NCBI GenBank assembly: GCA_016206285.1
Contig: JACQRW010000007.1
Span: forward strand, 16,455 to 80,454
DNA: 64,000 nt
Source of the DNA: Candidatus Sungiibacteriota bacterium
GTDB lineage: Bacteria > Patescibacteriota > Minisyncoccia > Sungbacterales > HO2-52-23
Direction of reading: 5' to 3'
Under the pieces are notes generated by a model that searched no databases, was not told the origin of the DNA, and was given only the letters and a program-made list of their open reading frames with translations. Position 1 is the first letter of the stretch. Every line of letters starts with the position of its first letter. Made by a program: the position numbers and the translations under genes. Positions 1 through 64,000 of the stretch are shown here, in pieces.

Positions 1-1103
1 CCAGAGAGGATTTTTGGGCGCTCAGGGATATCAACTTCACCGTTGAACAGGGCGAGGTCATAGGTATCATCGGCAAGAACGGCGCCGGCAAGTCAACGAT
101 GCTTAAAATTCTGACCGGCATCACGCCTCCCACCACAGGCGAGGCGCGCATGCACGGCCATGTTTCTTCTCTTCTGGAAGTCGGCACCGGCTTTCATCCG
201 GAACTTACGGGCCGCGAAAATATTTTTCTCAACGGCGCGATTCTCGGCATGTCCCGCCGCGATATCGTAAAAAACTTTGATGCCATTGTCGCATTTGCCG
301 GCATTGACCAGTTTCTCGACACCCCGGTGAAATATTATTCAAGCGGCATGCATGTGCGGCTTGCATTTTCCGTAGCAGCGCATTTGAAACCCGACATCCT
401 GCTGGTTGATGAAGTGCTCGCAGTCGGCGATGCCGAATTCCAGAAAAAATGCCTGGGCAAGATGGAGGAAGTGACCAAACAAGACGGCAGAACCATTCTT
501 TTCGTGAGCCACAATATGTCTGCAATTCTTAATCTCTGCACGAAAACGATCCTCCTGGATAAGGGAAAAATCGTTGAGATCGGAGAAACGCCAAAAGTAA
601 TCGATCGCTACCTCGGCAATGCGCACATGAATGCGGCAATTGATTTTCCCCAAGACCCCTCAAAGGATATACAAATCTCCCGCATCTCAATACTGAACGA
701 AACAGGAGAACCAAGCGCGCGCATTCCCATCAGCGAGAAAAGTACGATTGAGGTTGAATTCGAGGCACGCACCTCAGTGGAAGGCGCGCTGCTCTCGCTC
801 CTCATATACGCAAACGGCGAAATGCTCCTCTGGTCATCCGAATCGGACAAAAATGCTTCGTTAACCGACTACGCCCCTGGAAAATATAAAACAACAATTG
901 CGCTGCCGGCATTTCTTCTCAACGTCGGAACTTATTTTTTTGACATACGCCTGCACAAGCCATGGGTCGTGCTGCTCGATGAAAGAGCAAACCTTCCCCT
1001 GGAAATTCTTGATGTCAACAATCCCAAATCCCAGATTATGCGGGGGCATCACCCGGGCAGACTTGCAGCAGTCCTGGATTATGCCACAACAAGAACATCA
1101 TGA
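1..1103 (+). CDS. wzt: ABC transporter ATP-binding protein, Wzt/TagH-like polysaccharide exporter, 5'-truncated at window edge; carries a ~130-aa C-terminal extension typical of Wzt glycan-terminus-binding domains
   Basis: Frame of ORF 99..1103 stays open back to position 3. Upstream in-frame codons encode GKNGAGKST (Walker A). LLVDEVLAVGD (Walker B) and SHN (H-loop) are present. The nucleotide-binding domain is followed by an extra C-terminal domain (ISRISILNETGEP...). Confidence 0.85.
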   Translation, partial: REDFWALRDINFTVEQGEVIGIIGKNGAGKSTMLKILTGITPPTTGEARMHGHVSSLLEVGTGFHPELTGRENIFLNGAILGMSRRDIVKNFDAIVAFAGIDQFLDTPVKYYSSGMHVRLAFSVAAHLKPDILLVDEVLAVGDAEFQKKCLGKMEEVTKQDGRTILFVSHNMSAILNLCTKTILLDKGKIVEIGETPKVIDRYLGNAHMNAAIDFPQDPSKDIQISRISILNETGEPSARIPISEKSTIEVEFEARTSVEGALLSLLIYANGEMLLWSSESDKNASLTDYAPGKYKTTIALPAFLLNVGTYFFDIRLHKPWVVLLDERANLPLEILDVNNPKSQIMRGHHPGRLAAVLDYATTRTS

Positions 1104-1828
1104 TGAACTTACGCGCATACCGAAAAAAAATTGCTGCACGCCTTCCTGAACCGCTTCTTGAAGCGTATGTCGGCATAAAGAAAAAACTGCGCCGCATACC
1201 GCCTCATGAGCGCGTGAAATTCAACCCTCGGTCTATCTTTAAAGGCCATTTGCGCGTTACCTACCGGGGAATACCCGCAATCCGCTGTCCATTCGACTAT
1301 GTGCTGTACCAAATGCTCATCTTCGACGTAAAACCCGATCTTATTATAGATATCGGAACCAATATGGGCGGAGGCACGTTATATATGGCAGACCTCCTGA
1401 ATGCCATCGGACACGGCACGATCCATACCATTGATCTTATTGCGCAAGCGGATCCGATTATCAAAAGCCACCCCCGCATTCAGACATTCATCGGCGGGTG
1501 GCAAAATTACGACCTCGCACAAGCCAACGGCTTTAAAAAAATATTGGTGATCGAGGACGGAAGCCATATGTATGAGGACTCGATCGGAGCCTTGCGGAAA
1601 TTCTCGCCATTGGTAAGCATAGGCTCGTATTACATTGTCGAAGACAGCATCGTGTCTGAACTTGCGGATAAAAAAACAGTCATGAGAAACTACCACGGCG
1701 GTCCGCTTCGCGCCATCCGGGAATTCCTTGCATCAACCGACGCATTTGAAATCGATAAGACATACTGCAATATGTTCGGCCTCAACGCAACATTTAATAT
1801 CAACGGATATCTCAAAAAGCTAAAATAG
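1100..1828 (+). CDS. CmcI/cephalosporin-hydroxylase-family class I SAM-dependent O-methyltransferase (rhamnosyl/glycan O-methyltransferase-like)
   Basis: DLIIDIGTNMGGGTLYMA SAM-binding motif and overall CmcI-like layout. ATGA overlap with wzt stop indicates translational coupling. Confidence 0.6.
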   Translation: MMNLRAYRKKIAARLPEPLLEAYVGIKKKLRRIPPHERVKFNPRSIFKGHLRVTYRGIPAIRCPFDYVLYQMLIFDVKPDLIIDIGTNMGGGTLYMADLLNAIGHGTIHTIDLIAQADPIIKSHPRIQTFIGGWQNYDLAQANGFKKILVIEDGSHMYEDSIGALRKFSPLVSIGSYYIVEDSIVSELADKKTVMRNYHGGPLRAIREFLASTDAFEIDKTYCNMFGLNATFNINGYLKKLK

Positions 1829-1832
1829 CCGC

Positions 1833-2831
1833 ATGAAAATCCTTCTTACCGGCGGCGCCGGATTTATCGGCCACCATTTTGTCGAGCATGTGCTCAAGAA
1901 TACCGATTGGGATATTTTTATTCTTGACCGCCTGAACTATGCATCCAACGGCCTTGAGCGGTTGCGGGATATACGCGTGTTCGATGAAAAGCGGGTATTC
2001 GTATTTACCGCCGACTTTACCAAACCGATCGAGGAGGGTTTGCAGCAAGAAATCGGGCAGGTTGATTACCTTATCCATATGGGTGCAGAAACCCATGTGG
2101 ATAATTCGATTTCAGACCCCCGGAAATTCGTGTACGCAAACGTGGTCGGTACGCTTGAAGTTCTCGAGTTTGCCCGCCGCCAGAAAAATTTGAAAAAATT
2201 CATCTATTTTTCAACCGACGAAGTATTCGGACCCGCCCCTGAAGGCGTTGCATACAAAGAGTGGGACAGATACAATTCGGGCAATCCGTATGCCGCCACT
2301 AAAGCCGGCGGCGAAGAGCTGTGCCTCTCGTATGCAAACACCTATAACCTTCCCGTCATCATAACGCACACCATGAACGTGTTCGGCGAACGGCAGCACC
2401 CGGAAAAATTCATTCCCAAAGTCGTCAACCAAGTTCTCGCCGGAAAGACGGTCACTATTCATGCCAACAAAGAAAAAACCAAAGCAGGATCGAGGTTTTG
2501 GATTCACGCGCGCAATGTGGCCGGTGCGCTCCTGTTTTTACTCAGTCACGAAACAAAAAATGGCGACAAATACAATATAGTCGGCGAAAAAGAGGTTGAC
2601 AATCTTGCATTGGCCCAACTGATAGCCGCTGTCTTGAACAAAGAACTGAAATATGAAATGACGGATTTTCACTCATCCCGCCCCGGACATGACCTGCGCT
2701 ATGCTCTTGACGGAAAAAAGATGCGCGATATGGGCTGGACAATACCGCGGTCATTCGAATCGTCTCTTGAAAGCACAATCAGGTGGATGATCCATCCGGA
2801 CAATGCGCGGTGGCTCCGCATGGAAATATAA
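1833..2831 (+). CDS. NAD-dependent NDP-sugar 4,6-dehydratase/epimerase (RfbB-like extended SDR)
   Basis: N-terminal GGAGFIGHHF Rossmann motif, STDEVFG, catalytic YAATK (YxxxK); about 330 aa. Confidence 0.75.
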   Translation: MKILLTGGAGFIGHHFVEHVLKNTDWDIFILDRLNYASNGLERLRDIRVFDEKRVFVFTADFTKPIEEGLQQEIGQVDYLIHMGAETHVDNSISDPRKFVYANVVGTLEVLEFARRQKNLKKFIYFSTDEVFGPAPEGVAYKEWDRYNSGNPYAATKAGGEELCLSYANTYNLPVIITHTMNVFGERQHPEKFIPKVVNQVLAGKTVTIHANKEKTKAGSRFWIHARNVAGALLFLLSHETKNGDKYNIVGEKEVDNLALAQLIAAVLNKELKYEMTDFHSSRPGHDLRYALDGKKMRDMGWTIPRSFESSLESTIRWMIHPDNARWLRMEI

Positions 2832-2832
2832 T

Positions 2833-3753
2833 ATGGCAAAAGTATTTATCGGCATGCCCGCATACAATGGCGAGCGCTTTATCAGGGAGGCGATCGAATC
2901 CATCATCAACCAGAGCTATGCGGACTGGATCTTGTTTATTTCAGACGATGCCTCGACAGACAACACGCCTACCATCTGCAAGGAGTACGCGAAAAAAGAC
3001 AGCCGCATTGTCTATTATCGCCAGGAGAAAAATCTCGGCATATTTCCGAGTTTCAAATTCCTTCTTGACCGCGCCGAGAGTGAATATTTCATGTGGGCGG
3101 CCCATGACGATATCAGGGAAAAAGATTATTTGAAAGTATGCGTAGAGCACATGGAACAAAACACAAAACTTGGTCTTGCGACCACGCGCATGGCGGCGAT
3201 TGATTCGTTCGGCAGAACTCTGGTAGAGGAATTAGCGCTCACCCGCTTGTCCGGCAAACCGGGTTATCTCAATGTTGCACGGTATGTGCTTCAACCCGAG
3301 ATTCTCGGCAAATGCAACTTGATGTACGGCCTTTTCCGGCTTGATGCCGCCCGCGCCACATGGCAGGCCTATCCCCAAAGGCATGTCTGGGGCCAGGATT
3401 ACATGTTCTCGCTCGCATTGATAAGCCGCTATGAAATTTACGTTGACCCGCAAATTCTATTTAAAAAACGCCTGGGCGGAATTTCAAGCCCCCGGGCGCT
3501 TCTTGATGACAAAAAGGACAGCGTGCAGAAACTTGAATTCAAACAGCCAAAAAACCACATGTTTCCATTCGGAAGATTTAAGGGTTATTTTATGGGACAT
3601 ATGGAGGCATTGGCCGGAACCCCCTATCGCCCGCTCGCGGCAGTACTTTTGTTTATACGGCTGCCGCGAGCTTTTATTATCCATGTAAAGGAACGAAGCT
3701 TCAAAAAAGCCTTTAAACGCATCTTCGCTAAAATACTACTACTATGGCAATAA
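2833..3753 (+). CDS. Glycosyltransferase family 2
   Basis: MAKVFIGMPAYNGERFIREAIESIINQSY...FISDDASTDNT GT-A/GT2 N-terminal signature. ATG at 2833 lies 2 nt after the upstream stop; the ORF-track start at 2803 is likely an upstream alternative start. Confidence 0.8.
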   Translation: MAKVFIGMPAYNGERFIREAIESIINQSYADWILFISDDASTDNTPTICKEYAKKDSRIVYYRQEKNLGIFPSFKFLLDRAESEYFMWAAHDDIREKDYLKVCVEHMEQNTKLGLATTRMAAIDSFGRTLVEELALTRLSGKPGYLNVARYVLQPEILGKCNLMYGLFRLDAARATWQAYPQRHVWGQDYMFSLALISRYEIYVDPQILFKKRLGGISSPRALLDDKKDSVQKLEFKQPKNHMFPFGRFKGYFMGHMEALAGTPYRPLAAVLLFIRLPRAFIIHVKERSFKKAFKRIFAKILLLWQ

Positions 3754-4637
3754 TCGTAAAAACAGTCGGCGGATTGGGCAATCAGCTCTTCCAATATGCC
3801 CTTGGTAAGGCGGTTTCTTCGCGGCTCAATACGGAACTGCTGCTTGATATCGACACAAGTGTGATCTGGCAAGGAGTGCGGGTCCATGAATTTTCACTTG
3901 GCAATTTCAATATACCCGTACGAAAAGCGCGCGGGACAGATATGTTCGGTTTCGTAGCCTTGCGCAGGCACAAAAAATTTTTTAATTTTCTGTACCGCCA
4001 TCTGAGATTGAAAAGAAAACTCCTCCCCTTCTACTATCCGGAGCGGACATTTGCGTATGACCCGGATGTATTTTTGCAAAAAAATAATACATACTTTGAC
4101 GGTTTCTGGCAGACGGAAAAATATTTCCATGGCATCGAGAGCGAATTGCGAAAACAAATCACGCTCGCCAAACCGTTTTCGGAATACAGTCAAACAATAA
4201 GCAACGAGATCAAAAAAACCAACGCAGTGTCGCTGCACGTGCGGCGCACCGATTATGTAACGGATCCCAAGTCAAGCGTTTTTCACGGCATATGTTCTAT
4301 GCAGTATTATCAAAAGGCCATCGAATATATCGCGCAGCGGGTCGACTCGCCTCATTTCTTCATTTTTTCAGACGACTACGAGTGGTCGGTCGAGAATTTC
4401 AAATTTTTACAGTTTCCCTATACCTGCATCAGCAACGGCGCCGATAAAAACTATGAGGATATGACGCTGATGTCCCAATGCCAATACCATATCATTGCCA
4501 ACAGCAGTTTCAGCTGGTGGGGCGCGTGGCTGGATCCGCGCAAAGATAAGATAGTCATCGCCCCGAAACAATGGTTTGCCAACGCCCCAAAAAACGATAC
4601 CAAAGACCTACTCCCAGATACATGGATAAAATTATAA
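3744..4637 (+). CDS. Alpha-1,2-fucosyltransferase-like glycosyltransferase family 11
   Basis: GGLGNQLFQYA (GT11 motif I), HVRRTDY and a C-terminal ANSSFSWWGAWL motif, as in FutC/WbsJ-type enzymes. Confidence 0.8.
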   Translation: MAIIVKTVGGLGNQLFQYALGKAVSSRLNTELLLDIDTSVIWQGVRVHEFSLGNFNIPVRKARGTDMFGFVALRRHKKFFNFLYRHLRLKRKLLPFYYPERTFAYDPDVFLQKNNTYFDGFWQTEKYFHGIESELRKQITLAKPFSEYSQTISNEIKKTNAVSLHVRRTDYVTDPKSSVFHGICSMQYYQKAIEYIAQRVDSPHFFIFSDDYEWSVENFKFLQFPYTCISNGADKNYEDMTLMSQCQYHIIANSSFSWWGAWLDPRKDKIVIAPKQWFANAPKNDTKDLLPDTWIKL

Positions 4638-4676
4638 ATGCCCGCATAACCGAAGCTATGCAGGCATACGTGATAC

Positions 4677-5069
4677 TTAAAAATGAAGAGGCGCTGTTAT
4701 GCGTTGAAAAACAAACCATGCATCCGTGCTGAATGCACCGTCAAAATCAGGTAAAATGACTGTGCGCTCCGAAAGTTTCCAAGAGACCCCATAAGCCTTT
4801 CGTGCCTCGGGATCAAGACTAACTATAGCCATGAAATCCATGCCAAGATCACGATAAAGTTCAGGGGCGCACTCGCCTATTTCAAAACAGGCGACAGGCC
4901 CAATGGGACGAAGCTGGTGTTCCCGGCTCCATGCGAGCACAGACGCACTGCCGCTATAACGGTCAGGAAAATTCAGAAAAATAAATTCCCGCGGCATCCC
5001 GTTCATTGGTATTGTCAAAATGCGAATTCTTCCTTCAGCCGGTGCAATGATTGGATTTTGTATGTTCAT
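4677..5069 (-). CDS. Hypothetical protein (130 aa)
   Basis: Open frame directly downstream of, and coupled to, the 5072..5872 gene on the minus strand; no recognisable motif. Confidence 0.4.
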   Translation of the reverse strand: MNIQNPIIAPAEGRIRILTIPMNGMPREFIFLNFPDRYSGSASVLAWSREHQLRPIGPVACFEIGECAPELYRDLGMDFMAIVSLDPEARKAYGVSWKLSERTVILPDFDGAFSTDAWFVFQRITAPLHF

Positions 5070-5071
5070 GA

Positions 5072-5872
5072 CTATCTCCTTTCCGAATTGAGCGCGCCAA
5101 GTTTCCGAAACGCATCACAAAGGGCATCACGCTGCCAGATACGCTTCTGCATCATCTCCTCACTCAACGTGCTTTCCTCTTCGACGCGCTGCATCGGGGG
5201 ATACTGGAAATCCAGTTCCGGCGAAGCAATAACGCGCAGCCCGTCTCGATGTGCCAGGATGGGCGCATAGCCCTGAATATAGGTGTCCTCGACTCCGTAG
5301 TCAGCAGGATTCATGAGAACAAGATACTTCCCGACTGCCTGTATCGAAAATGCAACAGGACCGACCATGACATCGGGCACATTAAGACCCGTGGCCTCCA
5401 TATACACTTTGTTAGCATATGCTTCTGTTTCTTGTTGAAACACCGGATAAGTCTCGCGAGAAGCGGCGCTACGTGTTGCGATAACTACATCTGCTTCGCC
5501 TGAAATAATCGGGGCAGTGATGACTTTAATAAAACGAAGCATGCCGTGCTTTTCCGGCTCCAGCCACTGCACAACCCTACAGTCAGAGTGAGTCTTGCAG
5601 TATTCGAGCGCATAAAAATATGCTTCCCGACGACTCGGACCAATGCCTTTGGTCTGCTGCCGATACACTATCGCTCCATAAGCAGTAAGCTCTTCAGCGA
5701 TCATGGAAACAGGAGAACCGTCCACAATAATTAGCGGATAGCCATGAAGTTGCGCACGCATAGTCATCTCTAAAGCAAGACTGAATCGTGTCTCGTCAAG
5801 GGAACGATAAAAAGTCGTTGTTACCAGAACCACCTGATTTTGAGTTTTCAAGGTACACCTCCTTTTTTTCAA
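5072..5872 (-). CDS. Hypothetical protein (266 aa); possibly a nucleotide-binding alpha/beta-fold enzyme
   Basis: Long ORF with typical codon usage and an ATG start (MKKRR). No confident family assignment from sequence alone. Confidence 0.5.
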   Translation of the reverse strand: MKKRRCTLKTQNQVVLVTTTFYRSLDETRFSLALEMTMRAQLHGYPLIIVDGSPVSMIAEELTAYGAIVYRQQTKGIGPSRREAYFYALEYCKTHSDCRVVQWLEPEKHGMLRFIKVITAPIISGEADVVIATRSAASRETYPVFQQETEAYANKVYMEATGLNVPDVMVGPVAFSIQAVGKYLVLMNPADYGVEDTYIQGYAPILAHRDGLRVIASPELDFQYPPMQRVEEESTLSEEMMQKRIWQRDALCDAFRKLGALNSERR

Positions 5873-5880
5873 AAAGTTCT

Positions 5881-5888
5881 TGTATAAT
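5881..5888 (+). promoter_or_regulatory. Candidate extended -10 element (TGTATAAT) upstream of the asnB-like gene
   Basis: tgtataat lies about 125 nt upstream of the ATG at 6012, in a divergent intergenic region. Confidence 0.3.
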
Positions 5889-6011
5889 CAGTAGCACGCA
5901 AAGAGCAGATGGTCAAGTTACGTGCGGGGCAAGAAAGTATATACTTTACATAATGACAATTCATCATTGCGCAACCAAAGGCATGTCAGAAGCGTTTTAA
6001 AAAGAAATCAT

Positions 6012-7790
6012 ATGTGCGGCATTATTGCTTTAACCGGAAACAAGATACGCGAGATATCGCCTTCGCACATTGATGCGATGCTGGACTTGCTTTCCCACCG
6101 CGGGCCCGATGACCGCGGGCTTTTACCATTTTCCTCGTGCATACTGGGACAGACGCGGCTTTCGATCATTGATCTGTCCGGCGGGCATCAGCCCATGAAA
6201 GATAATCAAAAAAATATTGCGGTTACATTCAATGGGGAAATTTACAACTACCGCGAACTCAAAACCGACCTTGAACAAAAGGGGCATGTTTTCTCAACCA
6301 AGTCAGACACTGAAGTGATCCTGAAAGCATATATTCAATACGGCATTGACTGTCCAAAATATCTTGAAGGCATGTTTGCATTTGCACTCTGGGACGAAGA
6401 AAAAAAGATGCTTTTCGGCGCACGGGATCGTTTTGGTGAAAAACCCTTGTACTATGCAAAAACAAAATCAGGAGACTTTATATTCGCATCCGAGATAAAA
6501 GCGCTGCTCGCCTCGGGCACCATTGAGCCGGTTATCAATAAAGAAGCCCTAGACATCTATTTGAGCCTGGCATATGTACCGCCGCACATGACCGTCTATG
6601 AAAATATTTCCGTAGTGCCGCCGGCTTCATGTTTCGTGCTTAAAAACAGCGAGATCAAGATAGAAACATACTGGGAACTCACAAAAAAAGAGGTGTCCGT
6701 TACCTACGCGGACGCCAAAGAGGAAGTAAGAAGGATGCTCGAACAGTCAGTCAAAAAAATGATGGTCGCGGATGTGGAAGTGGGCGCGCTGCTGTCCGGC
6801 GGGGTGGACTCCACATTGGTCACCTGCTTTAGCCAGCAAACATCAAGTTTTCCGATTAAAACTTTTTCAGTCGGGTACGAACACTATATAAATGAACTGC
6901 CGTTTGCCGAACAGGTGTCGAAGAAATTCCACACCGACCACCATACGCTCCAGGCAACCGGAGAGATGGCGGAAAGTTTGCGTATGGTTTGCGGGTCGCT
7001 GGACGAACCTCACGGGGATCCCTCCAATTTTCCCCAATATCTCGTTTCTCAATTCGCCGCCTCAAAAGTAAAAGTGGCTCTTACCGGCGACGGCGCAGAC
7101 GAATTATTCATGGGATACGGCTGGTACTGGAAACACCTCAATCTCTCATGGAAAGCTGATTTTTGGGAAAAGGCATTTCCGCGGCCGTTCAAAAACTTTA
7201 TCCGAAGTATCGAAATCTTCACCGCAACCCAAAAGCGCGGACTGCTCGCCCACTCCCCCCTTCGCGCCGCTGACTTTATTCCGGAACATATTCTGCATGC
7301 GGCCGGAGACGATATCGAAAAAATAAATCTTTTCGATCTCTCTTTTTATCTGCCCGGCAAGCTTTTGTCAAAAGTAGACCGCACCGCCATGATGAGTTCG
7401 CTGGAAACCAGATGTCCGTTTCTTGACCGCGAACTTGCCGAGTTTGTCTATAACCTGCCGCGAAATTTCAAGACGGACAAAAACAGCGGAAAGATCATCC
7501 TAAAAGACATCTTGTCCGATATCATGCCGCGCGATTTCGTATACCGCAAAAAACAGGGATTCGGAGCGCCGGTCAAAGTCTGGCTTGAAATCGAGACCAT
7601 GAGAAAGCTCGTTGCCGAAACCTTTGACAACAATGCGCCATTCTATGAATACATAGATAAAGAAGAGGTGCAGAAACTGCTTAAAAATTTTTACAGCAAA
7701 ACAGACGAGACGGTATATTATAAGATATGGACACTGCTTTGTCTCGGCCTTTGGTTTCAAACTCATCCTTCGACTAGCTCAGGATTGTAA
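6012..7790 (+). CDS. asnB: Asparagine synthase (glutamine-hydrolysing) family amidotransferase (AsnB/WbpS-like)
   Basis: N-terminal MCGI (class II glutamine amidotransferase Cys nucleophile), SGGVDS PP-loop and the whole AsnB architecture. Start taken at the internal ATG encoding MCGIIAL. Confidence 0.85.
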   Translation: MCGIIALTGNKIREISPSHIDAMLDLLSHRGPDDRGLLPFSSCILGQTRLSIIDLSGGHQPMKDNQKNIAVTFNGEIYNYRELKTDLEQKGHVFSTKSDTEVILKAYIQYGIDCPKYLEGMFAFALWDEEKKMLFGARDRFGEKPLYYAKTKSGDFIFASEIKALLASGTIEPVINKEALDIYLSLAYVPPHMTVYENISVVPPASCFVLKNSEIKIETYWELTKKEVSVTYADAKEEVRRMLEQSVKKMMVADVEVGALLSGGVDSTLVTCFSQQTSSFPIKTFSVGYEHYINELPFAEQVSKKFHTDHHTLQATGEMAESLRMVCGSLDEPHGDPSNFPQYLVSQFAASKVKVALTGDGADELFMGYGWYWKHLNLSWKADFWEKAFPRPFKNFIRSIEIFTATQKRGLLAHSPLRAADFIPEHILHAAGDDIEKINLFDLSFYLPGKLLSKVDRTAMMSSLETRCPFLDRELAEFVYNLPRNFKTDKNSGKIILKDILSDIMPRDFVYRKKQGFGAPVKVWLEIETMRKLVAETFDNNAPFYEYIDKEEVQKLLKNFYSKTDETVYYKIWTLLCLGLWFQTHPSTSSGL

Positions 7791-7793
7791 ATC

Positions 7794-8969
7794 ATGTATA
7801 ATCCATCTGAAATCTTTTGGGCATATCGGAACAAAATCACCAACAAACTGTGGGGCATGGTGCATATGCCCGCCCGCAGCACCATTCGACACGCTCATGG
7901 CAGGCAGAAAGGAATTATTCTCATCTCCTATATCACCGAGCCGTTCACGCTGGCGCCGTGGGAAAAGTTTTCCAATTTTCACACCATGTATTGGGAATGC
8001 CGCGAGATCGCGCGCCTGTTCGCGGAAAAAGGATATGCGTCTGACATTGTGAGCGCGGAAAATCTCTCCTTTGTCCCGACCAAACCCTATGCATTTTGCA
8101 TTGATGTGGAAGACGGCCTGCTGCGCCTTTCAAAACATCTTCCCGCCAACTGCAAAAAAATATTCCGTATTCTCAATCCCCATTGGAAAGCGTACAACGA
8201 TGCAGAACAGTTGCGGCTTGACTGGCTTGAAAAACGGCGGGGAGTACGCTTGCTGCCGCACCGCACAAGGCGACCTTCGCAAAATGCCGAGCTTGCGGAC
8301 TTTCTTGAAGGCTTTGGAAACAAAGCCGTATTCGGCACGTTTCGCCAATTCAACAAACCGATATTTTTCGTGCCGATTTCCGCAGTCATCCATTTTGACT
8401 TTCCGGAGAAGAAAGATTTTGCCGCCGCAGCCGAACACTTTATGTGGATAGGCGGAGGAGGGGCAGTACTGAAAGGCCTTGATCTTTGTTTGGAAGCATT
8501 TGCGAAAACGCCCGATCTGCATCTGCACGTATGCGGGCCGATCTACGGTGAGAAAGATTTTACTGACGAGTATAAAAAAGAACTGGAGCAGACCCCGAAT
8601 ATCCATGTGTACGGCAGAATAGACGTAGGCGGCGAACAATTTGCCAAACTTATCGAAACCTGCGGTGCCGTAATCTATCCATCCGGCGGAGAAGGCACCT
8701 CCGGCGCGATTGTGCAGGCCATGCATGCGGGCTTGGTGCCGATCATCACGCACATTACCGGCATACAGGAAGACGCCGGATACATTCAACTGGATGATAA
8801 CCCGACACCAGAGTCCATGGTGCAGGCCGCGCGCGATTTTTCCAACATGCCGCCTGACGAGATCCGTGATCTCTCCAAAAAAATCTGGGGGTACGCGCGC
8901 AAAACGTATACCCGCGAAGAATTCAGCAAGGCGTACAGGCGTTTCATCGAAGACGTGCTAAAATTATAA
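7794..8969 (+). CDS. Glycosyltransferase, GT-B fold (GT4-like C-terminal domain)
   Basis: C-terminal YPSGGEGTSGAIVQAMHAGLVPII motif, the E-x7-E-like region of retaining GT4 enzymes. Confidence 0.7.
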   Translation: MYNPSEIFWAYRNKITNKLWGMVHMPARSTIRHAHGRQKGIILISYITEPFTLAPWEKFSNFHTMYWECREIARLFAEKGYASDIVSAENLSFVPTKPYAFCIDVEDGLLRLSKHLPANCKKIFRILNPHWKAYNDAEQLRLDWLEKRRGVRLLPHRTRRPSQNAELADFLEGFGNKAVFGTFRQFNKPIFFVPISAVIHFDFPEKKDFAAAAEHFMWIGGGGAVLKGLDLCLEAFAKTPDLHLHVCGPIYGEKDFTDEYKKELEQTPNIHVYGRIDVGGEQFAKLIETCGAVIYPSGGEGTSGAIVQAMHAGLVPIITHITGIQEDAGYIQLDDNPTPESMVQAARDFSNMPPDEIRDLSKKIWGYARKTYTREEFSKAYRRFIEDVLKL

Positions 8970-9005
8970 GTATACAAATTCTCACGATCGTGAGAATTTG
9001 TATAC
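8970..9005. promoter_or_regulatory. 36-bp perfect palindrome GTATACAAATTCTCACGATCGTGAGAATTTGTATAC between two glycosyltransferase genes
   Basis: Begins 1 nt after the stop of the upstream gene and ends 9 nt before the next ATG. A second copy of the same architecture occurs at 29596..29631. Confidence 0.55.
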
Positions 9006-9014
9006 TAACGATAC

Positions 9015-9884
9015 ATGAATAGTCAGAAACAGCTCATCAGCGTTATCATACCGGTCTACAATTGCGAAAAGACGATTGCAATCGCGATTGATTCCATAAT
9101 CAACCAGACATACAAAAATCTGGAGATTATTGTCGTAAATGACGCGAGTACCGATACTACCAAAAGCATTGTGCAAACGATCGCGCAAAAAGATTCCCGC
9201 ATCAAGCTCGTAGATGCCGAAGACGACCCGGATCGCTTTGACGCGAAACTCAACCGCAACGTGAATGCTGGCTGGTCAGCCCGCAATACCGGTTTTCAAC
9301 ATGCACATGGAGAGCTTATCACCTTTCAGGATGCGGACGATGCTTCGCTCCTCAACCGCATTGAAATCCAGTATGATCTGCTGGCAAAATACGGCGCAAC
9401 GCACGTGTGTATTGACTGGATACAGTTTGACGAAAAATATCTTGGCACAAAAATCGACCCGTCCACATACCTTGATGATACCCGGATCATAAAGCCGCAG
9501 GAGATCTACGCCATGTCCCAACGCTCCAAAGGTCTCATCGCCAAAATCTTCCCGTCGCTGAACCGCGCAATACCCTTTCACCTGAAAAGAAAAAGAGTCA
9601 TCAATAAACTATTCTTCGGCTCGCTCGAAAACTACCCGGGCCAGGGCAACTGTCCTCTGTTCAGGCGCGAAGTCCTCGAAAAAGTCCGATTCCGAAAACT
9701 TGCGGACCGCGTCTGGCCGTCATTTATGGGCCGCGGTGCGGACAAAGACTTTAATTTCCAGGTCGCCGAAACATTCCATAACAACTACATATTTTTCATC
9801 CCCCTCTACCTGTGGCGCGTGAAAGACCAAAACCAGCGGTACCCGAACGGCATTGACAATATGGCTATTATGCCCGACAAATAG
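9015..9884 (+). CDS. Glycosyltransferase family 2
   Basis: ISVIIPVYNCEKTIAIAIDSIINQTYKNLEIIVVNDASTD motif. Confidence 0.8.
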   Translation: MNSQKQLISVIIPVYNCEKTIAIAIDSIINQTYKNLEIIVVNDASTDTTKSIVQTIAQKDSRIKLVDAEDDPDRFDAKLNRNVNAGWSARNTGFQHAHGELITFQDADDASLLNRIEIQYDLLAKYGATHVCIDWIQFDEKYLGTKIDPSTYLDDTRIIKPQEIYAMSQRSKGLIAKIFPSLNRAIPFHLKRKRVINKLFFGSLENYPGQGNCPLFRREVLEKVRFRKLADRVWPSFMGRGADKDFNFQVAETFHNNYIFFIPLYLWRVKDQNQRYPNGIDNMAIMPDK

Positions 9885-9928
9885 AAGCAGATATTTAACA
9901 TCAACTGACTCATACAAGGAGAAAAAAG

Positions 9929-10909
9929 ATGCAGACAAAAACACTTGGGAGAACCGGAATCAAGGTCTCTATTATCGGGCTGGGCGGGGCAAATCTTGGC
10001 TTGCCTACGAGCAAGGCTCCATACTACCAGCATGTTGATAATCCGGAACACAATGCATACATGGTTGAATCCCTTGGCATTGCAACCGTTCATGCAGCGC
10101 TTAGAAGAGGGGTCACGCTGATTGATACGGCGCCGAAATATGGATACGGTATGAGCGAACAGATTATTGGAAAAGCTCTCCGGATGCGCCCCAATCTTGC
10201 AAGAAACTGCATGGTTACCACTAAAGTTGGGCTGGTGTATGCGGGAGACGGTTTTGACTACTCGCATGAGACCACTATGGAATGTATGTTCAGCAGTTCC
10301 GTGCGTCTTGGAATGGAACGCTTCTCGATCGTCTACCTTCACGACCCGATGGATTTTCCTATGGATTTCGTGATGAGCGAGAGTGGAGCCATGGGAGCTT
10401 TGCGTGAACTTCAGCGACGCGGGATTGTCCGTTATATTGGCATCGCGGCGGATGAACCGGAGACCGCCGCCGATTATATCGAGACCGGAGAGTTTGATGT
10501 TGCAACCGTTTCCGGCGCATGGAGCTTGATCAACCAAAAGGCGGCTGAACGTATTTTACCGGCCGCCAGAAAGCATAATGTCGGTATTGTGGCAACTACA
10601 GTGATAGAACGGGGTCTGCTCGCAACAGGCAAGCCGATCCCCGGGGTTCGCTATATCCAGCGGGATTTCTCGCCGGAACTTCTGGCGCATGTCGAAACAA
10701 TCGATGCGCTCTGTCACGAATTCGACATTCCGTTACTGGCCGCGGCATTGCAATGGGCAACCCGAGATCCGCAGATCGCAACCGCCATACCAGGCGCACG
10801 CACTCCGGAAGAGGCCCGCGAAAATGCCCTCGCCGGTATGATGTACATTCCCGAAAGTTTCTGGAAAGTGCTGGAATCCCTCATCCGCCATTTTGACACC
10901 CGCGTATAG
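9929..10909 (+). CDS. Aldo/keto reductase family oxidoreductase
   Basis: LGRTGIKVSIIGLGG, IDTAPKYG and overall AKR layout. Strong AGGAG ribosome-binding site upstream. Confidence 0.8.
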   Translation: MQTKTLGRTGIKVSIIGLGGANLGLPTSKAPYYQHVDNPEHNAYMVESLGIATVHAALRRGVTLIDTAPKYGYGMSEQIIGKALRMRPNLARNCMVTTKVGLVYAGDGFDYSHETTMECMFSSSVRLGMERFSIVYLHDPMDFPMDFVMSESGAMGALRELQRRGIVRYIGIAADEPETAADYIETGEFDVATVSGAWSLINQKAAERILPAARKHNVGIVATTVIERGLLATGKPIPGVRYIQRDFSPELLAHVETIDALCHEFDIPLLAAALQWATRDPQIATAIPGARTPEEARENALAGMMYIPESFWKVLESLIRHFDTRV

Positions 10910-10920
10910 TTATATCTACG

Positions 10921-11979
10921 CTAACCTTTTGAGCCCTTGCCGATGCGAGGGCTCGTTTTCATATAATCTTTCTGCCATTCGATAGTGCGTGCCAAGCCTT
11001 TTGAGAATGGAGTGAATCTGAATTTTTTCATTTCGCGTTTTATCTTGGCAAGATTAAGTTTTACAAGTTCCGGATCTTTTCCGATATGCGCGAGACCGGA
11101 AGTTTGAGCCGGAATGGCGTAGTCCGCATGACAGTATTTGGCAATTTTTTTTGCGAGATCAAGAATTGAGAGACTGTCTTTGCCGCCGACATTGTAGACC
11201 ATCTCGCGGCTTTCAAATGCGACAAATAAAATCATGGCAACGATATCGGCAATATATCCATACGTCTTTACCGATGTTCCCTGGTCAAGCAGAGAGATCT
11301 TTTTTTTCGTCAGGGCTTTTTGTATAAATTCGCTCATGACGCGCGTATCATCCGGAGGCAGGCCAGGGCCGTAGACATGCGAGATGCGGACAATTTTCGC
11401 ATTCACTCCCTTATTTTTTTTGTATGCCGCACACAACGCTTCGCCCAGGCGTTTTGATTCGGCATAGACGGATCTCGGCATATGCAACGGACAGTTCCCG
11501 TTAAAATCTTCTCTGACAGGGATAAGGCGGCTTGGAATATTGCCATAAATCTCCGCTGAACTGAAAAATACAAAAGTCGCGGACCGGGACGCTTCCAGAA
11601 GCGAGCGCGTGGCATCAACATTAATTGCGACGGTCGAAGCCGGATCTTGGACGAATTTCGCCGGCTGTGCATAGCCGGCTGCGTGAAAAATATAATCATA
11701 TCCTGCAAGATTGAACGGATGCGACAGATCAACGCGGCGATACGAAATACGCTTGTCATACCGCATCAGCGACTGTATGACCGGCCGGGGCCCGCTTAAA
11801 CTGACTGCATGGATCGTACAGCCAAGCCCAAGCTCGCGATTCGCGAGCGAGAGAACGCTCACGAGATACTGGCCCAGAAACCCGTTGGCCCCGGTAATCA
11901 GTATCTTCTTCCCTTTTGCCTTTCTTATGTTCACGCGGGCAAGAATTTCCCGGCAGTCAGCCTCAATGATATTATTCAT
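10921..11979 (-). CDS. UDP-glucuronate decarboxylase-like extended SDR (UXS/ArnA-decarboxylase-like)
   Basis: KKILITGANGFLGQYLV Rossmann motif; HVYGPGLPPDDTRVMSEFIQKAL resembles UXS YGPRMxxNDGRVVSNFI. Start taken at the internal ATG (MNNIIE), 2 nt after the upstream stop. Confidence 0.65.
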   Translation of the reverse strand: MNNIIEADCREILARVNIRKAKGKKILITGANGFLGQYLVSVLSLANRELGLGCTIHAVSLSGPRPVIQSLMRYDKRISYRRVDLSHPFNLAGYDYIFHAAGYAQPAKFVQDPASTVAINVDATRSLLEASRSATFVFFSSAEIYGNIPSRLIPVREDFNGNCPLHMPRSVYAESKRLGEALCAAYKKNKGVNAKIVRISHVYGPGLPPDDTRVMSEFIQKALTKKKISLLDQGTSVKTYGYIADIVAMILFVAFESREMVYNVGGKDSLSILDLAKKIAKYCHADYAIPAQTSGLAHIGKDPELVKLNLAKIKREMKKFRFTPFSKGLARTIEWQKDYMKTSPRIGKGSKG

Positions 11980-13813
11980 GAGTTTCAGTTTTTTTTCCTT
12001 TGATGCCACCGCCCGGAAGCGGAGGAGTTTCCCATCCCTCGACCGGATCAATGAGCATATTTTTGCGAAACTCGTCACGGGGCAAATAGGGATACATGTC
12101 TTCGATGGGAGTGGCCCATCCGAACACGCGCGGCTCATAAGTATACCAGTTGCCGCAGTCAACATCACAGACAACCGGCCCGTCATAGGCAAGAACTTCT
12201 TGGATCATTTTTTGAGCATCATCATTGTTTACCAGCCGCCGCGCAGGAATACCGTAGGCATCAACAACCTTCACAAAATCCGGAGGCGTGTATCCCTTGG
12301 GGCCGGACGCTTCATAGCGCCCCTCCACATTTGTTTCCTGAAACGCCTTGATGATGCCGTATACATGGTTGTTGATAATGAAAGTTTTTATTTTAATGCC
12401 ATACATGAGCAACGTCTGCAATTCCTGGATATTCATGGTAAATCCCCCGTCTCCGATAATGCAGACGACATTGCCCTTTTTATCGGAGCCAAACCATGCG
12501 CCCATAGCCCCGCAAAAAGAGAACCCCATAGGCGAATTGCCATTATTGGTAAGGTAACGCTGTCCATTTTTGGTCTCAAACGCATGATTACTGGTCACAA
12601 TATTGCCGCCGCAGTCGGCAATCAGAATATCCTGCTCCTTCATCTCCTGCGACAAAATCCTCATAAATGCGTACGGATTCACATATCCCTGCTGCTTGAA
12701 AAATTCAGGACGCACCGGATCATACTTTTCTTTCCATTCTAAAACCTGTTTCGTCCACGCCGATACGTCCGGCAGTGCAGCGCCTGCAAGTTTCTTTTCA
12801 AGCCGCTCCAGAAAAAGTTTTGCATCGCATAAAATACTCACATCAAACGGCACCTGCTGCAATTTTTTCTGCAGAAGCGCCGGATCAACGTCCACCACAT
12901 ATTTTTTCGCCGCACGCGCGAATGTTTTTAGATTTCCGCCGGTAATGCGGCCGGATATCCGGCTTCCCACCGCAAGCAGGAGATCGCTATTTTGAAGCCC
13001 GAAGTTTCGTCCTCTGCCGCCATACGTCCCCACACGCCCGCCATAATACTCATAATCGGAGGGGACGATATCAAGCGCATTCCATGTCGGAAAAACCGGG
13101 ATTTTCAGGATACGCCCTACGCGCTGCAGAAGTGCTTCTGCATGCGCTATCCCAACTCCCCCGCCTGCCAATATGGCAGGACGTTTGGCCTTCCGGAGAT
13201 CTTCCAAAAATCCGTCTATTCTTTTATCAATAACAGCAACATCATACGCAGTACGACTCGCCTCAATATCAAATCCAACCAACTTTTCCGGATCTACCTG
13301 GACTTTTTGAAGATTCTGCGGAATATCCAAAAGCACCGGCCCGGGCCGGCCGTCGGTCGCAAGAAACAATGCTTTCTCAAGCTCATACTTAATATCCTCG
13401 GCCTTGGTAACAAGCTTGGCGTATTTGGCAATGGGAGATACGATCGAAACAATATCCGTTTCCTGAAATCCCACTTGCCGGATAGAGGGATCGGAGCGCA
13501 GAAACTCCGAGTTAATCTGCCCGGTAATGAAAAGTGCCGGAACCGAATCGTAATAACAATTGCCTATGGGAGTGACCAGATTCATGCCGCCAGGACCGCT
13601 GGTGGCGATGGCAACGCCCGGTACACCTTTTATTTTTGCATAACCTTCCGCGGCAAACCCGGCTGCCTGTTCGTGCGCCATTGCCACGTATCCGGTCTTG
13701 TCCGTCCGGGTGAATGCATCAATCAGATAGGCATTTGCGGCGCCCGATACGACAAACATTTTGTCGATCCCCCGGCCGGCAAGATATTGAATGACAAAAT
13801 CTGCAAGTTGCAT
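11972..13813 (-). CDS. Thiamine-pyrophosphate-dependent enzyme, acetolactate-synthase-large-subunit family (YerE-like candidate)
   Basis: 613 aa with N-terminal TPP Pyr domain, a central domain, and a C-terminal TPP-binding GDGGF...N motif (IIGDGGFTMN). Confidence 0.8.
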   Translation of the reverse strand: MQLADFVIQYLAGRGIDKMFVVSGAANAYLIDAFTRTDKTGYVAMAHEQAAGFAAEGYAKIKGVPGVAIATSGPGGMNLVTPIGNCYYDSVPALFITGQINSEFLRSDPSIRQVGFQETDIVSIVSPIAKYAKLVTKAEDIKYELEKALFLATDGRPGPVLLDIPQNLQKVQVDPEKLVGFDIEASRTAYDVAVIDKRIDGFLEDLRKAKRPAILAGGGVGIAHAEALLQRVGRILKIPVFPTWNALDIVPSDYEYYGGRVGTYGGRGRNFGLQNSDLLLAVGSRISGRITGGNLKTFARAAKKYVVDVDPALLQKKLQQVPFDVSILCDAKLFLERLEKKLAGAALPDVSAWTKQVLEWKEKYDPVRPEFFKQQGYVNPYAFMRILSQEMKEQDILIADCGGNIVTSNHAFETKNGQRYLTNNGNSPMGFSFCGAMGAWFGSDKKGNVVCIIGDGGFTMNIQELQTLLMYGIKIKTFIINNHVYGIIKAFQETNVEGRYEASGPKGYTPPDFVKVVDAYGIPARRLVNNDDAQKMIQEVLAYDGPVVCDVDCGNWYTYEPRVFGWATPIEDMYPYLPRDEFRKNMLIDPVEGWETPPLPGGGIKGKKTETHE

Positions 13814-13837
13814 ACAATCGATATTAATTAGTTTACA

Positions 13838-15058
13838 CTATAGCGCTTTTGCCGCAGCCCGTGCAAGTCTCCGGCAGCCTTCCAATAATTTTTGCGAAGT
13901 GTTTGCATAGCATATGCGGATATATTTTTTCCCTCCGGGGCCGAATCCGGAACCGGGACAAACCACCACGCCGTGTTTTTGCATGGCGTATTCGGCAAAT
14001 TGATCTCCGTCCATACCGGTCTTTGAAACATCTATAAAAAGGTAAAAGGCGCCGGATGGTTTTGAAAATTCGAACTTTTCAACTTTACCAAGCTCGCGCA
14101 AAACGATTTGGCGCAAACGCGCATATTCTCTCAAATATCGGGCGGAAAATTCATGGCGGCGCTCAAGCGCGGTCACGCATGCATCCTGCAAAAAAGGCGG
14201 AACGCACGAAACAATCGTCTGGGAAAGCAGAGCTATTTTCTCGATGATCTGCTCCGGCCCTATGGCATACCCAACCCGCCAGCCGGTCATGGCAAACGGC
14301 TTTGAAAAACCGTTGGTCACAATCACTCGCTCGCGGCATGAATCAAGCGTCCCCGGAGAAAAATGCGCCCCCTCATATACCAACCGTGAATAGATTTCAT
14401 CACTCAAGATGAATACGTTATGTTTTTTTGCCAGCGCATAAATTTTTATAATATCGCTTTTCGGATATACGCTGCCGGTAGGATTTGAAGGAGAATTAAT
14501 AACAATAAGGCGCGTTTTTGACGTAATACGCTTCTCAACCTCTGCCGGATCAAAACGAAAATTGTTCGTATGGGTTATTGGCACGCGCACGCCCTTGATC
14601 TTGAGCATATCAAGCACGGCGTTATAGGTAACAAAAGCGGGATCAGTCAGGATCACTTCCTCGCCCGAATTTACCAGCACGGCAAGAACATAATAAATCA
14701 GCGGGTTCGCCCCGGAAGTCACCACGATTTGGGACAAATCCGGCGTAAACTTGAAATCTTCTTTGACCGCCTTCTGAATCGCTACGCGCAATGTGTGTTC
14801 TCCATATGAGCTGCCGTAGTGCGTATGTCCGGCTTTCAACGCCGCAATCGCACTTTTCTTTACCTCCGACGGCATTTCAAGATGCGTATCTCCTATTTCA
14901 AAATGGATAAGGTCTTTACCCTGCCGCTCTAAATCCTGTGCCGCACCCAATATCCGAAACATAGATTGACCCACAATCCGCTTGGCAAAATCCGAAAACA
15001 CCAGACTCGATCGTGCCGCAGATATTTCTTTCCGGGTTTTTCTCTCTGATGTACTCAT
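13838..15058 (-). CDS. Class I/II PLP-dependent aminotransferase (aspartate-aminotransferase family)
   Basis: NGFSKPFAMTGWRVGY PLP-lysine motif and overall AAT layout. Start taken at the internal ATG (MSTSERK), consistent with the upstream gene ending at 15072. Confidence 0.8.
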   Translation of the reverse strand: MSTSERKTRKEISAARSSLVFSDFAKRIVGQSMFRILGAAQDLERQGKDLIHFEIGDTHLEMPSEVKKSAIAALKAGHTHYGSSYGEHTLRVAIQKAVKEDFKFTPDLSQIVVTSGANPLIYYVLAVLVNSGEEVILTDPAFVTYNAVLDMLKIKGVRVPITHTNNFRFDPAEVEKRITSKTRLIVINSPSNPTGSVYPKSDIIKIYALAKKHNVFILSDEIYSRLVYEGAHFSPGTLDSCRERVIVTNGFSKPFAMTGWRVGYAIGPEQIIEKIALLSQTIVSCVPPFLQDACVTALERRHEFSARYLREYARLRQIVLRELGKVEKFEFSKPSGAFYLFIDVSKTGMDGDQFAEYAMQKHGVVVCPGSGFGPGGKKYIRICYANTSQKLLEGCRRLARAAAKAL

Positions 15059-15071
15059 GCGCGATAGACCG

Positions 15072-16040
15072 CTATATCTCTTTCGGGAGAAAAGGTTTTT
15101 TAAGCAGTCTTTTTGTATTCCGCACCACGGAGATTTTGAGCGCCGCCAGCGCCGCACGTCCGGAAACCTGCGGGCGCACCCAGTCGGAAAACCACTCCGG
15201 TAAATGCGGGGATTTCTCTTCAATCTTTTTATGAATCAGGTTTGACTGGTGTACCGCCTCGATCACGGCCATATTTTTCCCCTGCGCCTTATGCCACGCA
15301 AAAAACGCATGCGTATCCTTGGGCAGGCAATGGCCGCCGTATGAGCGCCCGTACCGGAGATAGCCCTTTTCTTCAAAAATAAAATTGAGCATCGCCTCGT
15401 TTCTGCTCACTGCCGCCTCATCGGTCGGAAGCGCTATGGCATTGCCGAATTCGTTGACAAAAGCTACCCGGAGCGAATTCCAGATGTTAGACAAATATTT
15501 GAGGTATGAGGCTTCTTCCGGCGTGCCGTAAAAAGTCTTGACCGCGGCGTTTTCCCAGCGGTCGAAAAAACTCGGCCTTGGCGCGTCTTCTTTAGTGCGC
15601 GAGCCGACAATAAAATAATGCGGCACCATGCACTCCTCCACTGCTTTTTTTTCATGGAGAAATTCCGGCACATAGTAATCAAACTCAAGCGTCTTCAGGT
15701 GCCCCGGCAATACGGTCGAACGAAGGATCACGCCGCCCTTTGCCTCTTTAAGCGGCTCCAGCGCTTTGCGGATCGCGGAAATATCCTGCTCGCCGTCCGG
15801 CATGACCCGGTCGCCCACGCACACCATATACCACGTATCCGGCCCATCCTTCTCAAGCACCCGGGACAAGGGTTTTATCCTGTCATAGGTCTTTTGGTGC
15901 GTATCCGCATAACGGAGCACCGGCGTCTGCACGTCGTAATAAAAGACATCGTAACCCGCATGTGAGAGCGCCAGGGCATTGGCCTGCCCGACCCAGCCGA
16001 ACCCCACGATAACCACCTTCTCTTGTGATGATGAACTCAT
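15072..16040 (-). CDS. Nucleotide-sugar dehydrogenase family protein (UDP-glucose/GDP-mannose 6-dehydrogenase-like), unusually short
   Basis: VVIVGFGWVG (Rossmann), VPEFLHEKKAVEE and GGHCLPKD catalytic-Cys motif. Only 322 aa, so the C-terminal domain is reduced. Confidence 0.65.
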   Translation of the reverse strand: MSSSSQEKVVIVGFGWVGQANALALSHAGYDVFYYDVQTPVLRYADTHQKTYDRIKPLSRVLEKDGPDTWYMVCVGDRVMPDGEQDISAIRKALEPLKEAKGGVILRSTVLPGHLKTLEFDYYVPEFLHEKKAVEECMVPHYFIVGSRTKEDAPRPSFFDRWENAAVKTFYGTPEEASYLKYLSNIWNSLRVAFVNEFGNAIALPTDEAAVSRNEAMLNFIFEEKGYLRYGRSYGGHCLPKDTHAFFAWHKAQGKNMAVIEAVHQSNLIHKKIEEKSPHLPEWFSDWVRPQVSGRAALAALKISVVRNTKRLLKKPFLPKEI

Positions 16041-16184
16041 AAGATATTTACTTCAGTTCTACGATAATGTAATGTATAGTATAATCGCTTTTTGAGAGAT
16101 ACGCAAGCCATGCCTACCGGCAGACAGGCCAAGTTTATAGATAGCAGTATAACGAGAAAACGATATAAAAAGTTTCCACACAGT

Positions 16185-16727
16185 ATGAATAAAAAAATAA
16201 AAACCGTAGTACCGCAGTCTCGATGGATCCCGGACGAGCTTTTTCAGGCAATCCAGAAAAACATGCCGGTTGCGTGCGTTGATTTGATCGTACTCCGCCG
16301 CAGACAAAAGGGTATGCTCGAAACGCTCCTCATCAAAAGGAAAATTTATCCGGAACAGAGAAAATGGTGCCTGATCGGCGGGCGCATACTCAAAAACGAA
16401 TACACCAAAGACACCATCAAGCGGCAGGCCAAAGAAGAACTCGGCGTATCGGTTAAAATCCTGCCGCCGTGGAATGAAACGAATCCTTTTGCGGTTTTCA
16501 ATGATCCGATTTCCGACAAACAAAAACATTTTGTTGCGCTCGCCTATCCGGTCGTGATCACTAAAGGCGCACTGAATGCCACCGGCCCGGAATTCAGCGA
16601 AGCACGCTGGTTCCCACTTGATAAACTTCCCGCACGAATCGGCTTCTACCACCCAAAAGTGCTCGCAATGTTTTCCCGCGCTATGAAAAAAGGCCAGCAA
16701 AAGCCGACCGTTAATCTGTCTCAATAA
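16185..16727 (+). CDS. Nudix hydrolase (NDP-sugar hydrolase candidate)
   Basis: Nudix box GGRILKNEYTKDTIKRQAKEELGV. Start taken at the internal ATG (MNKKIK). Confidence 0.75.
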   Translation: MNKKIKTVVPQSRWIPDELFQAIQKNMPVACVDLIVLRRRQKGMLETLLIKRKIYPEQRKWCLIGGRILKNEYTKDTIKRQAKEELGVSVKILPPWNETNPFAVFNDPISDKQKHFVALAYPVVITKGALNATGPEFSEARWFPLDKLPARIGFYHPKVLAMFSRAMKKGQQKPTVNLSQ

Positions 16728-16739
16728 GAGGATAAGCGA

Positions 16740-17315
16740 CTAGTCGAGGAGATAGTCCAAGGCAAGCGTAAGCGCCACCCATGACATAGCAATTTCCAAA
16801 TGCATGTCATCAAGACGACCTCGCAGAAGATTTCTGGCGCGTTTCGGATCGATAAGCACGACTTCGCTCTCCGGCATCTTCACCAGATACGCCCCCGTAG
16901 CAAGAAAAAAGTAATGTTCGCCACCGTCAATTTTGTCGGAAAAGTCAACCATTGGATCCTCCCGAAGTATGATCCAGTTTGTCGCTCCATAACCGGTTTC
17001 CTCAGTAAATTCACGTTTGGCGGCATCTAAAGGTGTCTCATCTTTTTTCACTCCGCCGGTAGCTGCCGTGAGCATGCGCTTCATCTGACCATACTTTGGC
17101 TCGCGTACCAAGATAATGTTGCCCGCATTGGTATGACCAATGACAACAGAAAAAGACCTTCCTTGCCGGTCCCACAGAAATTGCGGTTCGCGAATTATTC
17201 CACCTGAAGTTTCCACTATACGGCGGGTAACTTTGAAAAATGGGTTATCGTAGGCGATTGATTCTGAAACAATTTTGCCGACTTCCGTAGTATCATTTGG
17301 TTGTCGTTGACTCAC
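16740..17315 (-). CDS. Nudix hydrolase
   Basis: Nudix box GGVKKDETPLDAAKREFTEETGY. Confidence 0.75.
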   Translation of the reverse strand: MSQRQPNDTTEVGKIVSESIAYDNPFFKVTRRIVETSGGIIREPQFLWDRQGRSFSVVIGHTNAGNIILVREPKYGQMKRMLTAATGGVKKDETPLDAAKREFTEETGYGATNWIILREDPMVDFSDKIDGGEHYFFLATGAYLVKMPESEVVLIDPKRARNLLRGRLDDMHLEIAMSWVALTLALDYLLD

Positions 17316-17395
17316 TTGTATTTCTCCTCTTTCTTTATTATTATGATGTGAAAGATCAATTCAAGTAGGATAGTATCTTTAGTAAAAAAGTCAAT

Positions 17396-18385
17396 ATGTC
17401 AAAAATACTTATCACCGGCGGAACCGGATTTATCGGATATCATCTGGCAAAACGCTTGGTCGGCCAGGAGCACGAAGTCGTGCTCGCGGATAATTTTTTC
17501 CGCAGCGAGCGCGATGCCGATCTTATAGCGCTTCTTGAACAGCCCAATATCAAACTCATCGAAGCAGATCTGACTGATCCGGCATTATGGGACGCGCTTG
17601 GCACCGGATATGATTATGTGTACCACCTGGTGGGCATTAACGGGACAAAGCTCTTTTACGAAATCCCCCACGAAGTGCTGCGCATCGGAGTCACTACTAC
17701 GCTCAATGCGCTTGACTGGTTCAGAACCAAAAACAATCAGCCAAACGCGAAGATACTTTATACCTCCTCCAACGAGGCATATGCCGGAGCGCTTGATGCA
17801 TTCGGCAAGCTCTTGATCCCCACGCCGGAAAACGTACCGCTGGTGATCGCCGACCCCTACAACCCGCGGTGGTCGTACGCCGGACAAAAACTCATCGGAG
17901 AGCTTTTGTTCATCCACTATGCAAAAGCATACGGTTTTCGCATGTCCATAGTACGACCGCATAATTTTTACGGCCCGCGCGAGGGATATTTGCACGTGAT
18001 ACCGGAGATTATCGAGCGCATCCACGAGCAGCCCGATCCGTTTCCCATTTTTGGAGCCGATACTACGCGCTCTTTCTGCTATATTGATGACGCAGTGGAA
18101 GCGATCCAGACCGTCATGGAATCGGACAAGACGGATAACGGCACCTACCATATAGGCACGCACGAGGAGACGCTGATTAAAAACCTGATCGAAAATCTGT
18201 TCACGCTCATGAACTGGCATCCGAAAGAATTGGATATTCAAAACTCGCCCGAAGGCAGCGTAAAGCGCCGCCTGGCTGACGTCTCCAAAATCAAGGCCGA
18301 CATTGGATGGGAAGCAAAAATCGGATTGGAAGAAGGTCTGCGAAAAACTATTGAATGGTATACGGCGCATCCGCATAAAAAATAG
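17396..18385 (+). CDS. NAD-dependent epimerase/dehydratase (extended SDR), tandem paralog A
   Basis: ILITGGTGFIGYHL Rossmann motif and catalytic SYAGQK (YxxxK). Confidence 0.8.
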   Translation: MSKILITGGTGFIGYHLAKRLVGQEHEVVLADNFFRSERDADLIALLEQPNIKLIEADLTDPALWDALGTGYDYVYHLVGINGTKLFYEIPHEVLRIGVTTTLNALDWFRTKNNQPNAKILYTSSNEAYAGALDAFGKLLIPTPENVPLVIADPYNPRWSYAGQKLIGELLFIHYAKAYGFRMSIVRPHNFYGPREGYLHVIPEIIERIHEQPDPFPIFGADTTRSFCYIDDAVEAIQTVMESDKTDNGTYHIGTHEETLIKNLIENLFTLMNWHPKELDIQNSPEGSVKRRLADVSKIKADIGWEAKIGLEEGLRKTIEWYTAHPHKK

Positions 18386-19399
18386 ATGTCAAAAATACTT
18401 ATAACCGGCGGGGCCGGTTTTGTCGGATACCATCTGGCAAAACGGCTGGCGGATCAGGAACACGAAATAGTACTCGTTGATAATTTTTCGCGCAACGGAC
18501 GCGATGCCGATTTACTGACCCTGCTTCAACGGCCGAACACCAAGCTTATCGAAGGAGACCTTACCGATCCGGCATCATATGAGAAATTTGGCACCGGATA
18601 TGATTATGTATACCACCTCGCAGGCATCAACGGATTCCGGCAGTTCATGGACATGCCGCATGAAGTGCTGCGAGTCGGCGCTGCCACGGCTTTAAATATC
18701 CTTGACTGGTTCCGGACAAAAAACAATCCGCCGGCAGGCGGACAAGGCGCAAAAATTCTTTTTACCTCAAGCAACGAAGTATTCACCGGAGCACACGAGG
18801 CATTTGGTGCACTGCCCGTTCCCACGCCGGAAAATGTGCCATTGGTGATCGCCGACCCCTACAACCCGCGGTGGTCGTATGCCGGTTCAAAGATCATCAG
18901 CGAATTGTTGTTCATCCACTATGCCAAAGTGTATAACCTGCGCATGGTGATTGTGCGGCTCCACAATCTTTACGGCCCCGGTGCCGGATATGATGCCATG
19001 ATCCCAAAATTCATTGGACGCACTCATAATCGCCTTGACCCGTTCCCCATGTTCGGTCCGGACGATCTCCGCGCATCATGCTATATCGCAGACGCGGTCG
19101 AGGCTATGCAGACAGCCATCGAATCTTCCGCCACTGACGGACAAACATACCATATCGGCGACTCCCGCGAGGCCACGATAAAAACCATTTTGGAAACCAT
19201 GTTTGAGATCATGCAGTGGCATCCGAAAGAATTTGACATCAAACCGTCTCCGAATGGTCCGCCAACTGGCGGATCAACCCGAGATATACTCGACGTCTCC
19301 AAAATCAAGACCGACATTGGATGGGAAGCAAAAACCTCGCTTGAGCAGGGATTACGAAAAACCATCGAGTGGTACCTGGCGCATCCGGCCCAATCCTAA
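18386..19399 (+). CDS. NAD-dependent epimerase/dehydratase (extended SDR), tandem paralog B
   Basis: ILITGGAGFVGYHL and SYAGSK; about 60-65% identical to paralog A over the full length. Confidence 0.8.
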   Translation: MSKILITGGAGFVGYHLAKRLADQEHEIVLVDNFSRNGRDADLLTLLQRPNTKLIEGDLTDPASYEKFGTGYDYVYHLAGINGFRQFMDMPHEVLRVGAATALNILDWFRTKNNPPAGGQGAKILFTSSNEVFTGAHEAFGALPVPTPENVPLVIADPYNPRWSYAGSKIISELLFIHYAKVYNLRMVIVRLHNLYGPGAGYDAMIPKFIGRTHNRLDPFPMFGPDDLRASCYIADAVEAMQTAIESSATDGQTYHIGDSREATIKTILETMFEIMQWHPKEFDIKPSPNGPPTGGSTRDILDVSKIKTDIGWEAKTSLEQGLRKTIEWYLAHPAQS

Positions 19400-19477
19400 T
19401 TATCAAAAATCAGTATAATCATCTAAACAATTACTCGACGATCGTCAGAAGATTGTTAAGATGATTAACAACAAAAA

Positions 19478-19514
19478 AGCGCGGGCTGAACTTCAGCGCC
19501 GCGCTCGTTTTTTT
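19478..19514. terminator. Bidirectional rho-independent terminator between convergent genes
   Basis: AAAAAA-AGCGCGGGCTGAACTTCAGCGCCGCGCT-CGTTTTTTT: a GC-rich hairpin with an A-run upstream and a T-run downstream. Confidence 0.65.
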
Positions 19515-19596
19515 ACTAAAATAGACAATAATCGTCTTGCGTTTTAGTATGAAAAAAACAATCCACGAGAATCAAAATATCTATAAATTTTTACAT

Positions 19597-20847
19597 TCAG
19601 AAAATCTCCGGCTTGGGAAGCGGCATGATGAATTTGCCTTTGTAGCCGGCGGCGCGAAGTTTATCCATGAGCTCGTGGCCAATGTGCCAGGAAAGCATGA
19701 GTGCGAATTCGGGCTGATCCTCGAAGAGTTGTTTTTCATCAAGCACCGGAATATGCGTGCCGGGAGTGAACATGCCGATCTTTGGCGAGCCGGCGCGCTC
19801 TACGGCGTAGTCGAGCAATTGCTCGTCTATCTTGGCAAATCCGAGCAGCGTATTCGATCGACACGGGCTGCCGATACCCACAATGCGGCCGCCCGTCTGC
19901 TTGCACTCGATCAGCACGCGCAGCAATTCGTGTTTTGCGCCAACCGCATCAGCCGCAAACTCGCGGAGTTTCTTAATATCGTATAGCCCGGCTTCTTTTT
20001 CTTTTTTCATGAGTTCTTTGACCCGTACAGATGGAGCGTGCTTTCCCTTCATGGCATACACGCGAATGGAACCTCCGGCAGCGGTAATGCGCTCCGCATC
20101 CACAATACTCATGCCATACTGGCTAAAAAGATATTGCAAAGGTTTCAATCCATAAAACCGCAAGTGCTCGTGATACACCGTATCAAACTCAAGCTTTTCG
20201 ATAATGTCCATCAGGTATTGCGATTCGGAAACAAACACGCCGTCTTTATCCAAAACGGTTTTGATGCTTGCCATAAGCTCCGGCATGTTGATGATATGGG
20301 CAAACACATTAGTCGCGGTCACAAAACGCGCCTTGCCGTATTTTTTGACAACTGCGCGTGCAGTTTTCAAATCAAGAAACGCCTGAATCGTCGGGATCTT
20401 GTTTTTGTTCGCCACCTTTGCCGCGTCAGTCGGCTCAATGCCCAGCACCCGCAGCCCCCTTTCTTTGAATTGCGCGAGCAACGAGCCGTCGTTGGAGCCG
20501 ATGTCTATAATCAGATCTTTGGGCTTGAAATGGTATTGCTCATCCATAGTCTCGGCAAGCTGGCGGAAATTGCGGATAAGCATGTTGGTCATGCCGGTGC
20601 GGTACGGATAGTTTTTCGGAAACACGATCTCCGGATCAATGATATAGTCCACCTGGGTCAGCCCGCACTTGGTGCAAAATTGCAGATTGAGCGGATAGGT
20701 CATCTCATGCACTAATCTGTCAGTAAGATACTCCTGCGGAATGGGCTGATGCCCCAAAGAGAGCACCGGCTGCAATTTCGTATTCCCGCACACCTGGCAT
20801 TTGATAACCGGCCCGATATGGCGCGATGTGGTTTTTTTTGTAGGCAT
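19597..20847 (-). CDS. NDP-hexose C-methyltransferase family (zinc-ribbon + class I SAM MTase + C-methyltransferase C-terminal domain; TylCIII/TcaB9-like)
   Basis: N-terminal CQVCGNTKL...HQPI zinc ribbon, IIDIGSNDGSLL SAM motif, about 416 aa, typical of sugar C3/C5-methyltransferases. Confidence 0.75.
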   Translation of the reverse strand: MPTKKTTSRHIGPVIKCQVCGNTKLQPVLSLGHQPIPQEYLTDRLVHEMTYPLNLQFCTKCGLTQVDYIIDPEIVFPKNYPYRTGMTNMLIRNFRQLAETMDEQYHFKPKDLIIDIGSNDGSLLAQFKERGLRVLGIEPTDAAKVANKNKIPTIQAFLDLKTARAVVKKYGKARFVTATNVFAHIINMPELMASIKTVLDKDGVFVSESQYLMDIIEKLEFDTVYHEHLRFYGLKPLQYLFSQYGMSIVDAERITAAGGSIRVYAMKGKHAPSVRVKELMKKEKEAGLYDIKKLREFAADAVGAKHELLRVLIECKQTGGRIVGIGSPCRSNTLLGFAKIDEQLLDYAVERAGSPKIGMFTPGTHIPVLDEKQLFEDQPEFALMLSWHIGHELMDKLRAAGYKGKFIMPLPKPEIF

Positions 20848-20995
20848 AGATTTTGTTGTGTTATGAAATTTGAAACGAAAAAAAACACGTTATGGTAACG
20901 TGAATATAGCATCTTGAAACCGGAAGCGCAAGTAAAAAATTTTGGTAGGGTGCGCACAAGTTTCCTCATACGCACCCCGATGACTGACGAGACGA

Positions 20996-21823
20996 CTACT
21001 CGATGCCGAAAAGCAGCATCAAAGTCGCCGCCCCCGTCGGGAGGAACTTCTCGGTATCGAGCATCCTCCGGACTTCGGACTCGGAGAACGCTCCAACCTT
21101 CCCCTCCCACGAATCTTTCGCCGTTGTTGCCCGCGCGAGAACTTCTTTCGCGGACAGGTTAACTTCGGCATAAAAGCAAACTTCCTCCGCCGCACTGTCC
21201 CGAGGCAACTGCAGTGCCAACCCGAGCTGTTTGACGAACCGAACGTCACAACTCAAGACGTTCAGTTCCTCTTGCAATTCCACCAAACATTGCAGGAGCG
21301 GGGTACGGGTCTCCATCGCCAAGTTCAGGTCACAGTATCCGGCGGCGCTCGTGTGGAGCATACCGCCGAAATGCGATTGACCTTTCGACCGGGACGCCAG
21401 TACCAGCAGGTCATCCGACGTCCGCACCAGACAATTTACAGTGAGCACATTGAAGTGCTCTTCCAGCGGGAGTGCCTCCCGCACATCTCCCCGCGACATG
21501 AGCACGTACTGCGCCCATGTCACCGGGAAGCAACAGATCACACCACGCTCTGATTCTGAAAATGAACCGAGTCTTGTTGGATAAAAAGAGGAAATCCCCA
21601 CGCGATGGGGCAGCATATCCCTTTTGGGAAATGGTTGCCCTTTCGCGTCCCGCCATGCCGCAACTCGCGCATCAAGCGTAGGCGTGGGGACATTCTCGTC
21701 AAAAGCCAGACGGTACGGAACCGTGCTGGCATCCAACAACTTGACCTCGTGCTTCTGCCACAAGTTCATGGCAGACCCCCCTTCTTCTTGTAAAGTTACG
21801 CTCTCCGGCAGGCGTTTGGACAA
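20996..21823 (-). CDS. Hypothetical protein encoded in a locally GC-rich segment
   Basis: 275-aa ORF with visibly higher GC and GC3 than its flanks. A hairpin (GGGTGCG...CGCACCC) plus T-run lies just downstream at about 20948..20977. Confidence 0.5.
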   Translation of the reverse strand: MSKRLPESVTLQEEGGSAMNLWQKHEVKLLDASTVPYRLAFDENVPTPTLDARVAAWRDAKGQPFPKRDMLPHRVGISSFYPTRLGSFSESERGVICCFPVTWAQYVLMSRGDVREALPLEEHFNVLTVNCLVRTSDDLLVLASRSKGQSHFGGMLHTSAAGYCDLNLAMETRTPLLQCLVELQEELNVLSCDVRFVKQLGLALQLPRDSAAEEVCFYAEVNLSAKEVLARATTAKDSWEGKVGAFSESEVRRMLDTEKFLPTGAATLMLLFGIE

Positions 21824-22005
21824 CCATTGCCCAACCTGCCGAATATGGCACTATATTACCACGTCCCGATACAAAAGTCAAATCTAATCTGGGTGGAAGG
21901 AAAGACAAAAACCGCAGAGCGGATCATGTGGTTTGGCTACAGTCAAATCAAAAACTTTGACGAGACCAAAAGAAAACGCTACACTTGCAGCATAATAAAG
22001 CCCCT

Positions 22006-22914
22006 ATGCCCCCCACCCTTTCCTACATCACCGCAACTAAAAATAAGCTGCCCTATTTTAAACAAGGAATAGAGAGATTGATCGCCCACAAAAAACCGGA
22101 CGAGGAGATTTTGGTTGCTGACGGGGCAAGCACGGACGGAACTCCGGAGTATCTGGCGGAGCTGAAAGCTGCGGGAAAGATTGACTGGTTCGTGTCTGAA
22201 CCGGACTTTGCGGAGTCGCATGCCTTGAACAAGCTTTTCCTGGCGGCACGGGGAGAAGTGATCAAGATCATCAATGACGATGATGCATATTATTTTCCGA
22301 CGATCGAGGCATGCAAGAAATTCATGCTGGAGCATCCGGAGATAGACTTTATGGGTACGGAAGGCGGGTCGTTCAAACATGAAACGCCGGAAAGGCAGGT
22401 GATCCGAAAAGTCGCTGGGTATGAGCAAAATTTCCGGAAGTGGAAGAGCGATCATACGCCGTTCGAGTTTGCGGTATTGGGGCTTATGTTTCGCCGGTCT
22501 TCCCTGCCCGTTTTGGGATTTTGGGATCTCTCGTTCAAAAATGCCGATGCGGAGTATACGTTTCGTTCCACCGCAGGCCCGGCAAAGCTTGCGTGGTGCC
22601 TGAATCCATCGTTTGTATTCATCCGCACCAAAGAAGGCGTGACCATGAACAATCTGAAGCGGATGCGTGAAGAGGCGCTGCGCTTGCGCAAATTTTATCT
22701 AGGCGAAAACCCGCCATCTCCTCTCTTGATCGCGGTCAAACGCCCGTTTCGGAACATGCGCGAGATGATGAGCGCACGAAAAAGCGAAGTGCTGAGAAAA
22801 GCGCCGGGTTCCGCATCTGATACACGCGGAGAATCATGGGCTGAACTGTATCAAGAAGGAGAGCAGTGGCTGATCGAGCAAAACCGCGGAAAAGAATTTG
22901 AATTTCTTTCGTAG
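22006..22914 (+). CDS. Glycosyltransferase family 2-like, tandem paralog A
   Basis: LSYITATKNKLPYFKQGIERLIAHKKPDEEILVADGASTDGT GT2 N-terminal signature. Start taken at the ATG for MPPTLSY, by alignment with paralog B. Confidence 0.65.
   Translation: MPPTLSYITATKNKLPYFKQGIERLIAHKKPDEEILVADGASTDGTPEYLAELKAAGKIDWFVSEPDFAESHALNKLFLAARGEVIKIINDDDAYYFPTIEACKKFMLEHPEIDFMGTEGGSFKHETPERQVIRKVAGYEQNFRKWKSDHTPFEFAVLGLMFRRSSLPVLGFWDLSFKNADAEYTFRSTAGPAKLAWCLNPSFVFIRTKEGVTMNNLKRMREEALRLRKFYLGENPPSPLLIAVKRPFRNMREMMSARKSEVLRKAPGSASDTRGESWAELYQEGEQWLIEQNRGKEFEFLS
22081..22180. repeat. About 100-nt tract nearly identical (4 mismatches) to 22990..23089 in the tandem GT2 paralog
   Basis: Direct comparison: atcgcccacaaaaaaccgga..ggagattttggttgc.gacggggcaagcacggacggaactccggagtatctggcggagctgaaagc.gcgggaaa.at. 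Confidence 0.8.
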
Positions 22915-22917
22915 AAT

Positions 22918-23823
22918 ATGACAACCCTTTCCTATATCATCGCCACGCGCAACAAGCTCCCCTATCTCAAAGCGGGGCTTGAAAAACTCATCGCCCACAA
23001 AAAACCGGATGAGGAGATTTTGGTTGCGGACGGGGCAAGCACGGACGGAACTCCGGAGTATCTGGCGGAGCTGAAAGCAGCGGGAAAAATCGAGTATTTT
23101 GTATCGGAGAAAGATTTCGGGCTTGCGCATGCGCTGAATAAATTGGTGCTGGTTTCAAACGGTACGCTTCTGAAATATCTGACCGATGACGACGCCTTTG
23201 ATTATGGAGTAATTCAAAAATGCAGAACGTTCATGCTTGAGCACCCGGAAGTTGATCTCGTGAACACCGAGGGCGGATCGCTCAACGATCCATCCCGCAT
23301 GGCTGCATACCAAGACCCGCTGCAGGTAGTGCGGGCGCTGAACTATGAAGAGCCGTACAAACAATGGCAACAAGACCACACGCCTTTTTATTTTTGCGAT
23401 CTGGGTATCATATTCCGGCGCTCGTCGCTGCCGGTGACGGGTTTTTGGAATGTGCTGTTCCCCGGACCCGACATTGAACTCTCCCTCCGGACAAGCAAAG
23501 GACGGGTAAATATCGCATGGTACACCGGCTACTCGTACGTCAATATCAGCAACCCCCAGAGCGTGAGCGTGGTATTCATGCAAAAAACGAAAAGACTGAC
23601 GGAGCGGCTGGACAAGCTCTATTTTGATAAAAATCCGGACTCTCTCATTGTGCGGAAGCTGAAAGTGCTGCGCAATAAACTGCGGAGCGGCTTGATGCCT
23701 AAAACCTCCGGCACATCAATACCCTTTCAGGAACAATGGCCGGAGCTTATCAAGACATCGGAAAAATGGCTTGAGCTTAAAAATCTGCAAAAAGAACCTG
23801 AGTTCCTCGTAAAGCCCCTATGA
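22918..23823 (+). CDS. Glycosyltransferase family 2-like, tandem paralog B
   Basis: LSYIIATRNKLPYLKAGLEKLIAHKKPDEEILVADGASTDGT; shares a ~100-nt near-identical tract with paralog A. Confidence 0.65.
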   Translation: MTTLSYIIATRNKLPYLKAGLEKLIAHKKPDEEILVADGASTDGTPEYLAELKAAGKIEYFVSEKDFGLAHALNKLVLVSNGTLLKYLTDDDAFDYGVIQKCRTFMLEHPEVDLVNTEGGSLNDPSRMAAYQDPLQVVRALNYEEPYKQWQQDHTPFYFCDLGIIFRRSSLPVTGFWNVLFPGPDIELSLRTSKGRVNIAWYTGYSYVNISNPQSVSVVFMQKTKRLTERLDKLYFDKNPDSLIVRKLKVLRNKLRSGLMPKTSGTSIPFQEQWPELIKTSEKWLELKNLQKEPEFLVKPL

Positions 23824-24893
23824 ATCTTCTTGAGTATCAGGGCAAAGAACTGTTGAAAAAATATGCGATCCCGGTACCGGATTCTTTTTTGATGTATCCG
23901 GAAAGCTTTCTTCCCGATCTTTCGATTCCATTTTTTCTCAAATCCCAGGTTGCGGCCGGAGACAGAAATAAATATGGGGGCATCGTGCAGGTCGAATCGG
24001 CGGCTGATTTTATATCCGCAAAAGAAAAACTTTTCAAAACTCCGATTGCGGGTCTCAAACCGGACGTACTTTTGGCCGAAAAGAAAATCGGGTATACGGG
24101 GGAGCTCTATCTCTCATTCAGCTATGATACCCGCACGCGTGCTCCCGCTCTGTCGCTCGCGCGCCAAGGAGGCAGCGGCGTAGCCGAGGCATGCGTGTTT
24201 CCGATTGACATTGTTACGGGACTTCAAGATTTTTTTATCCGAGATGCCCTGCTTTCTGCAGGGCTTCCGCTCCATGCGGAATTGAAAGGGATCATACAAA
24301 AACTCTGGCGCCTGTTCGAATCAGAACACGCTCTTGTTGCCGAGATCAATCCCCTTTTTGCCACAGGAGAAACGGGCTACATTGCGGGTGATGCAAAAAT
24401 AATCCTGGACGACTACCATGCAAATCCCGAATACCGTCCGTTTATTGATCTTCCGGGCGACATCGCCATTATCGCATCGGGCGGGGGCGCGTCCATGCTC
24501 AATATTGACGCGCTTATGCATGCCGGAGGCAAACCCGCCAATTATGCGGAATACTCCGGCAATCCGCCGGCAAGCGTGGTGGAAGAACTTACAGTCCGCA
24601 TTTTGACCAAACCGGGCTTAAAAGGCTGCTGGGTGATCGGCGGCACGGCAAATTTTACCGATATCTATGAAACCATGCTCGGCTTTGTCGCCGGACTCCG
24701 CAAGATCAGCCCCAAGCCGGATTTTCCCATTGTGATCCGCCGCGACGGCCCGCGACGTGAAGAGGCATTTCAAATGCTTCAGGAAGTTGCTTCGCGCGAG
24801 GGATATACCTTCTCGCTTTTCGGCCCTGAAGTTCCTATGGCATACACGGCAGAATATCTTGTGAAAAAAATATATGAGCATTCTGATAGATAA
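23820..24893 (+). CDS. Succinyl-CoA-synthetase beta-subunit-like ATP-grasp protein (citryl-CoA synthetase/ACL small-subunit-like)
   Basis: MNLLEYQGKELLKKYAIPVP N-terminus typical of SucC/ACL ATP-grasp; about 357 aa. Overlaps the next gene (coupled). Confidence 0.7.
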   Translation: MNLLEYQGKELLKKYAIPVPDSFLMYPESFLPDLSIPFFLKSQVAAGDRNKYGGIVQVESAADFISAKEKLFKTPIAGLKPDVLLAEKKIGYTGELYLSFSYDTRTRAPALSLARQGGSGVAEACVFPIDIVTGLQDFFIRDALLSAGLPLHAELKGIIQKLWRLFESEHALVAEINPLFATGETGYIAGDAKIILDDYHANPEYRPFIDLPGDIAIIASGGGASMLNIDALMHAGGKPANYAEYSGNPPASVVEELTVRILTKPGLKGCWVIGGTANFTDIYETMLGFVAGLRKISPKPDFPIVIRRDGPRREEAFQMLQEVASREGYTFSLFGPEVPMAYTAEYLVKKIYEHSDR

Positions 24894-25785
24894 AAATACC
24901 AAGGTGCTGGTGCAGGGCATTACCGGAAAAGAGGGGGGACGCGCGGCTGAAGATATGCTCGCCTACGGTACGGCTGTCATAGGGGGCACGTCTCCGGGAA
25001 AAGGCGGCGCGCGCGAAAAAAATAATCTGCCTGTTTTCAACAGCGTGGCTGAGGCAATGGCCGCATACCCGGATATCGGCGCGTCCATGATCGCGGTTCC
25101 GGCTCCGTTTGTGTTCGATGCGGCTATGGAGGCGATCGCATCGCGAATCCCCCTTATCGTGATCTTGTCGGAAAAAGTCCCGGTCAGCCACGTTGCCAAG
25201 ATAATCGCGCACGCAAAATTGAATGGCGTGCGGATCGTGGGGCCAAGCTCCATCGGGATCATCTCGCCGGGACGCGCAAAGATCGGCAGCGTGGGCGCGG
25301 CGGGCATCGCTGACCGGATATTTTCACCGGGCACGGTGGGCGTGATCTCAAAAAGCGGAGGCATGACGGCAGAACTGTCGCGCATACTTACCGATGCGGG
25401 CATTGGCCAGAGCACGGCAATCGGCATAGGCGGAGATCTGCTGATCGGCACCGATTTTGTTGACGCCGCACTTTTATTCGAGCAAGATAAAGACACCAAA
25501 GCTTTGGCTATCTTCGGAGAAATCGGCGGCACCTATGAAGAACAGCTTGCGGACGCGATCCGGCAAAAGAAGATCACCAAACCGGTTGTCGCGCTTATCG
25601 CCGGGCAATTTTCCGAACAGCTTGCTACAGGAGCAGTATTGGGCCATGCCGGAGCGATCGTGATGAAAGGAGCGGGGTCGTTTACGTCCAAAATCAAAGC
25701 GCTGCGCGAGGCCGGAGCGATCGTAGCCGAGACTCCCGAAGATATTCCGGTACACCTTCAGCAACTTTTAGGTAAAACCATATGA
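24874..25785 (+). CDS. Succinyl-CoA-synthetase alpha-subunit-like CoA-binding/ligase protein with phosphohistidine loop
   Basis: VLVQGITGKEGG CoA-binding motif and GAVLGHAGAIV (GHAGA catalytic His loop). Confidence 0.8.
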   Translation: MSILIDKNTKVLVQGITGKEGGRAAEDMLAYGTAVIGGTSPGKGGAREKNNLPVFNSVAEAMAAYPDIGASMIAVPAPFVFDAAMEAIASRIPLIVILSEKVPVSHVAKIIAHAKLNGVRIVGPSSIGIISPGRAKIGSVGAAGIADRIFSPGTVGVISKSGGMTAELSRILTDAGIGQSTAIGIGGDLLIGTDFVDAALLFEQDKDTKALAIFGEIGGTYEEQLADAIRQKKITKPVVALIAGQFSEQLATGAVLGHAGAIVMKGAGSFTSKIKALREAGAIVAETPEDIPVHLQQLLGKTI

Positions 25786-26486
25786 AAATAAAAACAGAGA
25801 TCAGCGCTTCGCAAGATCACGAACATAATATCCGCGGGAAACCGCTTGGCGATCTTATCCGGAATCATTCGTTTGTCGAAACTCTTTTTTTGCTTTTTCG
25901 CGGCAACATGCCAAACAAAGCTGAAGAGGATCTCCTGAATGCCCTGCTGGTCAGCGCAGCAGAACATGATATTGAGGCACCTTCTCTCTTCGTACCCAGG
26001 ATAAGCACATCTGTCGGCAATCCGCCGCAGGCCGCACTCGCCGCTGGCATCTTGTCCATCGGTCCCAGCCATGGAGGCGCGGGATGGGAGGCGGCCCGGC
26101 TCCTTGCAGGCCCGGAAACGCCGCAAGAGATCGTAACAAGATTTTTAAAAGAACATGCGCCGATACCCGGTTACGGGCACAGGATATATAAAGATGCAGA
26201 CCCGAGAGTTTCCGTCATCGAAGAAAAGATCCGCGTATCCGGCGTTTCGGGGACGCATTTTGACCGCGCCCGGGCGATTGAAAAAGAACTTGCAACGCAA
26301 AAAGGAAAACATATTCCCTTGAACATAGACGGCGCTTTTGCCGCATGCGTTCTTGACCTTGGTTTTGCGCCGGAAACCGCCCTGGAACTTTTCATTCTTG
26401 CCCGCATCGCAGGCATGTCGGCGCATATCAACGAAGAACGGCAACAGCATAATCCGTACTATCGGCTTGAAAATGGTTCATTATGA
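25782..26486 (+). CDS. Citrate-synthase-fold protein (citryl-CoA-lyase / ATP-citrate-lyase C-terminal-domain-like)
   Basis: PGYGHRIYKDADPRV matches the citrate-synthase active-site signature. 234 aa, the size of Ccl-type citryl-CoA lyases. Confidence 0.7.
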   Translation: MKIKTEISASQDHEHNIRGKPLGDLIRNHSFVETLFLLFRGNMPNKAEEDLLNALLVSAAEHDIEAPSLFVPRISTSVGNPPQAALAAGILSIGPSHGGAGWEAARLLAGPETPQEIVTRFLKEHAPIPGYGHRIYKDADPRVSVIEEKIRVSGVSGTHFDRARAIEKELATQKGKHIPLNIDGAFAACVLDLGFAPETALELFILARIAGMSAHINEERQQHNPYYRLENGSL

Positions 26487-27199
26487 AAAAGATTATCCGA
26501 AAATTCATGCCGGAGCTCGTTCTTTTTTTGCGCGTGCAGTATCTCAAAGCAAAGCAAAACAGGCATGAGCTGCAAAAATACGCAAGCCTTCAGGCTGCAG
26601 ACTCTGTGTCCGTATCCGGAACATGCGCATTCGGCGATCACACCAAGGCCGGAGAACGCACCCGCCTGTTTGACGTTTCGCTCGGGAACCATTCGTATTT
26701 TATGGAGGATTGCTTTGCCAGAAATTGCACGATCGGCGCGTACTGTTCCATTGCTCCTCATGCGGTCATCGGTCTGGGGCAGCACCCTGTGAACTTCGTC
26801 TCAACCCATCCTGCATTTTATTTCGATACAAAACAAAAAATGTTTACCTACGCGGACGAAAAATACGTCCAAGAATTTCCGCAAAGCGCGCATATCATGA
26901 TCGGCAATGATGTATGGATCGGACAGGGAGCGCTGGTAAGAGACGGCGTTGCCATAGGCAACGGCGCGATTATCGGCGCCGGAGCCGTAGTCGTAAAAGA
27001 TGTCGAGCCGTACAGTATTGTGGGCGGGGTTCCGGCGCGTCTGATCCGCTATCGTTTTGAACCCGAAGAAATAGCATTTTTGCAAAAATTCAAATGGTGG
27101 GAAAAAAACGAAGCATGGCTGAAAGAGAATTGGAAGTACTTTTCGGACATCAAAAAATTGATGGCGAAATACGCAAAAACCGGCATGCCTGATGCCTAA
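26483..27199 (+). CDS. Hexapeptide-repeat (left-handed beta-helix) acetyltransferase, xenobiotic/Vat/CatB-like
   Basis: Repeated [LIV]GxxxxIG hexapeptides (IGNDVWIGQGALV, IGNGAIIGAGAVV); ATGA overlap with the upstream gene. Confidence 0.8.
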   Translation: MKKIIRKFMPELVLFLRVQYLKAKQNRHELQKYASLQAADSVSVSGTCAFGDHTKAGERTRLFDVSLGNHSYFMEDCFARNCTIGAYCSIAPHAVIGLGQHPVNFVSTHPAFYFDTKQKMFTYADEKYVQEFPQSAHIMIGNDVWIGQGALVRDGVAIGNGAIIGAGAVVVKDVEPYSIVGGVPARLIRYRFEPEEIAFLQKFKWWEKNEAWLKENWKYFSDIKKLMAKYAKTGMPDA

Positions 27200-27247
27200 C
27201 GCCCGTTTGATAAAAAAGACGATCCATACTATACTGGGAAACAGAAT

Positions 27248-28039
27248 ATGTTTTATACATTACGGGTGCGGGCGCGCAATAATTCATTTCTCAAACGCGC
27301 CGTGCGCAAAACAAAAAAAATAATCGGGGTTAAAGACGCATCAAGCGATTTTTTTGATAATGCCGCGCTGGTAAAGAAATACACACCGGGAAAATCATTT
27401 GCCGATATAGGCTGCATGTGGGGCGTAGACGGATTTTTTTCTTTTCTGGCGGAAGAAAACGGAGCCGCCAAAGTAATGTCGGTTGATATATATCCGGAAA
27501 GCGCGAAGTTTTCAGAAGAAAAAGAACGCCGCAATTCCAAGATACAATTTGTGCAGGGAGATATTAATCTGCCGGACGTAACTGATACCATAGGCATATG
27601 CGACGTGGTATTTTGCTCCGGAGTGCTGTATCATACCCCGGACCCGGTCCATATGCTGACCCGCCTGCGCGTGATTTGCGGCGAAACGCTTATCCTGAAT
27701 ACCGCATCAATCCCGGAAATGCCCGGCATAAGAAACGCGGCTGTCTTTTATCCGTTTCTAAACGCCAAGCAGCGGAAAATCTGGAACCGGCATATCGGCA
27801 GCCAAAAAGGTATCACTGGACCATACGAGCCCGAAAGCGGTTATGGAAATTGGATGTGGGGCATGACTCCAAGCGCAATCGAATCCATGCTTCAATGCGC
27901 AGGATTTAAAGTGCAAGAGCGTTATATTTCACCGTTTCGCTCCGTATTCGTATGCAAAACAATTCCCATCCAATTCGTTGCCGAATCCGGCGAGTGGACC
28001 ACGCCCAAAAGCGGCGACTCTCTCAAATTTAGAAAATAG
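27248..28039 (+). CDS. Class I SAM-dependent methyltransferase
   Basis: DIGCMWGVDG SAM motif I; acidic residue after beta-2 (SVDIY); about 263 aa. Confidence 0.65.
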   Translation: MFYTLRVRARNNSFLKRAVRKTKKIIGVKDASSDFFDNAALVKKYTPGKSFADIGCMWGVDGFFSFLAEENGAAKVMSVDIYPESAKFSEEKERRNSKIQFVQGDINLPDVTDTIGICDVVFCSGVLYHTPDPVHMLTRLRVICGETLILNTASIPEMPGIRNAAVFYPFLNAKQRKIWNRHIGSQKGITGPYEPESGYGNWMWGMTPSAIESMLQCAGFKVQERYISPFRSVFVCKTIPIQFVAESGEWTTPKSGDSLKFRK

Positions 28040-28047
28040 AAGCACCT

Positions 28048-28824
28048 ATGCATATGAGCATCCGCGACCGGCTTAAGCGCATTACTCTTTTAAAAATTTT
28101 GGTTGTTATCTGGCGGGTATTCCGCAATAGGCACGGTTTTTTTGCCAAGATACGGGCGCTTGGTTCTTTCTTTGAATCATGGTCGGCATTCCGGCATATG
28201 CCCCGCAACAGTGCTTTCTTATTGAAAACGCATGACCTCTATCCCCGTTTGTTCGATAATACGCATGGAACCCCTATTGATCCGGTATATTTTTATCAAG
28301 ATACATGGTGCGCCGGAAAAATTTTCAGCCAGAAGCCGGAGCATCACTATGACATTGCGTCGGAAGCTGAATTTATCGGTATCATTTCGCAATTTGTGCC
28401 AACCACTATGGTGGACATCCGGCCGTTGCCGGTTACGCTGCCCAATCTTTCATTTATGCAGGGAGACACCACGCGGCTTCCATTTGACGACAGCAGCATC
28501 GCGTCATTGAGTTCCATTTGCGTGATCGAACACATCGGTCTTGGACGGTACGGAGATCCGCTTGATCCCTTCGGCTCTGAAAAAGCTCTTGCAGAAATGA
28601 TCCGCGTACTGGCGCCGGGCGGATCGCTTTATATTTCGGTGCCGATTGATGCGGAAAATAAGGTTTACTTCAACGCGCATCGCGCATTTTCCCCAAACTA
28701 CATTTTCAAACTCTGCATGCCTCTTACGCTCATTGAAGAGCGCTATGTATACGGCAACCGCATGGAACAAACATATGACCCCAAAAAGGGATTCGGCACC
28801 GGCCTTTATCATTTTAAAAAATGA
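28048..28824 (+). CDS. SAM-dependent methyltransferase-like protein (DUF268/Methyltransf_11-like)
   Basis: MVDIRPLPV..LSFMQGD..LPFDDSSI..ICVIEHIG..LAPGGSLYISVP pattern. Confidence 0.5.
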   Translation: MHMSIRDRLKRITLLKILVVIWRVFRNRHGFFAKIRALGSFFESWSAFRHMPRNSAFLLKTHDLYPRLFDNTHGTPIDPVYFYQDTWCAGKIFSQKPEHHYDIASEAEFIGIISQFVPTTMVDIRPLPVTLPNLSFMQGDTTRLPFDDSSIASLSSICVIEHIGLGRYGDPLDPFGSEKALAEMIRVLAPGGSLYISVPIDAENKVYFNAHRAFSPNYIFKLCMPLTLIEERYVYGNRMEQTYDPKKGFGTGLYHFKK

Positions 28825-29576
28825 AAAAACGTATGCATATAAAGCTCTCCTCGCATCGTACCGTCAAATTCATTCTTTTTCAGCGCTCGCAATATTTGCT
28901 TTGGCGCCGCAATAAAACTATACAGCGATTTGCTCGCGCGTTGCCCAGACGGCTTGCGTTCAGCCTTGAGGCGCTGGCAAGCAACTTCAATGCAACCGTA
29001 TCTCTGGAGGCGCTATTTACGAGAAAAAGCGTAGAAAAACTTTTCAGTGAAGAGATGACGCTGGAATACAACCAAATGAAACCCTATCTGCCGGCGCACG
29101 CCCGCACGATTCTTGATATCGGAGCAGGCGTAGGCGGCATTGACATACTGCTTGGCAAGCACTATGAGCAGGACAAGCCTATGATCTATCTGCTCGATAA
29201 GACAGAAATGCCTGCCAAGGTGTATTATAGCTTGCGGGAAAAAGGATGTTTTTATAACTCGCTGGAGCTTGGCCGGGATATGCTGGTTGAAAACGGCATC
29301 AAACCCGAACAAATTTTTTTGCAAGAGGCAACCGATGACAACCGCATTATCTCCGACACGAAATTCGATCTGATTGTCTCCCTTATCTCATGGGGATTCC
29401 ACTATCCCATCGCAACTTACCTTGACCAGGTATATGACAAGCTGGCCGAAGGCGGGGCGGTGATCACGGATGTGCGGAGACACGGCAACGGCATTGAGCT
29501 GCTGCAAAAAAAGTTTCCGAAAACCAAGATTATTTTTGAAGCGCAAAAACATGTTCGCATCGTTGCGTGGAAATAA
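28821..29576 (+). CDS. Class I SAM-dependent methyltransferase, paralog A
   Basis: ILDIGAGVGGIDILL motif I; LAEGGAVI. Confidence 0.6.
   Translation: MKKRMHIKLSSHRTVKFILFQRSQYLLWRRNKTIQRFARALPRRLAFSLEALASNFNATVSLEALFTRKSVEKLFSEEMTLEYNQMKPYLPAHARTILDIGAGVGGIDILLGKHYEQDKPMIYLLDKTEMPAKVYYSLREKGCFYNSLELGRDMLVENGIKPEQIFLQEATDDNRIISDTKFDLIVSLISWGFHYPIATYLDQVYDKLAEGGAVITDVRRHGNGIELLQKKFPKTKIIFEAQKHVRIVAWK
29082..29212. repeat. 131-nt tract 100% identical to 30867..30997 in the methyltransferase paralog
   Basis: ccctatctgccggcgcacgcccgcacgattcttgatatcggagcaggcgtaggcggcattgacatactgcttggcaagcactatgagcaggacaagcctatgatctatctgctcgataagacagaaatgcc occurs in both copies. Confidence 0.85.
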
Positions 29577-29595
29577 CAAAAGTAATTATCAGTCA

Positions 29596-29631
29596 GTATA
29601 CAAATTAAAACGATCGTCGAAATTTGTATAC
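29596..29631. promoter_or_regulatory. Second copy of the 36-bp GTATACAAATT-N14(CGATCG core)-AATTTGTATAC dyad element
   Basis: GTATACAAATTAAAACGATCGTCGAAATTTGTATAC has the same 11-bp arms and CGATCG centre as 8970..9005, and the same position between a stop codon and the next start (ATG at 29649). Confidence 0.55.
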
Positions 29632-29648
29632 TAAGAGAGAACCATAAT

Positions 29649-30620
29649 ATGAAGAAACATCTGATCATCCTCCGCCATAACAGCGGCAAGGGCGGCCACG
29701 GGCGGCTCGCAAACCAGCTTTGGAATTTTATGAGCATCTATGCGTATGCGCTTGAACGCGGATACGATCTTGAAAATTATTCGTTCTTTGAATACCATGA
29801 TTGCTTTCAGATTCCTCCGGTGCGAAATTTTCCGGTGCGGTGCCTTTTTTTCTCGCCATTTCCTTTTCTTGCAAAAAAGTTCGGGCAAACGCGTGCAGCA
29901 ATTTTTACCCGCAAAGTCTACAAGCTGTATGTAATGGCGGTCAGACTAAGACATGGCAAAACTTTGTTGAATTCCTACAACTCTCCCGATATTGCGGGAA
30001 TCTTTTATCTTCCGCCCTCCGAACCGGCCAGACCCGCGCTTCAGAAACTCGAGGACAACCCGCGCATCAAAAACATATACTTTGACGGCTGGCTTTTCCG
30101 AAACCCGGCCGGTGTAATGAAATATCACTCCGAAATTCTTGAATACTTCAAGCCAAAAGACGAGACGCGCAAAACGATAGCAGCATTTATGGAACCGCTG
30201 AAAACACAGTACGACAACCTGGTTGGCGTTCATATCCGGCAGGATGATTATAAAACGTTCAAAGGAGGCCGGTACTTTGTGGAGCAGGCGCGTATTCGGG
30301 AGATCCTTGACGAATATCTGCGGGAATTCAAAAAAGATCCGGAGCATACCTGTTTTATCATTACCTCGAACGGTCCCATTAAACGCGAGATATTTCAGGG
30401 ATTACATTTTGAAATAAGCAATCTCGGATTCATTGAAGATTTGTTCTTGCTTGCCTCATGCACTGCCATAATCGGCTCCGATTCAAGCTTTGGCAATTTC
30501 GCAGCCTACTACGGCAACACGCCGCATATTGTCTTTCAAAAAGAACCCATGGACTGGGAATACTACGCCGGAAAAACAAAATATTTCTGGAACAAGTATT
30601 GCACACTCGTGCATTTTTAA
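29649..30620 (+). CDS. Putative glycosyltransferase with GT11-like motifs (divergent)
   Basis: GKGGHGRLANQLWNFMSIYAYA resembles GT11 motif I (GGLGNQ.FQYA). C-terminal IIGSDSSFGNFAAYYG resembles the GT11 SSFSWWGAWL motif. Weak assignment. Confidence 0.4.
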   Translation: MKKHLIILRHNSGKGGHGRLANQLWNFMSIYAYALERGYDLENYSFFEYHDCFQIPPVRNFPVRCLFFSPFPFLAKKFGQTRAAIFTRKVYKLYVMAVRLRHGKTLLNSYNSPDIAGIFYLPPSEPARPALQKLEDNPRIKNIYFDGWLFRNPAGVMKYHSEILEYFKPKDETRKTIAAFMEPLKTQYDNLVGVHIRQDDYKTFKGGRYFVEQARIREILDEYLREFKKDPEHTCFIITSNGPIKREIFQGLHFEISNLGFIEDLFLLASCTAIIGSDSSFGNFAAYYGNTPHIVFQKEPMDWEYYAGKTKYFWNKYCTLVHF

Positions 30621-30650
30621 TTGCCATGCAAGCCCTTTTTTAGTACACTT

Positions 30651-31355
30651 ATGACTATGATTATCCCGAATAAAGCAATTAAATACATACTATTCCAGCG
30701 GACGGAATATCTGCTCTCCATGAAAAGTCCGTTATTAAACCGTTTCGTGGTACGCGTACCATCGCGCATGTACAATCTGGCAGTTACACTGGAGGCTCTC
30801 CTGACCAAACCGCGGGTCAAGCGTCTGTTTCAAGAAGACATGGAGCGCGAGTATGCCATTTTGAAGCCCTATCTGCCGGCGCACGCCCGCACGATTCTTG
30901 ATATCGGAGCAGGCGTAGGCGGCATTGACATACTGCTTGGCAAGCACTATGAGCAGGACAAGCCTATGATCTATCTGCTCGATAAGACAGAAATGCCCAA
31001 AAAAGTCTACTACGGCCTGGAACAAAAGGGCTGTTATTACAACTCGCTTTCTTTGGCAAAAGATATGCTCGTTCAAAATGGCCTTACTGCCGGCCATATT
31101 ATCACTCAAGAAGCAGACAATGATTACCGAATCAATTTTGATGCAAAATTCGATCTGGTGATCTCGCTGATTTCATGGGGATTTCACTATCCTATTGCGA
31201 CCTATCTTGATCAGGTTTACGCGCTGCTGGCACCTGGCGGCATACTTATCCTTGACGTGCGCAAGGGCACAGAAGAAGAGATAATGAAAAAATTCGGTAA
31301 CGCAACAAAAATTTTTGAAGCGCGGAAATATTTCAGAGTCATGGCGCGAAAATAG
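30651..31355 (+). CDS. Class I SAM-dependent methyltransferase, paralog B
   Basis: ILDIGAGVGGIDILL; contains a 131-nt tract 100% identical to paralog A. Start taken at the first ATG (MTMIIP); the ORF-track start at 30621 is a TTG. Confidence 0.6.
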   Translation: MTMIIPNKAIKYILFQRTEYLLSMKSPLLNRFVVRVPSRMYNLAVTLEALLTKPRVKRLFQEDMEREYAILKPYLPAHARTILDIGAGVGGIDILLGKHYEQDKPMIYLLDKTEMPKKVYYGLEQKGCYYNSLSLAKDMLVQNGLTAGHIITQEADNDYRINFDAKFDLVISLISWGFHYPIATYLDQVYALLAPGGILILDVRKGTEEEIMKKFGNATKIFEARKYFRVMARK

Positions 31356-31380
31356 ACTTTAAACTTTTTTATATCGCCTT

Positions 31381-32544
31381 GTGCGGCTCATCTACCTCAC
31401 CTCAAAAAGTTATCCGGCAAGCACTGCAGACCATATCTATATCCTCCAGCTCGCGCGAGGTTTTTTTCACGTACTCAGAGAAGATTTTTTGCTCGTAGTG
31501 GCCGGCAACCGATCTGAACCGGTCCGATCAAGCCATCAAGACGGACAGACGTCTGATCACACAACTGCATCGGATGATTTCCGGAATCTGCCGGTATACA
31601 GAGTCGGCTGGCGCTATGGAAGATTCCGAACGATTTTCTATTTTTTTTGGCTTCCCTATTTTATTATTTCACATAAGCATGCCGGGCACAGCACTGTCTT
31701 TTTTTCAAACGATCCGAATCTGCTGCTGGTGCTTATCTTCTGGCGGATAGTCTTTTACTATCGCATCGTATCTGACTGGCATATGCTTTTTAACGACTGG
31801 CGGGACCGCTTCATCATGCAAAAAAGCGACCAGCTTATCACTACCTCGCAGAAATTGAAAAACGCGATGATACAAACCTCCGGCATCCGGGAAGAGACGA
31901 CCTGCGTTGCATACGGAGGCATTAATCTTGCGCTCTATCAACCTCTTGACCAAAGTGCGGCGCGCACATTACTGCGCCTCCCGCAAGATAAATATATTGT
32001 GGCATATATCGGTTTTTTTAAAACGCTTGGTATGGAAAAAGGAGTGGGTACTATGATCGAGGCTCTGCCGCTCCTGCCGGAGAATATTCTTATGCTTTTT
32101 GTCGGGGGTAGCGACCGCGAGATAACGGAATATCAGAAGTTTGCGGATGCACGGCATGTCGGCAACCGGTGCATATTTATAGGCAAGAAAAAACCAACGG
32201 AACTTCCGCCATATGAACAGGCGGCCGATCTCCTCTCCATCCCCTATCCGGATTTGCCGCATTTCAGGGATTACGGCTTCCCCATGAAAGTATACGAGTA
32301 CATGGCGAGCAGACGGCCGATTGTCTACTCAAAACTTGAGCTTGTCGAAGAAGTGATCGGCGACTGCGCATTTGGTTTTATCCCAGGCAGTATGCAGGAT
32401 TTTGCCCGGGCAGTGCAGGAAGCTGCTTCCCACCCGGATCAAGCAAAAGCATACGCAGAATCGGCGTATGCTAAAGTGCAGAATTATACATGGAATAGAA
32501 AGGCGGAGCAGATTGCGGACTTCATCACTTCTTCTTCCCGATGA
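31381..32544 (+). CDS. Glycosyltransferase family 4-like (GT-B)
   Basis: C-terminal FPMKVYEYMASRRPIV motif (EX7E-type). Confidence 0.7.
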   Translation: MRLIYLTSKSYPASTADHIYILQLARGFFHVLREDFLLVVAGNRSEPVRSSHQDGQTSDHTTASDDFRNLPVYRVGWRYGRFRTIFYFFWLPYFIISHKHAGHSTVFFSNDPNLLLVLIFWRIVFYYRIVSDWHMLFNDWRDRFIMQKSDQLITTSQKLKNAMIQTSGIREETTCVAYGGINLALYQPLDQSAARTLLRLPQDKYIVAYIGFFKTLGMEKGVGTMIEALPLLPENILMLFVGGSDREITEYQKFADARHVGNRCIFIGKKKPTELPPYEQAADLLSIPYPDLPHFRDYGFPMKVYEYMASRRPIVYSKLELVEEVIGDCAFGFIPGSMQDFARAVQEAASHPDQAKAYAESAYAKVQNYTWNRKAEQIADFITSSSR

Positions 32545-34162
32545 TATAGAGATGCGCCGCCACGGCATCGGCTCCGGGCATGCTCATGAACAGGAGGTCG
32601 AGGTACTTGAGGGGGCCGAGTACAAGCATGAAAACGTGCGCCAAAACAGGCGCTATTTTTTTTGATCCGAACGCGAAAATCACGCCAAGCCAGTATGCAA
32701 GAAACATAAGAAACGCGCTCCATGGTCCGGATCGCACGCCGCTCTCAATAATCTCAAGATCAGGAAAAAGCTGTTTGAGCCCGCTGACGGTCCAGCGGTT
32801 AAAATCGTCCGGAGAGGCGTGATACGGGTGCACAAACGGCGCACTCACATAGAGAAGACCGCCGGGTTTGAGCACGCGCGACATCTCGGCCGCAACTTTC
32901 ACCGGATCTGCTACATGCTCCAAGAGAGACTCGCTCACCACGCCGTCCGCCGTACCGGCAGGAAACGGAAGAGCCGAGGCATCGGCCACCACGTCAACCT
33001 GCGGAAACGGGTACACGTCAATGTTGATGAATTCCTCACCGAGCCGTTCGGGCCCGGATCCAACATCAAGAAGGATCGGGCCATCGGGAAGCATGGGAAG
33101 AATTTTTCGGGGACCGTTGCGTATCATAAGCACCGGACAAAAAAGATGCCAGATGCCATAATACAGTTTCGGAAATTGCTTGAGAAATGACTTGAGCCAA
33201 TTCACCCCGGATACATGCTCTTCGGTGTTTAATGCAAGCGCATCTTGGCTGATCAGCAAGGGTCTGCCTGCAGAATCAACGGCAAAACTACCGTGTTCGG
33301 CACAAACATAACCGGAGTCCCACGCCGATTGCGGAAGAAAATTCACAGATACGAGCATTGGTACGGGCGCGCCTGCATAAGGTACGGAAGATGAAGACTG
33401 TAACATCTTGCCGCAAAACGGACAACAAAGAAGCTTTGAGACATCTTTGGGAACATAGGCAATCGGTTTCCGGAGATATAAAAGCCGGTCTCCGGCCAAA
33501 GCAAGTACGGCATGAATTCCATCGCGATATGTTATCTTTTTGCCTTGAGCAACCGGCCGCGGATTGTGCGATATCGGCACCTCGCCGATAGACAATCCCC
33601 TGCGCGCGAGTGCCGCAGTAAAGAGCAACTCGGATTCGAAACCTCCGGCTCGGAAATCGCGTGCGGCCGATGCGGGAAAAAGTTTGTAGCACGTCCATGC
33701 ATCGGTCAGAGAAAGTCCGTACGACAGATTGAGAAGCCGGGTAATAGCCCATACGCCGGCACGGGGTATCAAGAAACCCTCGCGCTTTTTTTTACTCAAA
33801 TTGCGCGAACCGTAAATCACATTTCCCTTGCCTTCTTCAAGCCCCCGGATGAGACTTGGAATTTCGTTCGGATCATATTCAAGATCGGCATCCTGGATAA
33901 GCGCGTATTGCCCGGTCGCCTCTTGAAGCCCTTGGCGAACCGCTGAACCTTTTCCCCCATTCTTTTCCTGCAGGATCACCTTGATGTGGTCTTGGTATGC
34001 GGCCAAGATATCTCTGGTGCCATCGTGCGATCCGTCATCAACCACAATGATTTCTTTTTCCCATGATCCGGGCAATTGCACCTGCTCCACCCGGTGAAGC
34101 AGTTCGCGGATCGTTTCCCGCTCGTTGTAGCAGGGAATAATAATCGAAAGTTTTTTAGTCAT
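32525..34162 (-). CDS. Fusion protein: GT2 (Dpm1/polyprenyl-phosphate sugar synthase-like) + Trm112-like zinc ribbon + class I SAM methyltransferase + C-terminal TM helix
   Basis: LSIIIPCYNERETI...VVDDGSHDGT (GT2), CPFCGKML (zinc ribbon), LLDVGSGPERLG...LKPGGLLYVSAP (MTase), hydrophobic C-terminus. Start taken at the ATG for MTKKLSIII. Confidence 0.75.
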   Translation of the reverse strand: MTKKLSIIIPCYNERETIRELLHRVEQVQLPGSWEKEIIVVDDGSHDGTRDILAAYQDHIKVILQEKNGGKGSAVRQGLQEATGQYALIQDADLEYDPNEIPSLIRGLEEGKGNVIYGSRNLSKKKREGFLIPRAGVWAITRLLNLSYGLSLTDAWTCYKLFPASAARDFRAGGFESELLFTAALARRGLSIGEVPISHNPRPVAQGKKITYRDGIHAVLALAGDRLLYLRKPIAYVPKDVSKLLCCPFCGKMLQSSSSVPYAGAPVPMLVSVNFLPQSAWDSGYVCAEHGSFAVDSAGRPLLISQDALALNTEEHVSGVNWLKSFLKQFPKLYYGIWHLFCPVLMIRNGPRKILPMLPDGPILLDVGSGPERLGEEFINIDVYPFPQVDVVADASALPFPAGTADGVVSESLLEHVADPVKVAAEMSRVLKPGGLLYVSAPFVHPYHASPDDFNRWTVSGLKQLFPDLEIIESGVRSGPWSAFLMFLAYWLGVIFAFGSKKIAPVLAHVFMLVLGPLKYLDLLFMSMPGADAVAAHLYIIGKKK

Positions 34163-35582
34163 AAATTGGAAATACTCTCCTGAGTAGTCGGCTGCCAAGC
34201 AGTGTAAACCCATAGACGGCAAACGTCAAAATAAGCGCATTGACCGGGATACGGAAACGCGCATTAACACCGAGCCCGTTTATGGCCGTAGTAAGCGCAA
34301 AGTATGCGATCAGAAACAGTGCAATTGTTCCGGGCAAATGAAAACGGCGGTCCCGGAAAAACAGCACAATCCCGCATAAAAACAAGAGCGTACCCAGAAT
34401 CCAAATCATGCGGGCACACATAACGATAATTGCCGGAGAAAACAGCATGTCTTTGAGGAGAGGCATCGCGCGAATCGGATTTTGCAGTGCAAGGATGAAC
34501 GACGGCCGGCTGCCCGCCATCGGCAGACTGATGCCCGCATGCTGCAACACCACGAGCATGCCGTCATGCGTGAAAAATGTAGTTAGCGTAACGCCTATAG
34601 ATTTGATAATTCCTGCCGGATGTTTTTTTAGCTCTGCGACCGCCCGATCCTGATAGGTCTTGGATGTGGCAAGCGTAATATCCCGCCAATCAAGATTTTG
34701 TTCCCGAAACCATCGGTCATACTCTGTTTGAAAACCGGTTCCATTTTCAAGTGCCCGCACCGAAGGAACCAGATAGACCATAAGATTGAAGCTCGGCTGT
34801 GCGCTCATGCCAAGCACGCCGAATTCATGTCTATTGCGCAGAAGCCACGGAGCGATAATTGCAAGAAATACCATAAAAAATAATGCGAATTGCCCGAGCA
34901 ATTTTTTTGACCAACGGTCGCGCCGTTCGACTGAGCTCACGGTCGAAGTCCAATACCATGCCAGCCCCGCCGGCAACAAAATCGGAAGGTATTGCACGGT
35001 GGGTTTGACCAGTGTTGCCAGACCGAGAAACAAGCCGGCCATCGCGCTCGAGCGCAATGATGGCATTTCCGTATAACGGAACAGGTATAGAAGAAAGAGA
35101 AGAAACAGCGCCGTAAAAAGCGTTTCTGTGTAAAAAATAAAAGAAAGCAGAATCGAATACGGTTCAAACGCAAGCAGCCACCCAACCCACCAACTCATGC
35201 TCCGCGATCCGGTGATCTGTCGGCTGACCAGCATGCCCAGCAGCGGGATCAGACTTCCGACAAGCATCTGACACAAAGCAACGACCCAATAGCTTCCGGT
35301 CAGGTATAAAGGAATGGCAAGAAAAAGAGGATACACCGGGGGGCGCAAAGGATTTGGCAGATAGGGCGCATGATCCTCCCAACTTATTCCGTGCCCTTGG
35401 ACCAGATTCCTGCTCAACTCAAAATAACCGTCGTCCCCATGGATGGTATTGATGAGATTCCCCTGCTCCGCATGCAGATTGATGCTGAACAAAACAATCC
35501 GCGCCAGCAGTGCTACGCAAAAAAGAAGAATTTCAACTTTATACTTTTTTACCCACGAGGTAATTCGCAGATTAAACGCCAT
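34155..35582 (-). CDS. GT-C fold membrane glycosyltransferase (PMT_2/ArnT/GT39-GT83-like)
   Basis: Multi-TM protein with the GDDGYFELSRNLVQGHGIS...PLRPPVYPLFLA N-terminal region typical of dolichyl/undecaprenyl-phosphate-sugar-dependent transferases. Confidence 0.7.
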   Translation of the reverse strand: MAFNLRITSWVKKYKVEILLFCVALLARIVLFSINLHAEQGNLINTIHGDDGYFELSRNLVQGHGISWEDHAPYLPNPLRPPVYPLFLAIPLYLTGSYWVVALCQMLVGSLIPLLGMLVSRQITGSRSMSWWVGWLLAFEPYSILLSFIFYTETLFTALFLLFLLYLFRYTEMPSLRSSAMAGLFLGLATLVKPTVQYLPILLPAGLAWYWTSTVSSVERRDRWSKKLLGQFALFFMVFLAIIAPWLLRNRHEFGVLGMSAQPSFNLMVYLVPSVRALENGTGFQTEYDRWFREQNLDWRDITLATSKTYQDRAVAELKKHPAGIIKSIGVTLTTFFTHDGMLVVLQHAGISLPMAGSRPSFILALQNPIRAMPLLKDMLFSPAIIVMCARMIWILGTLLFLCGIVLFFRDRRFHLPGTIALFLIAYFALTTAINGLGVNARFRIPVNALILTFAVYGFTLLGSRLLRRVFPIYD

Positions 35583-35587
35583 GTCAG

Positions 35588-36418
35588 CTATAAAGACTGG
35601 ATAAGCTTGGTAAGAGCTTTCTGATCGTTGACTGCAAGCCAGCACTGCCCAGGAATCCCAAACGAGTAGAGTTTCCGCTCTTCAACCAGCAAGGGAAACA
35701 AAACACTCTCAAAATCAATTTTTTTATTGAGATCAAACAGCCGCGGAAAGTACTCGTACGCCGCGGGAGAAAACAGAGTTACGCCGATATGCGCCGGAAC
35801 CGGAATATGCGGGTACATCTCGGTTTGTACAACCACCCCATCTTTGATCTTCATGCCGGTAAACGCATACGGAGAGCCATCCGCGACCACTGAGGTTGCG
35901 ATCATACCCCGCCGGGTACCGGCAAGATGCGCGGCAACAGCATCCCGGACAAAATCTCCATCATAGTTGATGATTTGATCGTCGGGATTATGCACGATAC
36001 AACTCCGATCCAGAGCGATTGATCCGTTTTCAAGCGCATGACGCATCGCACCTCCTTTGCCAACAGGCTGTTTAGGATCGCGGCTGTATGTTATGCTGAT
36101 TCCGAGTCGGCTGCCATCACCCAGTAAATTTATAATAGAGTCGGCATTATGAAAAACGAGTGCGGCGAAGTTTTTAAACCCGGCATCGCGGTACATGCGG
36201 ATTGTCCGCTCAATCATGGTGTCGCCATTGGGAAGCGTCACCGAATTTTTCTGAACATGGTGGGAATCGGAAATTGTTTTGAAGCGCGAACCTTCCCCGC
36301 CCGCCATAAGCGCCACCACACAGTTTTGTGTGAACGCGCTCCATGCGGCATCGTCGAGTTGTTCCCGGCTTCCCTGGCTGTATATTTCCTGCTGCAGTTT
36401 TTTGAGCGCATCTTTCAT
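35588..36418 (-). CDS. Sugar-phosphate nucleotidyltransferase-like protein
   Basis: VVALMAGGEGSRF resembles the (L)xGGxGTRL NTP-transferase motif. Start taken at the internal ATG (MKDALKK), just downstream of the preceding gene's stop. Confidence 0.65.
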   Translation of the reverse strand: MKDALKKLQQEIYSQGSREQLDDAAWSAFTQNCVVALMAGGEGSRFKTISDSHHVQKNSVTLPNGDTMIERTIRMYRDAGFKNFAALVFHNADSIINLLGDGSRLGISITYSRDPKQPVGKGGAMRHALENGSIALDRSCIVHNPDDQIINYDGDFVRDAVAAHLAGTRRGMIATSVVADGSPYAFTGMKIKDGVVVQTEMYPHIPVPAHIGVTLFSPAAYEYFPRLFDLNKKIDFESVLFPLLVEERKLYSFGIPGQCWLAVNDQKALTKLIQSL

Positions 36419-36426
36419 AAAATGAA

Positions 36427-37584
36427 TTATCGCGGACGTTCCATAAAACCCAAGATTGCCCGTGCACGATTTTCCCATGTGTACTGCTGCACTTTGACAA
36501 ATGCAGCCGGGACAAGCGCCTCGGCGATTTCCGGATGCTCCATTGCCTTTTGTATGCCCGCGGCAAGTTCCAGCGGATCATCCGGCACCACAAGAATCGC
36601 GCTTGCATCATCCACAATCTCGGTGATTGAAGGGATGCGGGATGCTACAATCGGCCGCTTGCTCGCCATATATTCAAACAGCTTCATCGGCGAGGTATAG
36701 TATTTTGAAATATCCTCTTTTGCGGTATTAGGCAGCACCAGGACATCGCCAGCTTTTTGCCATAGCGGCATTTCCTGATGAGAACGATAACCCTCGATCC
36801 GTATCTTTGGGTTGCTGCCGTACGCTTGACGAAAACGCATAATATCGTCTCCCGAACCTCCTATAAATACCACCAGAAAGCCGTCCGGAAGGTAATTGGC
36901 GGCCTCGGCCAGCGTATCCACACCCTTCCAGACAAACAAACTTCCCGTATAGATAACCATATATCGCTTATGCTCCAGATGCAAGAGGCGCCGCGCTTCT
37001 TCCTTGGTTGCCGTAATGTCAAAAAGCCCTATGTCCACGGCATTAGGCTGGTACAAAACCTTAGGCGCACTTTCGGGAAAGAGCTCCTGAAATTTCTTTG
37101 CTTTCCATTTGTTGTGGATCAAAATCCAGCGCATACTGCGGCAAAAGCGGGCAAAGAGAAACAGCTTGCTTTCCGGAAAGTCATGCATCTCATAAAACGT
37201 ATTGCAAAAAGAAAAAGAACACAGCCATAGCGGCAAGATCTCATTCGAGTAGACGATATCCGTTTTTACCGCACATCGCAGAAGATATCGCCAAGAGCTT
37301 AGCGCAAAAGATAAAGAGATCAGAAAAAAATTAACCGCATCAGGGATCCCCCATCGATAGCCATCCATTATAGGAAGGAAGATAACGGAAAAGTTTTTAC
37401 GGATGCCGTAATGCGTAAACGGATCCGCTACCAGACGTCCGATACGCCGAGGCACCAACAGCGTCACGTCCACTCCCTCTGCCGCAAACACTTCGCAGCT
37501 TTTCGCGGCAAAAAGCGCCGCCGCCTTCTCGCTCGGAAATCTGCCCCCATACATGACAAACATGCGCCGTCTTTGTTTTTGCAT
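36427..37584 (-). CDS. Glycosyltransferase family 4
   Basis: SPMKLFEYMASKRPIVAS EX7E motif. Confidence 0.75.
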   Translation of the reverse strand: MQKQRRRMFVMYGGRFPSEKAAALFAAKSCEVFAAEGVDVTLLVPRRIGRLVADPFTHYGIRKNFSVIFLPIMDGYRWGIPDAVNFFLISLSFALSSWRYLLRCAVKTDIVYSNEILPLWLCSFSFCNTFYEMHDFPESKLFLFARFCRSMRWILIHNKWKAKKFQELFPESAPKVLYQPNAVDIGLFDITATKEEARRLLHLEHKRYMVIYTGSLFVWKGVDTLAEAANYLPDGFLVVFIGGSGDDIMRFRQAYGSNPKIRIEGYRSHQEMPLWQKAGDVLVLPNTAKEDISKYYTSPMKLFEYMASKRPIVASRIPSITEIVDDASAILVVPDDPLELAAGIQKAMEHPEIAEALVPAAFVKVQQYTWENRARAILGFMERPR

Positions 37585-37606
37585 AATCTATCGTTTTACG
37601 ATGTCC

Positions 37607-38662
37607 TTATATTTTTAGTTCCATTATGCACATGATTTTCTCGATCAACCCTTCGACGCGATGATGTTCAACCACAATAGCACGCATTGAGTGCCTAAGA
37701 TCGTCACGAGCAAGAATATCCATGTGCATGAGCACCATGAGCTTTTTTGCAAGCTCAACAGAGTTCTTTTTTTCAAACATGAGCAGGTCGCAATGTTTTC
37801 CAAGTACGTCCATATACGCCTCGTTGCACGTCAACACAGGGAGTCCGGTTGCCATGGCCTCGAGCCCGGCTTTGTCGAGACTGCCGGTAAGTCCGGTGTT
37901 CACGAAAATATCGGCACTTTGAAGATACACCAAAATATCTTTATGCGGCACTCCGCCAATAAACCGGATATGCGGTCCCATTTTTTTTTCTTTAACCGCA
38001 CGATACAGTTCCTCGGCATAGGACTCCTGCCCCCCACGACCCGCACTGCCGATAATATCCGCCTCAAACCGCTCGCCAGCCTCCGCAAGCAATACAAGCG
38101 CTTGTATCAGCGTCTGCTGATCTTTTGCCGGGGAAAGTCTGCCAATCATGATAATCTTTGGCACTACATTTTCTTGCCGCACGATAGGAGCAAAGTGATC
38201 CGTATCAATCCCCTGGCCGACAATACGCACCTTCTTACTTGGCAGTCTGAAGCCGCTTGCTGTCGAGGTAAATATGACATCAGCCATTTTCTCCCCGGCG
38301 CGCAAAGACATACTTATTGCCCCATGCGCATACCAAAGTGATATTTTTTTCCGAAGCAGCCGCCACTCCAACCATCCCAATATGACATAAATCTGATTCA
38401 TATGCACAAACACCGCATCATATGCATTTCGCTCGCGCCAGATTAAATACCAGAAACGCAGCGCGTATCGTAAGCGGGATGACCCGCGCTCTTTTCCCAG
38501 AGAAAAAACTTTCACGTTCTGCGGCAAATGATGCGTTCCTTCTTCAAGACAAATCACCGCCAGCGCCTCGCACCGTTTGGCGAATTCCTCGATCCACCGG
38601 TGCATAAATCCAAGCACCTGGTCCCGCTCGTCAACTTTTTGCGTGATAATCAGTAATTTCAT
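37607..38662 (-). CDS. Glycosyltransferase family 4
   Basis: GLEAMATGLPVL and overall GT-B layout. Confidence 0.75.
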   Translation of the reverse strand: MKLLIITQKVDERDQVLGFMHRWIEEFAKRCEALAVICLEEGTHHLPQNVKVFSLGKERGSSRLRYALRFWYLIWRERNAYDAVFVHMNQIYVILGWLEWRLLRKKISLWYAHGAISMSLRAGEKMADVIFTSTASGFRLPSKKVRIVGQGIDTDHFAPIVRQENVVPKIIMIGRLSPAKDQQTLIQALVLLAEAGERFEADIIGSAGRGGQESYAEELYRAVKEKKMGPHIRFIGGVPHKDILVYLQSADIFVNTGLTGSLDKAGLEAMATGLPVLTCNEAYMDVLGKHCDLLMFEKKNSVELAKKLMVLMHMDILARDDLRHSMRAIVVEHHRVEGLIEKIMCIMELKI

Positions 38663-38681
38663 AACAGATAAGACTGCTATC

Positions 38682-39863
38682 CTACTCCTTCCTCTTGCGT
38701 GTCTGTATATAGACTATTTCGTCTTTACTAATTTGAAACGCACTAGAGCTATCTCCATCTTTCCCAACGACGAAGACAAATTGACTAGATTCTCCAATCA
38801 AGAATAAATGCCGCTCCTTAGAAAGAGGAAGTTCTTGCTTCATTTTAACCTCGACTTCTCTAGGCTCACCACCACCAATAGAGAAAGGGATCCTTGGAAA
38901 AATGATTTGCCCAAACAAAATAAGAGCGCCGATAATTGGAATAAAGATGTGCTGAAATGTTAGTTGCAAGCTGTTAAGTGAGTTCACACTGCCGAAACTT
39001 TTGAATATATCCAACGATAATCCATCTTTAGGAAGATAGAAGTTCAGAAAAAAGTAAGTGGTGAGAATAGTGACATAGAACCATGCGAAAACTAAATTAG
39101 GAGTTAATGTTTGATGACTATTAAAAGAATTAAAATCAAATAGGCTGACTTTAAGTTTCAGATAGGAGTAATAAGCGATACTTGCTAAGACGCAGAGAAT
39201 GAGAGTCTCTATAGAACACCTTAAGAGATATAACGGGGTTAAGAGCTTTTTTTCCGCTTTGGGATTTTCTTGAATCTCTTCTTTTTTTACTTCATCGGCA
39301 CTAAGGGGTTCTTTTTTTCTTCTTGGAACATTGTCTTGGATAATAAAAATGAGGACTAAAACCAGAAATGCGATGAGGGAGTACGAAAATGCGTATATGG
39401 CAAATTTAATAATAAAATTAGAACCACCGCCTAGTTTCAAGTTAAATCCATCGATAAAATAACCAATAAAATCATAATTTCCAAACCATGGTTTAAAAGT
39501 AAGACTCTCTTCCTTTGCTGGAGAGATGTACTTTCCTAGATCAAAGAATAAAGAGAGGGCATAGCTAGCACCCCATATTAGTGACCAAAACGTAAAGTAA
39601 GATTGAAAGCGATCAGACCAGCCCTCTACATCATAAATTTTTTTCAGAGAAACATCCTTGTATAACCGCCACACGATTAATAGGACAAGAGTAATTGCAA
39701 GAAAAGAGAAAAAGCCAGCAATAATAAATCGGGAATTAACTACATCGAAACTTACAATGCCAAAACGGGCAAAATATGAAGTTAGCGAGATAAAGCCAAA
39801 AAGATAAAGTACAACTCCGCAGGCAACAAATAATTTTGATATCTCTTTCACTTTCTCAAACAT
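38682..39863 (-). CDS. Polytopic integral membrane protein, low GC (candidate Wzy-like polymerase/ligase or other glycan-processing membrane protein)
   Basis: 393 aa with about 10 hydrophobic segments; markedly AT-rich relative to neighbours. Confidence 0.5.
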   Translation of the reverse strand: MFEKVKEISKLFVACGVVLYLFGFISLTSYFARFGIVSFDVVNSRFIIAGFFSFLAITLVLLIVWRLYKDVSLKKIYDVEGWSDRFQSYFTFWSLIWGASYALSLFFDLGKYISPAKEESLTFKPWFGNYDFIGYFIDGFNLKLGGGSNFIIKFAIYAFSYSLIAFLVLVLIFIIQDNVPRRKKEPLSADEVKKEEIQENPKAEKKLLTPLYLLRCSIETLILCVLASIAYYSYLKLKVSLFDFNSFNSHQTLTPNLVFAWFYVTILTTYFFLNFYLPKDGLSLDIFKSFGSVNSLNSLQLTFQHIFIPIIGALILFGQIIFPRIPFSIGGGEPREVEVKMKQELPLSKERHLFLIGESSQFVFVVGKDGDSSSAFQISKDEIVYIQTRKRKE

Positions 39864-39888
39864 ATAGATAATTTAAAAAGATTACCAA

Positions 39889-41016
39889 CTATACTGTACA
39901 TATCTCAAAACTCTTCCGGTACAATTCAAGATATTCGGCTTCGCTGTGGGGTTTTATTTCGGCAACCGTACGGCGGGCAGCATCTACAAATGCGCGCCGC
40001 TTTTCCGGATGGCGATAGAGATCAAGGACCGCATCCAGAAACGCCGGAGCGTCTCCAACCGGCACTACTCGGCCATTCACGCCGTCTTTGACCACCTCTC
40101 CGGCCAACCCTACATCCGTCATCACCAGCGACACTCCGGCCGCCATTGCTTCTATCGCAACCAATCCCCACCCTTCGTAGTTTGACGAAACCAACACAAT
40201 ATCGAAACATTTATAAAACGATGCAAGATCGTTGCGCCACGGTTCAATGAGAACATTTTTCTCCAATTGATAATTGATAATTGATAATTGATAATTTTTC
40301 CTGTCCGGTCCATCGCCGACCAGCACGAGTACCGTGCGAGGTTCTTGCTTCACCAACTCAGCCATCATCTCGATCAACATGCTGAAATTCTTTTCCTTGT
40401 CTACAAAACGCCCGACTGCGATCATACGAAAGGCATATTCTTTGAGACGGGACAGATCCTCAGCCTTGGGAGATGAATAAGAGAACGACGCAAGATCTGT
40501 ATATATCGGCAATACGGAAATTTTCGATTTCGGGATACGCAACCCGGCAAGCAATGAACGCTTGATGCGCTCGCTCACTACGCGTACGCAATCAGCCCGC
40601 GGGAGCAGAAATCGAGCCAGTAGAACACGAAAATATTCCTTCAGGGATGCCCGCCGGTACAGCGGATTCAAGACATCGGTATGCACTTGCAGCTGCAGTT
40701 TAATGCCAAAACGCCGGGAAATATGAAAAGCAATCAATCCGACTTCGTCAGGCCCTTGTGTGCTAACCACGTCAAAATGAACGGAGCGAGCAAGCGAACG
40801 CGCAATCGTACGCATGCGCCAGCGGCCCATAAATGGATTTTTAGCCGATGCCGGATACAGAAAAAGTTTCCCGCTTTGCTGATTTTCAGACTCGGGCCCT
40901 GCCAATACTACGACATGCAACTCATCAAAAAGCTCCGCATAGCGCTCTATGCGTTTTCGCGCGTTGCTTCCGGCAACGCAGATATTCGGGTCTTCTGAAA
41001 GCATTAAAATCTTCAT
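39889..41016 (-). CDS. Glycosyltransferase family 4 (contains an internal 7-nt x4 tandem repeat)
   Basis: GLVAIEAMAAGVSLV GT4 C-terminal motif. AATTGAT x4 at 40264..40296 encodes NYQLSIINYQL. Confidence 0.75.
   Translation of the reverse strand: MKILMLSEDPNICVAGSNARKRIERYAELFDELHVVVLAGPESENQQSGKLFLYPASAKNPFMGRWRMRTIARSLARSVHFDVVSTQGPDEVGLIAFHISRRFGIKLQLQVHTDVLNPLYRRASLKEYFRVLLARFLLPRADCVRVVSERIKRSLLAGLRIPKSKISVLPIYTDLASFSYSSPKAEDLSRLKEYAFRMIAVGRFVDKEKNFSMLIEMMAELVKQEPRTVLVLVGDGPDRKNYQLSIINYQLEKNVLIEPWRNDLASFYKCFDIVLVSSNYEGWGLVAIEAMAAGVSLVMTDVGLAGEVVKDGVNGRVVPVGDAPAFLDAVLDLYRHPEKRRAFVDAARRTVAEIKPHSEAEYLELYRKSFEICTV
40264..40296. repeat. Tandem heptanucleotide repeat (AATTGAT)x4 plus partial, inside a GT4 coding sequence
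   Basis: Direct reading of the sequence: aattgataattgataattgataattgataatt. Confidence 0.8.
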
Positions 41017-43250
41017 ATGTTTTTAAGCAGTGTTGAAATCTCGTTCAGCATTCGCGCAGTGGAAAATGATTCAGCTTTTTTCCGTGCACGCTCAGACAAC
41101 CTACCGGCGAAATGATGATCATTCAGAATTCGCATAACCGCAGCCTGCATTTGGCCAATATCGTTCCAATCGAAAAATAATCCAGTTTCTCCGTCCTGAA
41201 TGAGTTCAATATTTCCTCCGGCCCTGGTTGTGCAGATCGGAATACCGACTGCCATTGCCTCAAGCAGCGTGTGGGAAAACCCCTCGTAGGCAGTATTGAG
41301 TATAAAAATATCTCCCGCAACAAACGCCGCAAGCACATCCTCATGGGATAGATTGCCGGCAAGCGAAACAATTGCCTCTGTATGATACTCGTGAATCTTT
41401 TGAGCGAGAGATTCGCGCTCCGGACCACTGCCGATAATCACAATATGAATATCGGGAATATCCTTTTGTAGTTCTCTACCAAGCTCGATAAGGGCGTTAA
41501 AGCCCTTCCATGGCACAAGCCGGCCCACAGAAACGAGAACAGTCCCTACAAGACCAAGCTTTTTTCGCGCCTCATCTTTGGAAAGCGTACGCGCCGGAAG
41601 ATCAAACGCGTTATAAATCACCGTAATCCGTTCCGGTTCAATGCCCCATTGTGTTATAACATCCCGCAAATATTCGCTGGGTACCACAATCGCATCAGCA
41701 CGATTGGCGCTCCACTTTTGCAATCGGCGAAACAACTCCACTTTCCATCCGTATTTTTTCTTCAAAAATTGATCCAGCCGGTCAGATATGCCGAACCGCT
41801 GGCTGCCCTGCTCCCATGCGTAATCACCCACGATTTTAAGCACGAATTTCTTGCGAAGCAGTATTGCAGCCACGGCCACAGGAATCCCGACCGAAACCGG
41901 ATCTTGGGCAAAAATAACATCAGCATGAATGCTCTTTAAAAATACTTTCCAGAAATATGCGACATGACGGACCAGCTTCGGCATATGCCGCACGGTACGA
42001 AACGGCAACACCGTCACCGCAAGCCCGGCTTTTGGCAATTCCTCCTGCAGCAGCTTACTGTACGTCGCCGGCCCGCCGATTTCAGGCGGGAAAATTCCAG
42101 TGGCAATCAGAATATGCCTGCGAGCCGCCAACACCCGACCAAAGACCTCTTCATACTGTTTGGCAATCGAATCCCAAAGGAAGCGCTCTCGTACCATCTT
42201 ATTTCCGTTCTCAATAATTGATGTGCGTAACTGCGGATCATGCAGCAGGAGCATTATCTTTTCCGCGGCATCTTGCGAATCGTCCACATGCGCAAATAAT
42301 CCAGTTTTCCCATCGGCAATAATATCCGTGATCCCGCCCACCGGAGTACCGATGATAGGGAGACCCGCGGCAAGCGCCTCTACAAAAGAAACCCCCATGC
42401 CTTCGGACCGGGACAAACGCACAAAAATATCAGCCCGGGCAAGATGCGATGGCACGTCCGCAAAAGGAATGCTGCCTAAAAATTTGACCTCGTTTTCAAC
42501 TCCGAAATCCCGTGCAAGACGCTCAAGCGCCATCCTATCCGGCCCGTCTCCAAGAATATGGCACTGGATGAGTTTGACAGTCTTTTTTAACAGAGCAATT
42601 GCGTGAATAAGCGTATCAACGCCGTTTTTTTCCACTAAGCGCGAGGTAGTGATGATAACAGGCGCAGTGATTGAAGTCTCACTTCGATCAAATTTCGGGG
42701 TAAATTTTTCAATGGTGACACCGTTATGGATGGTATCAATCACGCCTTCATAGCCATAGGCACGGGCGACATTTCCCAGATATGAAGAAATAACAGTGAC
42801 TCCGTCCGCGTGATTTAGCATCTGCCGAAGTGCCGCGCCGATCATGCCAAGTCTGCCCGACGCAAGCCGGCTATCGCCGTACCCGTATTGGATATTAAGA
42901 ACAAACGGGCATCGGGGCAGCAGTATTTTACAAAACAAAGCGGCAACGGAACCTTGTGAAATATCTACTCCCAATAATACGGCCTTCTCTCCTTTGCCGA
43001 TATTCCGCCAAGCAACAATACAACCCAAAAATGGCAGGAGCCACTTATCCAGTCCGGAGCCAAAGCCCACCCTGATCACATTTCCTTCGGCACGAGCCTC
43101 GCGCTTTGGGAGAGCGCGGGAAAACCTGGCCGTCACAATAGAAACATCAAATGTATCCTGAAGTCTTAAGCTTATTTCCTTGATTGCCGTCTCAACCCCT
43201 CCGACAAAGGGATAATATGCGGTCGTGAAAATAATAAGTTTTCTTTTCAT
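41013..43250 (-). CDS. Bidomain glycosyltransferase (two GT4/GT-B modules fused, 745 aa)
   Basis: Two separate GT4 C-terminal motif regions (RSEGMGVSFVEALAAGLPII and YEGFSHTLLEAMAVGIPI). Confidence 0.75.
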   Translation of the reverse strand: MKRKLIIFTTAYYPFVGGVETAIKEISLRLQDTFDVSIVTARFSRALPKREARAEGNVIRVGFGSGLDKWLLPFLGCIVAWRNIGKGEKAVLLGVDISQGSVAALFCKILLPRCPFVLNIQYGYGDSRLASGRLGMIGAALRQMLNHADGVTVISSYLGNVARAYGYEGVIDTIHNGVTIEKFTPKFDRSETSITAPVIITTSRLVEKNGVDTLIHAIALLKKTVKLIQCHILGDGPDRMALERLARDFGVENEVKFLGSIPFADVPSHLARADIFVRLSRSEGMGVSFVEALAAGLPIIGTPVGGITDIIADGKTGLFAHVDDSQDAAEKIMLLLHDPQLRTSIIENGNKMVRERFLWDSIAKQYEEVFGRVLAARRHILIATGIFPPEIGGPATYSKLLQEELPKAGLAVTVLPFRTVRHMPKLVRHVAYFWKVFLKSIHADVIFAQDPVSVGIPVAVAAILLRKKFVLKIVGDYAWEQGSQRFGISDRLDQFLKKKYGWKVELFRRLQKWSANRADAIVVPSEYLRDVITQWGIEPERITVIYNAFDLPARTLSKDEARKKLGLVGTVLVSVGRLVPWKGFNALIELGRELQKDIPDIHIVIIGSGPERESLAQKIHEYHTEAIVSLAGNLSHEDVLAAFVAGDIFILNTAYEGFSHTLLEAMAVGIPICTTRAGGNIELIQDGETGLFFDWNDIGQMQAAVMRILNDHHFAGRLSERARKKAESFSTARMLNEISTLLKNI

Positions 43251-44659
43251 GAGATGAGAAAATGCTTCACGAAGAAAAACCCGATTGCGCCAAGCGCGCT
43301 TAGTCCGATTGCTCCGGCAAACATCATCCGGGATGAAACGGAAAACCCTGCCGCAATTGCCGCGGGATTGTGAGACTCATTGTGTATATTCTGTGAAGCG
43401 GCGCTTTCATCAGGCGCAAAATCCATGGGATGCGATGCTTCTTGAGACTGCGGTACGGCGCTTTTCGGTGAGGAAGCGCCCGCCGTAAGATTTGCCGCTG
43501 ACGCGTTTTGAATCTTTGCCGGCTGGGAGGATGTTGCTATGGATCCGGCAGGACTGTTTGGAGTCTCCGGCTCAATATACGAAAGGGCGATCGTGCCATT
43601 CGGATACTGAATCGTAAGCGAATTCCGCACTCCGGCCATAAGAAGTCCGGTCACCGCATTGGAGAGCGACAGATCTCCCCCGGCCGCAATTTTGGTCTTT
43701 GGGGGAATAAAAAACTCCTTATGTGACCCGTCTTCGATGATCCAATCGCCAATATCTACTTCTGTTTTAAGCGGATTAACAAGCTGTATATATCCCTCTC
43801 CTCCGGATACAACGCGGCCAACACGCATTTGGTTCTCAAGCACCCGGACTGTCGCATAGTCAGAAGACGAGTATTCACCCGAAGAAACATGCAGTCCCAC
43901 AATATACGTGCCGGGAATGCGAAAAATATGCTCGATAACTTTCCCCTCCTGCGTCTCACCATCGCCGAAATTCCACCAGAAACGCGCAGGAGCCAGGGGC
44001 TCTTTTTTAAGCCCCAGCGCAATGCCCCTGAACTCAACCAGCGAACCTGCGGTTGACGTCTGATCCGAGCCTGCATCAACGCTGATCTGTGCGTTGGAAG
44101 AAATTGCCGGAGCAGATGCAGAAGGCGGTGGCGCAGCTCCGACGCTTCCGGTCGGAGCCCCGACCCCCTGCCCCGACGGTACCGTCGGGGTGAAGGGCGT
44201 CGGGGGAGTAAGAACACTGCTCGACCCGTCATTGGATACGGTAATCGCCTGACTGGTTGTCCATGATGTTCCCGATTCCTTGCCGCGTGCTTTTACCGTA
44301 AGCATATAAAGCCCCGGAGTGGAATCTCTGTAATAGAACGAGCGGTTTGCAGTTCCTTTGCTCATCACCCACGCACTCACGGGACTTGAACTTGCGTTCA
44401 CAAACTCTCCAGTTGAAGACGTCGAAGAAAATTCCAGATAAATAGTCTCTATGCTTTTGATTTCCTTGTCGTTCACATCCTGTGCCTGAATGGTCAGAGC
44501 GCCTGAACGTTTTGCCGGCTGTACGGTTTGCGGCTCTGTGGTAAATATGAAATGCGTAATTTCAGAAGCGGCAAAGACGCTTCCGGCAAAAGATACTATA
44601 TACACAAAAAGGAAAACAGCCAGAAGCTGTTTTCCTAAATTGCGCGCTCCTATTCCCAT
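43247..44659 (-). CDS. Surface-anchored protein with PKD-like domain, N-terminal signal/TM and C-terminal TM anchor
   Basis: WWNFGDGETQEG...GTYIVGLHV (PKD signature), hydrophobic N- and C-termini, Ser/Thr/Pro-rich linkers. Confidence 0.6.
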   Translation of the reverse strand: MGIGARNLGKQLLAVFLFVYIVSFAGSVFAASEITHFIFTTEPQTVQPAKRSGALTIQAQDVNDKEIKSIETIYLEFSSTSSTGEFVNASSSPVSAWVMSKGTANRSFYYRDSTPGLYMLTVKARGKESGTSWTTSQAITVSNDGSSSVLTPPTPFTPTVPSGQGVGAPTGSVGAAPPPSASAPAISSNAQISVDAGSDQTSTAGSLVEFRGIALGLKKEPLAPARFWWNFGDGETQEGKVIEHIFRIPGTYIVGLHVSSGEYSSSDYATVRVLENQMRVGRVVSGGEGYIQLVNPLKTEVDIGDWIIEDGSHKEFFIPPKTKIAAGGDLSLSNAVTGLLMAGVRNSLTIQYPNGTIALSYIEPETPNSPAGSIATSSQPAKIQNASAANLTAGASSPKSAVPQSQEASHPMDFAPDESAASQNIHNESHNPAAIAAGFSVSSRMMFAGAIGLSALGAIGFFFVKHFLIS

Positions 44660-44675
44660 ATCGAAGACCCGGAGA

Positions 44676-45428
44676 TTATTTCGCCTCGCGCTCATGCAGA
44701 CGCACAAGCGCTTTTTGCAAATTGGCATCATCAGGATTTGCCGCAATCCCCTGTTTCAAAACCTGCTCTGCCTGTGCCGCCTTTTCTTTGTAGAAAAAGA
44801 TATACAGATCGGAGAGTCCAAGATATCCCATGACATTTTTTGGTTCGGCCTTGATGGCGCCCTGATAGTTTTTTTCGGCCTTAGGATAGTCTTTCAGATA
44901 ATTCGTATACAGATCGCCCAAGTTCAGAAATGCGGTTGCTTCGCGCGGACGCGCGATGGTCACATAAATCCAGATATCCCGTGCGCCTTCATAGTCTTCA
45001 ATGGTTTTTTTAAGAATGGCTGTCTGAAGCCATGCCGCTATATATTCAGGACTTTCTTTGGCCATCTTGGCATACTTTCGGATATTTGCCGAGATATCAT
45101 CCCTATGCGCGACGCTCATGGATTGGAGTGCGGCCTGTCCGAATCTCACTTCGTCAAGAGGCCGACCGCGATATGCGACAACGGATTGGGTATGAGGGGT
45201 TCCGGAAGCGCCAGGAACACCCTGATCTGGCATATTACCGGACGAAGAAGTGGCAGTCTGGTCGCTGGAAATTTTTGATTGATCTGTTGATGGTGTTGAG
45301 GTTGATTCTATACCCTTATTTTCTTCCTGAACTTTCAAGGCGGAAGGAAAAATACTTGCGCGAAAGATAAACCCCGCGCCAACCAGCAACGCAATGACAA
45401 TTCCAATAATAATTTCTTTATATTGCAT
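44676..45428 (-). CDS. TPR-repeat protein with N-terminal TM helix
   Basis: N-terminal IIIGIVIALLVGAGFIF; TPR-like repeats (AEKNYQGAIKAEPKNVMGYLGLSDLYIFF...). Confidence 0.65.
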   Translation of the reverse strand: MQYKEIIIGIVIALLVGAGFIFRASIFPSALKVQEENKGIESTSTPSTDQSKISSDQTATSSSGNMPDQGVPGASGTPHTQSVVAYRGRPLDEVRFGQAALQSMSVAHRDDISANIRKYAKMAKESPEYIAAWLQTAILKKTIEDYEGARDIWIYVTIARPREATAFLNLGDLYTNYLKDYPKAEKNYQGAIKAEPKNVMGYLGLSDLYIFFYKEKAAQAEQVLKQGIAANPDDANLQKALVRLHEREAK

Positions 45429-45518
45429 ACAATCATGCTACCATAGCCGGCCAACAATGGTCAAACAAAAATCCCCCCGAAGGGGGATTTTGCACTCACA
45501 CACAAGGATTGTGAGATT

Positions 45519-48500
45519 TTACTGAGACTGCAAGCTCTCCTGTGTCGTACCGATTGCAGGCAGACCCTTGACCTGATATCCGTTGGTGAAATCAAGATCC
45601 TGGATCGTATTCTGCGTGGTGGTTGACACTGGCGACCAGATGAACGCATTGTTTGTGTCTGCATCCACCGAGCTGGTCACTGCCGTGCTGCCCTGGCTTC
45701 CTGCTTTCGACATGAGCGTTGCCGTGTTTACCGGATACGCCGAGTCACCTCTCAAGTTAACCGTAATGGTGTCCTTGCTGTTGGTGTTTGTCGAAACATT
45801 TGCCGCGGTTGCACGAAGCTGGAAGTAGCGTGTCGAACCATTCGGGACGATATAAGTCGTCGTTGCGCTGCTGTTGCAGCTTGTCTTGTCAGGATAGATC
45901 GAGATCGTTCTCGGACCCGCTGCGGTTGAAGACAACCCGTTGAAGCAGGTACCTGCGTTGACCAAACCGGTTGCGGAGAATGTCGAGTCAATCGTCGAGA
46001 ATCCTGAGTCAGTGTACGCATATACTGCATACGCGGAGGTCGTCGCCATGAGCGATGAGGAACCGATAGCAAACGAGAACTTATACAGTGCTACGTCGCC
46101 ATTCTGAGCTTTTACGCTGAACTTGTAGAGAATGTTGTCTGCTTTGCTGCTGACAATCTTCTCTGCGGAGCTCAATGCAATATAGCTTACGATCGGATAT
46201 GACCTCATGATCCGTACTCCGGCTGATGCCGAATCCGCGCTGGTCGGGGTAATGGTAGCTCCTGATGCAACACCGGTTCCGTAGTTACCGTTTACGCCGT
46301 TGTTTCCTCCGTCGTAATCAACAATCAACAGATCTCCGGATGCGGTCAGGTTTGCGCTCGGACCGATTGCCGAGATATCACCCTTGATGACCAAAGTCTT
46401 AGATCCGCCTTTTGGAATACGGAATGCTCCTGCCGTGATCAAGCTTGATGTCGCGTTGTCTCCTGATCCGAATGATGCGGTTCCGACAAGCGCCATGGTG
46501 TCTGCATCGTACAGAGACACTTTGTTGTCGGCCAAATCGTTCGGGGTGTTTGAAGCAACACCGGTCAATTGCAGCGCAATCTGCTTGACATCGACATCTT
46601 CATTCACTGCGCTGTACTTGATGCGCGCGAGTTCAACTCCGGTTGTGCCTCCCGTGACAATCGCGTAGCCCGGGCTGTTGGTGTCAAGTACTGTCGAGAG
46701 AGTTCCGCCCGATGATGCCGTCATTTGCTGGCCTGCCGCATCGGTGAATGTCTCGGCAATAGTTTGTCCGCTGCCCAAGCCAGTCACTCCGGTAAAGGAT
46801 GCGTTCTGTCCCGCATCAATACCCCACTGGTACACTCCGGTTGATCCGCTGCGGACATCACACTTCATGGAGAGCGTCTTTGAGTTCCCCTTGGCCAAGA
46901 CCAAGCCAGTTCCGTCAAAGGTAATGCTCGTGGAAGATGCAGTGTCGGTTGATACCGGATTCTTCTTATTGCTGCTGTTTACTGAAGTGGTTCCGTCATA
47001 GAGCTGACAATTGGTCAGATCGTTGCGGTTTCCTGAAACTGCGTTGAAGTAAAGCGGGATTGATACCACGCGCACATCTTCTCCGGATGCTGTCGTGTCA
47101 AAGATGTAGCGTGCGAATTCAAACTGCAAGGATCCTGCGATCACGGTCTGCGCAACCGGTACGGTTGCGACGTTTACCGTCAAGGCGCCGGTCTTTACCG
47201 TCATGGTGTTCATGGCGATTGCCGCTGCCGGTGACGGGGTGATCGAGTTGCCGCTGTTCTGACCTTTTGCCGAAGCAAAGTCAGTGCTTGGGGTGGTTGA
47301 TGCCTGGATCGTGACGTTGTTGGTTATGTCAGATCCCACCTTACCTTTGAGGGTATAGGTGTGAAGACCAACCGGGAAGGTAATGCTCGTTGAGAATACC
47401 AACACACCGTCAGCAGAACCGCCTGTATCAGTCGTGTCAGATGCGTTTCCGTCAACCGGACCGCCAATGACACTGCCGTTTTCGTCAACCAATGAAACGT
47501 TGGTCAGATCATCTACATCCATCGTAGCAACTGTCTCATCAACAAGCGTTACGTTGAATGCCACTTTGGTTACCGTGATCGGCTCACCCTTTACATCCGT
47601 AGTAAATGCTCCCAATGGAACATTGTTTACGTTTACGGCAATGTTTTGGGCAGCTACCGCGTTTGAAGTGCTGACGCTGATCGTACCTGCGGATACGGTT
47701 ACCGTACCGCCGGCATACCATGGATCCTCACTCGAAGTGAAGTTCGGGCTGGTGTGATCAGCAGCTGCCGTGCCGGTCTGCGGAGGCATAATGCCGAATC
47801 CGTAGGTCTGGCCGTTCAAGCCGATGTCAACACGTTTTGCGATATCGAAGATAATGGTGCGTCCGGATCCTCCGATAATGTCACCCTTGATCGAAAGTTC
47901 CTTTGAAAATCCCTTGTCGATCAAAAGTCCCTGACCGCTGTTGTCGGTAAATGTCGTTGTATAGTACTTGCCATCCGAGCTGACCACCGCGTCATATGCG
48001 ACGCCGTCTACATAGGTCTTGACGTTAGCAAGATCTCCTGATGCAACCGATCCAGTCTGGTTCCAGCGGATGTACTTGAGATATACCTTTTCCGCAGATC
48101 CTGCAGTTACGCGGACTGCTGAAAATGTGTATGCAAGCTCACCGATGTTTTTCGTGATCGCCGCACCCGGATCAGTTGATCCGCGCTGCATGCTAACCGT
48201 TCCGATTGAGACCGTACTGTTGTAGGTCTGGCCATTGCCGACAATCGGTGCTGTTGCGGAAACACCGTTTACTGCGGTTGTTCCTGCGTTTACTCCAACC
48301 AAAGCAATCTGAATCACCTGGCCGTTGTATGAGCTGTTTGCCGCAACCATGTTACCTGCAAGGGTAAGTGTTCGCGTGCTGCCAGCTTTTACTACTACCG
48401 GTTCATTCAATAATGCCTGATGAAGCGAGTTCAAAGTCTTGGAAAGGCCGAGCTGCGCTCCGTTCTCATCCAGCAATACTACGCTATCAAGCGCCGCATC

Positions 48501-49238
48501 GTTGGAAGGTCCTTTGCGCTCTACGGTGAGACCGGTAATGGTTACATCACCGTCTGCAGAAGCCATAAATTTGACTCGGGTAAACGGTACGCGTGCCGCT
48601 CCGCCCGGAGCAAGGTTTGCAACCGGCTGGTTTGCGTCAAGCATGACGCTCAATCCCGTTGCTACCGGTGTTACCGGCGTTGCAGGCGTTCCCGGGACAC
48701 CCGGGACACCTGGAACTCCTGGAATACCCGGTGTTGCCGGTGTCGGCGGAGTTGGTACCTGTGCTACCTGCGCATTGTATGCTGCGCGCGATATCGGTCC
48801 GAAGTATCCGGCTGCCGGAGAAACTCCTGCCGCTACCTGCCATTTAGCTACTGCGGCTCTGGTCAGGACACCAAAGTATCCGGTTGCCGCCACATTCAGA
48901 TACCCTCCTGCAATCAAGGTGTTTTGAAGGCAAGTGACATCATCTCCCCGAGATCCGACTGTCAGACTCCGGGTGAAGGTGCACTTTGCCCCGGTCATTG
49001 CGCCAGTTCCCGTACCCTGCTGCAATGCCGCGATCTGTGCTTGGAGCGCCGCGATCTGTGCCATCAGCGATTCGATGGTAACAGTCTGTGCGACTGCAGC
49101 CAACGGCATGATGATCGCCGCTCCTGAAATCGTGATGGCCGTTGCCAATGCCGCAACTTTCTTAAGTCCGCGGCTGCCACCACTAAAGGATAATATATTC
49201 ATAATGTTCGTATATTTTGCCATCCGCTGGCAGAACAA
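45519..49238 (-). CDS. Very large (1239 aa) secreted cell-surface protein: signal/TM, coiled-coil, peptidoglycan-binding domain, Pro/Thr linker, Thr/Ser/Gly/Val-rich beta-rich body (S-layer-like)
   Basis: LAAVAQT signal; IAALQAQIAALQQG coiled-coil; GSRGDDVTCLQNTLIAGGYL...GYFGVLTRAAVAKWQ PG_binding_1-like domain; PTPPTPATPGIPGVPGVPGVPGTPATPVTPV linker. Confidence 0.7.
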   Translation of the reverse strand: MFCQRMAKYTNIMNILSFSGGSRGLKKVAALATAITISGAAIIMPLAAVAQTVTIESLMAQIAALQAQIAALQQGTGTGAMTGAKCTFTRSLTVGSRGDDVTCLQNTLIAGGYLNVAATGYFGVLTRAAVAKWQVAAGVSPAAGYFGPISRAAYNAQVAQVPTPPTPATPGIPGVPGVPGVPGTPATPVTPVATGLSVMLDANQPVANLAPGGAARVPFTRVKFMASADGDVTITGLTVERKGPSNDAALDSVVLLDENGAQLGLSKTLNSLHQALLNEPVVVKAGSTRTLTLAGNMVAANSSYNGQVIQIALVGVNAGTTAVNGVSATAPIVGNGQTYNSTVSIGTVSMQRGSTDPGAAITKNIGELAYTFSAVRVTAGSAEKVYLKYIRWNQTGSVASGDLANVKTYVDGVAYDAVVSSDGKYYTTTFTDNSGQGLLIDKGFSKELSIKGDIIGGSGRTIIFDIAKRVDIGLNGQTYGFGIMPPQTGTAAADHTSPNFTSSEDPWYAGGTVTVSAGTISVSTSNAVAAQNIAVNVNNVPLGAFTTDVKGEPITVTKVAFNVTLVDETVATMDVDDLTNVSLVDENGSVIGGPVDGNASDTTDTGGSADGVLVFSTSITFPVGLHTYTLKGKVGSDITNNVTIQASTTPSTDFASAKGQNSGNSITPSPAAAIAMNTMTVKTGALTVNVATVPVAQTVIAGSLQFEFARYIFDTTASGEDVRVVSIPLYFNAVSGNRNDLTNCQLYDGTTSVNSSNKKNPVSTDTASSTSITFDGTGLVLAKGNSKTLSMKCDVRSGSTGVYQWGIDAGQNASFTGVTGLGSGQTIAETFTDAAGQQMTASSGGTLSTVLDTNSPGYAIVTGGTTGVELARIKYSAVNEDVDVKQIALQLTGVASNTPNDLADNKVSLYDADTMALVGTASFGSGDNATSSLITAGAFRIPKGGSKTLVIKGDISAIGPSANLTASGDLLIVDYDGGNNGVNGNYGTGVASGATITPTSADSASAGVRIMRSYPIVSYIALSSAEKIVSSKADNILYKFSVKAQNGDVALYKFSFAIGSSSLMATTSAYAVYAYTDSGFSTIDSTFSATGLVNAGTCFNGLSSTAAGPRTISIYPDKTSCNSSATTTYIVPNGSTRYFQLRATAANVSTNTNSKDTITVNLRGDSAYPVNTATLMSKAGSQGSTAVTSSVDADTNNAFIWSPVSTTTQNTIQDLDFTNGYQVKGLPAIGTTQESLQSQ

Positions 49239-49982
49239 AAGATTATTAAAGATTTTTGCTTTGCCCCGGACAACGTTACTAACAGAAACTTTTTTCTGTC
49301 TCTTCCTGTTTCAGTAAAGACAGAAAAAGCTTCGTGCCTCTGAACGCTTCACTTCTTATCCTTGTCGACGAACTGGATTTGAGATGAAGCGTATTTTGAT
49401 TTGAATAATGAAGAAGAAAAACTTTGGAGCCAAGTTCCCCTCATCCAGCCCCTATTTTCAACAGCAAGCTCAACATCACCAAACCTTGCGGCTGAAAATA
49501 GGAGCTGGACTTAAGGAGATCGACCGAATCTTGAAGCCCCAAGTAAGGAAACCTCCAACTGCGTTCGATATCTCAATTCCTTGTTTTCTCAATTGTCAAT
49601 GTTCTCTCCGATCAGCCAGTGACTTCCATGCATCCCATATAATAAGAAACGTTCCAAAATTGTAACCTTTCTTATTATATGAGTGCGGGACTTTTTCTGA
49701 TATACGTAAACCAAACCAAAAATGGCTTTCTTAAAAATTAGATGTAATCAGGCGTTCCACATACTTATATCATAAGTATACTGTTCTCACAAGCATGCGC
49801 AAGTGCACTTATCCACAAAAAGTATTTCCCTTAGATATCATGCAAATTGCGCTTATTTTCGAACTCTCTCCAGTATAGAGCCAGCTGCCTTGTTCGACAA
49901 GCCCTGGCCCTGTGGATAACATATATCATGCTTGCATATACACTCATTTGCGCCCATTTATAGAGCCTCTTAAGAGAGTATC

Positions 49983-50855
49983 TTATATATCAAGTTTTTT
50001 CAAGTACTGTCTGAACTGCTTGCCAATCTCCGGATGTTTAAGCCCGACCTGCACCATTGCCTTAGCAAATCCAAGTTTTTCTCCGCAATCCAGCAATATC
50101 CCCTCGTATTCATAGCCATACATCTCTCCCCCTTTTTTTAGATAGAGTTGGAATGCACCTGTTTGATATAATTCCCCTCCGGGACCAGGCTTCATGACTG
50201 CCAAAAGATCCAGGAGCTCGGGCGTATAGATATATTTGCCGCGTGACACAAGATTGGAAGGCGCCTCTTCAATCTTCGGCTTCTCAATCATATCGGTCAC
50301 TCTGAATGTCCGATTGGAAATCTTTTTTACGCCGACAATACCATATCTTGAAACCATTTTTTTAGGAACACGATCAAGTGCAAGTACTGGCTTATGATAT
50401 AAGTCAAAGACATCCATAAGCTGTTTCAAGCATGGCACTTTTGCGTCAACAACATCGTCTTCATAGAGAACAGCGACAGGCTCATCATGTCCGATAAGAT
50501 GTCTAGCTTGCAATACTGCGTGTCCGGGTCCCAACGGTTCGCTTTCACGGACATAAGTAAATTTTGCCAGAGACGATATTGCGTGAATGCGATCCGCAAG
50601 TTCGGTCTTCCCGCGATTACGGAGAAAATACTCAAGTTCCAGAGAATAGTCAAAGTGATCCTCTATAGCTCTCTTACCCCGACCGGTTACAAAGATAATA
50701 TCAGTAATGCCGGATGCAACTGCTTCCTCAACCAAAAACTGTATGACCGGCTTGTCGATCAAGGGCAGCATTGCCTTGGGTTGTGCTTTGGTTGCAGGAA
50801 GAAACCTGGTTCCAAGACCAGCAACTGGAATAATGACTTTAGTCAAAGGTCTCAT
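49983..50855 (-). CDS. galU: UTP--glucose-1-phosphate uridylyltransferase
   Basis: KVIIPVAGLGTRFLPATKAQPKAMLPLIDKPVIQF and VTGRGKRAIEDHFD motifs. Confidence 0.85.
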   Translation of the reverse strand: MRPLTKVIIPVAGLGTRFLPATKAQPKAMLPLIDKPVIQFLVEEAVASGITDIIFVTGRGKRAIEDHFDYSLELEYFLRNRGKTELADRIHAISSLAKFTYVRESEPLGPGHAVLQARHLIGHDEPVAVLYEDDVVDAKVPCLKQLMDVFDLYHKPVLALDRVPKKMVSRYGIVGVKKISNRTFRVTDMIEKPKIEEAPSNLVSRGKYIYTPELLDLLAVMKPGPGGELYQTGAFQLYLKKGGEMYGYEYEGILLDCGEKLGFAKAMVQVGLKHPEIGKQFRQYLKKLDI

Positions 50856-50942
50856 ATAGTTTGTCCCTTATATATGAAAAATGTCCTATATTCTATAAGA
50901 CATTTCCCATATATAAGATGTGTTATCCCCATAAATGAGAAA

Positions 50943-51779
50943 TTACTTGAGAGAATAGATCGTCCAACGTTTTTCGCCTTCTTTTTTAAGGACATCTTTT
51001 TGCACCAGATCGTGCAGATCGCGTTGGATAGTTTTAGCGCTTACATCAGCAAGCAGGGTCTGGAAATCACTTATTTTTGCCTGGGACACCTTTTCTACAA
51101 AGCTAAGTATATCTTTTTGGCGACCGGTTATACTGGCATTTTGACCGGAGTGGCGTAGCAAAGGTTTTTGAGAAACTTGCTTCTCACTGTCTTTGGCGGG
51201 GCCGTCAGAATCAATACGCCTGTTGGGCATGGACATTTCCGGACCGCTTTGTCTTGTCGCCTTCTGATTATGCCCGGTATATTCTGCGTTCGTTCGGTCA
51301 GGCGAAGCGTGCTGCTTCCCATGACTCTCACTCACTTGATTATACTCTGTATATTCGGCGTTCGCTCGGCCTCGAGAAATGGGTTTCTCGCGGCTCTCAC
51401 TCACTTGATTATAACCCGCTGCATCGGGGTTCCAGTCACGATTTTGGGAAATATTGTTCACGGCAAGTTCCTGCCTGAAAAAATGTTCAAGCGCTTCATA
51501 CTCGCGTTCAAGGATAGTCAGGTTGATCGGCCGGACCAGCCGCATGGCACGGCTCACGCGCAAATACCCTTTTATGGTTTCAACCCTGGCAAGCACACTA
51601 AGAGCCTCCGCTTCATGACTGCCGGCATAATCGTATTCGGTGACATTTCCAAAAATTTCGTTTGCCTTTTCCCGAAGCTGCCGCTTGAGCGCCTCCCCCT
51701 GCGGAAAAAAATCCGTTACGCGGTAGAGCGCCAGGGTGAGTTCAAACGCTTTGCGATGCAATTCTTGCGAAGTGTTCAT
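50943..51779 (-). CDS. Four-helix-bundle (23S-rRNA-IVS/Avd-family-like) domain fused to an internal 25-aa tandem repeat and a C-terminal winged-helix DNA-binding domain
   Basis: N-terminal LHRKAFELTLALYRVTDFFPQGE resembles the TIGR02436 family. YNQVSES...NAEYT is repeated twice (~75-nt DNA repeat at about 51290..51440). C-terminal ILSFVEKVSQAKISDFQTLLADVSAKTIQRDLHDLVQKDVL is a DeoR-like HTH. Confidence 0.5.
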   Translation of the reverse strand: MNTSQELHRKAFELTLALYRVTDFFPQGEALKRQLREKANEIFGNVTEYDYAGSHEAEALSVLARVETIKGYLRVSRAMRLVRPINLTILEREYEALEHFFRQELAVNNISQNRDWNPDAAGYNQVSESREKPISRGRANAEYTEYNQVSESHGKQHASPDRTNAEYTGHNQKATRQSGPEMSMPNRRIDSDGPAKDSEKQVSQKPLLRHSGQNASITGRQKDILSFVEKVSQAKISDFQTLLADVSAKTIQRDLHDLVQKDVLKKEGEKRWTIYSLK

Positions 51780-51855
51780 ACTATACTACTTTCATAACAA
51801 TAACTCCCCTTGCTGTCAATTTGGTGCACTCCCAAATGTTTGATAAAATGACTAA

Positions 51856-52557
51856 ATGAAAAAAGAAACATTTTCACAAAAGCAGGACCGGACGGACAAA
51901 ATTTTCTCACTGCTGAAAAAAACTTACCCGGACGCAGGCATGATCCTCCGGTTTTCCAACCCGTGGGAACTGCTGGTCGCAGTCATTCTCTCCGCACAGT
52001 GCACCGACAAAAAAGTAAACGAGGTAACTGAAAAACTTTTCCAAAAATATCGAACGCTCGATGCCTACGTCCGGGCAGGCACGAGCACGGCCGGAAGAAA
52101 AGAATTTGAACATATGATCCACTCCACCGGCTTCTATCGTGCAAAAGCAAAACATATTCTTGCAACAGCAAAACTTGTCAAAGAAAATTTCAACGGAAAA
52201 ATTCCGAAGACAATGGAAGAGTTGCTCACGCTCCGCGGCGTGGCGCGCAAAACCGCAAACGTAGTTCTGGGAAATGCGTACGGAGTTGTCGAGGGCATTG
52301 CCGTGGACACGCACGTCGCCCGCCTCTCGCAACGCCTCGAACTTTCCGCAGCGCATGATCCAAAAAAAATTGAACGCGATCTCATGGAGCTGCTCCCAAA
52401 AAAAAATTGGTTCCGCTCCACGTATCTGCTCATCGACCACGGCAGAAAAATCTGCACCGCAAAAGACCCGCGATGCGATCTGTGTCCATTGCAAAAAATT
52501 TGTCCGTCAGCATTCCAGTTTCCAAGATTTGAAAAGAACGTAAAACATAACACATAA
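51856..52557 (+). CDS. nth: Endonuclease III (DNA-(apurinic or apyrimidinic site) lyase)
   Basis: HhH motif LRGVARKTANVVL and 4Fe-4S cluster loop CTAKDPRCDLCPLQKIC. Confidence 0.85.
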   Translation: MKKETFSQKQDRTDKIFSLLKKTYPDAGMILRFSNPWELLVAVILSAQCTDKKVNEVTEKLFQKYRTLDAYVRAGTSTAGRKEFEHMIHSTGFYRAKAKHILATAKLVKENFNGKIPKTMEELLTLRGVARKTANVVLGNAYGVVEGIAVDTHVARLSQRLELSAAHDPKKIERDLMELLPKKNWFRSTYLLIDHGRKICTAKDPRCDLCPLQKICPSAFQFPRFEKNVKHNT

Positions 52558-52568
52558 CACGAAACACT

Positions 52569-52928
52569 ATGGAGCGGAAATTCCACGCTATCCTGAGAGA
52601 AAGAATGGATGACTTTGTACATTTGGTATACAAAGTTACAAAACAATTTCCAAGAGAAGAATTGTATGGATCAACTTCACAACTGAGGCGAGCATCGCTT
52701 TCAATCATCTTAAACTATATTGAGGGATACGCCCGCAAGAGAACACTTGTGAAAATCAATTTCTTTGAAACATCATTCGGCTCGCTTCAGGAAAGCAGAT
52801 ATCTCTTGGAATTTGCGAGAAAAGAAAACTGGCTTACCGAAACTGAATATGCTACCACATCACGCATAGCAGAAGAAATTGCCGCAATGCTTTGGAAGAC
52901 GATAGAGCATCTTCATCGTGATATGTGA
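52569..52928 (+). CDS. Four-helix-bundle protein (23S rRNA intervening-sequence protein / Avd-like family)
   Basis: KVTKQFPREELYGSTSQLRRASLSIILNYIEGYAR is a close match to the TIGR02436 consensus. Confidence 0.7.
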   Translation: MERKFHAILRERMDDFVHLVYKVTKQFPREELYGSTSQLRRASLSIILNYIEGYARKRTLVKINFFETSFGSLQESRYLLEFARKENWLTETEYATTSRIAEEIAAMLWKTIEHLHRDM

Positions 52929-53250
52929 TACGTTTTACGTGTATCGTTTCTCTTGTGGATAACTTTTCTTGACGTATTTTTATATATCTGGGATAATAAG
53001 AATCAGAAATTAGATGAATGATACATTTTCTGATTTCTCGCTTTGCAAAGCCAATATATTCGTTCTTTTTCAGAAATTTTTATTCAGATGATTTCTTTCA
53101 TCTCATTTCCGTTCTTTCAAAAAAACTCGCTGTATGCACAGCATATAAGCGAAAGTTATCTCTCTTTTCTATCGGTATCATTGCCGCAAAACAGGTCCGT
53201 AATCAAAACCTGATTTGCAAAATACGAATTTGTTTCGCGGTAATGATACC

Positions 53251-53283
53251 AAAAAAGTTTGGGCCACCTCTCGGTGGCCCTCT
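53251..53283. terminator. Rho-independent terminator downstream of clpB
   Basis: AAAAAAGTTT-GGGCCACC-TCTC-GGTGGCCC-TCTTT: an 8-bp GC stem flanked by A- and T-runs, immediately after the clpB stop (minus strand). Confidence 0.55.
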
Positions 53284-53287
53284 TTAA

Positions 53288-56011
53288 TTATCTTTTTGTC
53301 ATGGCGTGAGTCCGCGGCTTCACCTGTTTTACTGCAAGTTTTTTTGCATGCGGCGAGATGGTAATCTTGCCGTCTTTGACGCCGATCAAAATCGAGTCTC
53401 CGGAAACTATTTTCCCGGAAATAATTTCATGCGCAAGCGGATCGAGAATCATGCTCTGGATCGCGCGCTTGAGCGGACGTGCACCATAGTTTGCATCATA
53501 TCCTTTTTCCGCGATCACGCTCTTCACCTCGTCCGCAAACGCAATCGCGATCTCGCGGCCCTCCATGCGTTTGGCTACGCGATCCAGCTGTATCTCGACA
53601 ATCTTTTGAATCGTCGCCGGATTTAATGAGGAGAAGAAAATAATCTCATCAAGACGGTTGAGAAACTCGGGGCGGAAGTTGCGCTCCAACGCCCGACGGA
53701 TCCGTCCTTTCATGTCGGACTCTTTGCGCTCGCGCGTGTCTTCGTCTATTGTCATGAATCCGATCTGACCCATCTCGTGTACAAATTCGCTGCCTACGTT
53801 GGATGTCATCACAATGATCGTATTTTTAAAATTCACGGTGCGACCCTTGGCATCCGTCAGGCGGCCGTTGTCGAGAATCTGCAAAAGAATATTAAATACT
53901 TCCGGATGCGCTTTTTCAATTTCGTCAAAGAGTATGACCGAATACGGGCGATGCTTTACGAGCTCGGTGAGCTGCCCGCCCTCTTCATAACCGACGTATC
54001 CCGGAGGCGAGCCGATGAATTTTGCCGCAGTGTGACGCTCCATATATTCGGACATATCAATCCGGATGAGCGCCTTTTCATCGCTGAACAAAAATTCCGC
54101 GAGCGCTTTGGCAAGTTCTGTTTTGCCAACGCCTGTCTGCCCCAAAAACATGAAGGAGCCGATGGGGCGGTTCTCTTCGCCGATGCCCGCGCGGGAGCGC
54201 CGCACCGCGGATGCGATCCGTTCGATTGCTTCGTCTTGGCCGATCACGCGCTTCTTGAGTTCATCTTCCATCTTGATCAGGCGCGATGCCTCGGTTTCGA
54301 TAATTTTGGTCACGGGAATGCCGGTCCAGCGCGCAATCGCGGCTGCGATATCTTCTTCCGTAACTTCGCCGCGCAATAAATTCCGTGAATTCTGCAAGCT
54401 CACCAAACGCTTTTCCGCATCTTCCAGCTGTGTTTCAAGCTGCGGAATTTTCCCGTACCGCAATTCGGCAACCTTGCCAAACTCACCGCTGCGCTCCGCA
54501 ATATCCGACTCCTGGCGTGATTCGTCAAGATTTTTTTTGAATGCGCGTACTTCCTGAATCGTCTCTTTCTCTTTTGCCCATGTTTGCTCAAGCCCGCGGA
54601 TGCTTTCCTGCAGATCCGAGATTTCCTTTTCGATTTTCTTGAGGCGCTCTTTTTGCTTGCGGTCGGATTCTTTTTTGTCCGCCTGCGAAGATTCACTTAC
54701 CAAACCCGCACGCTCGATTTCAAGCCGCATGATTTTTCTCCGCGTCTCGTCCAGTTCTTTTGGCAGACTGTCCATCTCAAGCCGGAGCGAAGATGCAGCC
54801 TCATCCATCAGGTCAACTGCCTTATCCGGCAGGAATCGGTCCGTAATATACCGCGAAGACAACTGCGCCGCGGAAACCAAGGCCGCATCGGTAATTTTTA
54901 CGCCATGATGCGCCTCATACTTGCGCTTCAGCCCGCGCAAAATTGCAATCGTGTCTTCAACTGAAGGCTCATCCACATACACCGCCTGGAAACGCCGGGC
55001 AAGAGCCGGGTCCCGTTCAATATAGCGCTGATATTCGCGCAATGTGGTGGCACCGATTGCATGCAGCTCTCCGCGCGCAAGCGCAGGTTTCAACATGTTA
55101 GACGCATCAATGGCGCCTTCAGCGGCACCCGCACCAACAAGGGTATGCAGCTCATCAATAAAAATAATATATTTGCCGCCTCCGCGCTCGATTTCGCGCA
55201 CCACCGCTTTTAGGCGGTCTTCAAACTCTCCCCGGTATTTGGTACCCGCCACAATAGCTGCAATATCAATCGCGATTACTTCTTTTTCCTTCAGCGTCTC
55301 CGGCACATCACCCGCCACAATTCGCTCCGCAAGGCCTTCAGCAATCGCGGTCTTGCCTACCCCGGCCTCGCCGATCAGCACCGGATTGTTTTTAGTCCGG
55401 CGCGAGAGCACCTGCATTACGCGGCGGATTTCGTCGTCCCGGCCGATTACCGGATCAAGCTTTTCGGCACGCGCAAGGCGGGTCAGATTGCGCGCATATT
55501 TTTCCAGTACGTTATATTTTGTCTCCGGCTCCTGATCCGTAATGCGCTGGCCTCCGCGAAGCTCCGCGAGCGAGCGCAAAATAACTTCTTTTTGCAGGCC
55601 CTCGCGCGTCAGTATGTCTTTTGCCCGGGACTGCACATCCATAAGAGCCAGAAATAAATGCTCGGTCGAGATAAACTCATCTTTGAGCTGGCTGGCCTCC
55701 CGATGCGCCTGTTCGATCACCTTTGCAAGATCTTGGGTCAGGTAGACCTGCCCCAACGGAGTTGAGACCACGCTTCCACGCGGCATCGCGTCAAGCGCCT
55801 CGAACATACGATCCGCAAATGCCGATATGTCAATCTCCAATTTTTCTAAAATAGCATCAACGGTGCCCTCCTCCTGCAGCACCAGAGCCGCAAGCAAATG
55901 CAGCGCATCAATCTGCTGATGCGAACGTTCCAAAGCAAGGTCATGCGCCCGCTTAAGGGCTTCCTGCGCTTTAACCGTAAATTGTTGAAATGGCGGAAAT
56001 GATGGTGGCAT
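53288..56011 (-). CDS. clpB: ATP-dependent chaperone ClpB
   Basis: N-domain, two AAA+ modules (GEAGVGKT and GQTGVGKT Walker A motifs) and a long coiled-coil middle domain; 907 aa. Confidence 0.9.
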
Positions 56012-56179
56012 AAAGATAAAAAAGTTAAAATTGCTTATATTCTTGACTTAGAACACGAAAAGAATTCGTTTCGTCACATATTTCTACCGCAACTATATCA
56101 GAAAAATTTCAAAAAATCAAGTCCCCACTGGTTTCAGCGGGGTGTATAATCGGTATGCACTTCCTCGCTTAGCACAATA

Positions 56180-56911
56180 TCAAAACGTCAATCGGCGGAA
56201 TGTTTCCACGTACTTTATGCGTTTTTTCTTTCCGGCCTGCCTGCCGGTAGGCACGGCATCGCGAGCGCGATCGCGCATTCGTTTTTCCATTGCTTTGACA
56301 TCCTTGATCTGGCTTTCGTGAGCCCGAAGAGCTTGTATTTTTTTGTCCATGGTCTTTGACACGTCAACCCACAGATTCGGCTTGTCCGTACCCCAAAACC
56401 AGACTTCTTCAATCTGATGGGGCATGATATTGGCTTTGGCAAGCTCCGGGAAAAAACCAAGTGAACCTGCTGCGGGATAAATTGAATCAAACACCGCTTC
56501 AGCAGTTATCCGATGATCACGATGAAACCTGCCAAAGAGATCAAAGGCATGGTTTCCCGGGTCGTACGCAAGCACAATATCAGGGCGCGCTTCGCGTATC
56601 ACGCGCGTAAGCATTTTGCGCAATGCGAGCGTATTTTCAAGAGACCCGTCAGTCTGGCGAAGAAAAATAACCTCATCCACACCGGCTATTTTTGCCGCAG
56701 TGCGTTGTTCGGCCTCGCGCATGAGCGTCATTGCACGTTTTGACTGGCGCACGTTATGCACCCCCTTCTCACCATTCGTGATAATGCAATAGACTACTTC
56801 GTTACCTTCGCTGGTCAGCCGCGCAACAGTAGCGGAGCATCCGAAGTCAACATCATCGGGATGCGCGGAAAAAACCAGAAATTTTTTCTTTGATCCGACC
56901 AGCGATTTCAT
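56180..56911 (-). CDS. PIG-L/LmbE-family N-acetylglucosaminyl deacetylase
   Basis: VFSAHPDDVDFGCSATVARL (HPDDE-like motif) and overall LmbE layout. Confidence 0.75.
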   Translation of the reverse strand: MKSLVGSKKKFLVFSAHPDDVDFGCSATVARLTSEGNEVVYCIITNGEKGVHNVRQSKRAMTLMREAEQRTAAKIAGVDEVIFLRQTDGSLENTLALRKMLTRVIREARPDIVLAYDPGNHAFDLFGRFHRDHRITAEAVFDSIYPAAGSLGFFPELAKANIMPHQIEEVWFWGTDKPNLWVDVSKTMDKKIQALRAHESQIKDVKAMEKRMRDRARDAVPTGRQAGKKKRIKYVETFRRLTF

Positions 56912-58188
56912 TTCCGTTCCTCAAGTTTTACTTTCACGTCAAATTCCTTGTCATCTCGAAATATGCGCAACGTCACCGTTTCTCCGACTTTGTGCTTCTG
57001 GATCAACGCAGACAAGGGATGATCTATATCAATCCGTTCGCCGTCAAAGAACAAAATAATATCGCCTTCTTTGAGACCGGCAACCGATGCAGGACTTCCG
57101 GTCGCGACTCCTCCTTCGTTCTCGCCTTTTGCGACCAGCGCTCCATAATCGCGCTTCAACCCTTGTTTTGCAGCCAACTCTTTAGAGACAATCACATAAC
57201 GCACCCCAAGAAACGGATAAATAAAACGACCGTATGCTTTTATATTCTCCAGATCGCGCTTTGCCTTGTTAATCGGCAAGGCAAACCCAATACCCTGCGC
57301 GCCGCTTGCAACCGCCGTATTGATCCCAATCACCTCGCCGCGAATATTGAGCAAGGGCCCGCCGGAATTGCCAGGGTTAATCGCAGCATCAGTCTGGATC
57401 AACTCCTGCAAAGCTTCCGGTCCCGAAGCTCCGCCCTGCGCCACTATGGAGCGCTGCAAGCCGGAGATTACGCCAACCGAAACCGTATTGCGGAACTCGC
57501 CAAGCGCGTTGCCGATTGCGATCACCGTCTGGCCGATTTTCACCTGGCTTGAGTCGCCCGGACGCAGCGACGGAAAGTTCGATCCGACCACTTGAAGCAC
57601 GGCCAGGTCCTGGATCGGGTCGCGCGCCAGTACTTTTGCCGGCAGCTTTTTGCCGTCATTCATGAGTACCGTATAGCTCGCTTCTTTGTCCGCAACCACA
57701 TGCTTATTGGTAATGATCAATCCATCAGACGAGACAAAAAAACCTGTTCCCGCGGACACATCCTGTTTCCGAGTTCCTTTTTGGCGCAGCTGCGGAATCT
57801 GAATACTTGGTCCGTTATCTCCAAAAAATTGTTTGAACAAGGGATCATCTCCAAACGGGTCAACATAATATTGCTCCACAATCGGCACATCTTTGCTGGC
57901 AACCACGCTTACCACTGCCGGAGATGCCGATGCAACCACCTTTTCAACCGTGTCCTCCGGACGCACCGGAACCACAACATCATCTTTTATTTTTTCCGGA
58001 GTGGTCTGCGTTATTTTTTCAAGAAATGACGGCCTATGGTATACGATAGTTCCACCGCTTCCCGCCTCCGGCCCGGCAATAAGCGGCCCAAATACACTCA
58101 ATGAAAGAATTGTCCCGATAATCGAAACCACAAAACTTAAAACCACGCTGAATAAAATTAACTGCCGCGTTGTTGGTTGGTGTTCCAT
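56908..58188 (-). CDS. htrA: HtrA/DegP-family serine protease with N-terminal TM helix and C-terminal PDZ domain
   Basis: Catalytic GNSGGPLLN (Ser), His and Asp regions; PDZ-like C-terminus (GDIILFFDGERI). Confidence 0.85.
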   Translation of the reverse strand: MEHQPTTRQLILFSVVLSFVVSIIGTILSLSVFGPLIAGPEAGSGGTIVYHRPSFLEKITQTTPEKIKDDVVVPVRPEDTVEKVVASASPAVVSVVASKDVPIVEQYYVDPFGDDPLFKQFFGDNGPSIQIPQLRQKGTRKQDVSAGTGFFVSSDGLIITNKHVVADKEASYTVLMNDGKKLPAKVLARDPIQDLAVLQVVGSNFPSLRPGDSSQVKIGQTVIAIGNALGEFRNTVSVGVISGLQRSIVAQGGASGPEALQELIQTDAAINPGNSGGPLLNIRGEVIGINTAVASGAQGIGFALPINKAKRDLENIKAYGRFIYPFLGVRYVIVSKELAAKQGLKRDYGALVAKGENEGGVATGSPASVAGLKEGDIILFFDGERIDIDHPLSALIQKHKVGETVTLRIFRDDKEFDVKVKLEERK

Positions 58189-58190
58189 AT

Positions 58191-58424
58191 TTATATCGCC
58201 TCTACTCCGATAATCCCAGGCACCCGCATTTTAAGCAGCTCTTCAACGCCTCCTTTTAGAGTAAGCACGCTCAAGGGGCACCCATCGCACATGCCAAGCA
58301 TTTTAACATAAACTATCCCGTTTTCAAGCCTGACAAACTCAATATCCCCGAGATGCTGCGCCAGCATCGGCCGTATCTCTTCAAGCGCTTCTTTGACTTT
58401 TTTGAACATCATCGGCTGTTCCAT
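58191..58424 (-). CDS. nfuA: NifU C-terminal-domain (Nfu-type) Fe-S cluster carrier protein
   Basis: GIVYVKMLGMCDGCPLSVLTLKGGVEELL (CxxC motif of the Nfu domain). Start site uncertain (M23/M27). Confidence 0.6.
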   Translation of the reverse strand: MEQPMMFKKVKEALEEIRPMLAQHLGDIEFVRLENGIVYVKMLGMCDGCPLSVLTLKGGVEELLKMRVPGIIGVEAI

Positions 58425-58774
58425 CCTATTATTTTTCCTAAAATGTGCTGTTTGTTTATGACTCCGAAATTCCTGCTCGATGCCCCCCACAAAACCACAC
58501 TTCCAACATCATATCCGTCTACCCGCACACCAAGAACCTTTTTTACCAAAATCTGTCCGGAACCATTCGGGTTGCCAAACACGAGAAAATCCCCCGCTCC
58601 TATAGACCCCCATCCGCTTGCCCAATACAACTTGCCCTGCACTAAACTGGGCCAGCAGCTTTCACCGCTCACCCGCACCCGAAATAATATTTTCTTAATA
58701 GAGCTTATCGGTAATAGCCTGATATGCTTCATACCGTTCCGGAACTTTTTTTGCCTCGTAAAATATTTTTGCAA
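58409..58774 (-). CDS. Signal-peptidase-I (S26)-like small peptidase, candidate NiSOD maturation protease (SodX-like)
   Basis: SGESCWPSL (box B-like, Ser nucleophile), GDFLVF (box C), ILVKKVLGV (box D Lys) and GASSRNFG (box E-like). Lies immediately downstream of sodN. Start codon uncertain; overlaps sodN 3' end. Confidence 0.45.
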   Translation of the reverse strand: MQKYFTRQKKFRNGMKHIRLLPISSIKKILFRVRVSGESCWPSLVQGKLYWASGWGSIGAGDFLVFGNPNGSGQILVKKVLGVRVDGYDVGSVVLWGASSRNFGVINKQHILGKIIGWNSR

Positions 58775-59153
58775 TCCCGTCTACCGCCTCAACTAATTTT
58801 TGCGCCGCATCCGCGTTGACCTCCTGCTTATTTTTTGAACACAGCTTTACGGCATCCCAGAACAAAACATGCAGATTCGGAAACTGTTCCAGATGCTCCG
58901 ATTTAAAAAAATCCGTCCAGAGAATCAACAATTCTTTCTTACAAAGCTCGGCGTGCTGTTCTTTTACCGCGATACGCCGGCTGATCATGTTGGCGTGATT
59001 TGCAATCGAATGGCTGTCCGTGCTTTGGGGCGGCTGTATTTCATCCAATTGCTGTACCATCCGCGCCACAGTCTTTGCTGCGATCTTTGCCGGAGTCGGA
59101 TCATACACACCGCATGGAATGTCACAGTGGGCATCTGCAGTAATTGTAGGCAT
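58695..59153 (-). CDS. sodN: Nickel-containing superoxide dismutase precursor
   Basis: HCDIPCGVYDP Ni-hook motif preceded by a short leader (MPTITADA). Start taken at the ATG with a GGAA ribosome-binding site; upstream in-frame extension to 59309 is unlikely because it spans the dyad-repeat array. Confidence 0.75.
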   Translation of the reverse strand: MPTITADAHCDIPCGVYDPTPAKIAAKTVARMVQQLDEIQPPQSTDSHSIANHANMISRRIAVKEQHAELCKKELLILWTDFFKSEHLEQFPNLHVLFWDAVKLCSKNKQEVNADAAQKLVEAVDGIAKIFYEAKKVPERYEAYQAITDKLY

Positions 59154-59211
59154 AATTTCCGATAGATATTTTACAATTTGCATAGAAGTGATATTAATTT
59201 TTAATTTCCAG

Positions 59212-59311
59212 TTTTGAATTTTGAATGAAATTTGAATGACTGAATGAGGACTCGAAGCGCCGTTTCTTAATTCGCTCATTCTTACATTCATTCGAAATTC
59301 AGAATTCAAAA
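59212..59311. promoter_or_regulatory. Dyad-symmetric array of GAATG/TGAAT pentamers (left) and CATTC/ATTCA (right) flanking a 26-nt centre, upstream of sodN and downstream of the ferredoxin gene
   Basis: ttttgaattttgaatgaaatttgaatgactgaatgag ... ctcattcttacattcattcgaaattcagaattcaaaa: imperfect 37-nt inverted arms built from about 4 pentamer repeats each. Confidence 0.5.
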
Positions 59312-59324
59312 TTAGAAATGAACA

Positions 59325-59588
59325 TTACGGGTATATCTGATTTCCTTCTTCGTCAAAAATAAGTATGGCTTGGGTTGGACATGATTGAGCGGCCAGCAAG
59401 ATTGTTTCGGCATCCGCCCCCTTGTCGTTGTAGACTATCGCTTTATTTTCCGAATCAAGCTCAAACACTCCCGGCGCTACTGCAATGCACGACGCGGCCC
59501 CAATACACAAATTCCGATCGACAATAATCTTGCCGATCTTGAGCGTTTTTTTGGGAGGCAGCTGATTGTCTTCTTGTACAGGTTCCAT
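59325..59588 (-). CDS. fdx: Single-cluster 4Fe-4S ferredoxin
   Basis: CIGAASCIAVAP...C...SCP cysteine pattern; 87 aa. Confidence 0.75.
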   Translation of the reverse strand: MEPVQEDNQLPPKKTLKIGKIIVDRNLCIGAASCIAVAPGVFELDSENKAIVYNDKGADAETILLAAQSCPTQAILIFDEEGNQIYP

Positions 59589-59598
59589 CTCTTATACT

Positions 59599-59958
59599 CT
59601 ACACCATTCTTTGAATCGCCTCAAGAGCGGCCAAAGCACACTTCATCCGTGCCGGCATAACAGTAATACCCAGAAGTCCCTCTATATGCATATATGTCAT
59701 CTCTCGTATCTCTTGTTTCGTTTTACCTTGTATATCCTCAAATAGAAGTGATGCCGCAGCCCGGCTGATCACGCATCCTTCATGCTCAAAACATACCCCC
59801 GCAATCTGCTCACCGATAAAACGCATACGTACCGTAATCACGTCTCCGCACAAGGGATTTGAGTACCGTTGCTCCGCGCTAAACTCCGGCCATAGCCCGT
59901 AGTTGCGGGGGCGATAGTAATGCGACATGATTTTTTCGGAGTAAAGAGAATCGGACAT
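59599..59958 (-). CDS. sufU: SUF-system Fe-S cluster assembly scaffold/sulfur-transfer protein (SufU/IscU-like)
   Basis: NPLCGD, EHEGCVIS and RMKCA conserved Cys motifs. Confidence 0.8.
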   Translation of the reverse strand: MSDSLYSEKIMSHYYRPRNYGLWPEFSAEQRYSNPLCGDVITVRMRFIGEQIAGVCFEHEGCVISRAAASLLFEDIQGKTKQEIREMTYMHIEGLLGITVMPARMKCALAALEAIQRMV

Positions 59959-60049
59959 AAATTAAACGCGCGAGTTGATAGATAGATAAACTTGTGCTAC
60001 TCATTTATTATTATAGGGTTCGATCATTCACACAGAAAGGAACAAGAAC

Positions 60050-60469
60050 ATGCGTGACTATATAAAGCGATTTGGCTACTCTCCGGTAGAAAGGGCAATC
60101 GCCCGCATTATTATGGCTACAGAAATTTACCGGGATTGCCGCGATCTACGAGCGCGCGCAGAAAAGATAAGGAAATTTCAACATGATCCTGATAGATTTT
60201 CAACTGTTGCCGATAGTATAGCGCGAATAAGAGAACAATACGATAAGATATTTGCGCTTGTGGGCACCCCGGACGAATGGGGAAACTCGTGCAAAAATCC
60301 CCAAGCCGTTATTGCAGAGGCGATCATTGCAGTCGTAGAGACATATGGAAGCGCATATGGTGATCTTCTTTTCAGGATCAGAGATGCGAAATCTCTTGTC
60401 AATCTATGTACGCATGGTCTCACAGATCAACAACGTAAAATTTTTGCCGACTGGCACAATTATTTATAA
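60050..60469 (+). CDS. Hypothetical protein (139 aa) on opposite strand within the suf cluster
   Basis: ORF with AGGAA ribosome-binding site about 8 nt upstream; no recognisable motif. Confidence 0.45.
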   Translation: MRDYIKRFGYSPVERAIARIIMATEIYRDCRDLRARAEKIRKFQHDPDRFSTVADSIARIREQYDKIFALVGTPDEWGNSCKNPQAVIAEAIIAVVETYGSAYGDLLFRIRDAKSLVNLCTHGLTDQQRKIFADWHNYL

Positions 60470-60579
60470 CACCCCCAATATATTATGTATTGGGGAATTT
60501 TATTTCTCCTACCACTAAAGTAATATCCGATCGGTCATTACTGTAGTGGCAATATGCGCGGGCTTTTGGAAATTCATGG

Positions 60580-61803
60580 CTATCTGATCGCTAACAGAGC
60601 CGAAGCCTTTTCAATCCCCTCTGTCAGACGCTCAACATCTTCTTTCGTATTATACACCCAAAAACTTGCGCGCGAAGTTGCCGGTACGCCAAGGTGCCGC
60701 ATGAGCGGCTGCGCGCAGTGGTGGCCGGCGCGGATGCAGATGTTATCGCGATCGAGGATCGTAGCAAGATCGTGCGGATGAATACCTTTGAGCATAAAAC
60801 TTGCCACGCCGCCACGGTCTTTCGCATCAGACGGACCAAATATTTTCATGCCCTTTATGCCGCCGAGTCGGGAAAATAATTCGGTTGTCAATTCCTCGTC
60901 GATTTTTCTGATCTCGTCAAATCCAATTTTTTGAATATATGTGATTGCTGCAGCAAGCCCGACTGCCCCGCTCACATTCGGCGTACCCGCTTCAAACTTT
61001 GCCGGCAATAAGGCAAATTCCGTATGTTCAAAAGAGACCTCGTTAATCATGCCCCCGCCGCGCAAAAACGGCGGCATATCTGCCAGTAATTCTTCACGGC
61101 CATACAGTACGCCAATACCGGTCGGCCCTCCCATTTTATGTCCGGAAAATACCAGAAAGTCACAGCCGATGTCTTGCACGTCTGTCGCCAGATGGCCGAT
61201 GCTTTGAGCAGCATCCACCAAAAATAAAATATTGCGCTCGCGAAAAAGTTTTCCCATCTCCGCAACCGGATTGATCGTACCCAGCACGTGCGATACATGC
61301 GAAAACGCCGCAAGTTTCGTCCGTGGATGCAGCATGTTAAACACCGAGTGTTTAACATCGATCAGCCCGTCCTTATCTGCATCAACGACATCCAGTACTA
61401 TTCCTTTTTCTTCCGCCAGCATCTGCCACGGCAGCATATTGGAGTGATGCTCCGCACGAGAAATCAAAACATGATCGCCTTCAACGAGTATGCTCTTCCC
61501 AAGCGCGTACGCAACCAGATTAATACCTTCGGTCGTGTTGCGCGTAAAAATAATCTCATTCACCGACCGGGCATTTATAAATGCCCGCACCGTTTCCCGC
61601 GCAGCCTCGTATTTTTCCGTTGCCAATTCCGACAGCGCATAAATTCCCCGGTGCACATTTGCATGCGCTTCCTCATCATGTTGCCGAACCGCATCAATCG
61701 CCTGCTGCGGCATCTGGGCCATAGCCGCAGAATCCAAATAGACCAAGGACTTGTCCTGTTTTTTGTAACGGTTAAAGATGGGAAAATCACTTTTATAGTT
61801 CAT
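60580..61803 (-). CDS. sufS: Cysteine desulfurase SufS (class V aminotransferase)
   Basis: FSGHKMGGPTGIGVL (PLP Lys) and RAGHHCAQPL (catalytic Cys loop). Start taken at the ATG for MNYKSDFPIF. Confidence 0.85.
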   Translation of the reverse strand: MNYKSDFPIFNRYKKQDKSLVYLDSAAMAQMPQQAIDAVRQHDEEAHANVHRGIYALSELATEKYEAARETVRAFINARSVNEIIFTRNTTEGINLVAYALGKSILVEGDHVLISRAEHHSNMLPWQMLAEEKGIVLDVVDADKDGLIDVKHSVFNMLHPRTKLAAFSHVSHVLGTINPVAEMGKLFRERNILFLVDAAQSIGHLATDVQDIGCDFLVFSGHKMGGPTGIGVLYGREELLADMPPFLRGGGMINEVSFEHTEFALLPAKFEAGTPNVSGAVGLAAAITYIQKIGFDEIRKIDEELTTELFSRLGGIKGMKIFGPSDAKDRGGVASFMLKGIHPHDLATILDRDNICIRAGHHCAQPLMRHLGVPATSRASFWVYNTKEDVERLTEGIEKASALLAIR

Positions 61804-61892
61804 GCAAGATCTTGAAAAAAATATGCAGTAGTATATCTTAGACAAAATGTACCTTCAAAAACTGGCTATATAAAAATAAGGAGCTACGTGCA

Positions 61893-62336
61893 ATGGCGAC
61901 TATTATCTACGCTCATCCGATTTTGACCGTGATTATAATTCTTTATATCCCCTTCTTAGTATACTCCCTCTGCCTATATTATCAGCGGTGCATAAAACCG
62001 GAATTGGGTCGATCAACGCCTCTGGGTCTATTTCTTCTTTTCGTAAATGGCGTAACCGCGGTATGTCTTACTCCATGGATTATGGCGCTCAACTCTCTGT
62101 TTTTCAGATTGCCTTATTATATAACCCGCATGGGCGTACAACAAAAGATCGCAAATATCATTGTTCACTCTCCGCTCTTTGCTGTTATTACGTATATCTT
62201 ATGGATCATCATAAACTTTTTAACCGAATACACTCCGATTCAGTTCGAGAGAGCAGCACTATGGACTGTCTCTTTCATCTGCAGCATATGGTTCAATATC
62301 ATCTTTGAGATAATATGGCCACACTACGAAAAATAA
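61893..62336 (+). CDS. Small hydrophobic membrane protein (147 aa, about 4 TM), AT-rich
   Basis: Strongly hydrophobic ORF on the opposite strand between sufS and sufD; no motif. Confidence 0.4.
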   Translation: MATIIYAHPILTVIIILYIPFLVYSLCLYYQRCIKPELGRSTPLGLFLLFVNGVTAVCLTPWIMALNSLFFRLPYYITRMGVQQKIANIIVHSPLFAVITYILWIIINFLTEYTPIQFERAALWTVSFICSIWFNIIFEIIWPHYEK

Positions 62337-62346
62337 AGGCCACGGT

Positions 62347-62934
62347 TTACGCTATAGAACTTTGAAAAAATTTTCTCCGATCTTCGTCTGCCAAACTCTT
62401 CACCGCATCCCGGAAAAATTCCGCGAGGAGCAAGCGCTTTCCCTCCTCCTCCGCAATACCGCGGCTTTGCAGATAAAACAATTGCCGCTCGTCAATCCTG
62501 CCGATGCTCGTGCCATGCGACGCCTTTACCTCGTCAGTCAAAATTTCAAGATACGGACACACCTCCGCTCGGGCCTTTGGCGAGACCAGCAGCGCTTTTG
62601 CAAGCAGATACGAATCCGCCCCCTTCGCTCCTTCCCGTATATCAAGCATCCCCTTTACCGTCAGCCGCGACTCATCAAACAGCGCGGCTTTTATAATCGC
62701 CCGGCCGTACGTCTCCGGCGCTTCATGTACAATCGCAATATTCATTTCAGTCTCATCCTTATTTCTGCCAATGTAAAGCATCGTTACTTCCGCCCTGCTT
62801 GCCCGTCCCGCCAACCGGATATTCAGATCAACCGTCTTCGGCAAGTCATCAACAAAAAGAAAAACCTTAACAAAAGCTTCCCGATCTTCCGAAAGAACGA
62901 TTTCTTTTTTTAAAATTCTTGATTCATCGTTCAT
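62347..62934 (-). CDS. sufD: Fe-S cluster assembly protein SufD (short form)
   Basis: C-terminal SHGTSIGRIDERQLFYLQSRGI motif typical of the SufB/SufD C-terminal helix region. Confidence 0.7.
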   Translation of the reverse strand: MNDESRILKKEIVLSEDREAFVKVFLFVDDLPKTVDLNIRLAGRASRAEVTMLYIGRNKDETEMNIAIVHEAPETYGRAIIKAALFDESRLTVKGMLDIREGAKGADSYLLAKALLVSPKARAEVCPYLEILTDEVKASHGTSIGRIDERQLFYLQSRGIAEEEGKRLLLAEFFRDAVKSLADEDRRKFFQSSIA

Positions 62935-62944
62935 AAGCAGTTCT

Positions 62945-64000
62945 TTACCCCACCGCGCCTTCCATTTCCAGTTTTATCAAGCGATTCATCTCAACTGCAT
63001 AATCAACCGGCAGGTATTTCATGAGCGGCTCGAAGAAGCCGGTTACGATGAGGGAAGATGCCTCCACTTCGGACAGGCCGCGCGAGCGGAGATAAAACAA
63101 TTCTTTCTCGCCGATCTTCGATACTTTTGCCTCATGCTCCACGCGCACGTCCTCTTCATCTATCTTTAAAGTGGGGTAGGTATCGGAGCGGGACTGCGGA
63201 TCAAGAATGAGGGCATCGCACCGCACCGTGATGCGCGAGTTTTTTGCTCCCCGAACCGCACGGCTCAAACCCCGATATGAAGTTCTGCCGCCGCCGAACG
63301 AAACCGATTTTGAAATTACATTTGATCTCGTATCCGGCGCCATATGTATCATCTTTGCTCCGGCATCCTGATGCTGGCCCGGACCTGCCATGGCGATCGA
63401 GAGCGTATCCGCGCTCGCTCCCCTGCCCGAGAGAAAAACAGACGGATACTTCATGGTTACTTTTGATCCAAGGTTGCAATCAATCCATTCCACAAATGCG
63501 CCCTCTTCAGCACGCGCACGCTTGGTCACCAGATTGTATACGTTGTTCGACCAGTTTTGCACGGTCATGTACCGCACCCGGCTGTGCGGCTTTGCAATAA
63601 TCTCCACCACTGCGGCATGCAGCGAATCAGTGGCGTAGACAGGAGCGGTGCATCCCTCCAGATACTGCACCTCGCTTCCCTCGTCCGCGATAATAAGCGT
63701 ACGCTCGAACTGGCCGAAATTTTGCGCATTGATGCGGAAATACGCCTGCAGCGGCATCTCCACCTTCACGCCCGGCGGCACATAAATAAAACTACCGCCC
63801 GACCACGCCGCGGAGTTGAGTGCGGCAAATTTATTATCTCCCATGGGAATCACCGTACCGAAATATTGTTTGACCAGATCGGGATATTCCCGCACCGCCG
63901 TATCCATATCCACGAATATCACTCCCTTGCGCAGCAGGTTTTTGCGCAACGCATGGTAGATCACGTCCGAATCATACTGCGCTGCGGCACCGGCAAAAAA
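62945..64000 (-). CDS. sufB: Fe-S cluster assembly protein SufB, N-terminus beyond window end
   Basis: [25 protein letters not shown] and the beta-helix core ([24 protein letters not shown]). Frame is open to the window edge. Confidence 0.85.

Follow-up and report, generated by a model that had tools for sequence, protein, structure and literature searches.

The region under study lies on the minus strand of a 64-kb stretch of DNA (hereafter the window) from a Sungbacteria-like genome of the CPR. It contains two small genes: sodN at 58695..59183, for a predicted nickel superoxide dismutase (NiSOD) precursor of 162 amino acids, and a sodX-like gene at 58409..58732, for a predicted soluble S26 Ser/Lys peptidase of 107 amino acids. 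The two are embedded in a suf cluster, and the neighbours listed in the original prediction (ferredoxin, sufU, sufS, sufD and sufB on one side; Nfu, HtrA and an LmbE deacetylase on the other) were all recognised by HMM.

Upstream, on the same strand, sufB, sufD, sufS and sufU are contiguous and recognised by family models, SufB and SufS above their cut-offs. In the case of sufB (62945..64000), TIGR01980 was matched at model positions 120-448 with 523.6 bits; the frame runs open up to base 64000, and the window end cuts off its N-terminus and with it the rest of the suf cluster, sufC lying outside. A short sufD-like gene of 195 amino acids follows (62347..62934; Pfam SUFBD_core; TIGR01981 149 bits, below the cut-off of 222), then the cysteine desulfurase gene sufS (60580..61845; Pfam Aminotran_5; TIGR01979 542 bits, above the cut-off), sufU (59599..59958; Pfam NifU_N; TIGR01994 92.0 bits, below the cut-off of 92.5) and the gene of a single-cluster 4Fe-4S ferredoxin (fdx, 59325..59588; Pfam Fer4_13 and Fer4_15). 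Downstream of the pair, again on the minus strand, come nfu, for an Fe-S carrier of the NifU C-terminal type (58191..58424; Pfam NifU 85.5 bits), an htrA-type serine protease gene with PDZ domain (56908..58188; Pfam Trypsin_2 and PDZ_2), a PIG-L/LmbE-family deacetylase gene (56180..56911; Pfam PIG-L 104 bits), whose product is BshB-like but below the cut-off of TIGR04001 (101 bits against 182.5), and the chaperone gene clpB (53288..56011; TIGR03346 1232 bits), which is syntenic in relatives and ends the conserved block. Outside this block, a bAvd/23S-rRNA-IVP protein at 52569..52928, with endonuclease III and ClpB as neighbours, was considered as a marker of a diversity-generating retroelement and discarded, as no reverse transcriptase adjoins it. 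No hit was obtained when the window was scanned in full for Rfam families and tRNAs. A regex search of the 64 kb for signatures of NiCoT, CbiM and HupE, which is a weak test, gave two hits, both in implausible ORFs.

The genes are tightly packed. A spacer of 10 nt separates sufU from fdx and one of 2 nt separates nfu from htrA, htrA and the deacetylase gene overlap by 4 nt, and the nfu start overlaps the sodX stop, be it ATGA at 58409-58412 or ATG at 58424. All these junctions are overlaps or spacers of at most 10 nt, except the one between fdx and sodN, which measures 141 nt. Within this spacer, an inverted repeat scan detected a long imperfect hairpin on the minus strand (59201..59322), with arms of 48 nt that constitute the longest inverted repeat of the window, and a unique one. 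The RNA fold of this hairpin has a z value of -3.4, and in relatives the fdx-sodN spacer also holds a hairpin, of different sequence. According to a terminator scan, the spacer holds no intrinsic terminator. A single transcript across fdx and sodN is not assured, given that the 141-nt hairpin spacer separates sodN from the suf genes.

Regarding sodN, the ORF at its longest covers 58695..59309 of the minus strand. Its product matches Pfam Sod_Ni (PF09055), the model proposed as a check in the original prediction, at 150 bits (E=6.6e-44, cut-off 25), and the sodN model TIGR02753 at 165.4 bits (cut-off 90). The Ni-hook HCDIPCGVYDP can be read directly at 59097..59129 of the minus strand and aligns to residues 1-11 of the Streptomyces NiSOD structure (PDB 1q0d). 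In this alignment, His1 of the structure falls on H19 of SodN, and HCDIPCGVY pairs residue for residue with positions 1-9, so that the pattern H-C-x-x-P-C-G-x-Y is complete. The Ni-hook residues of the mature protein would thus be His1, Cys2, Cys6 and Tyr9. Family scores and alignment together identify 58695..59183 as the coding sequence of a NiSOD precursor. The initial sodN call thereby holds for the Ni-hook, with HMM scores far above chance, and a leader of 18 amino acids is likelier than one of 8; the interval first given for the pair, moreover, ended at 59320, which lies in the upstream spacer and outside the sodN gene.

Two start codons have to be weighed for sodN. ATG 59183 yields a leader of 18 amino acids, and ATG 59153 yields a product of 152 amino acids with an 8-aa leader (MPTITADA); in both cases the leader ends in Ala-Asp-Ala before His1. 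In twelve close relatives the leaders measure 11-26 amino acids and share a common pattern (e.g. KQYFSDIFSEVVADA or TKFIPTISVDA), and the window leader, MQIVKYLSEIMPTITADA (59130..59183, minus strand), fits this pattern upstream of its second Met. Because the residues upstream of ATG 59153 are conserved in relatives, sodN probably starts at ATG 59183 with the longer leader. The shorter version is less likely on the same grounds; its sole support is a weak sigma-70-like match, and such matches are no commoner than chance predicts (6 against 4.4 expected).

The end of the leader could be compared more broadly, in 77 sodN loci from many phyla. Residue -1 before His1 is Ala in all 77; at residue -3, 59 loci have Ala and the other 18 have Val. 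Work on signal peptidases has long established Ala-x-Ala as the classical substrate rule of the S26 family, and the SodN pattern matches this rule. The leader site is therefore compatible with cleavage by an S26 peptidase, with the cut predicted after Ala18.

The candidate for this cleavage is encoded directly downstream. The ORF that carries the peptidase motifs spans 58409..58774 of the minus strand, and the overlaps with sodN originally given for its two upstream starts are exact, with 80 nt up to the sodN stop at 58695 for TTG 58774 and 38 nt for ATG 58732. The ATG within the 3' end of sodN has a counterpart in 10 of 11 close relatives, in all 10 of which the frame is open, even where a spacer of 109-124 nt separates the two genes; in the eleventh (L012), sodX starts just past the sodN stop. 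GTG 58678 was suggested as a non-overlapping start since the alignment to TIGR02754 begins there. It was rejected because the upstream LFRVRV has been kept through synonymous codon changes, and because relatives have an open frame as far back as the ATG within sodN. In an AlphaFold2 (AF2) model of the peptidase LFRVRV forms beta-strand 1, and residues 1-13 are polar and of low confidence. Consequently, the coordinates of sodX were taken as 58409..58732, which places a predicted out-of-frame overlap of 38 nt between the 3' end of sodN and the 5' end of sodX at 58695..58732 (minus strand). No evident Shine-Dalgarno sequence precedes either gene.

The 107-aa product is identical to a database protein (P0001), and a first database search with it returned only four relatives, this one among them. 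Against Pfam Peptidase_S26 (PF10502) it scores 25.5 bits, above the gathering score of 22.9, with the match limited to profile positions 22-80. Its match to the SodX equivalog model TIGR02754 runs over the full length (positions 2-88 of 90) at 21.8-22.3 bits, well short of the cut-off of 63.25. As the cut-off is missed, the protein is not counted as an equivalog, and the term SodX-like refers to its function and context. ORFs adjoining sodN were extracted from 80 genome loci and 25 of them were aligned (A1); a larger alignment of 65 sequences (A2) was used for the AF2 model. All 25 sodN-adjacent homologues match TIGR02754 at E<=0.01. A direct phmmer search of SodX against the PDB gave no match and a profile search was needed: the profile of the 25 homologues finds Staphylococcus aureus SpsB at E=4.8e-14 and Escherichia coli LepB at 2e-9, with the GESM-P and VKRV motifs of the signal peptidases lined up. 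The same profile retrieves 1059 database proteins, and for many of them the source annotation reads 'nickel-type superoxide dismutase maturation protease'.

The motifs on which the peptidase was first proposed, SGESCWPSL, GDFLVF, KKVLGV and GASSRNFG, are all found on the minus strand. In the 25-sequence alignment, Gly23, Ser25, Pro28, Lys64 and Gly99 are invariant (107-aa numbering), and the Ser25/Lys64 dyad, whose alignment had been named as a check, is likewise invariant across the 65 sequences. The predicted nucleophile Ser25 (codon 58658..58660, minus strand; GESCWP) aligns with GESMDP of SpsB, and the predicted general base Lys64 (codon 58541..58543, minus strand; VKKV) with VKRV. The AF2 model is all-beta (pLDDT 78.8, pTM 0.71). 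All of its top 30 Foldseek matches belong to the Ser/Lys-dyad proteins (signal peptidase I, lambda cI, UmuD' and the C-domain of LexA), at TMq 0.5-0.66 and a probability of about 1 with E only about 0.03. As modelled, the peptidase thus matches the beta fold of LexA, UmuD and the signal peptidases. Ten orthologues were used to estimate dN/dS, which could be computed in eight pairs and lay between 0.19 and 0.43. In each of about 30 relatives the frame is unbroken. Altogether, family scores, alignment, profile, fold and dN/dS identify the small ORF as a genuine S26 peptidase under purifying selection, and its sequence assigns it to a divergent SodX subfamily. The expectation that it should pass an S26 model is borne out both by Pfam and by the homologue profile.

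The divergence is centred on box E. The window peptidase has VVLWGASSRNFG at this position, of which only S-R-x-F-G is kept from the G-D-N-x(3)-S-x-D-S-R-x-x-G pattern; GDN is absent. When aligned on the Arg, the first Ser of box E is replaced by Gly and the Asp by Ser, positions which we take to be Ser278 and Asp280 in E. coli LepB numbering. Canonical sodN-linked peptidases, in contrast, retain G-D-N-x3-S-x-D-S-R-x-F-G. Box E as originally read consequently stands for its SSRNFG tail, but not for GDN or for the Ser and Asp of S-x-D-S-R. The low score against TIGR02754 is explained by these replacements. The Ser and Asp of box E are thought to support the catalytic Lys, and with a box E reduced in this way the activity of the peptidase could be lowered or altered.

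It could be argued from the degenerate box E and the low score against the curated SodX model that the ORF is a relic, decaying or without catalytic activity, and that SodN maturation falls to another protease or does not take place. The fast evolution of sodX points in the same direction, with identities of 55-61% where the neighbours ClpB and SufB reach 92-93% and 97%. However, a relic should not keep an intact frame in all of the roughly 30 relatives with Ser25, Lys64, Gly23 and Pro28 invariant, nor a dN/dS of about 0.3. In addition, the replacement motif is itself conserved, as the whole Sungbacteria-like clade carries SWGSSS(R/K)DFG at box E. We therefore regard a loss of function as improbable and retain the reading as a probably active, divergent SodX.

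The genomic context gives a second line of evidence. The closest SodN has 83% identity; it and the syntenic ClpB and SufB, with the identities given above, come from groundwater MAGs, which carry the names Candidatus Sungbacteria/Sungiibacteriota or Parcubacteria and, in some third-party assemblies, Saccharibacteria. On this basis the window was placed in a CPR (Patescibacteria) genome. About 27 Sungbacteria-like loci keep the order sufB-D-S-U, ferredoxin, sodN, sodX, nfu, htrA, PIG-L deacetylase and clpB; suf-fdx-sodN-sodX-nfu-htrA(-clpB) recurs in 8 genome loci, and synteny also holds in about 19 metagenome loci. Across all 77 sodN loci, an S26-like ORF lies within the locus in 75, in 32 of them directly downstream of sodN. 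Metagenomes were also scanned with an Nfu alignment, counting loci that hold both fdx and nfu. In about 19 of these loci, sodN and sodX together occupy the slot between fdx and nfu. Three further loci have an empty slot and no peptidase; two of them (L096 and L098) have about 8 nt between the ferredoxin stop and the nfu ATG, and the third (L105) has a spacer of about 75 nt. In one more locus (L091) the slot is taken by a 194-aa superoxide dismutase (SOD) of the Fe/Mn type (Pfam Sod_Fe_C 81.7 bits), again with no peptidase. The peptidase is thus absent wherever the slot lacks sodN, and the two genes are gained or lost as a unit. Of all the contextual data, this joint gain and loss speaks most strongly for a peptidase that serves SodN.

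It bears directly on the possibility that the small ORF encodes the type I signal peptidase which the cell uses in general for its secreted proteins (LepB/SipS), and that its place beside sodN is a coincidence. The S26 fold and the dyad are common to both kinds of enzyme, and the score against the generic model TIGR02227 is slightly higher than that against the SodX model (27.8 against 21.8 bits). Yet the former is also below its cut-off (47 bits), the protein has only 107 amino acids and, by reading, no hydrophobic N-terminal anchor. Moreover, the linkage to sodN in 75 of 77 loci extends across phyla, and wherever the slot is empty or holds an Fe/Mn SOD the peptidase is missing together with sodN. 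A general signal peptidase is therefore even harder to credit than a relic, and a dedicated SodX-type peptidase remains the preferred assignment.

Finally, the plus-strand ORF 58353..58796, for which homology was sought as the result that could have overturned the peptidase, is unbroken from its ATG over 147 amino acids and also open in the four closest relatives, but it has no Pfam or NCBIfam match and holds 1-3 stops in the more distant relatives L004, L006, L007, L008, L085 and L110, while the minus frame has family membership and purifying selection, so that a real gene on the plus strand with the peptidase as its shadow is barely credible and the shadow, by its sequence, is the plus-strand ORF.

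The pair can be compared with several known systems. It is established that NiSOD is activated by a cognate peptidase, SodX (PMC3919588; PMC8346466). In Streptomyces coelicolor, sodN (SCO5254) and sodX (SCO5255) show the same elements as the window, i.e. a cleavable leader before HCDxPCGVY and a neighbouring small S26 peptidase as cognate maturase (PMC3919588). The window differs in that sodN and sodX are co-directional with an overlap of 38 nt, that the leader probably has 18 amino acids, that SodX is without GDN and the box-E S-x-D and misses the TIGR02754 cut-off, and that no Nur/sodF context was seen in the window. Compared to the Streptomyces structure 1q0d, SodN has an insertion of about 12 amino acids after helix 1. 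In Prochlorococcus and Synechococcus, a sodN-sodX pair is likewise the SOD of small streamlined genomes, and the cyanobacterial protease is needed to activate the NiSOD preprotein (PMC8346466). Here the differences concern lineage and habitat, the CPR relatives being groundwater MAGs, as well as the position inside a suf/nfu operon and the divergent SodX subfamily.

In the case of the type I signal peptidases, SpsB (4wvh) and LepB (1b12) share with the window SodX the Ser/Lys dyad and the all-beta fold, as do the C-domains of LexA and UmuD'. The G-x-S-M-x-P and K-R-(I/V) motifs and the Ala-x-Ala rule are also common to signal peptidases and SodX. In contrast to the signal peptidases, the window protein, with about 100 amino acids, has no membrane anchor, no beta-sheet domain II and a reduced box E, and it would have a single dedicated cytoplasmic substrate.

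NiSOD in the CPR has been described before. Sutherland et al. (bioRxiv 10.1101/2021.01.12.426412) found the Patescibacteria NiSOD nested among Chloroflexota and shared with DPANN archaea, and their Patescibacteria clades are of the same SodN kind as that of the window. In agreement, the nearest SodN relatives outside the CPR in our locus list come from Chloroflexota/Dehalococcoidia and DPANN archaea. It is important to add that the preprint makes no mention of sodX, peptidase or protease, and thus leaves the SodX subfamily undescribed. NiSOD has also been noted in a Saccharibacteria genome (PMC6031116), and for groundwater CPR a correlation of SODs with oxic wells is reported (PMC8672522). A literature search for sodN together with suf (sufS) or Nfu genes found no paper that links them. 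NiSOD in Patescibacteria and the sodN-sodX pairing are therefore already published. What is added here is modest: a divergent and trimmed SodX variant, the gene overlap, the embedding in suf with an interchangeable SOD slot, and the hairpin upstream of sodN.

Overall, we read the locus as a two-gene NiSOD module, consisting of sodN and a SodX-type maturation peptidase, on the minus strand of a Sungbacteria-like CPR genome and inside its suf cluster, and we estimate the probability of this reading at about 0.85. It builds on what has been established by observation, namely both protein identities, the conserved dyad, the A/V-x-A site, the fold, purifying selection, the co-inheritance of the pair and the gene order. 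Points that weigh against it are the low TIGR02754 score, the reduced box E, the lack of an evident Shine-Dalgarno sequence before either gene, the regex search of the window, which showed no nickel transporter, and the hairpin spacer upstream of sodN. The sodN-sodX reading of the original prediction is supported in particular by the S26 match, the invariant dyad and the presence of the peptidase only alongside sodN in the slot.

In mechanistic terms, the sodN product would be made as an inactive precursor, whose N-terminal leader, about 18 amino acids long, ends in Ala-Asp-Ala. Through the 38-nt overlap, translation of sodX is probably coupled to that of sodN. The 107-aa peptidase, presumably cytoplasmic, would then use Ser25 and Lys64 to cut after Ala18 and expose His1, whose free amine and imidazole would form the nickel site together with Cys2 and Cys6. 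The module sits between ferredoxin and nfu in a tightly packed suf(BDSU)-fdx-sodN-sodX-nfu-htrA-deacetylase cluster. This position suggests that superoxide removal is probably co-expressed with Fe-S assembly and protein quality control; both co-transcription and a protective role for Fe-S clusters would follow from such an arrangement. The 'Fe-S-protection island' originally proposed can be understood in the same sense, as a role suggested by conserved gene order and strengthened by the comparative data.

The current understanding is not changed by these results, which represent a solid annotation with a modest comparative twist. Nevertheless, they are of relevance for the biology of the CPR. 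The CPR (Patescibacteria) have minimal genomes and have long been viewed as anaerobes. A complete and selectively maintained NiSOD module indicates an organism that invests in oxygen-radical defence without spending iron on the enzyme, and the module lies inside the only Fe-S assembly operon, adjoining HtrA and ClpB. For the family, the divergent SodX offers a small and simple system for asking which S26 residues are essential. The Fe/Mn-type SOD in the same slot amounts to natural replacement evidence for a functional coupling of SOD with Suf and Nfu. The occurrence of two unrelated kinds of SOD at one position of the suf operon makes a functional tie of SOD to Fe-S assembly more likely. More tentatively, and with the odds somewhat against it, the fdx/nfu junction may be a dedicated, interchangeable SOD slot in Sungbacteria-like CPR, with a streamlined SodX that works without the Ser and Asp of box E. 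If this is true, superoxide removal would be hard-wired into Fe-S cluster biogenesis in these organisms.

The junction between the ferredoxin gene and nfu in the suf operon, which holds sodN and sodX in the window, is filled differently in one related locus. In the case of L091 (metagenome contig Ga0209542_10040312), an Fe/Mn-type superoxide dismutase gene (2799-3383, + strand; Sod_Fe_C, 81.7 bits) replaces both genes, and the ferredoxin of this locus is 91% identical to that of the window. In three further related loci (L096, L098 and L105) nothing lies between ferredoxin and nfu, so that the slot is empty.

The spacer separating sodN from sodX measures 28 nt in the window, compared with 109-112 nt in the related loci L001 (~3007-3117), L003 (~6465-6575) and L007 (~589-702). 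The three longer spacers contain a sequence resembling a repeat element, which is in frame with sodX and whose translation reads ...PA[GR]FFTAFRM... and ...IPAKAGIQ... This may be a REP/MITE-like insertion that was absorbed into the N-terminal tail of the sodX product.

On the other side of sodN, the spacer towards the ferredoxin gene (59184-59324) contains a long imperfect hairpin (59201-59322) with arms of 48 nt composed of TGAAT/ATTCA-like units. It is unique and exceeds every other inverted repeat of the 64-kb window in length. Its RNA fold has a z-score of -3.4, and no U-tract follows. Hairpins of unlike sequence occupy the same spacer in the related loci L004, L005 and L006 (z of -4.3 to -4.6) and L002 (z of -1.8), and the spacer is without a hairpin in L001, L003, L008 and L010. 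The element in the window may act in processing or stability or serve as an operator, or it may be the scar of an insertion.

Within the suf cluster, sufD (62347-62934, - strand) is unusually short: its 195 aa correspond to no more than the C-terminal half of the SufBD core, and it scores under the cut-off of the curated SufD model TIGR01981 (149 against 222 bits). The neighbouring sufB (62945-64000, - strand) extends past the window end, yet the ORF listing had placed its start at a GTG at 63964. Two ORFs on the strand opposite to the suf genes fill intergenic gaps, one of 139 aa between sufU and sufS (60050-60469, +) and one of 147 aa between sufS and sufD (61893-62336, +). Neither has a Pfam match, and tblastn of the 139-aa ORF against the related loci gave no match; they may be lineage-specific genes or non-genes.

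Further along, a stand-alone four-helix 23S_rRNA_IVP / bAvd-like protein (52569-52928, +; 87.8 bits) is encoded between endonuclease III (51856-52557) and clpB. No reverse transcriptase lies nearby, so nothing here points to a diversity-generating retroelement. Immediately 3' of clpB is an inverted repeat with 28-nt arms (53174-53250). A very large ORF of 1239 aa (45519-49238, -) has as its sole Pfam match an N-terminal peptidoglycan-binding domain. Such an ORF is characteristic of the large surface proteins that CPR genomes encode.

A SodX-like ORF also adjoins sodN in archaeal MAGs (L033, L038, L043-L045 and L063) belonging to DPANN (Aenigmatarchaeota) and Thaumarchaeota/Nitrosopumilales. 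These pairs agree with the transfer of NiSOD between domains that has been published, and they suggest that the protease travels together with sodN.
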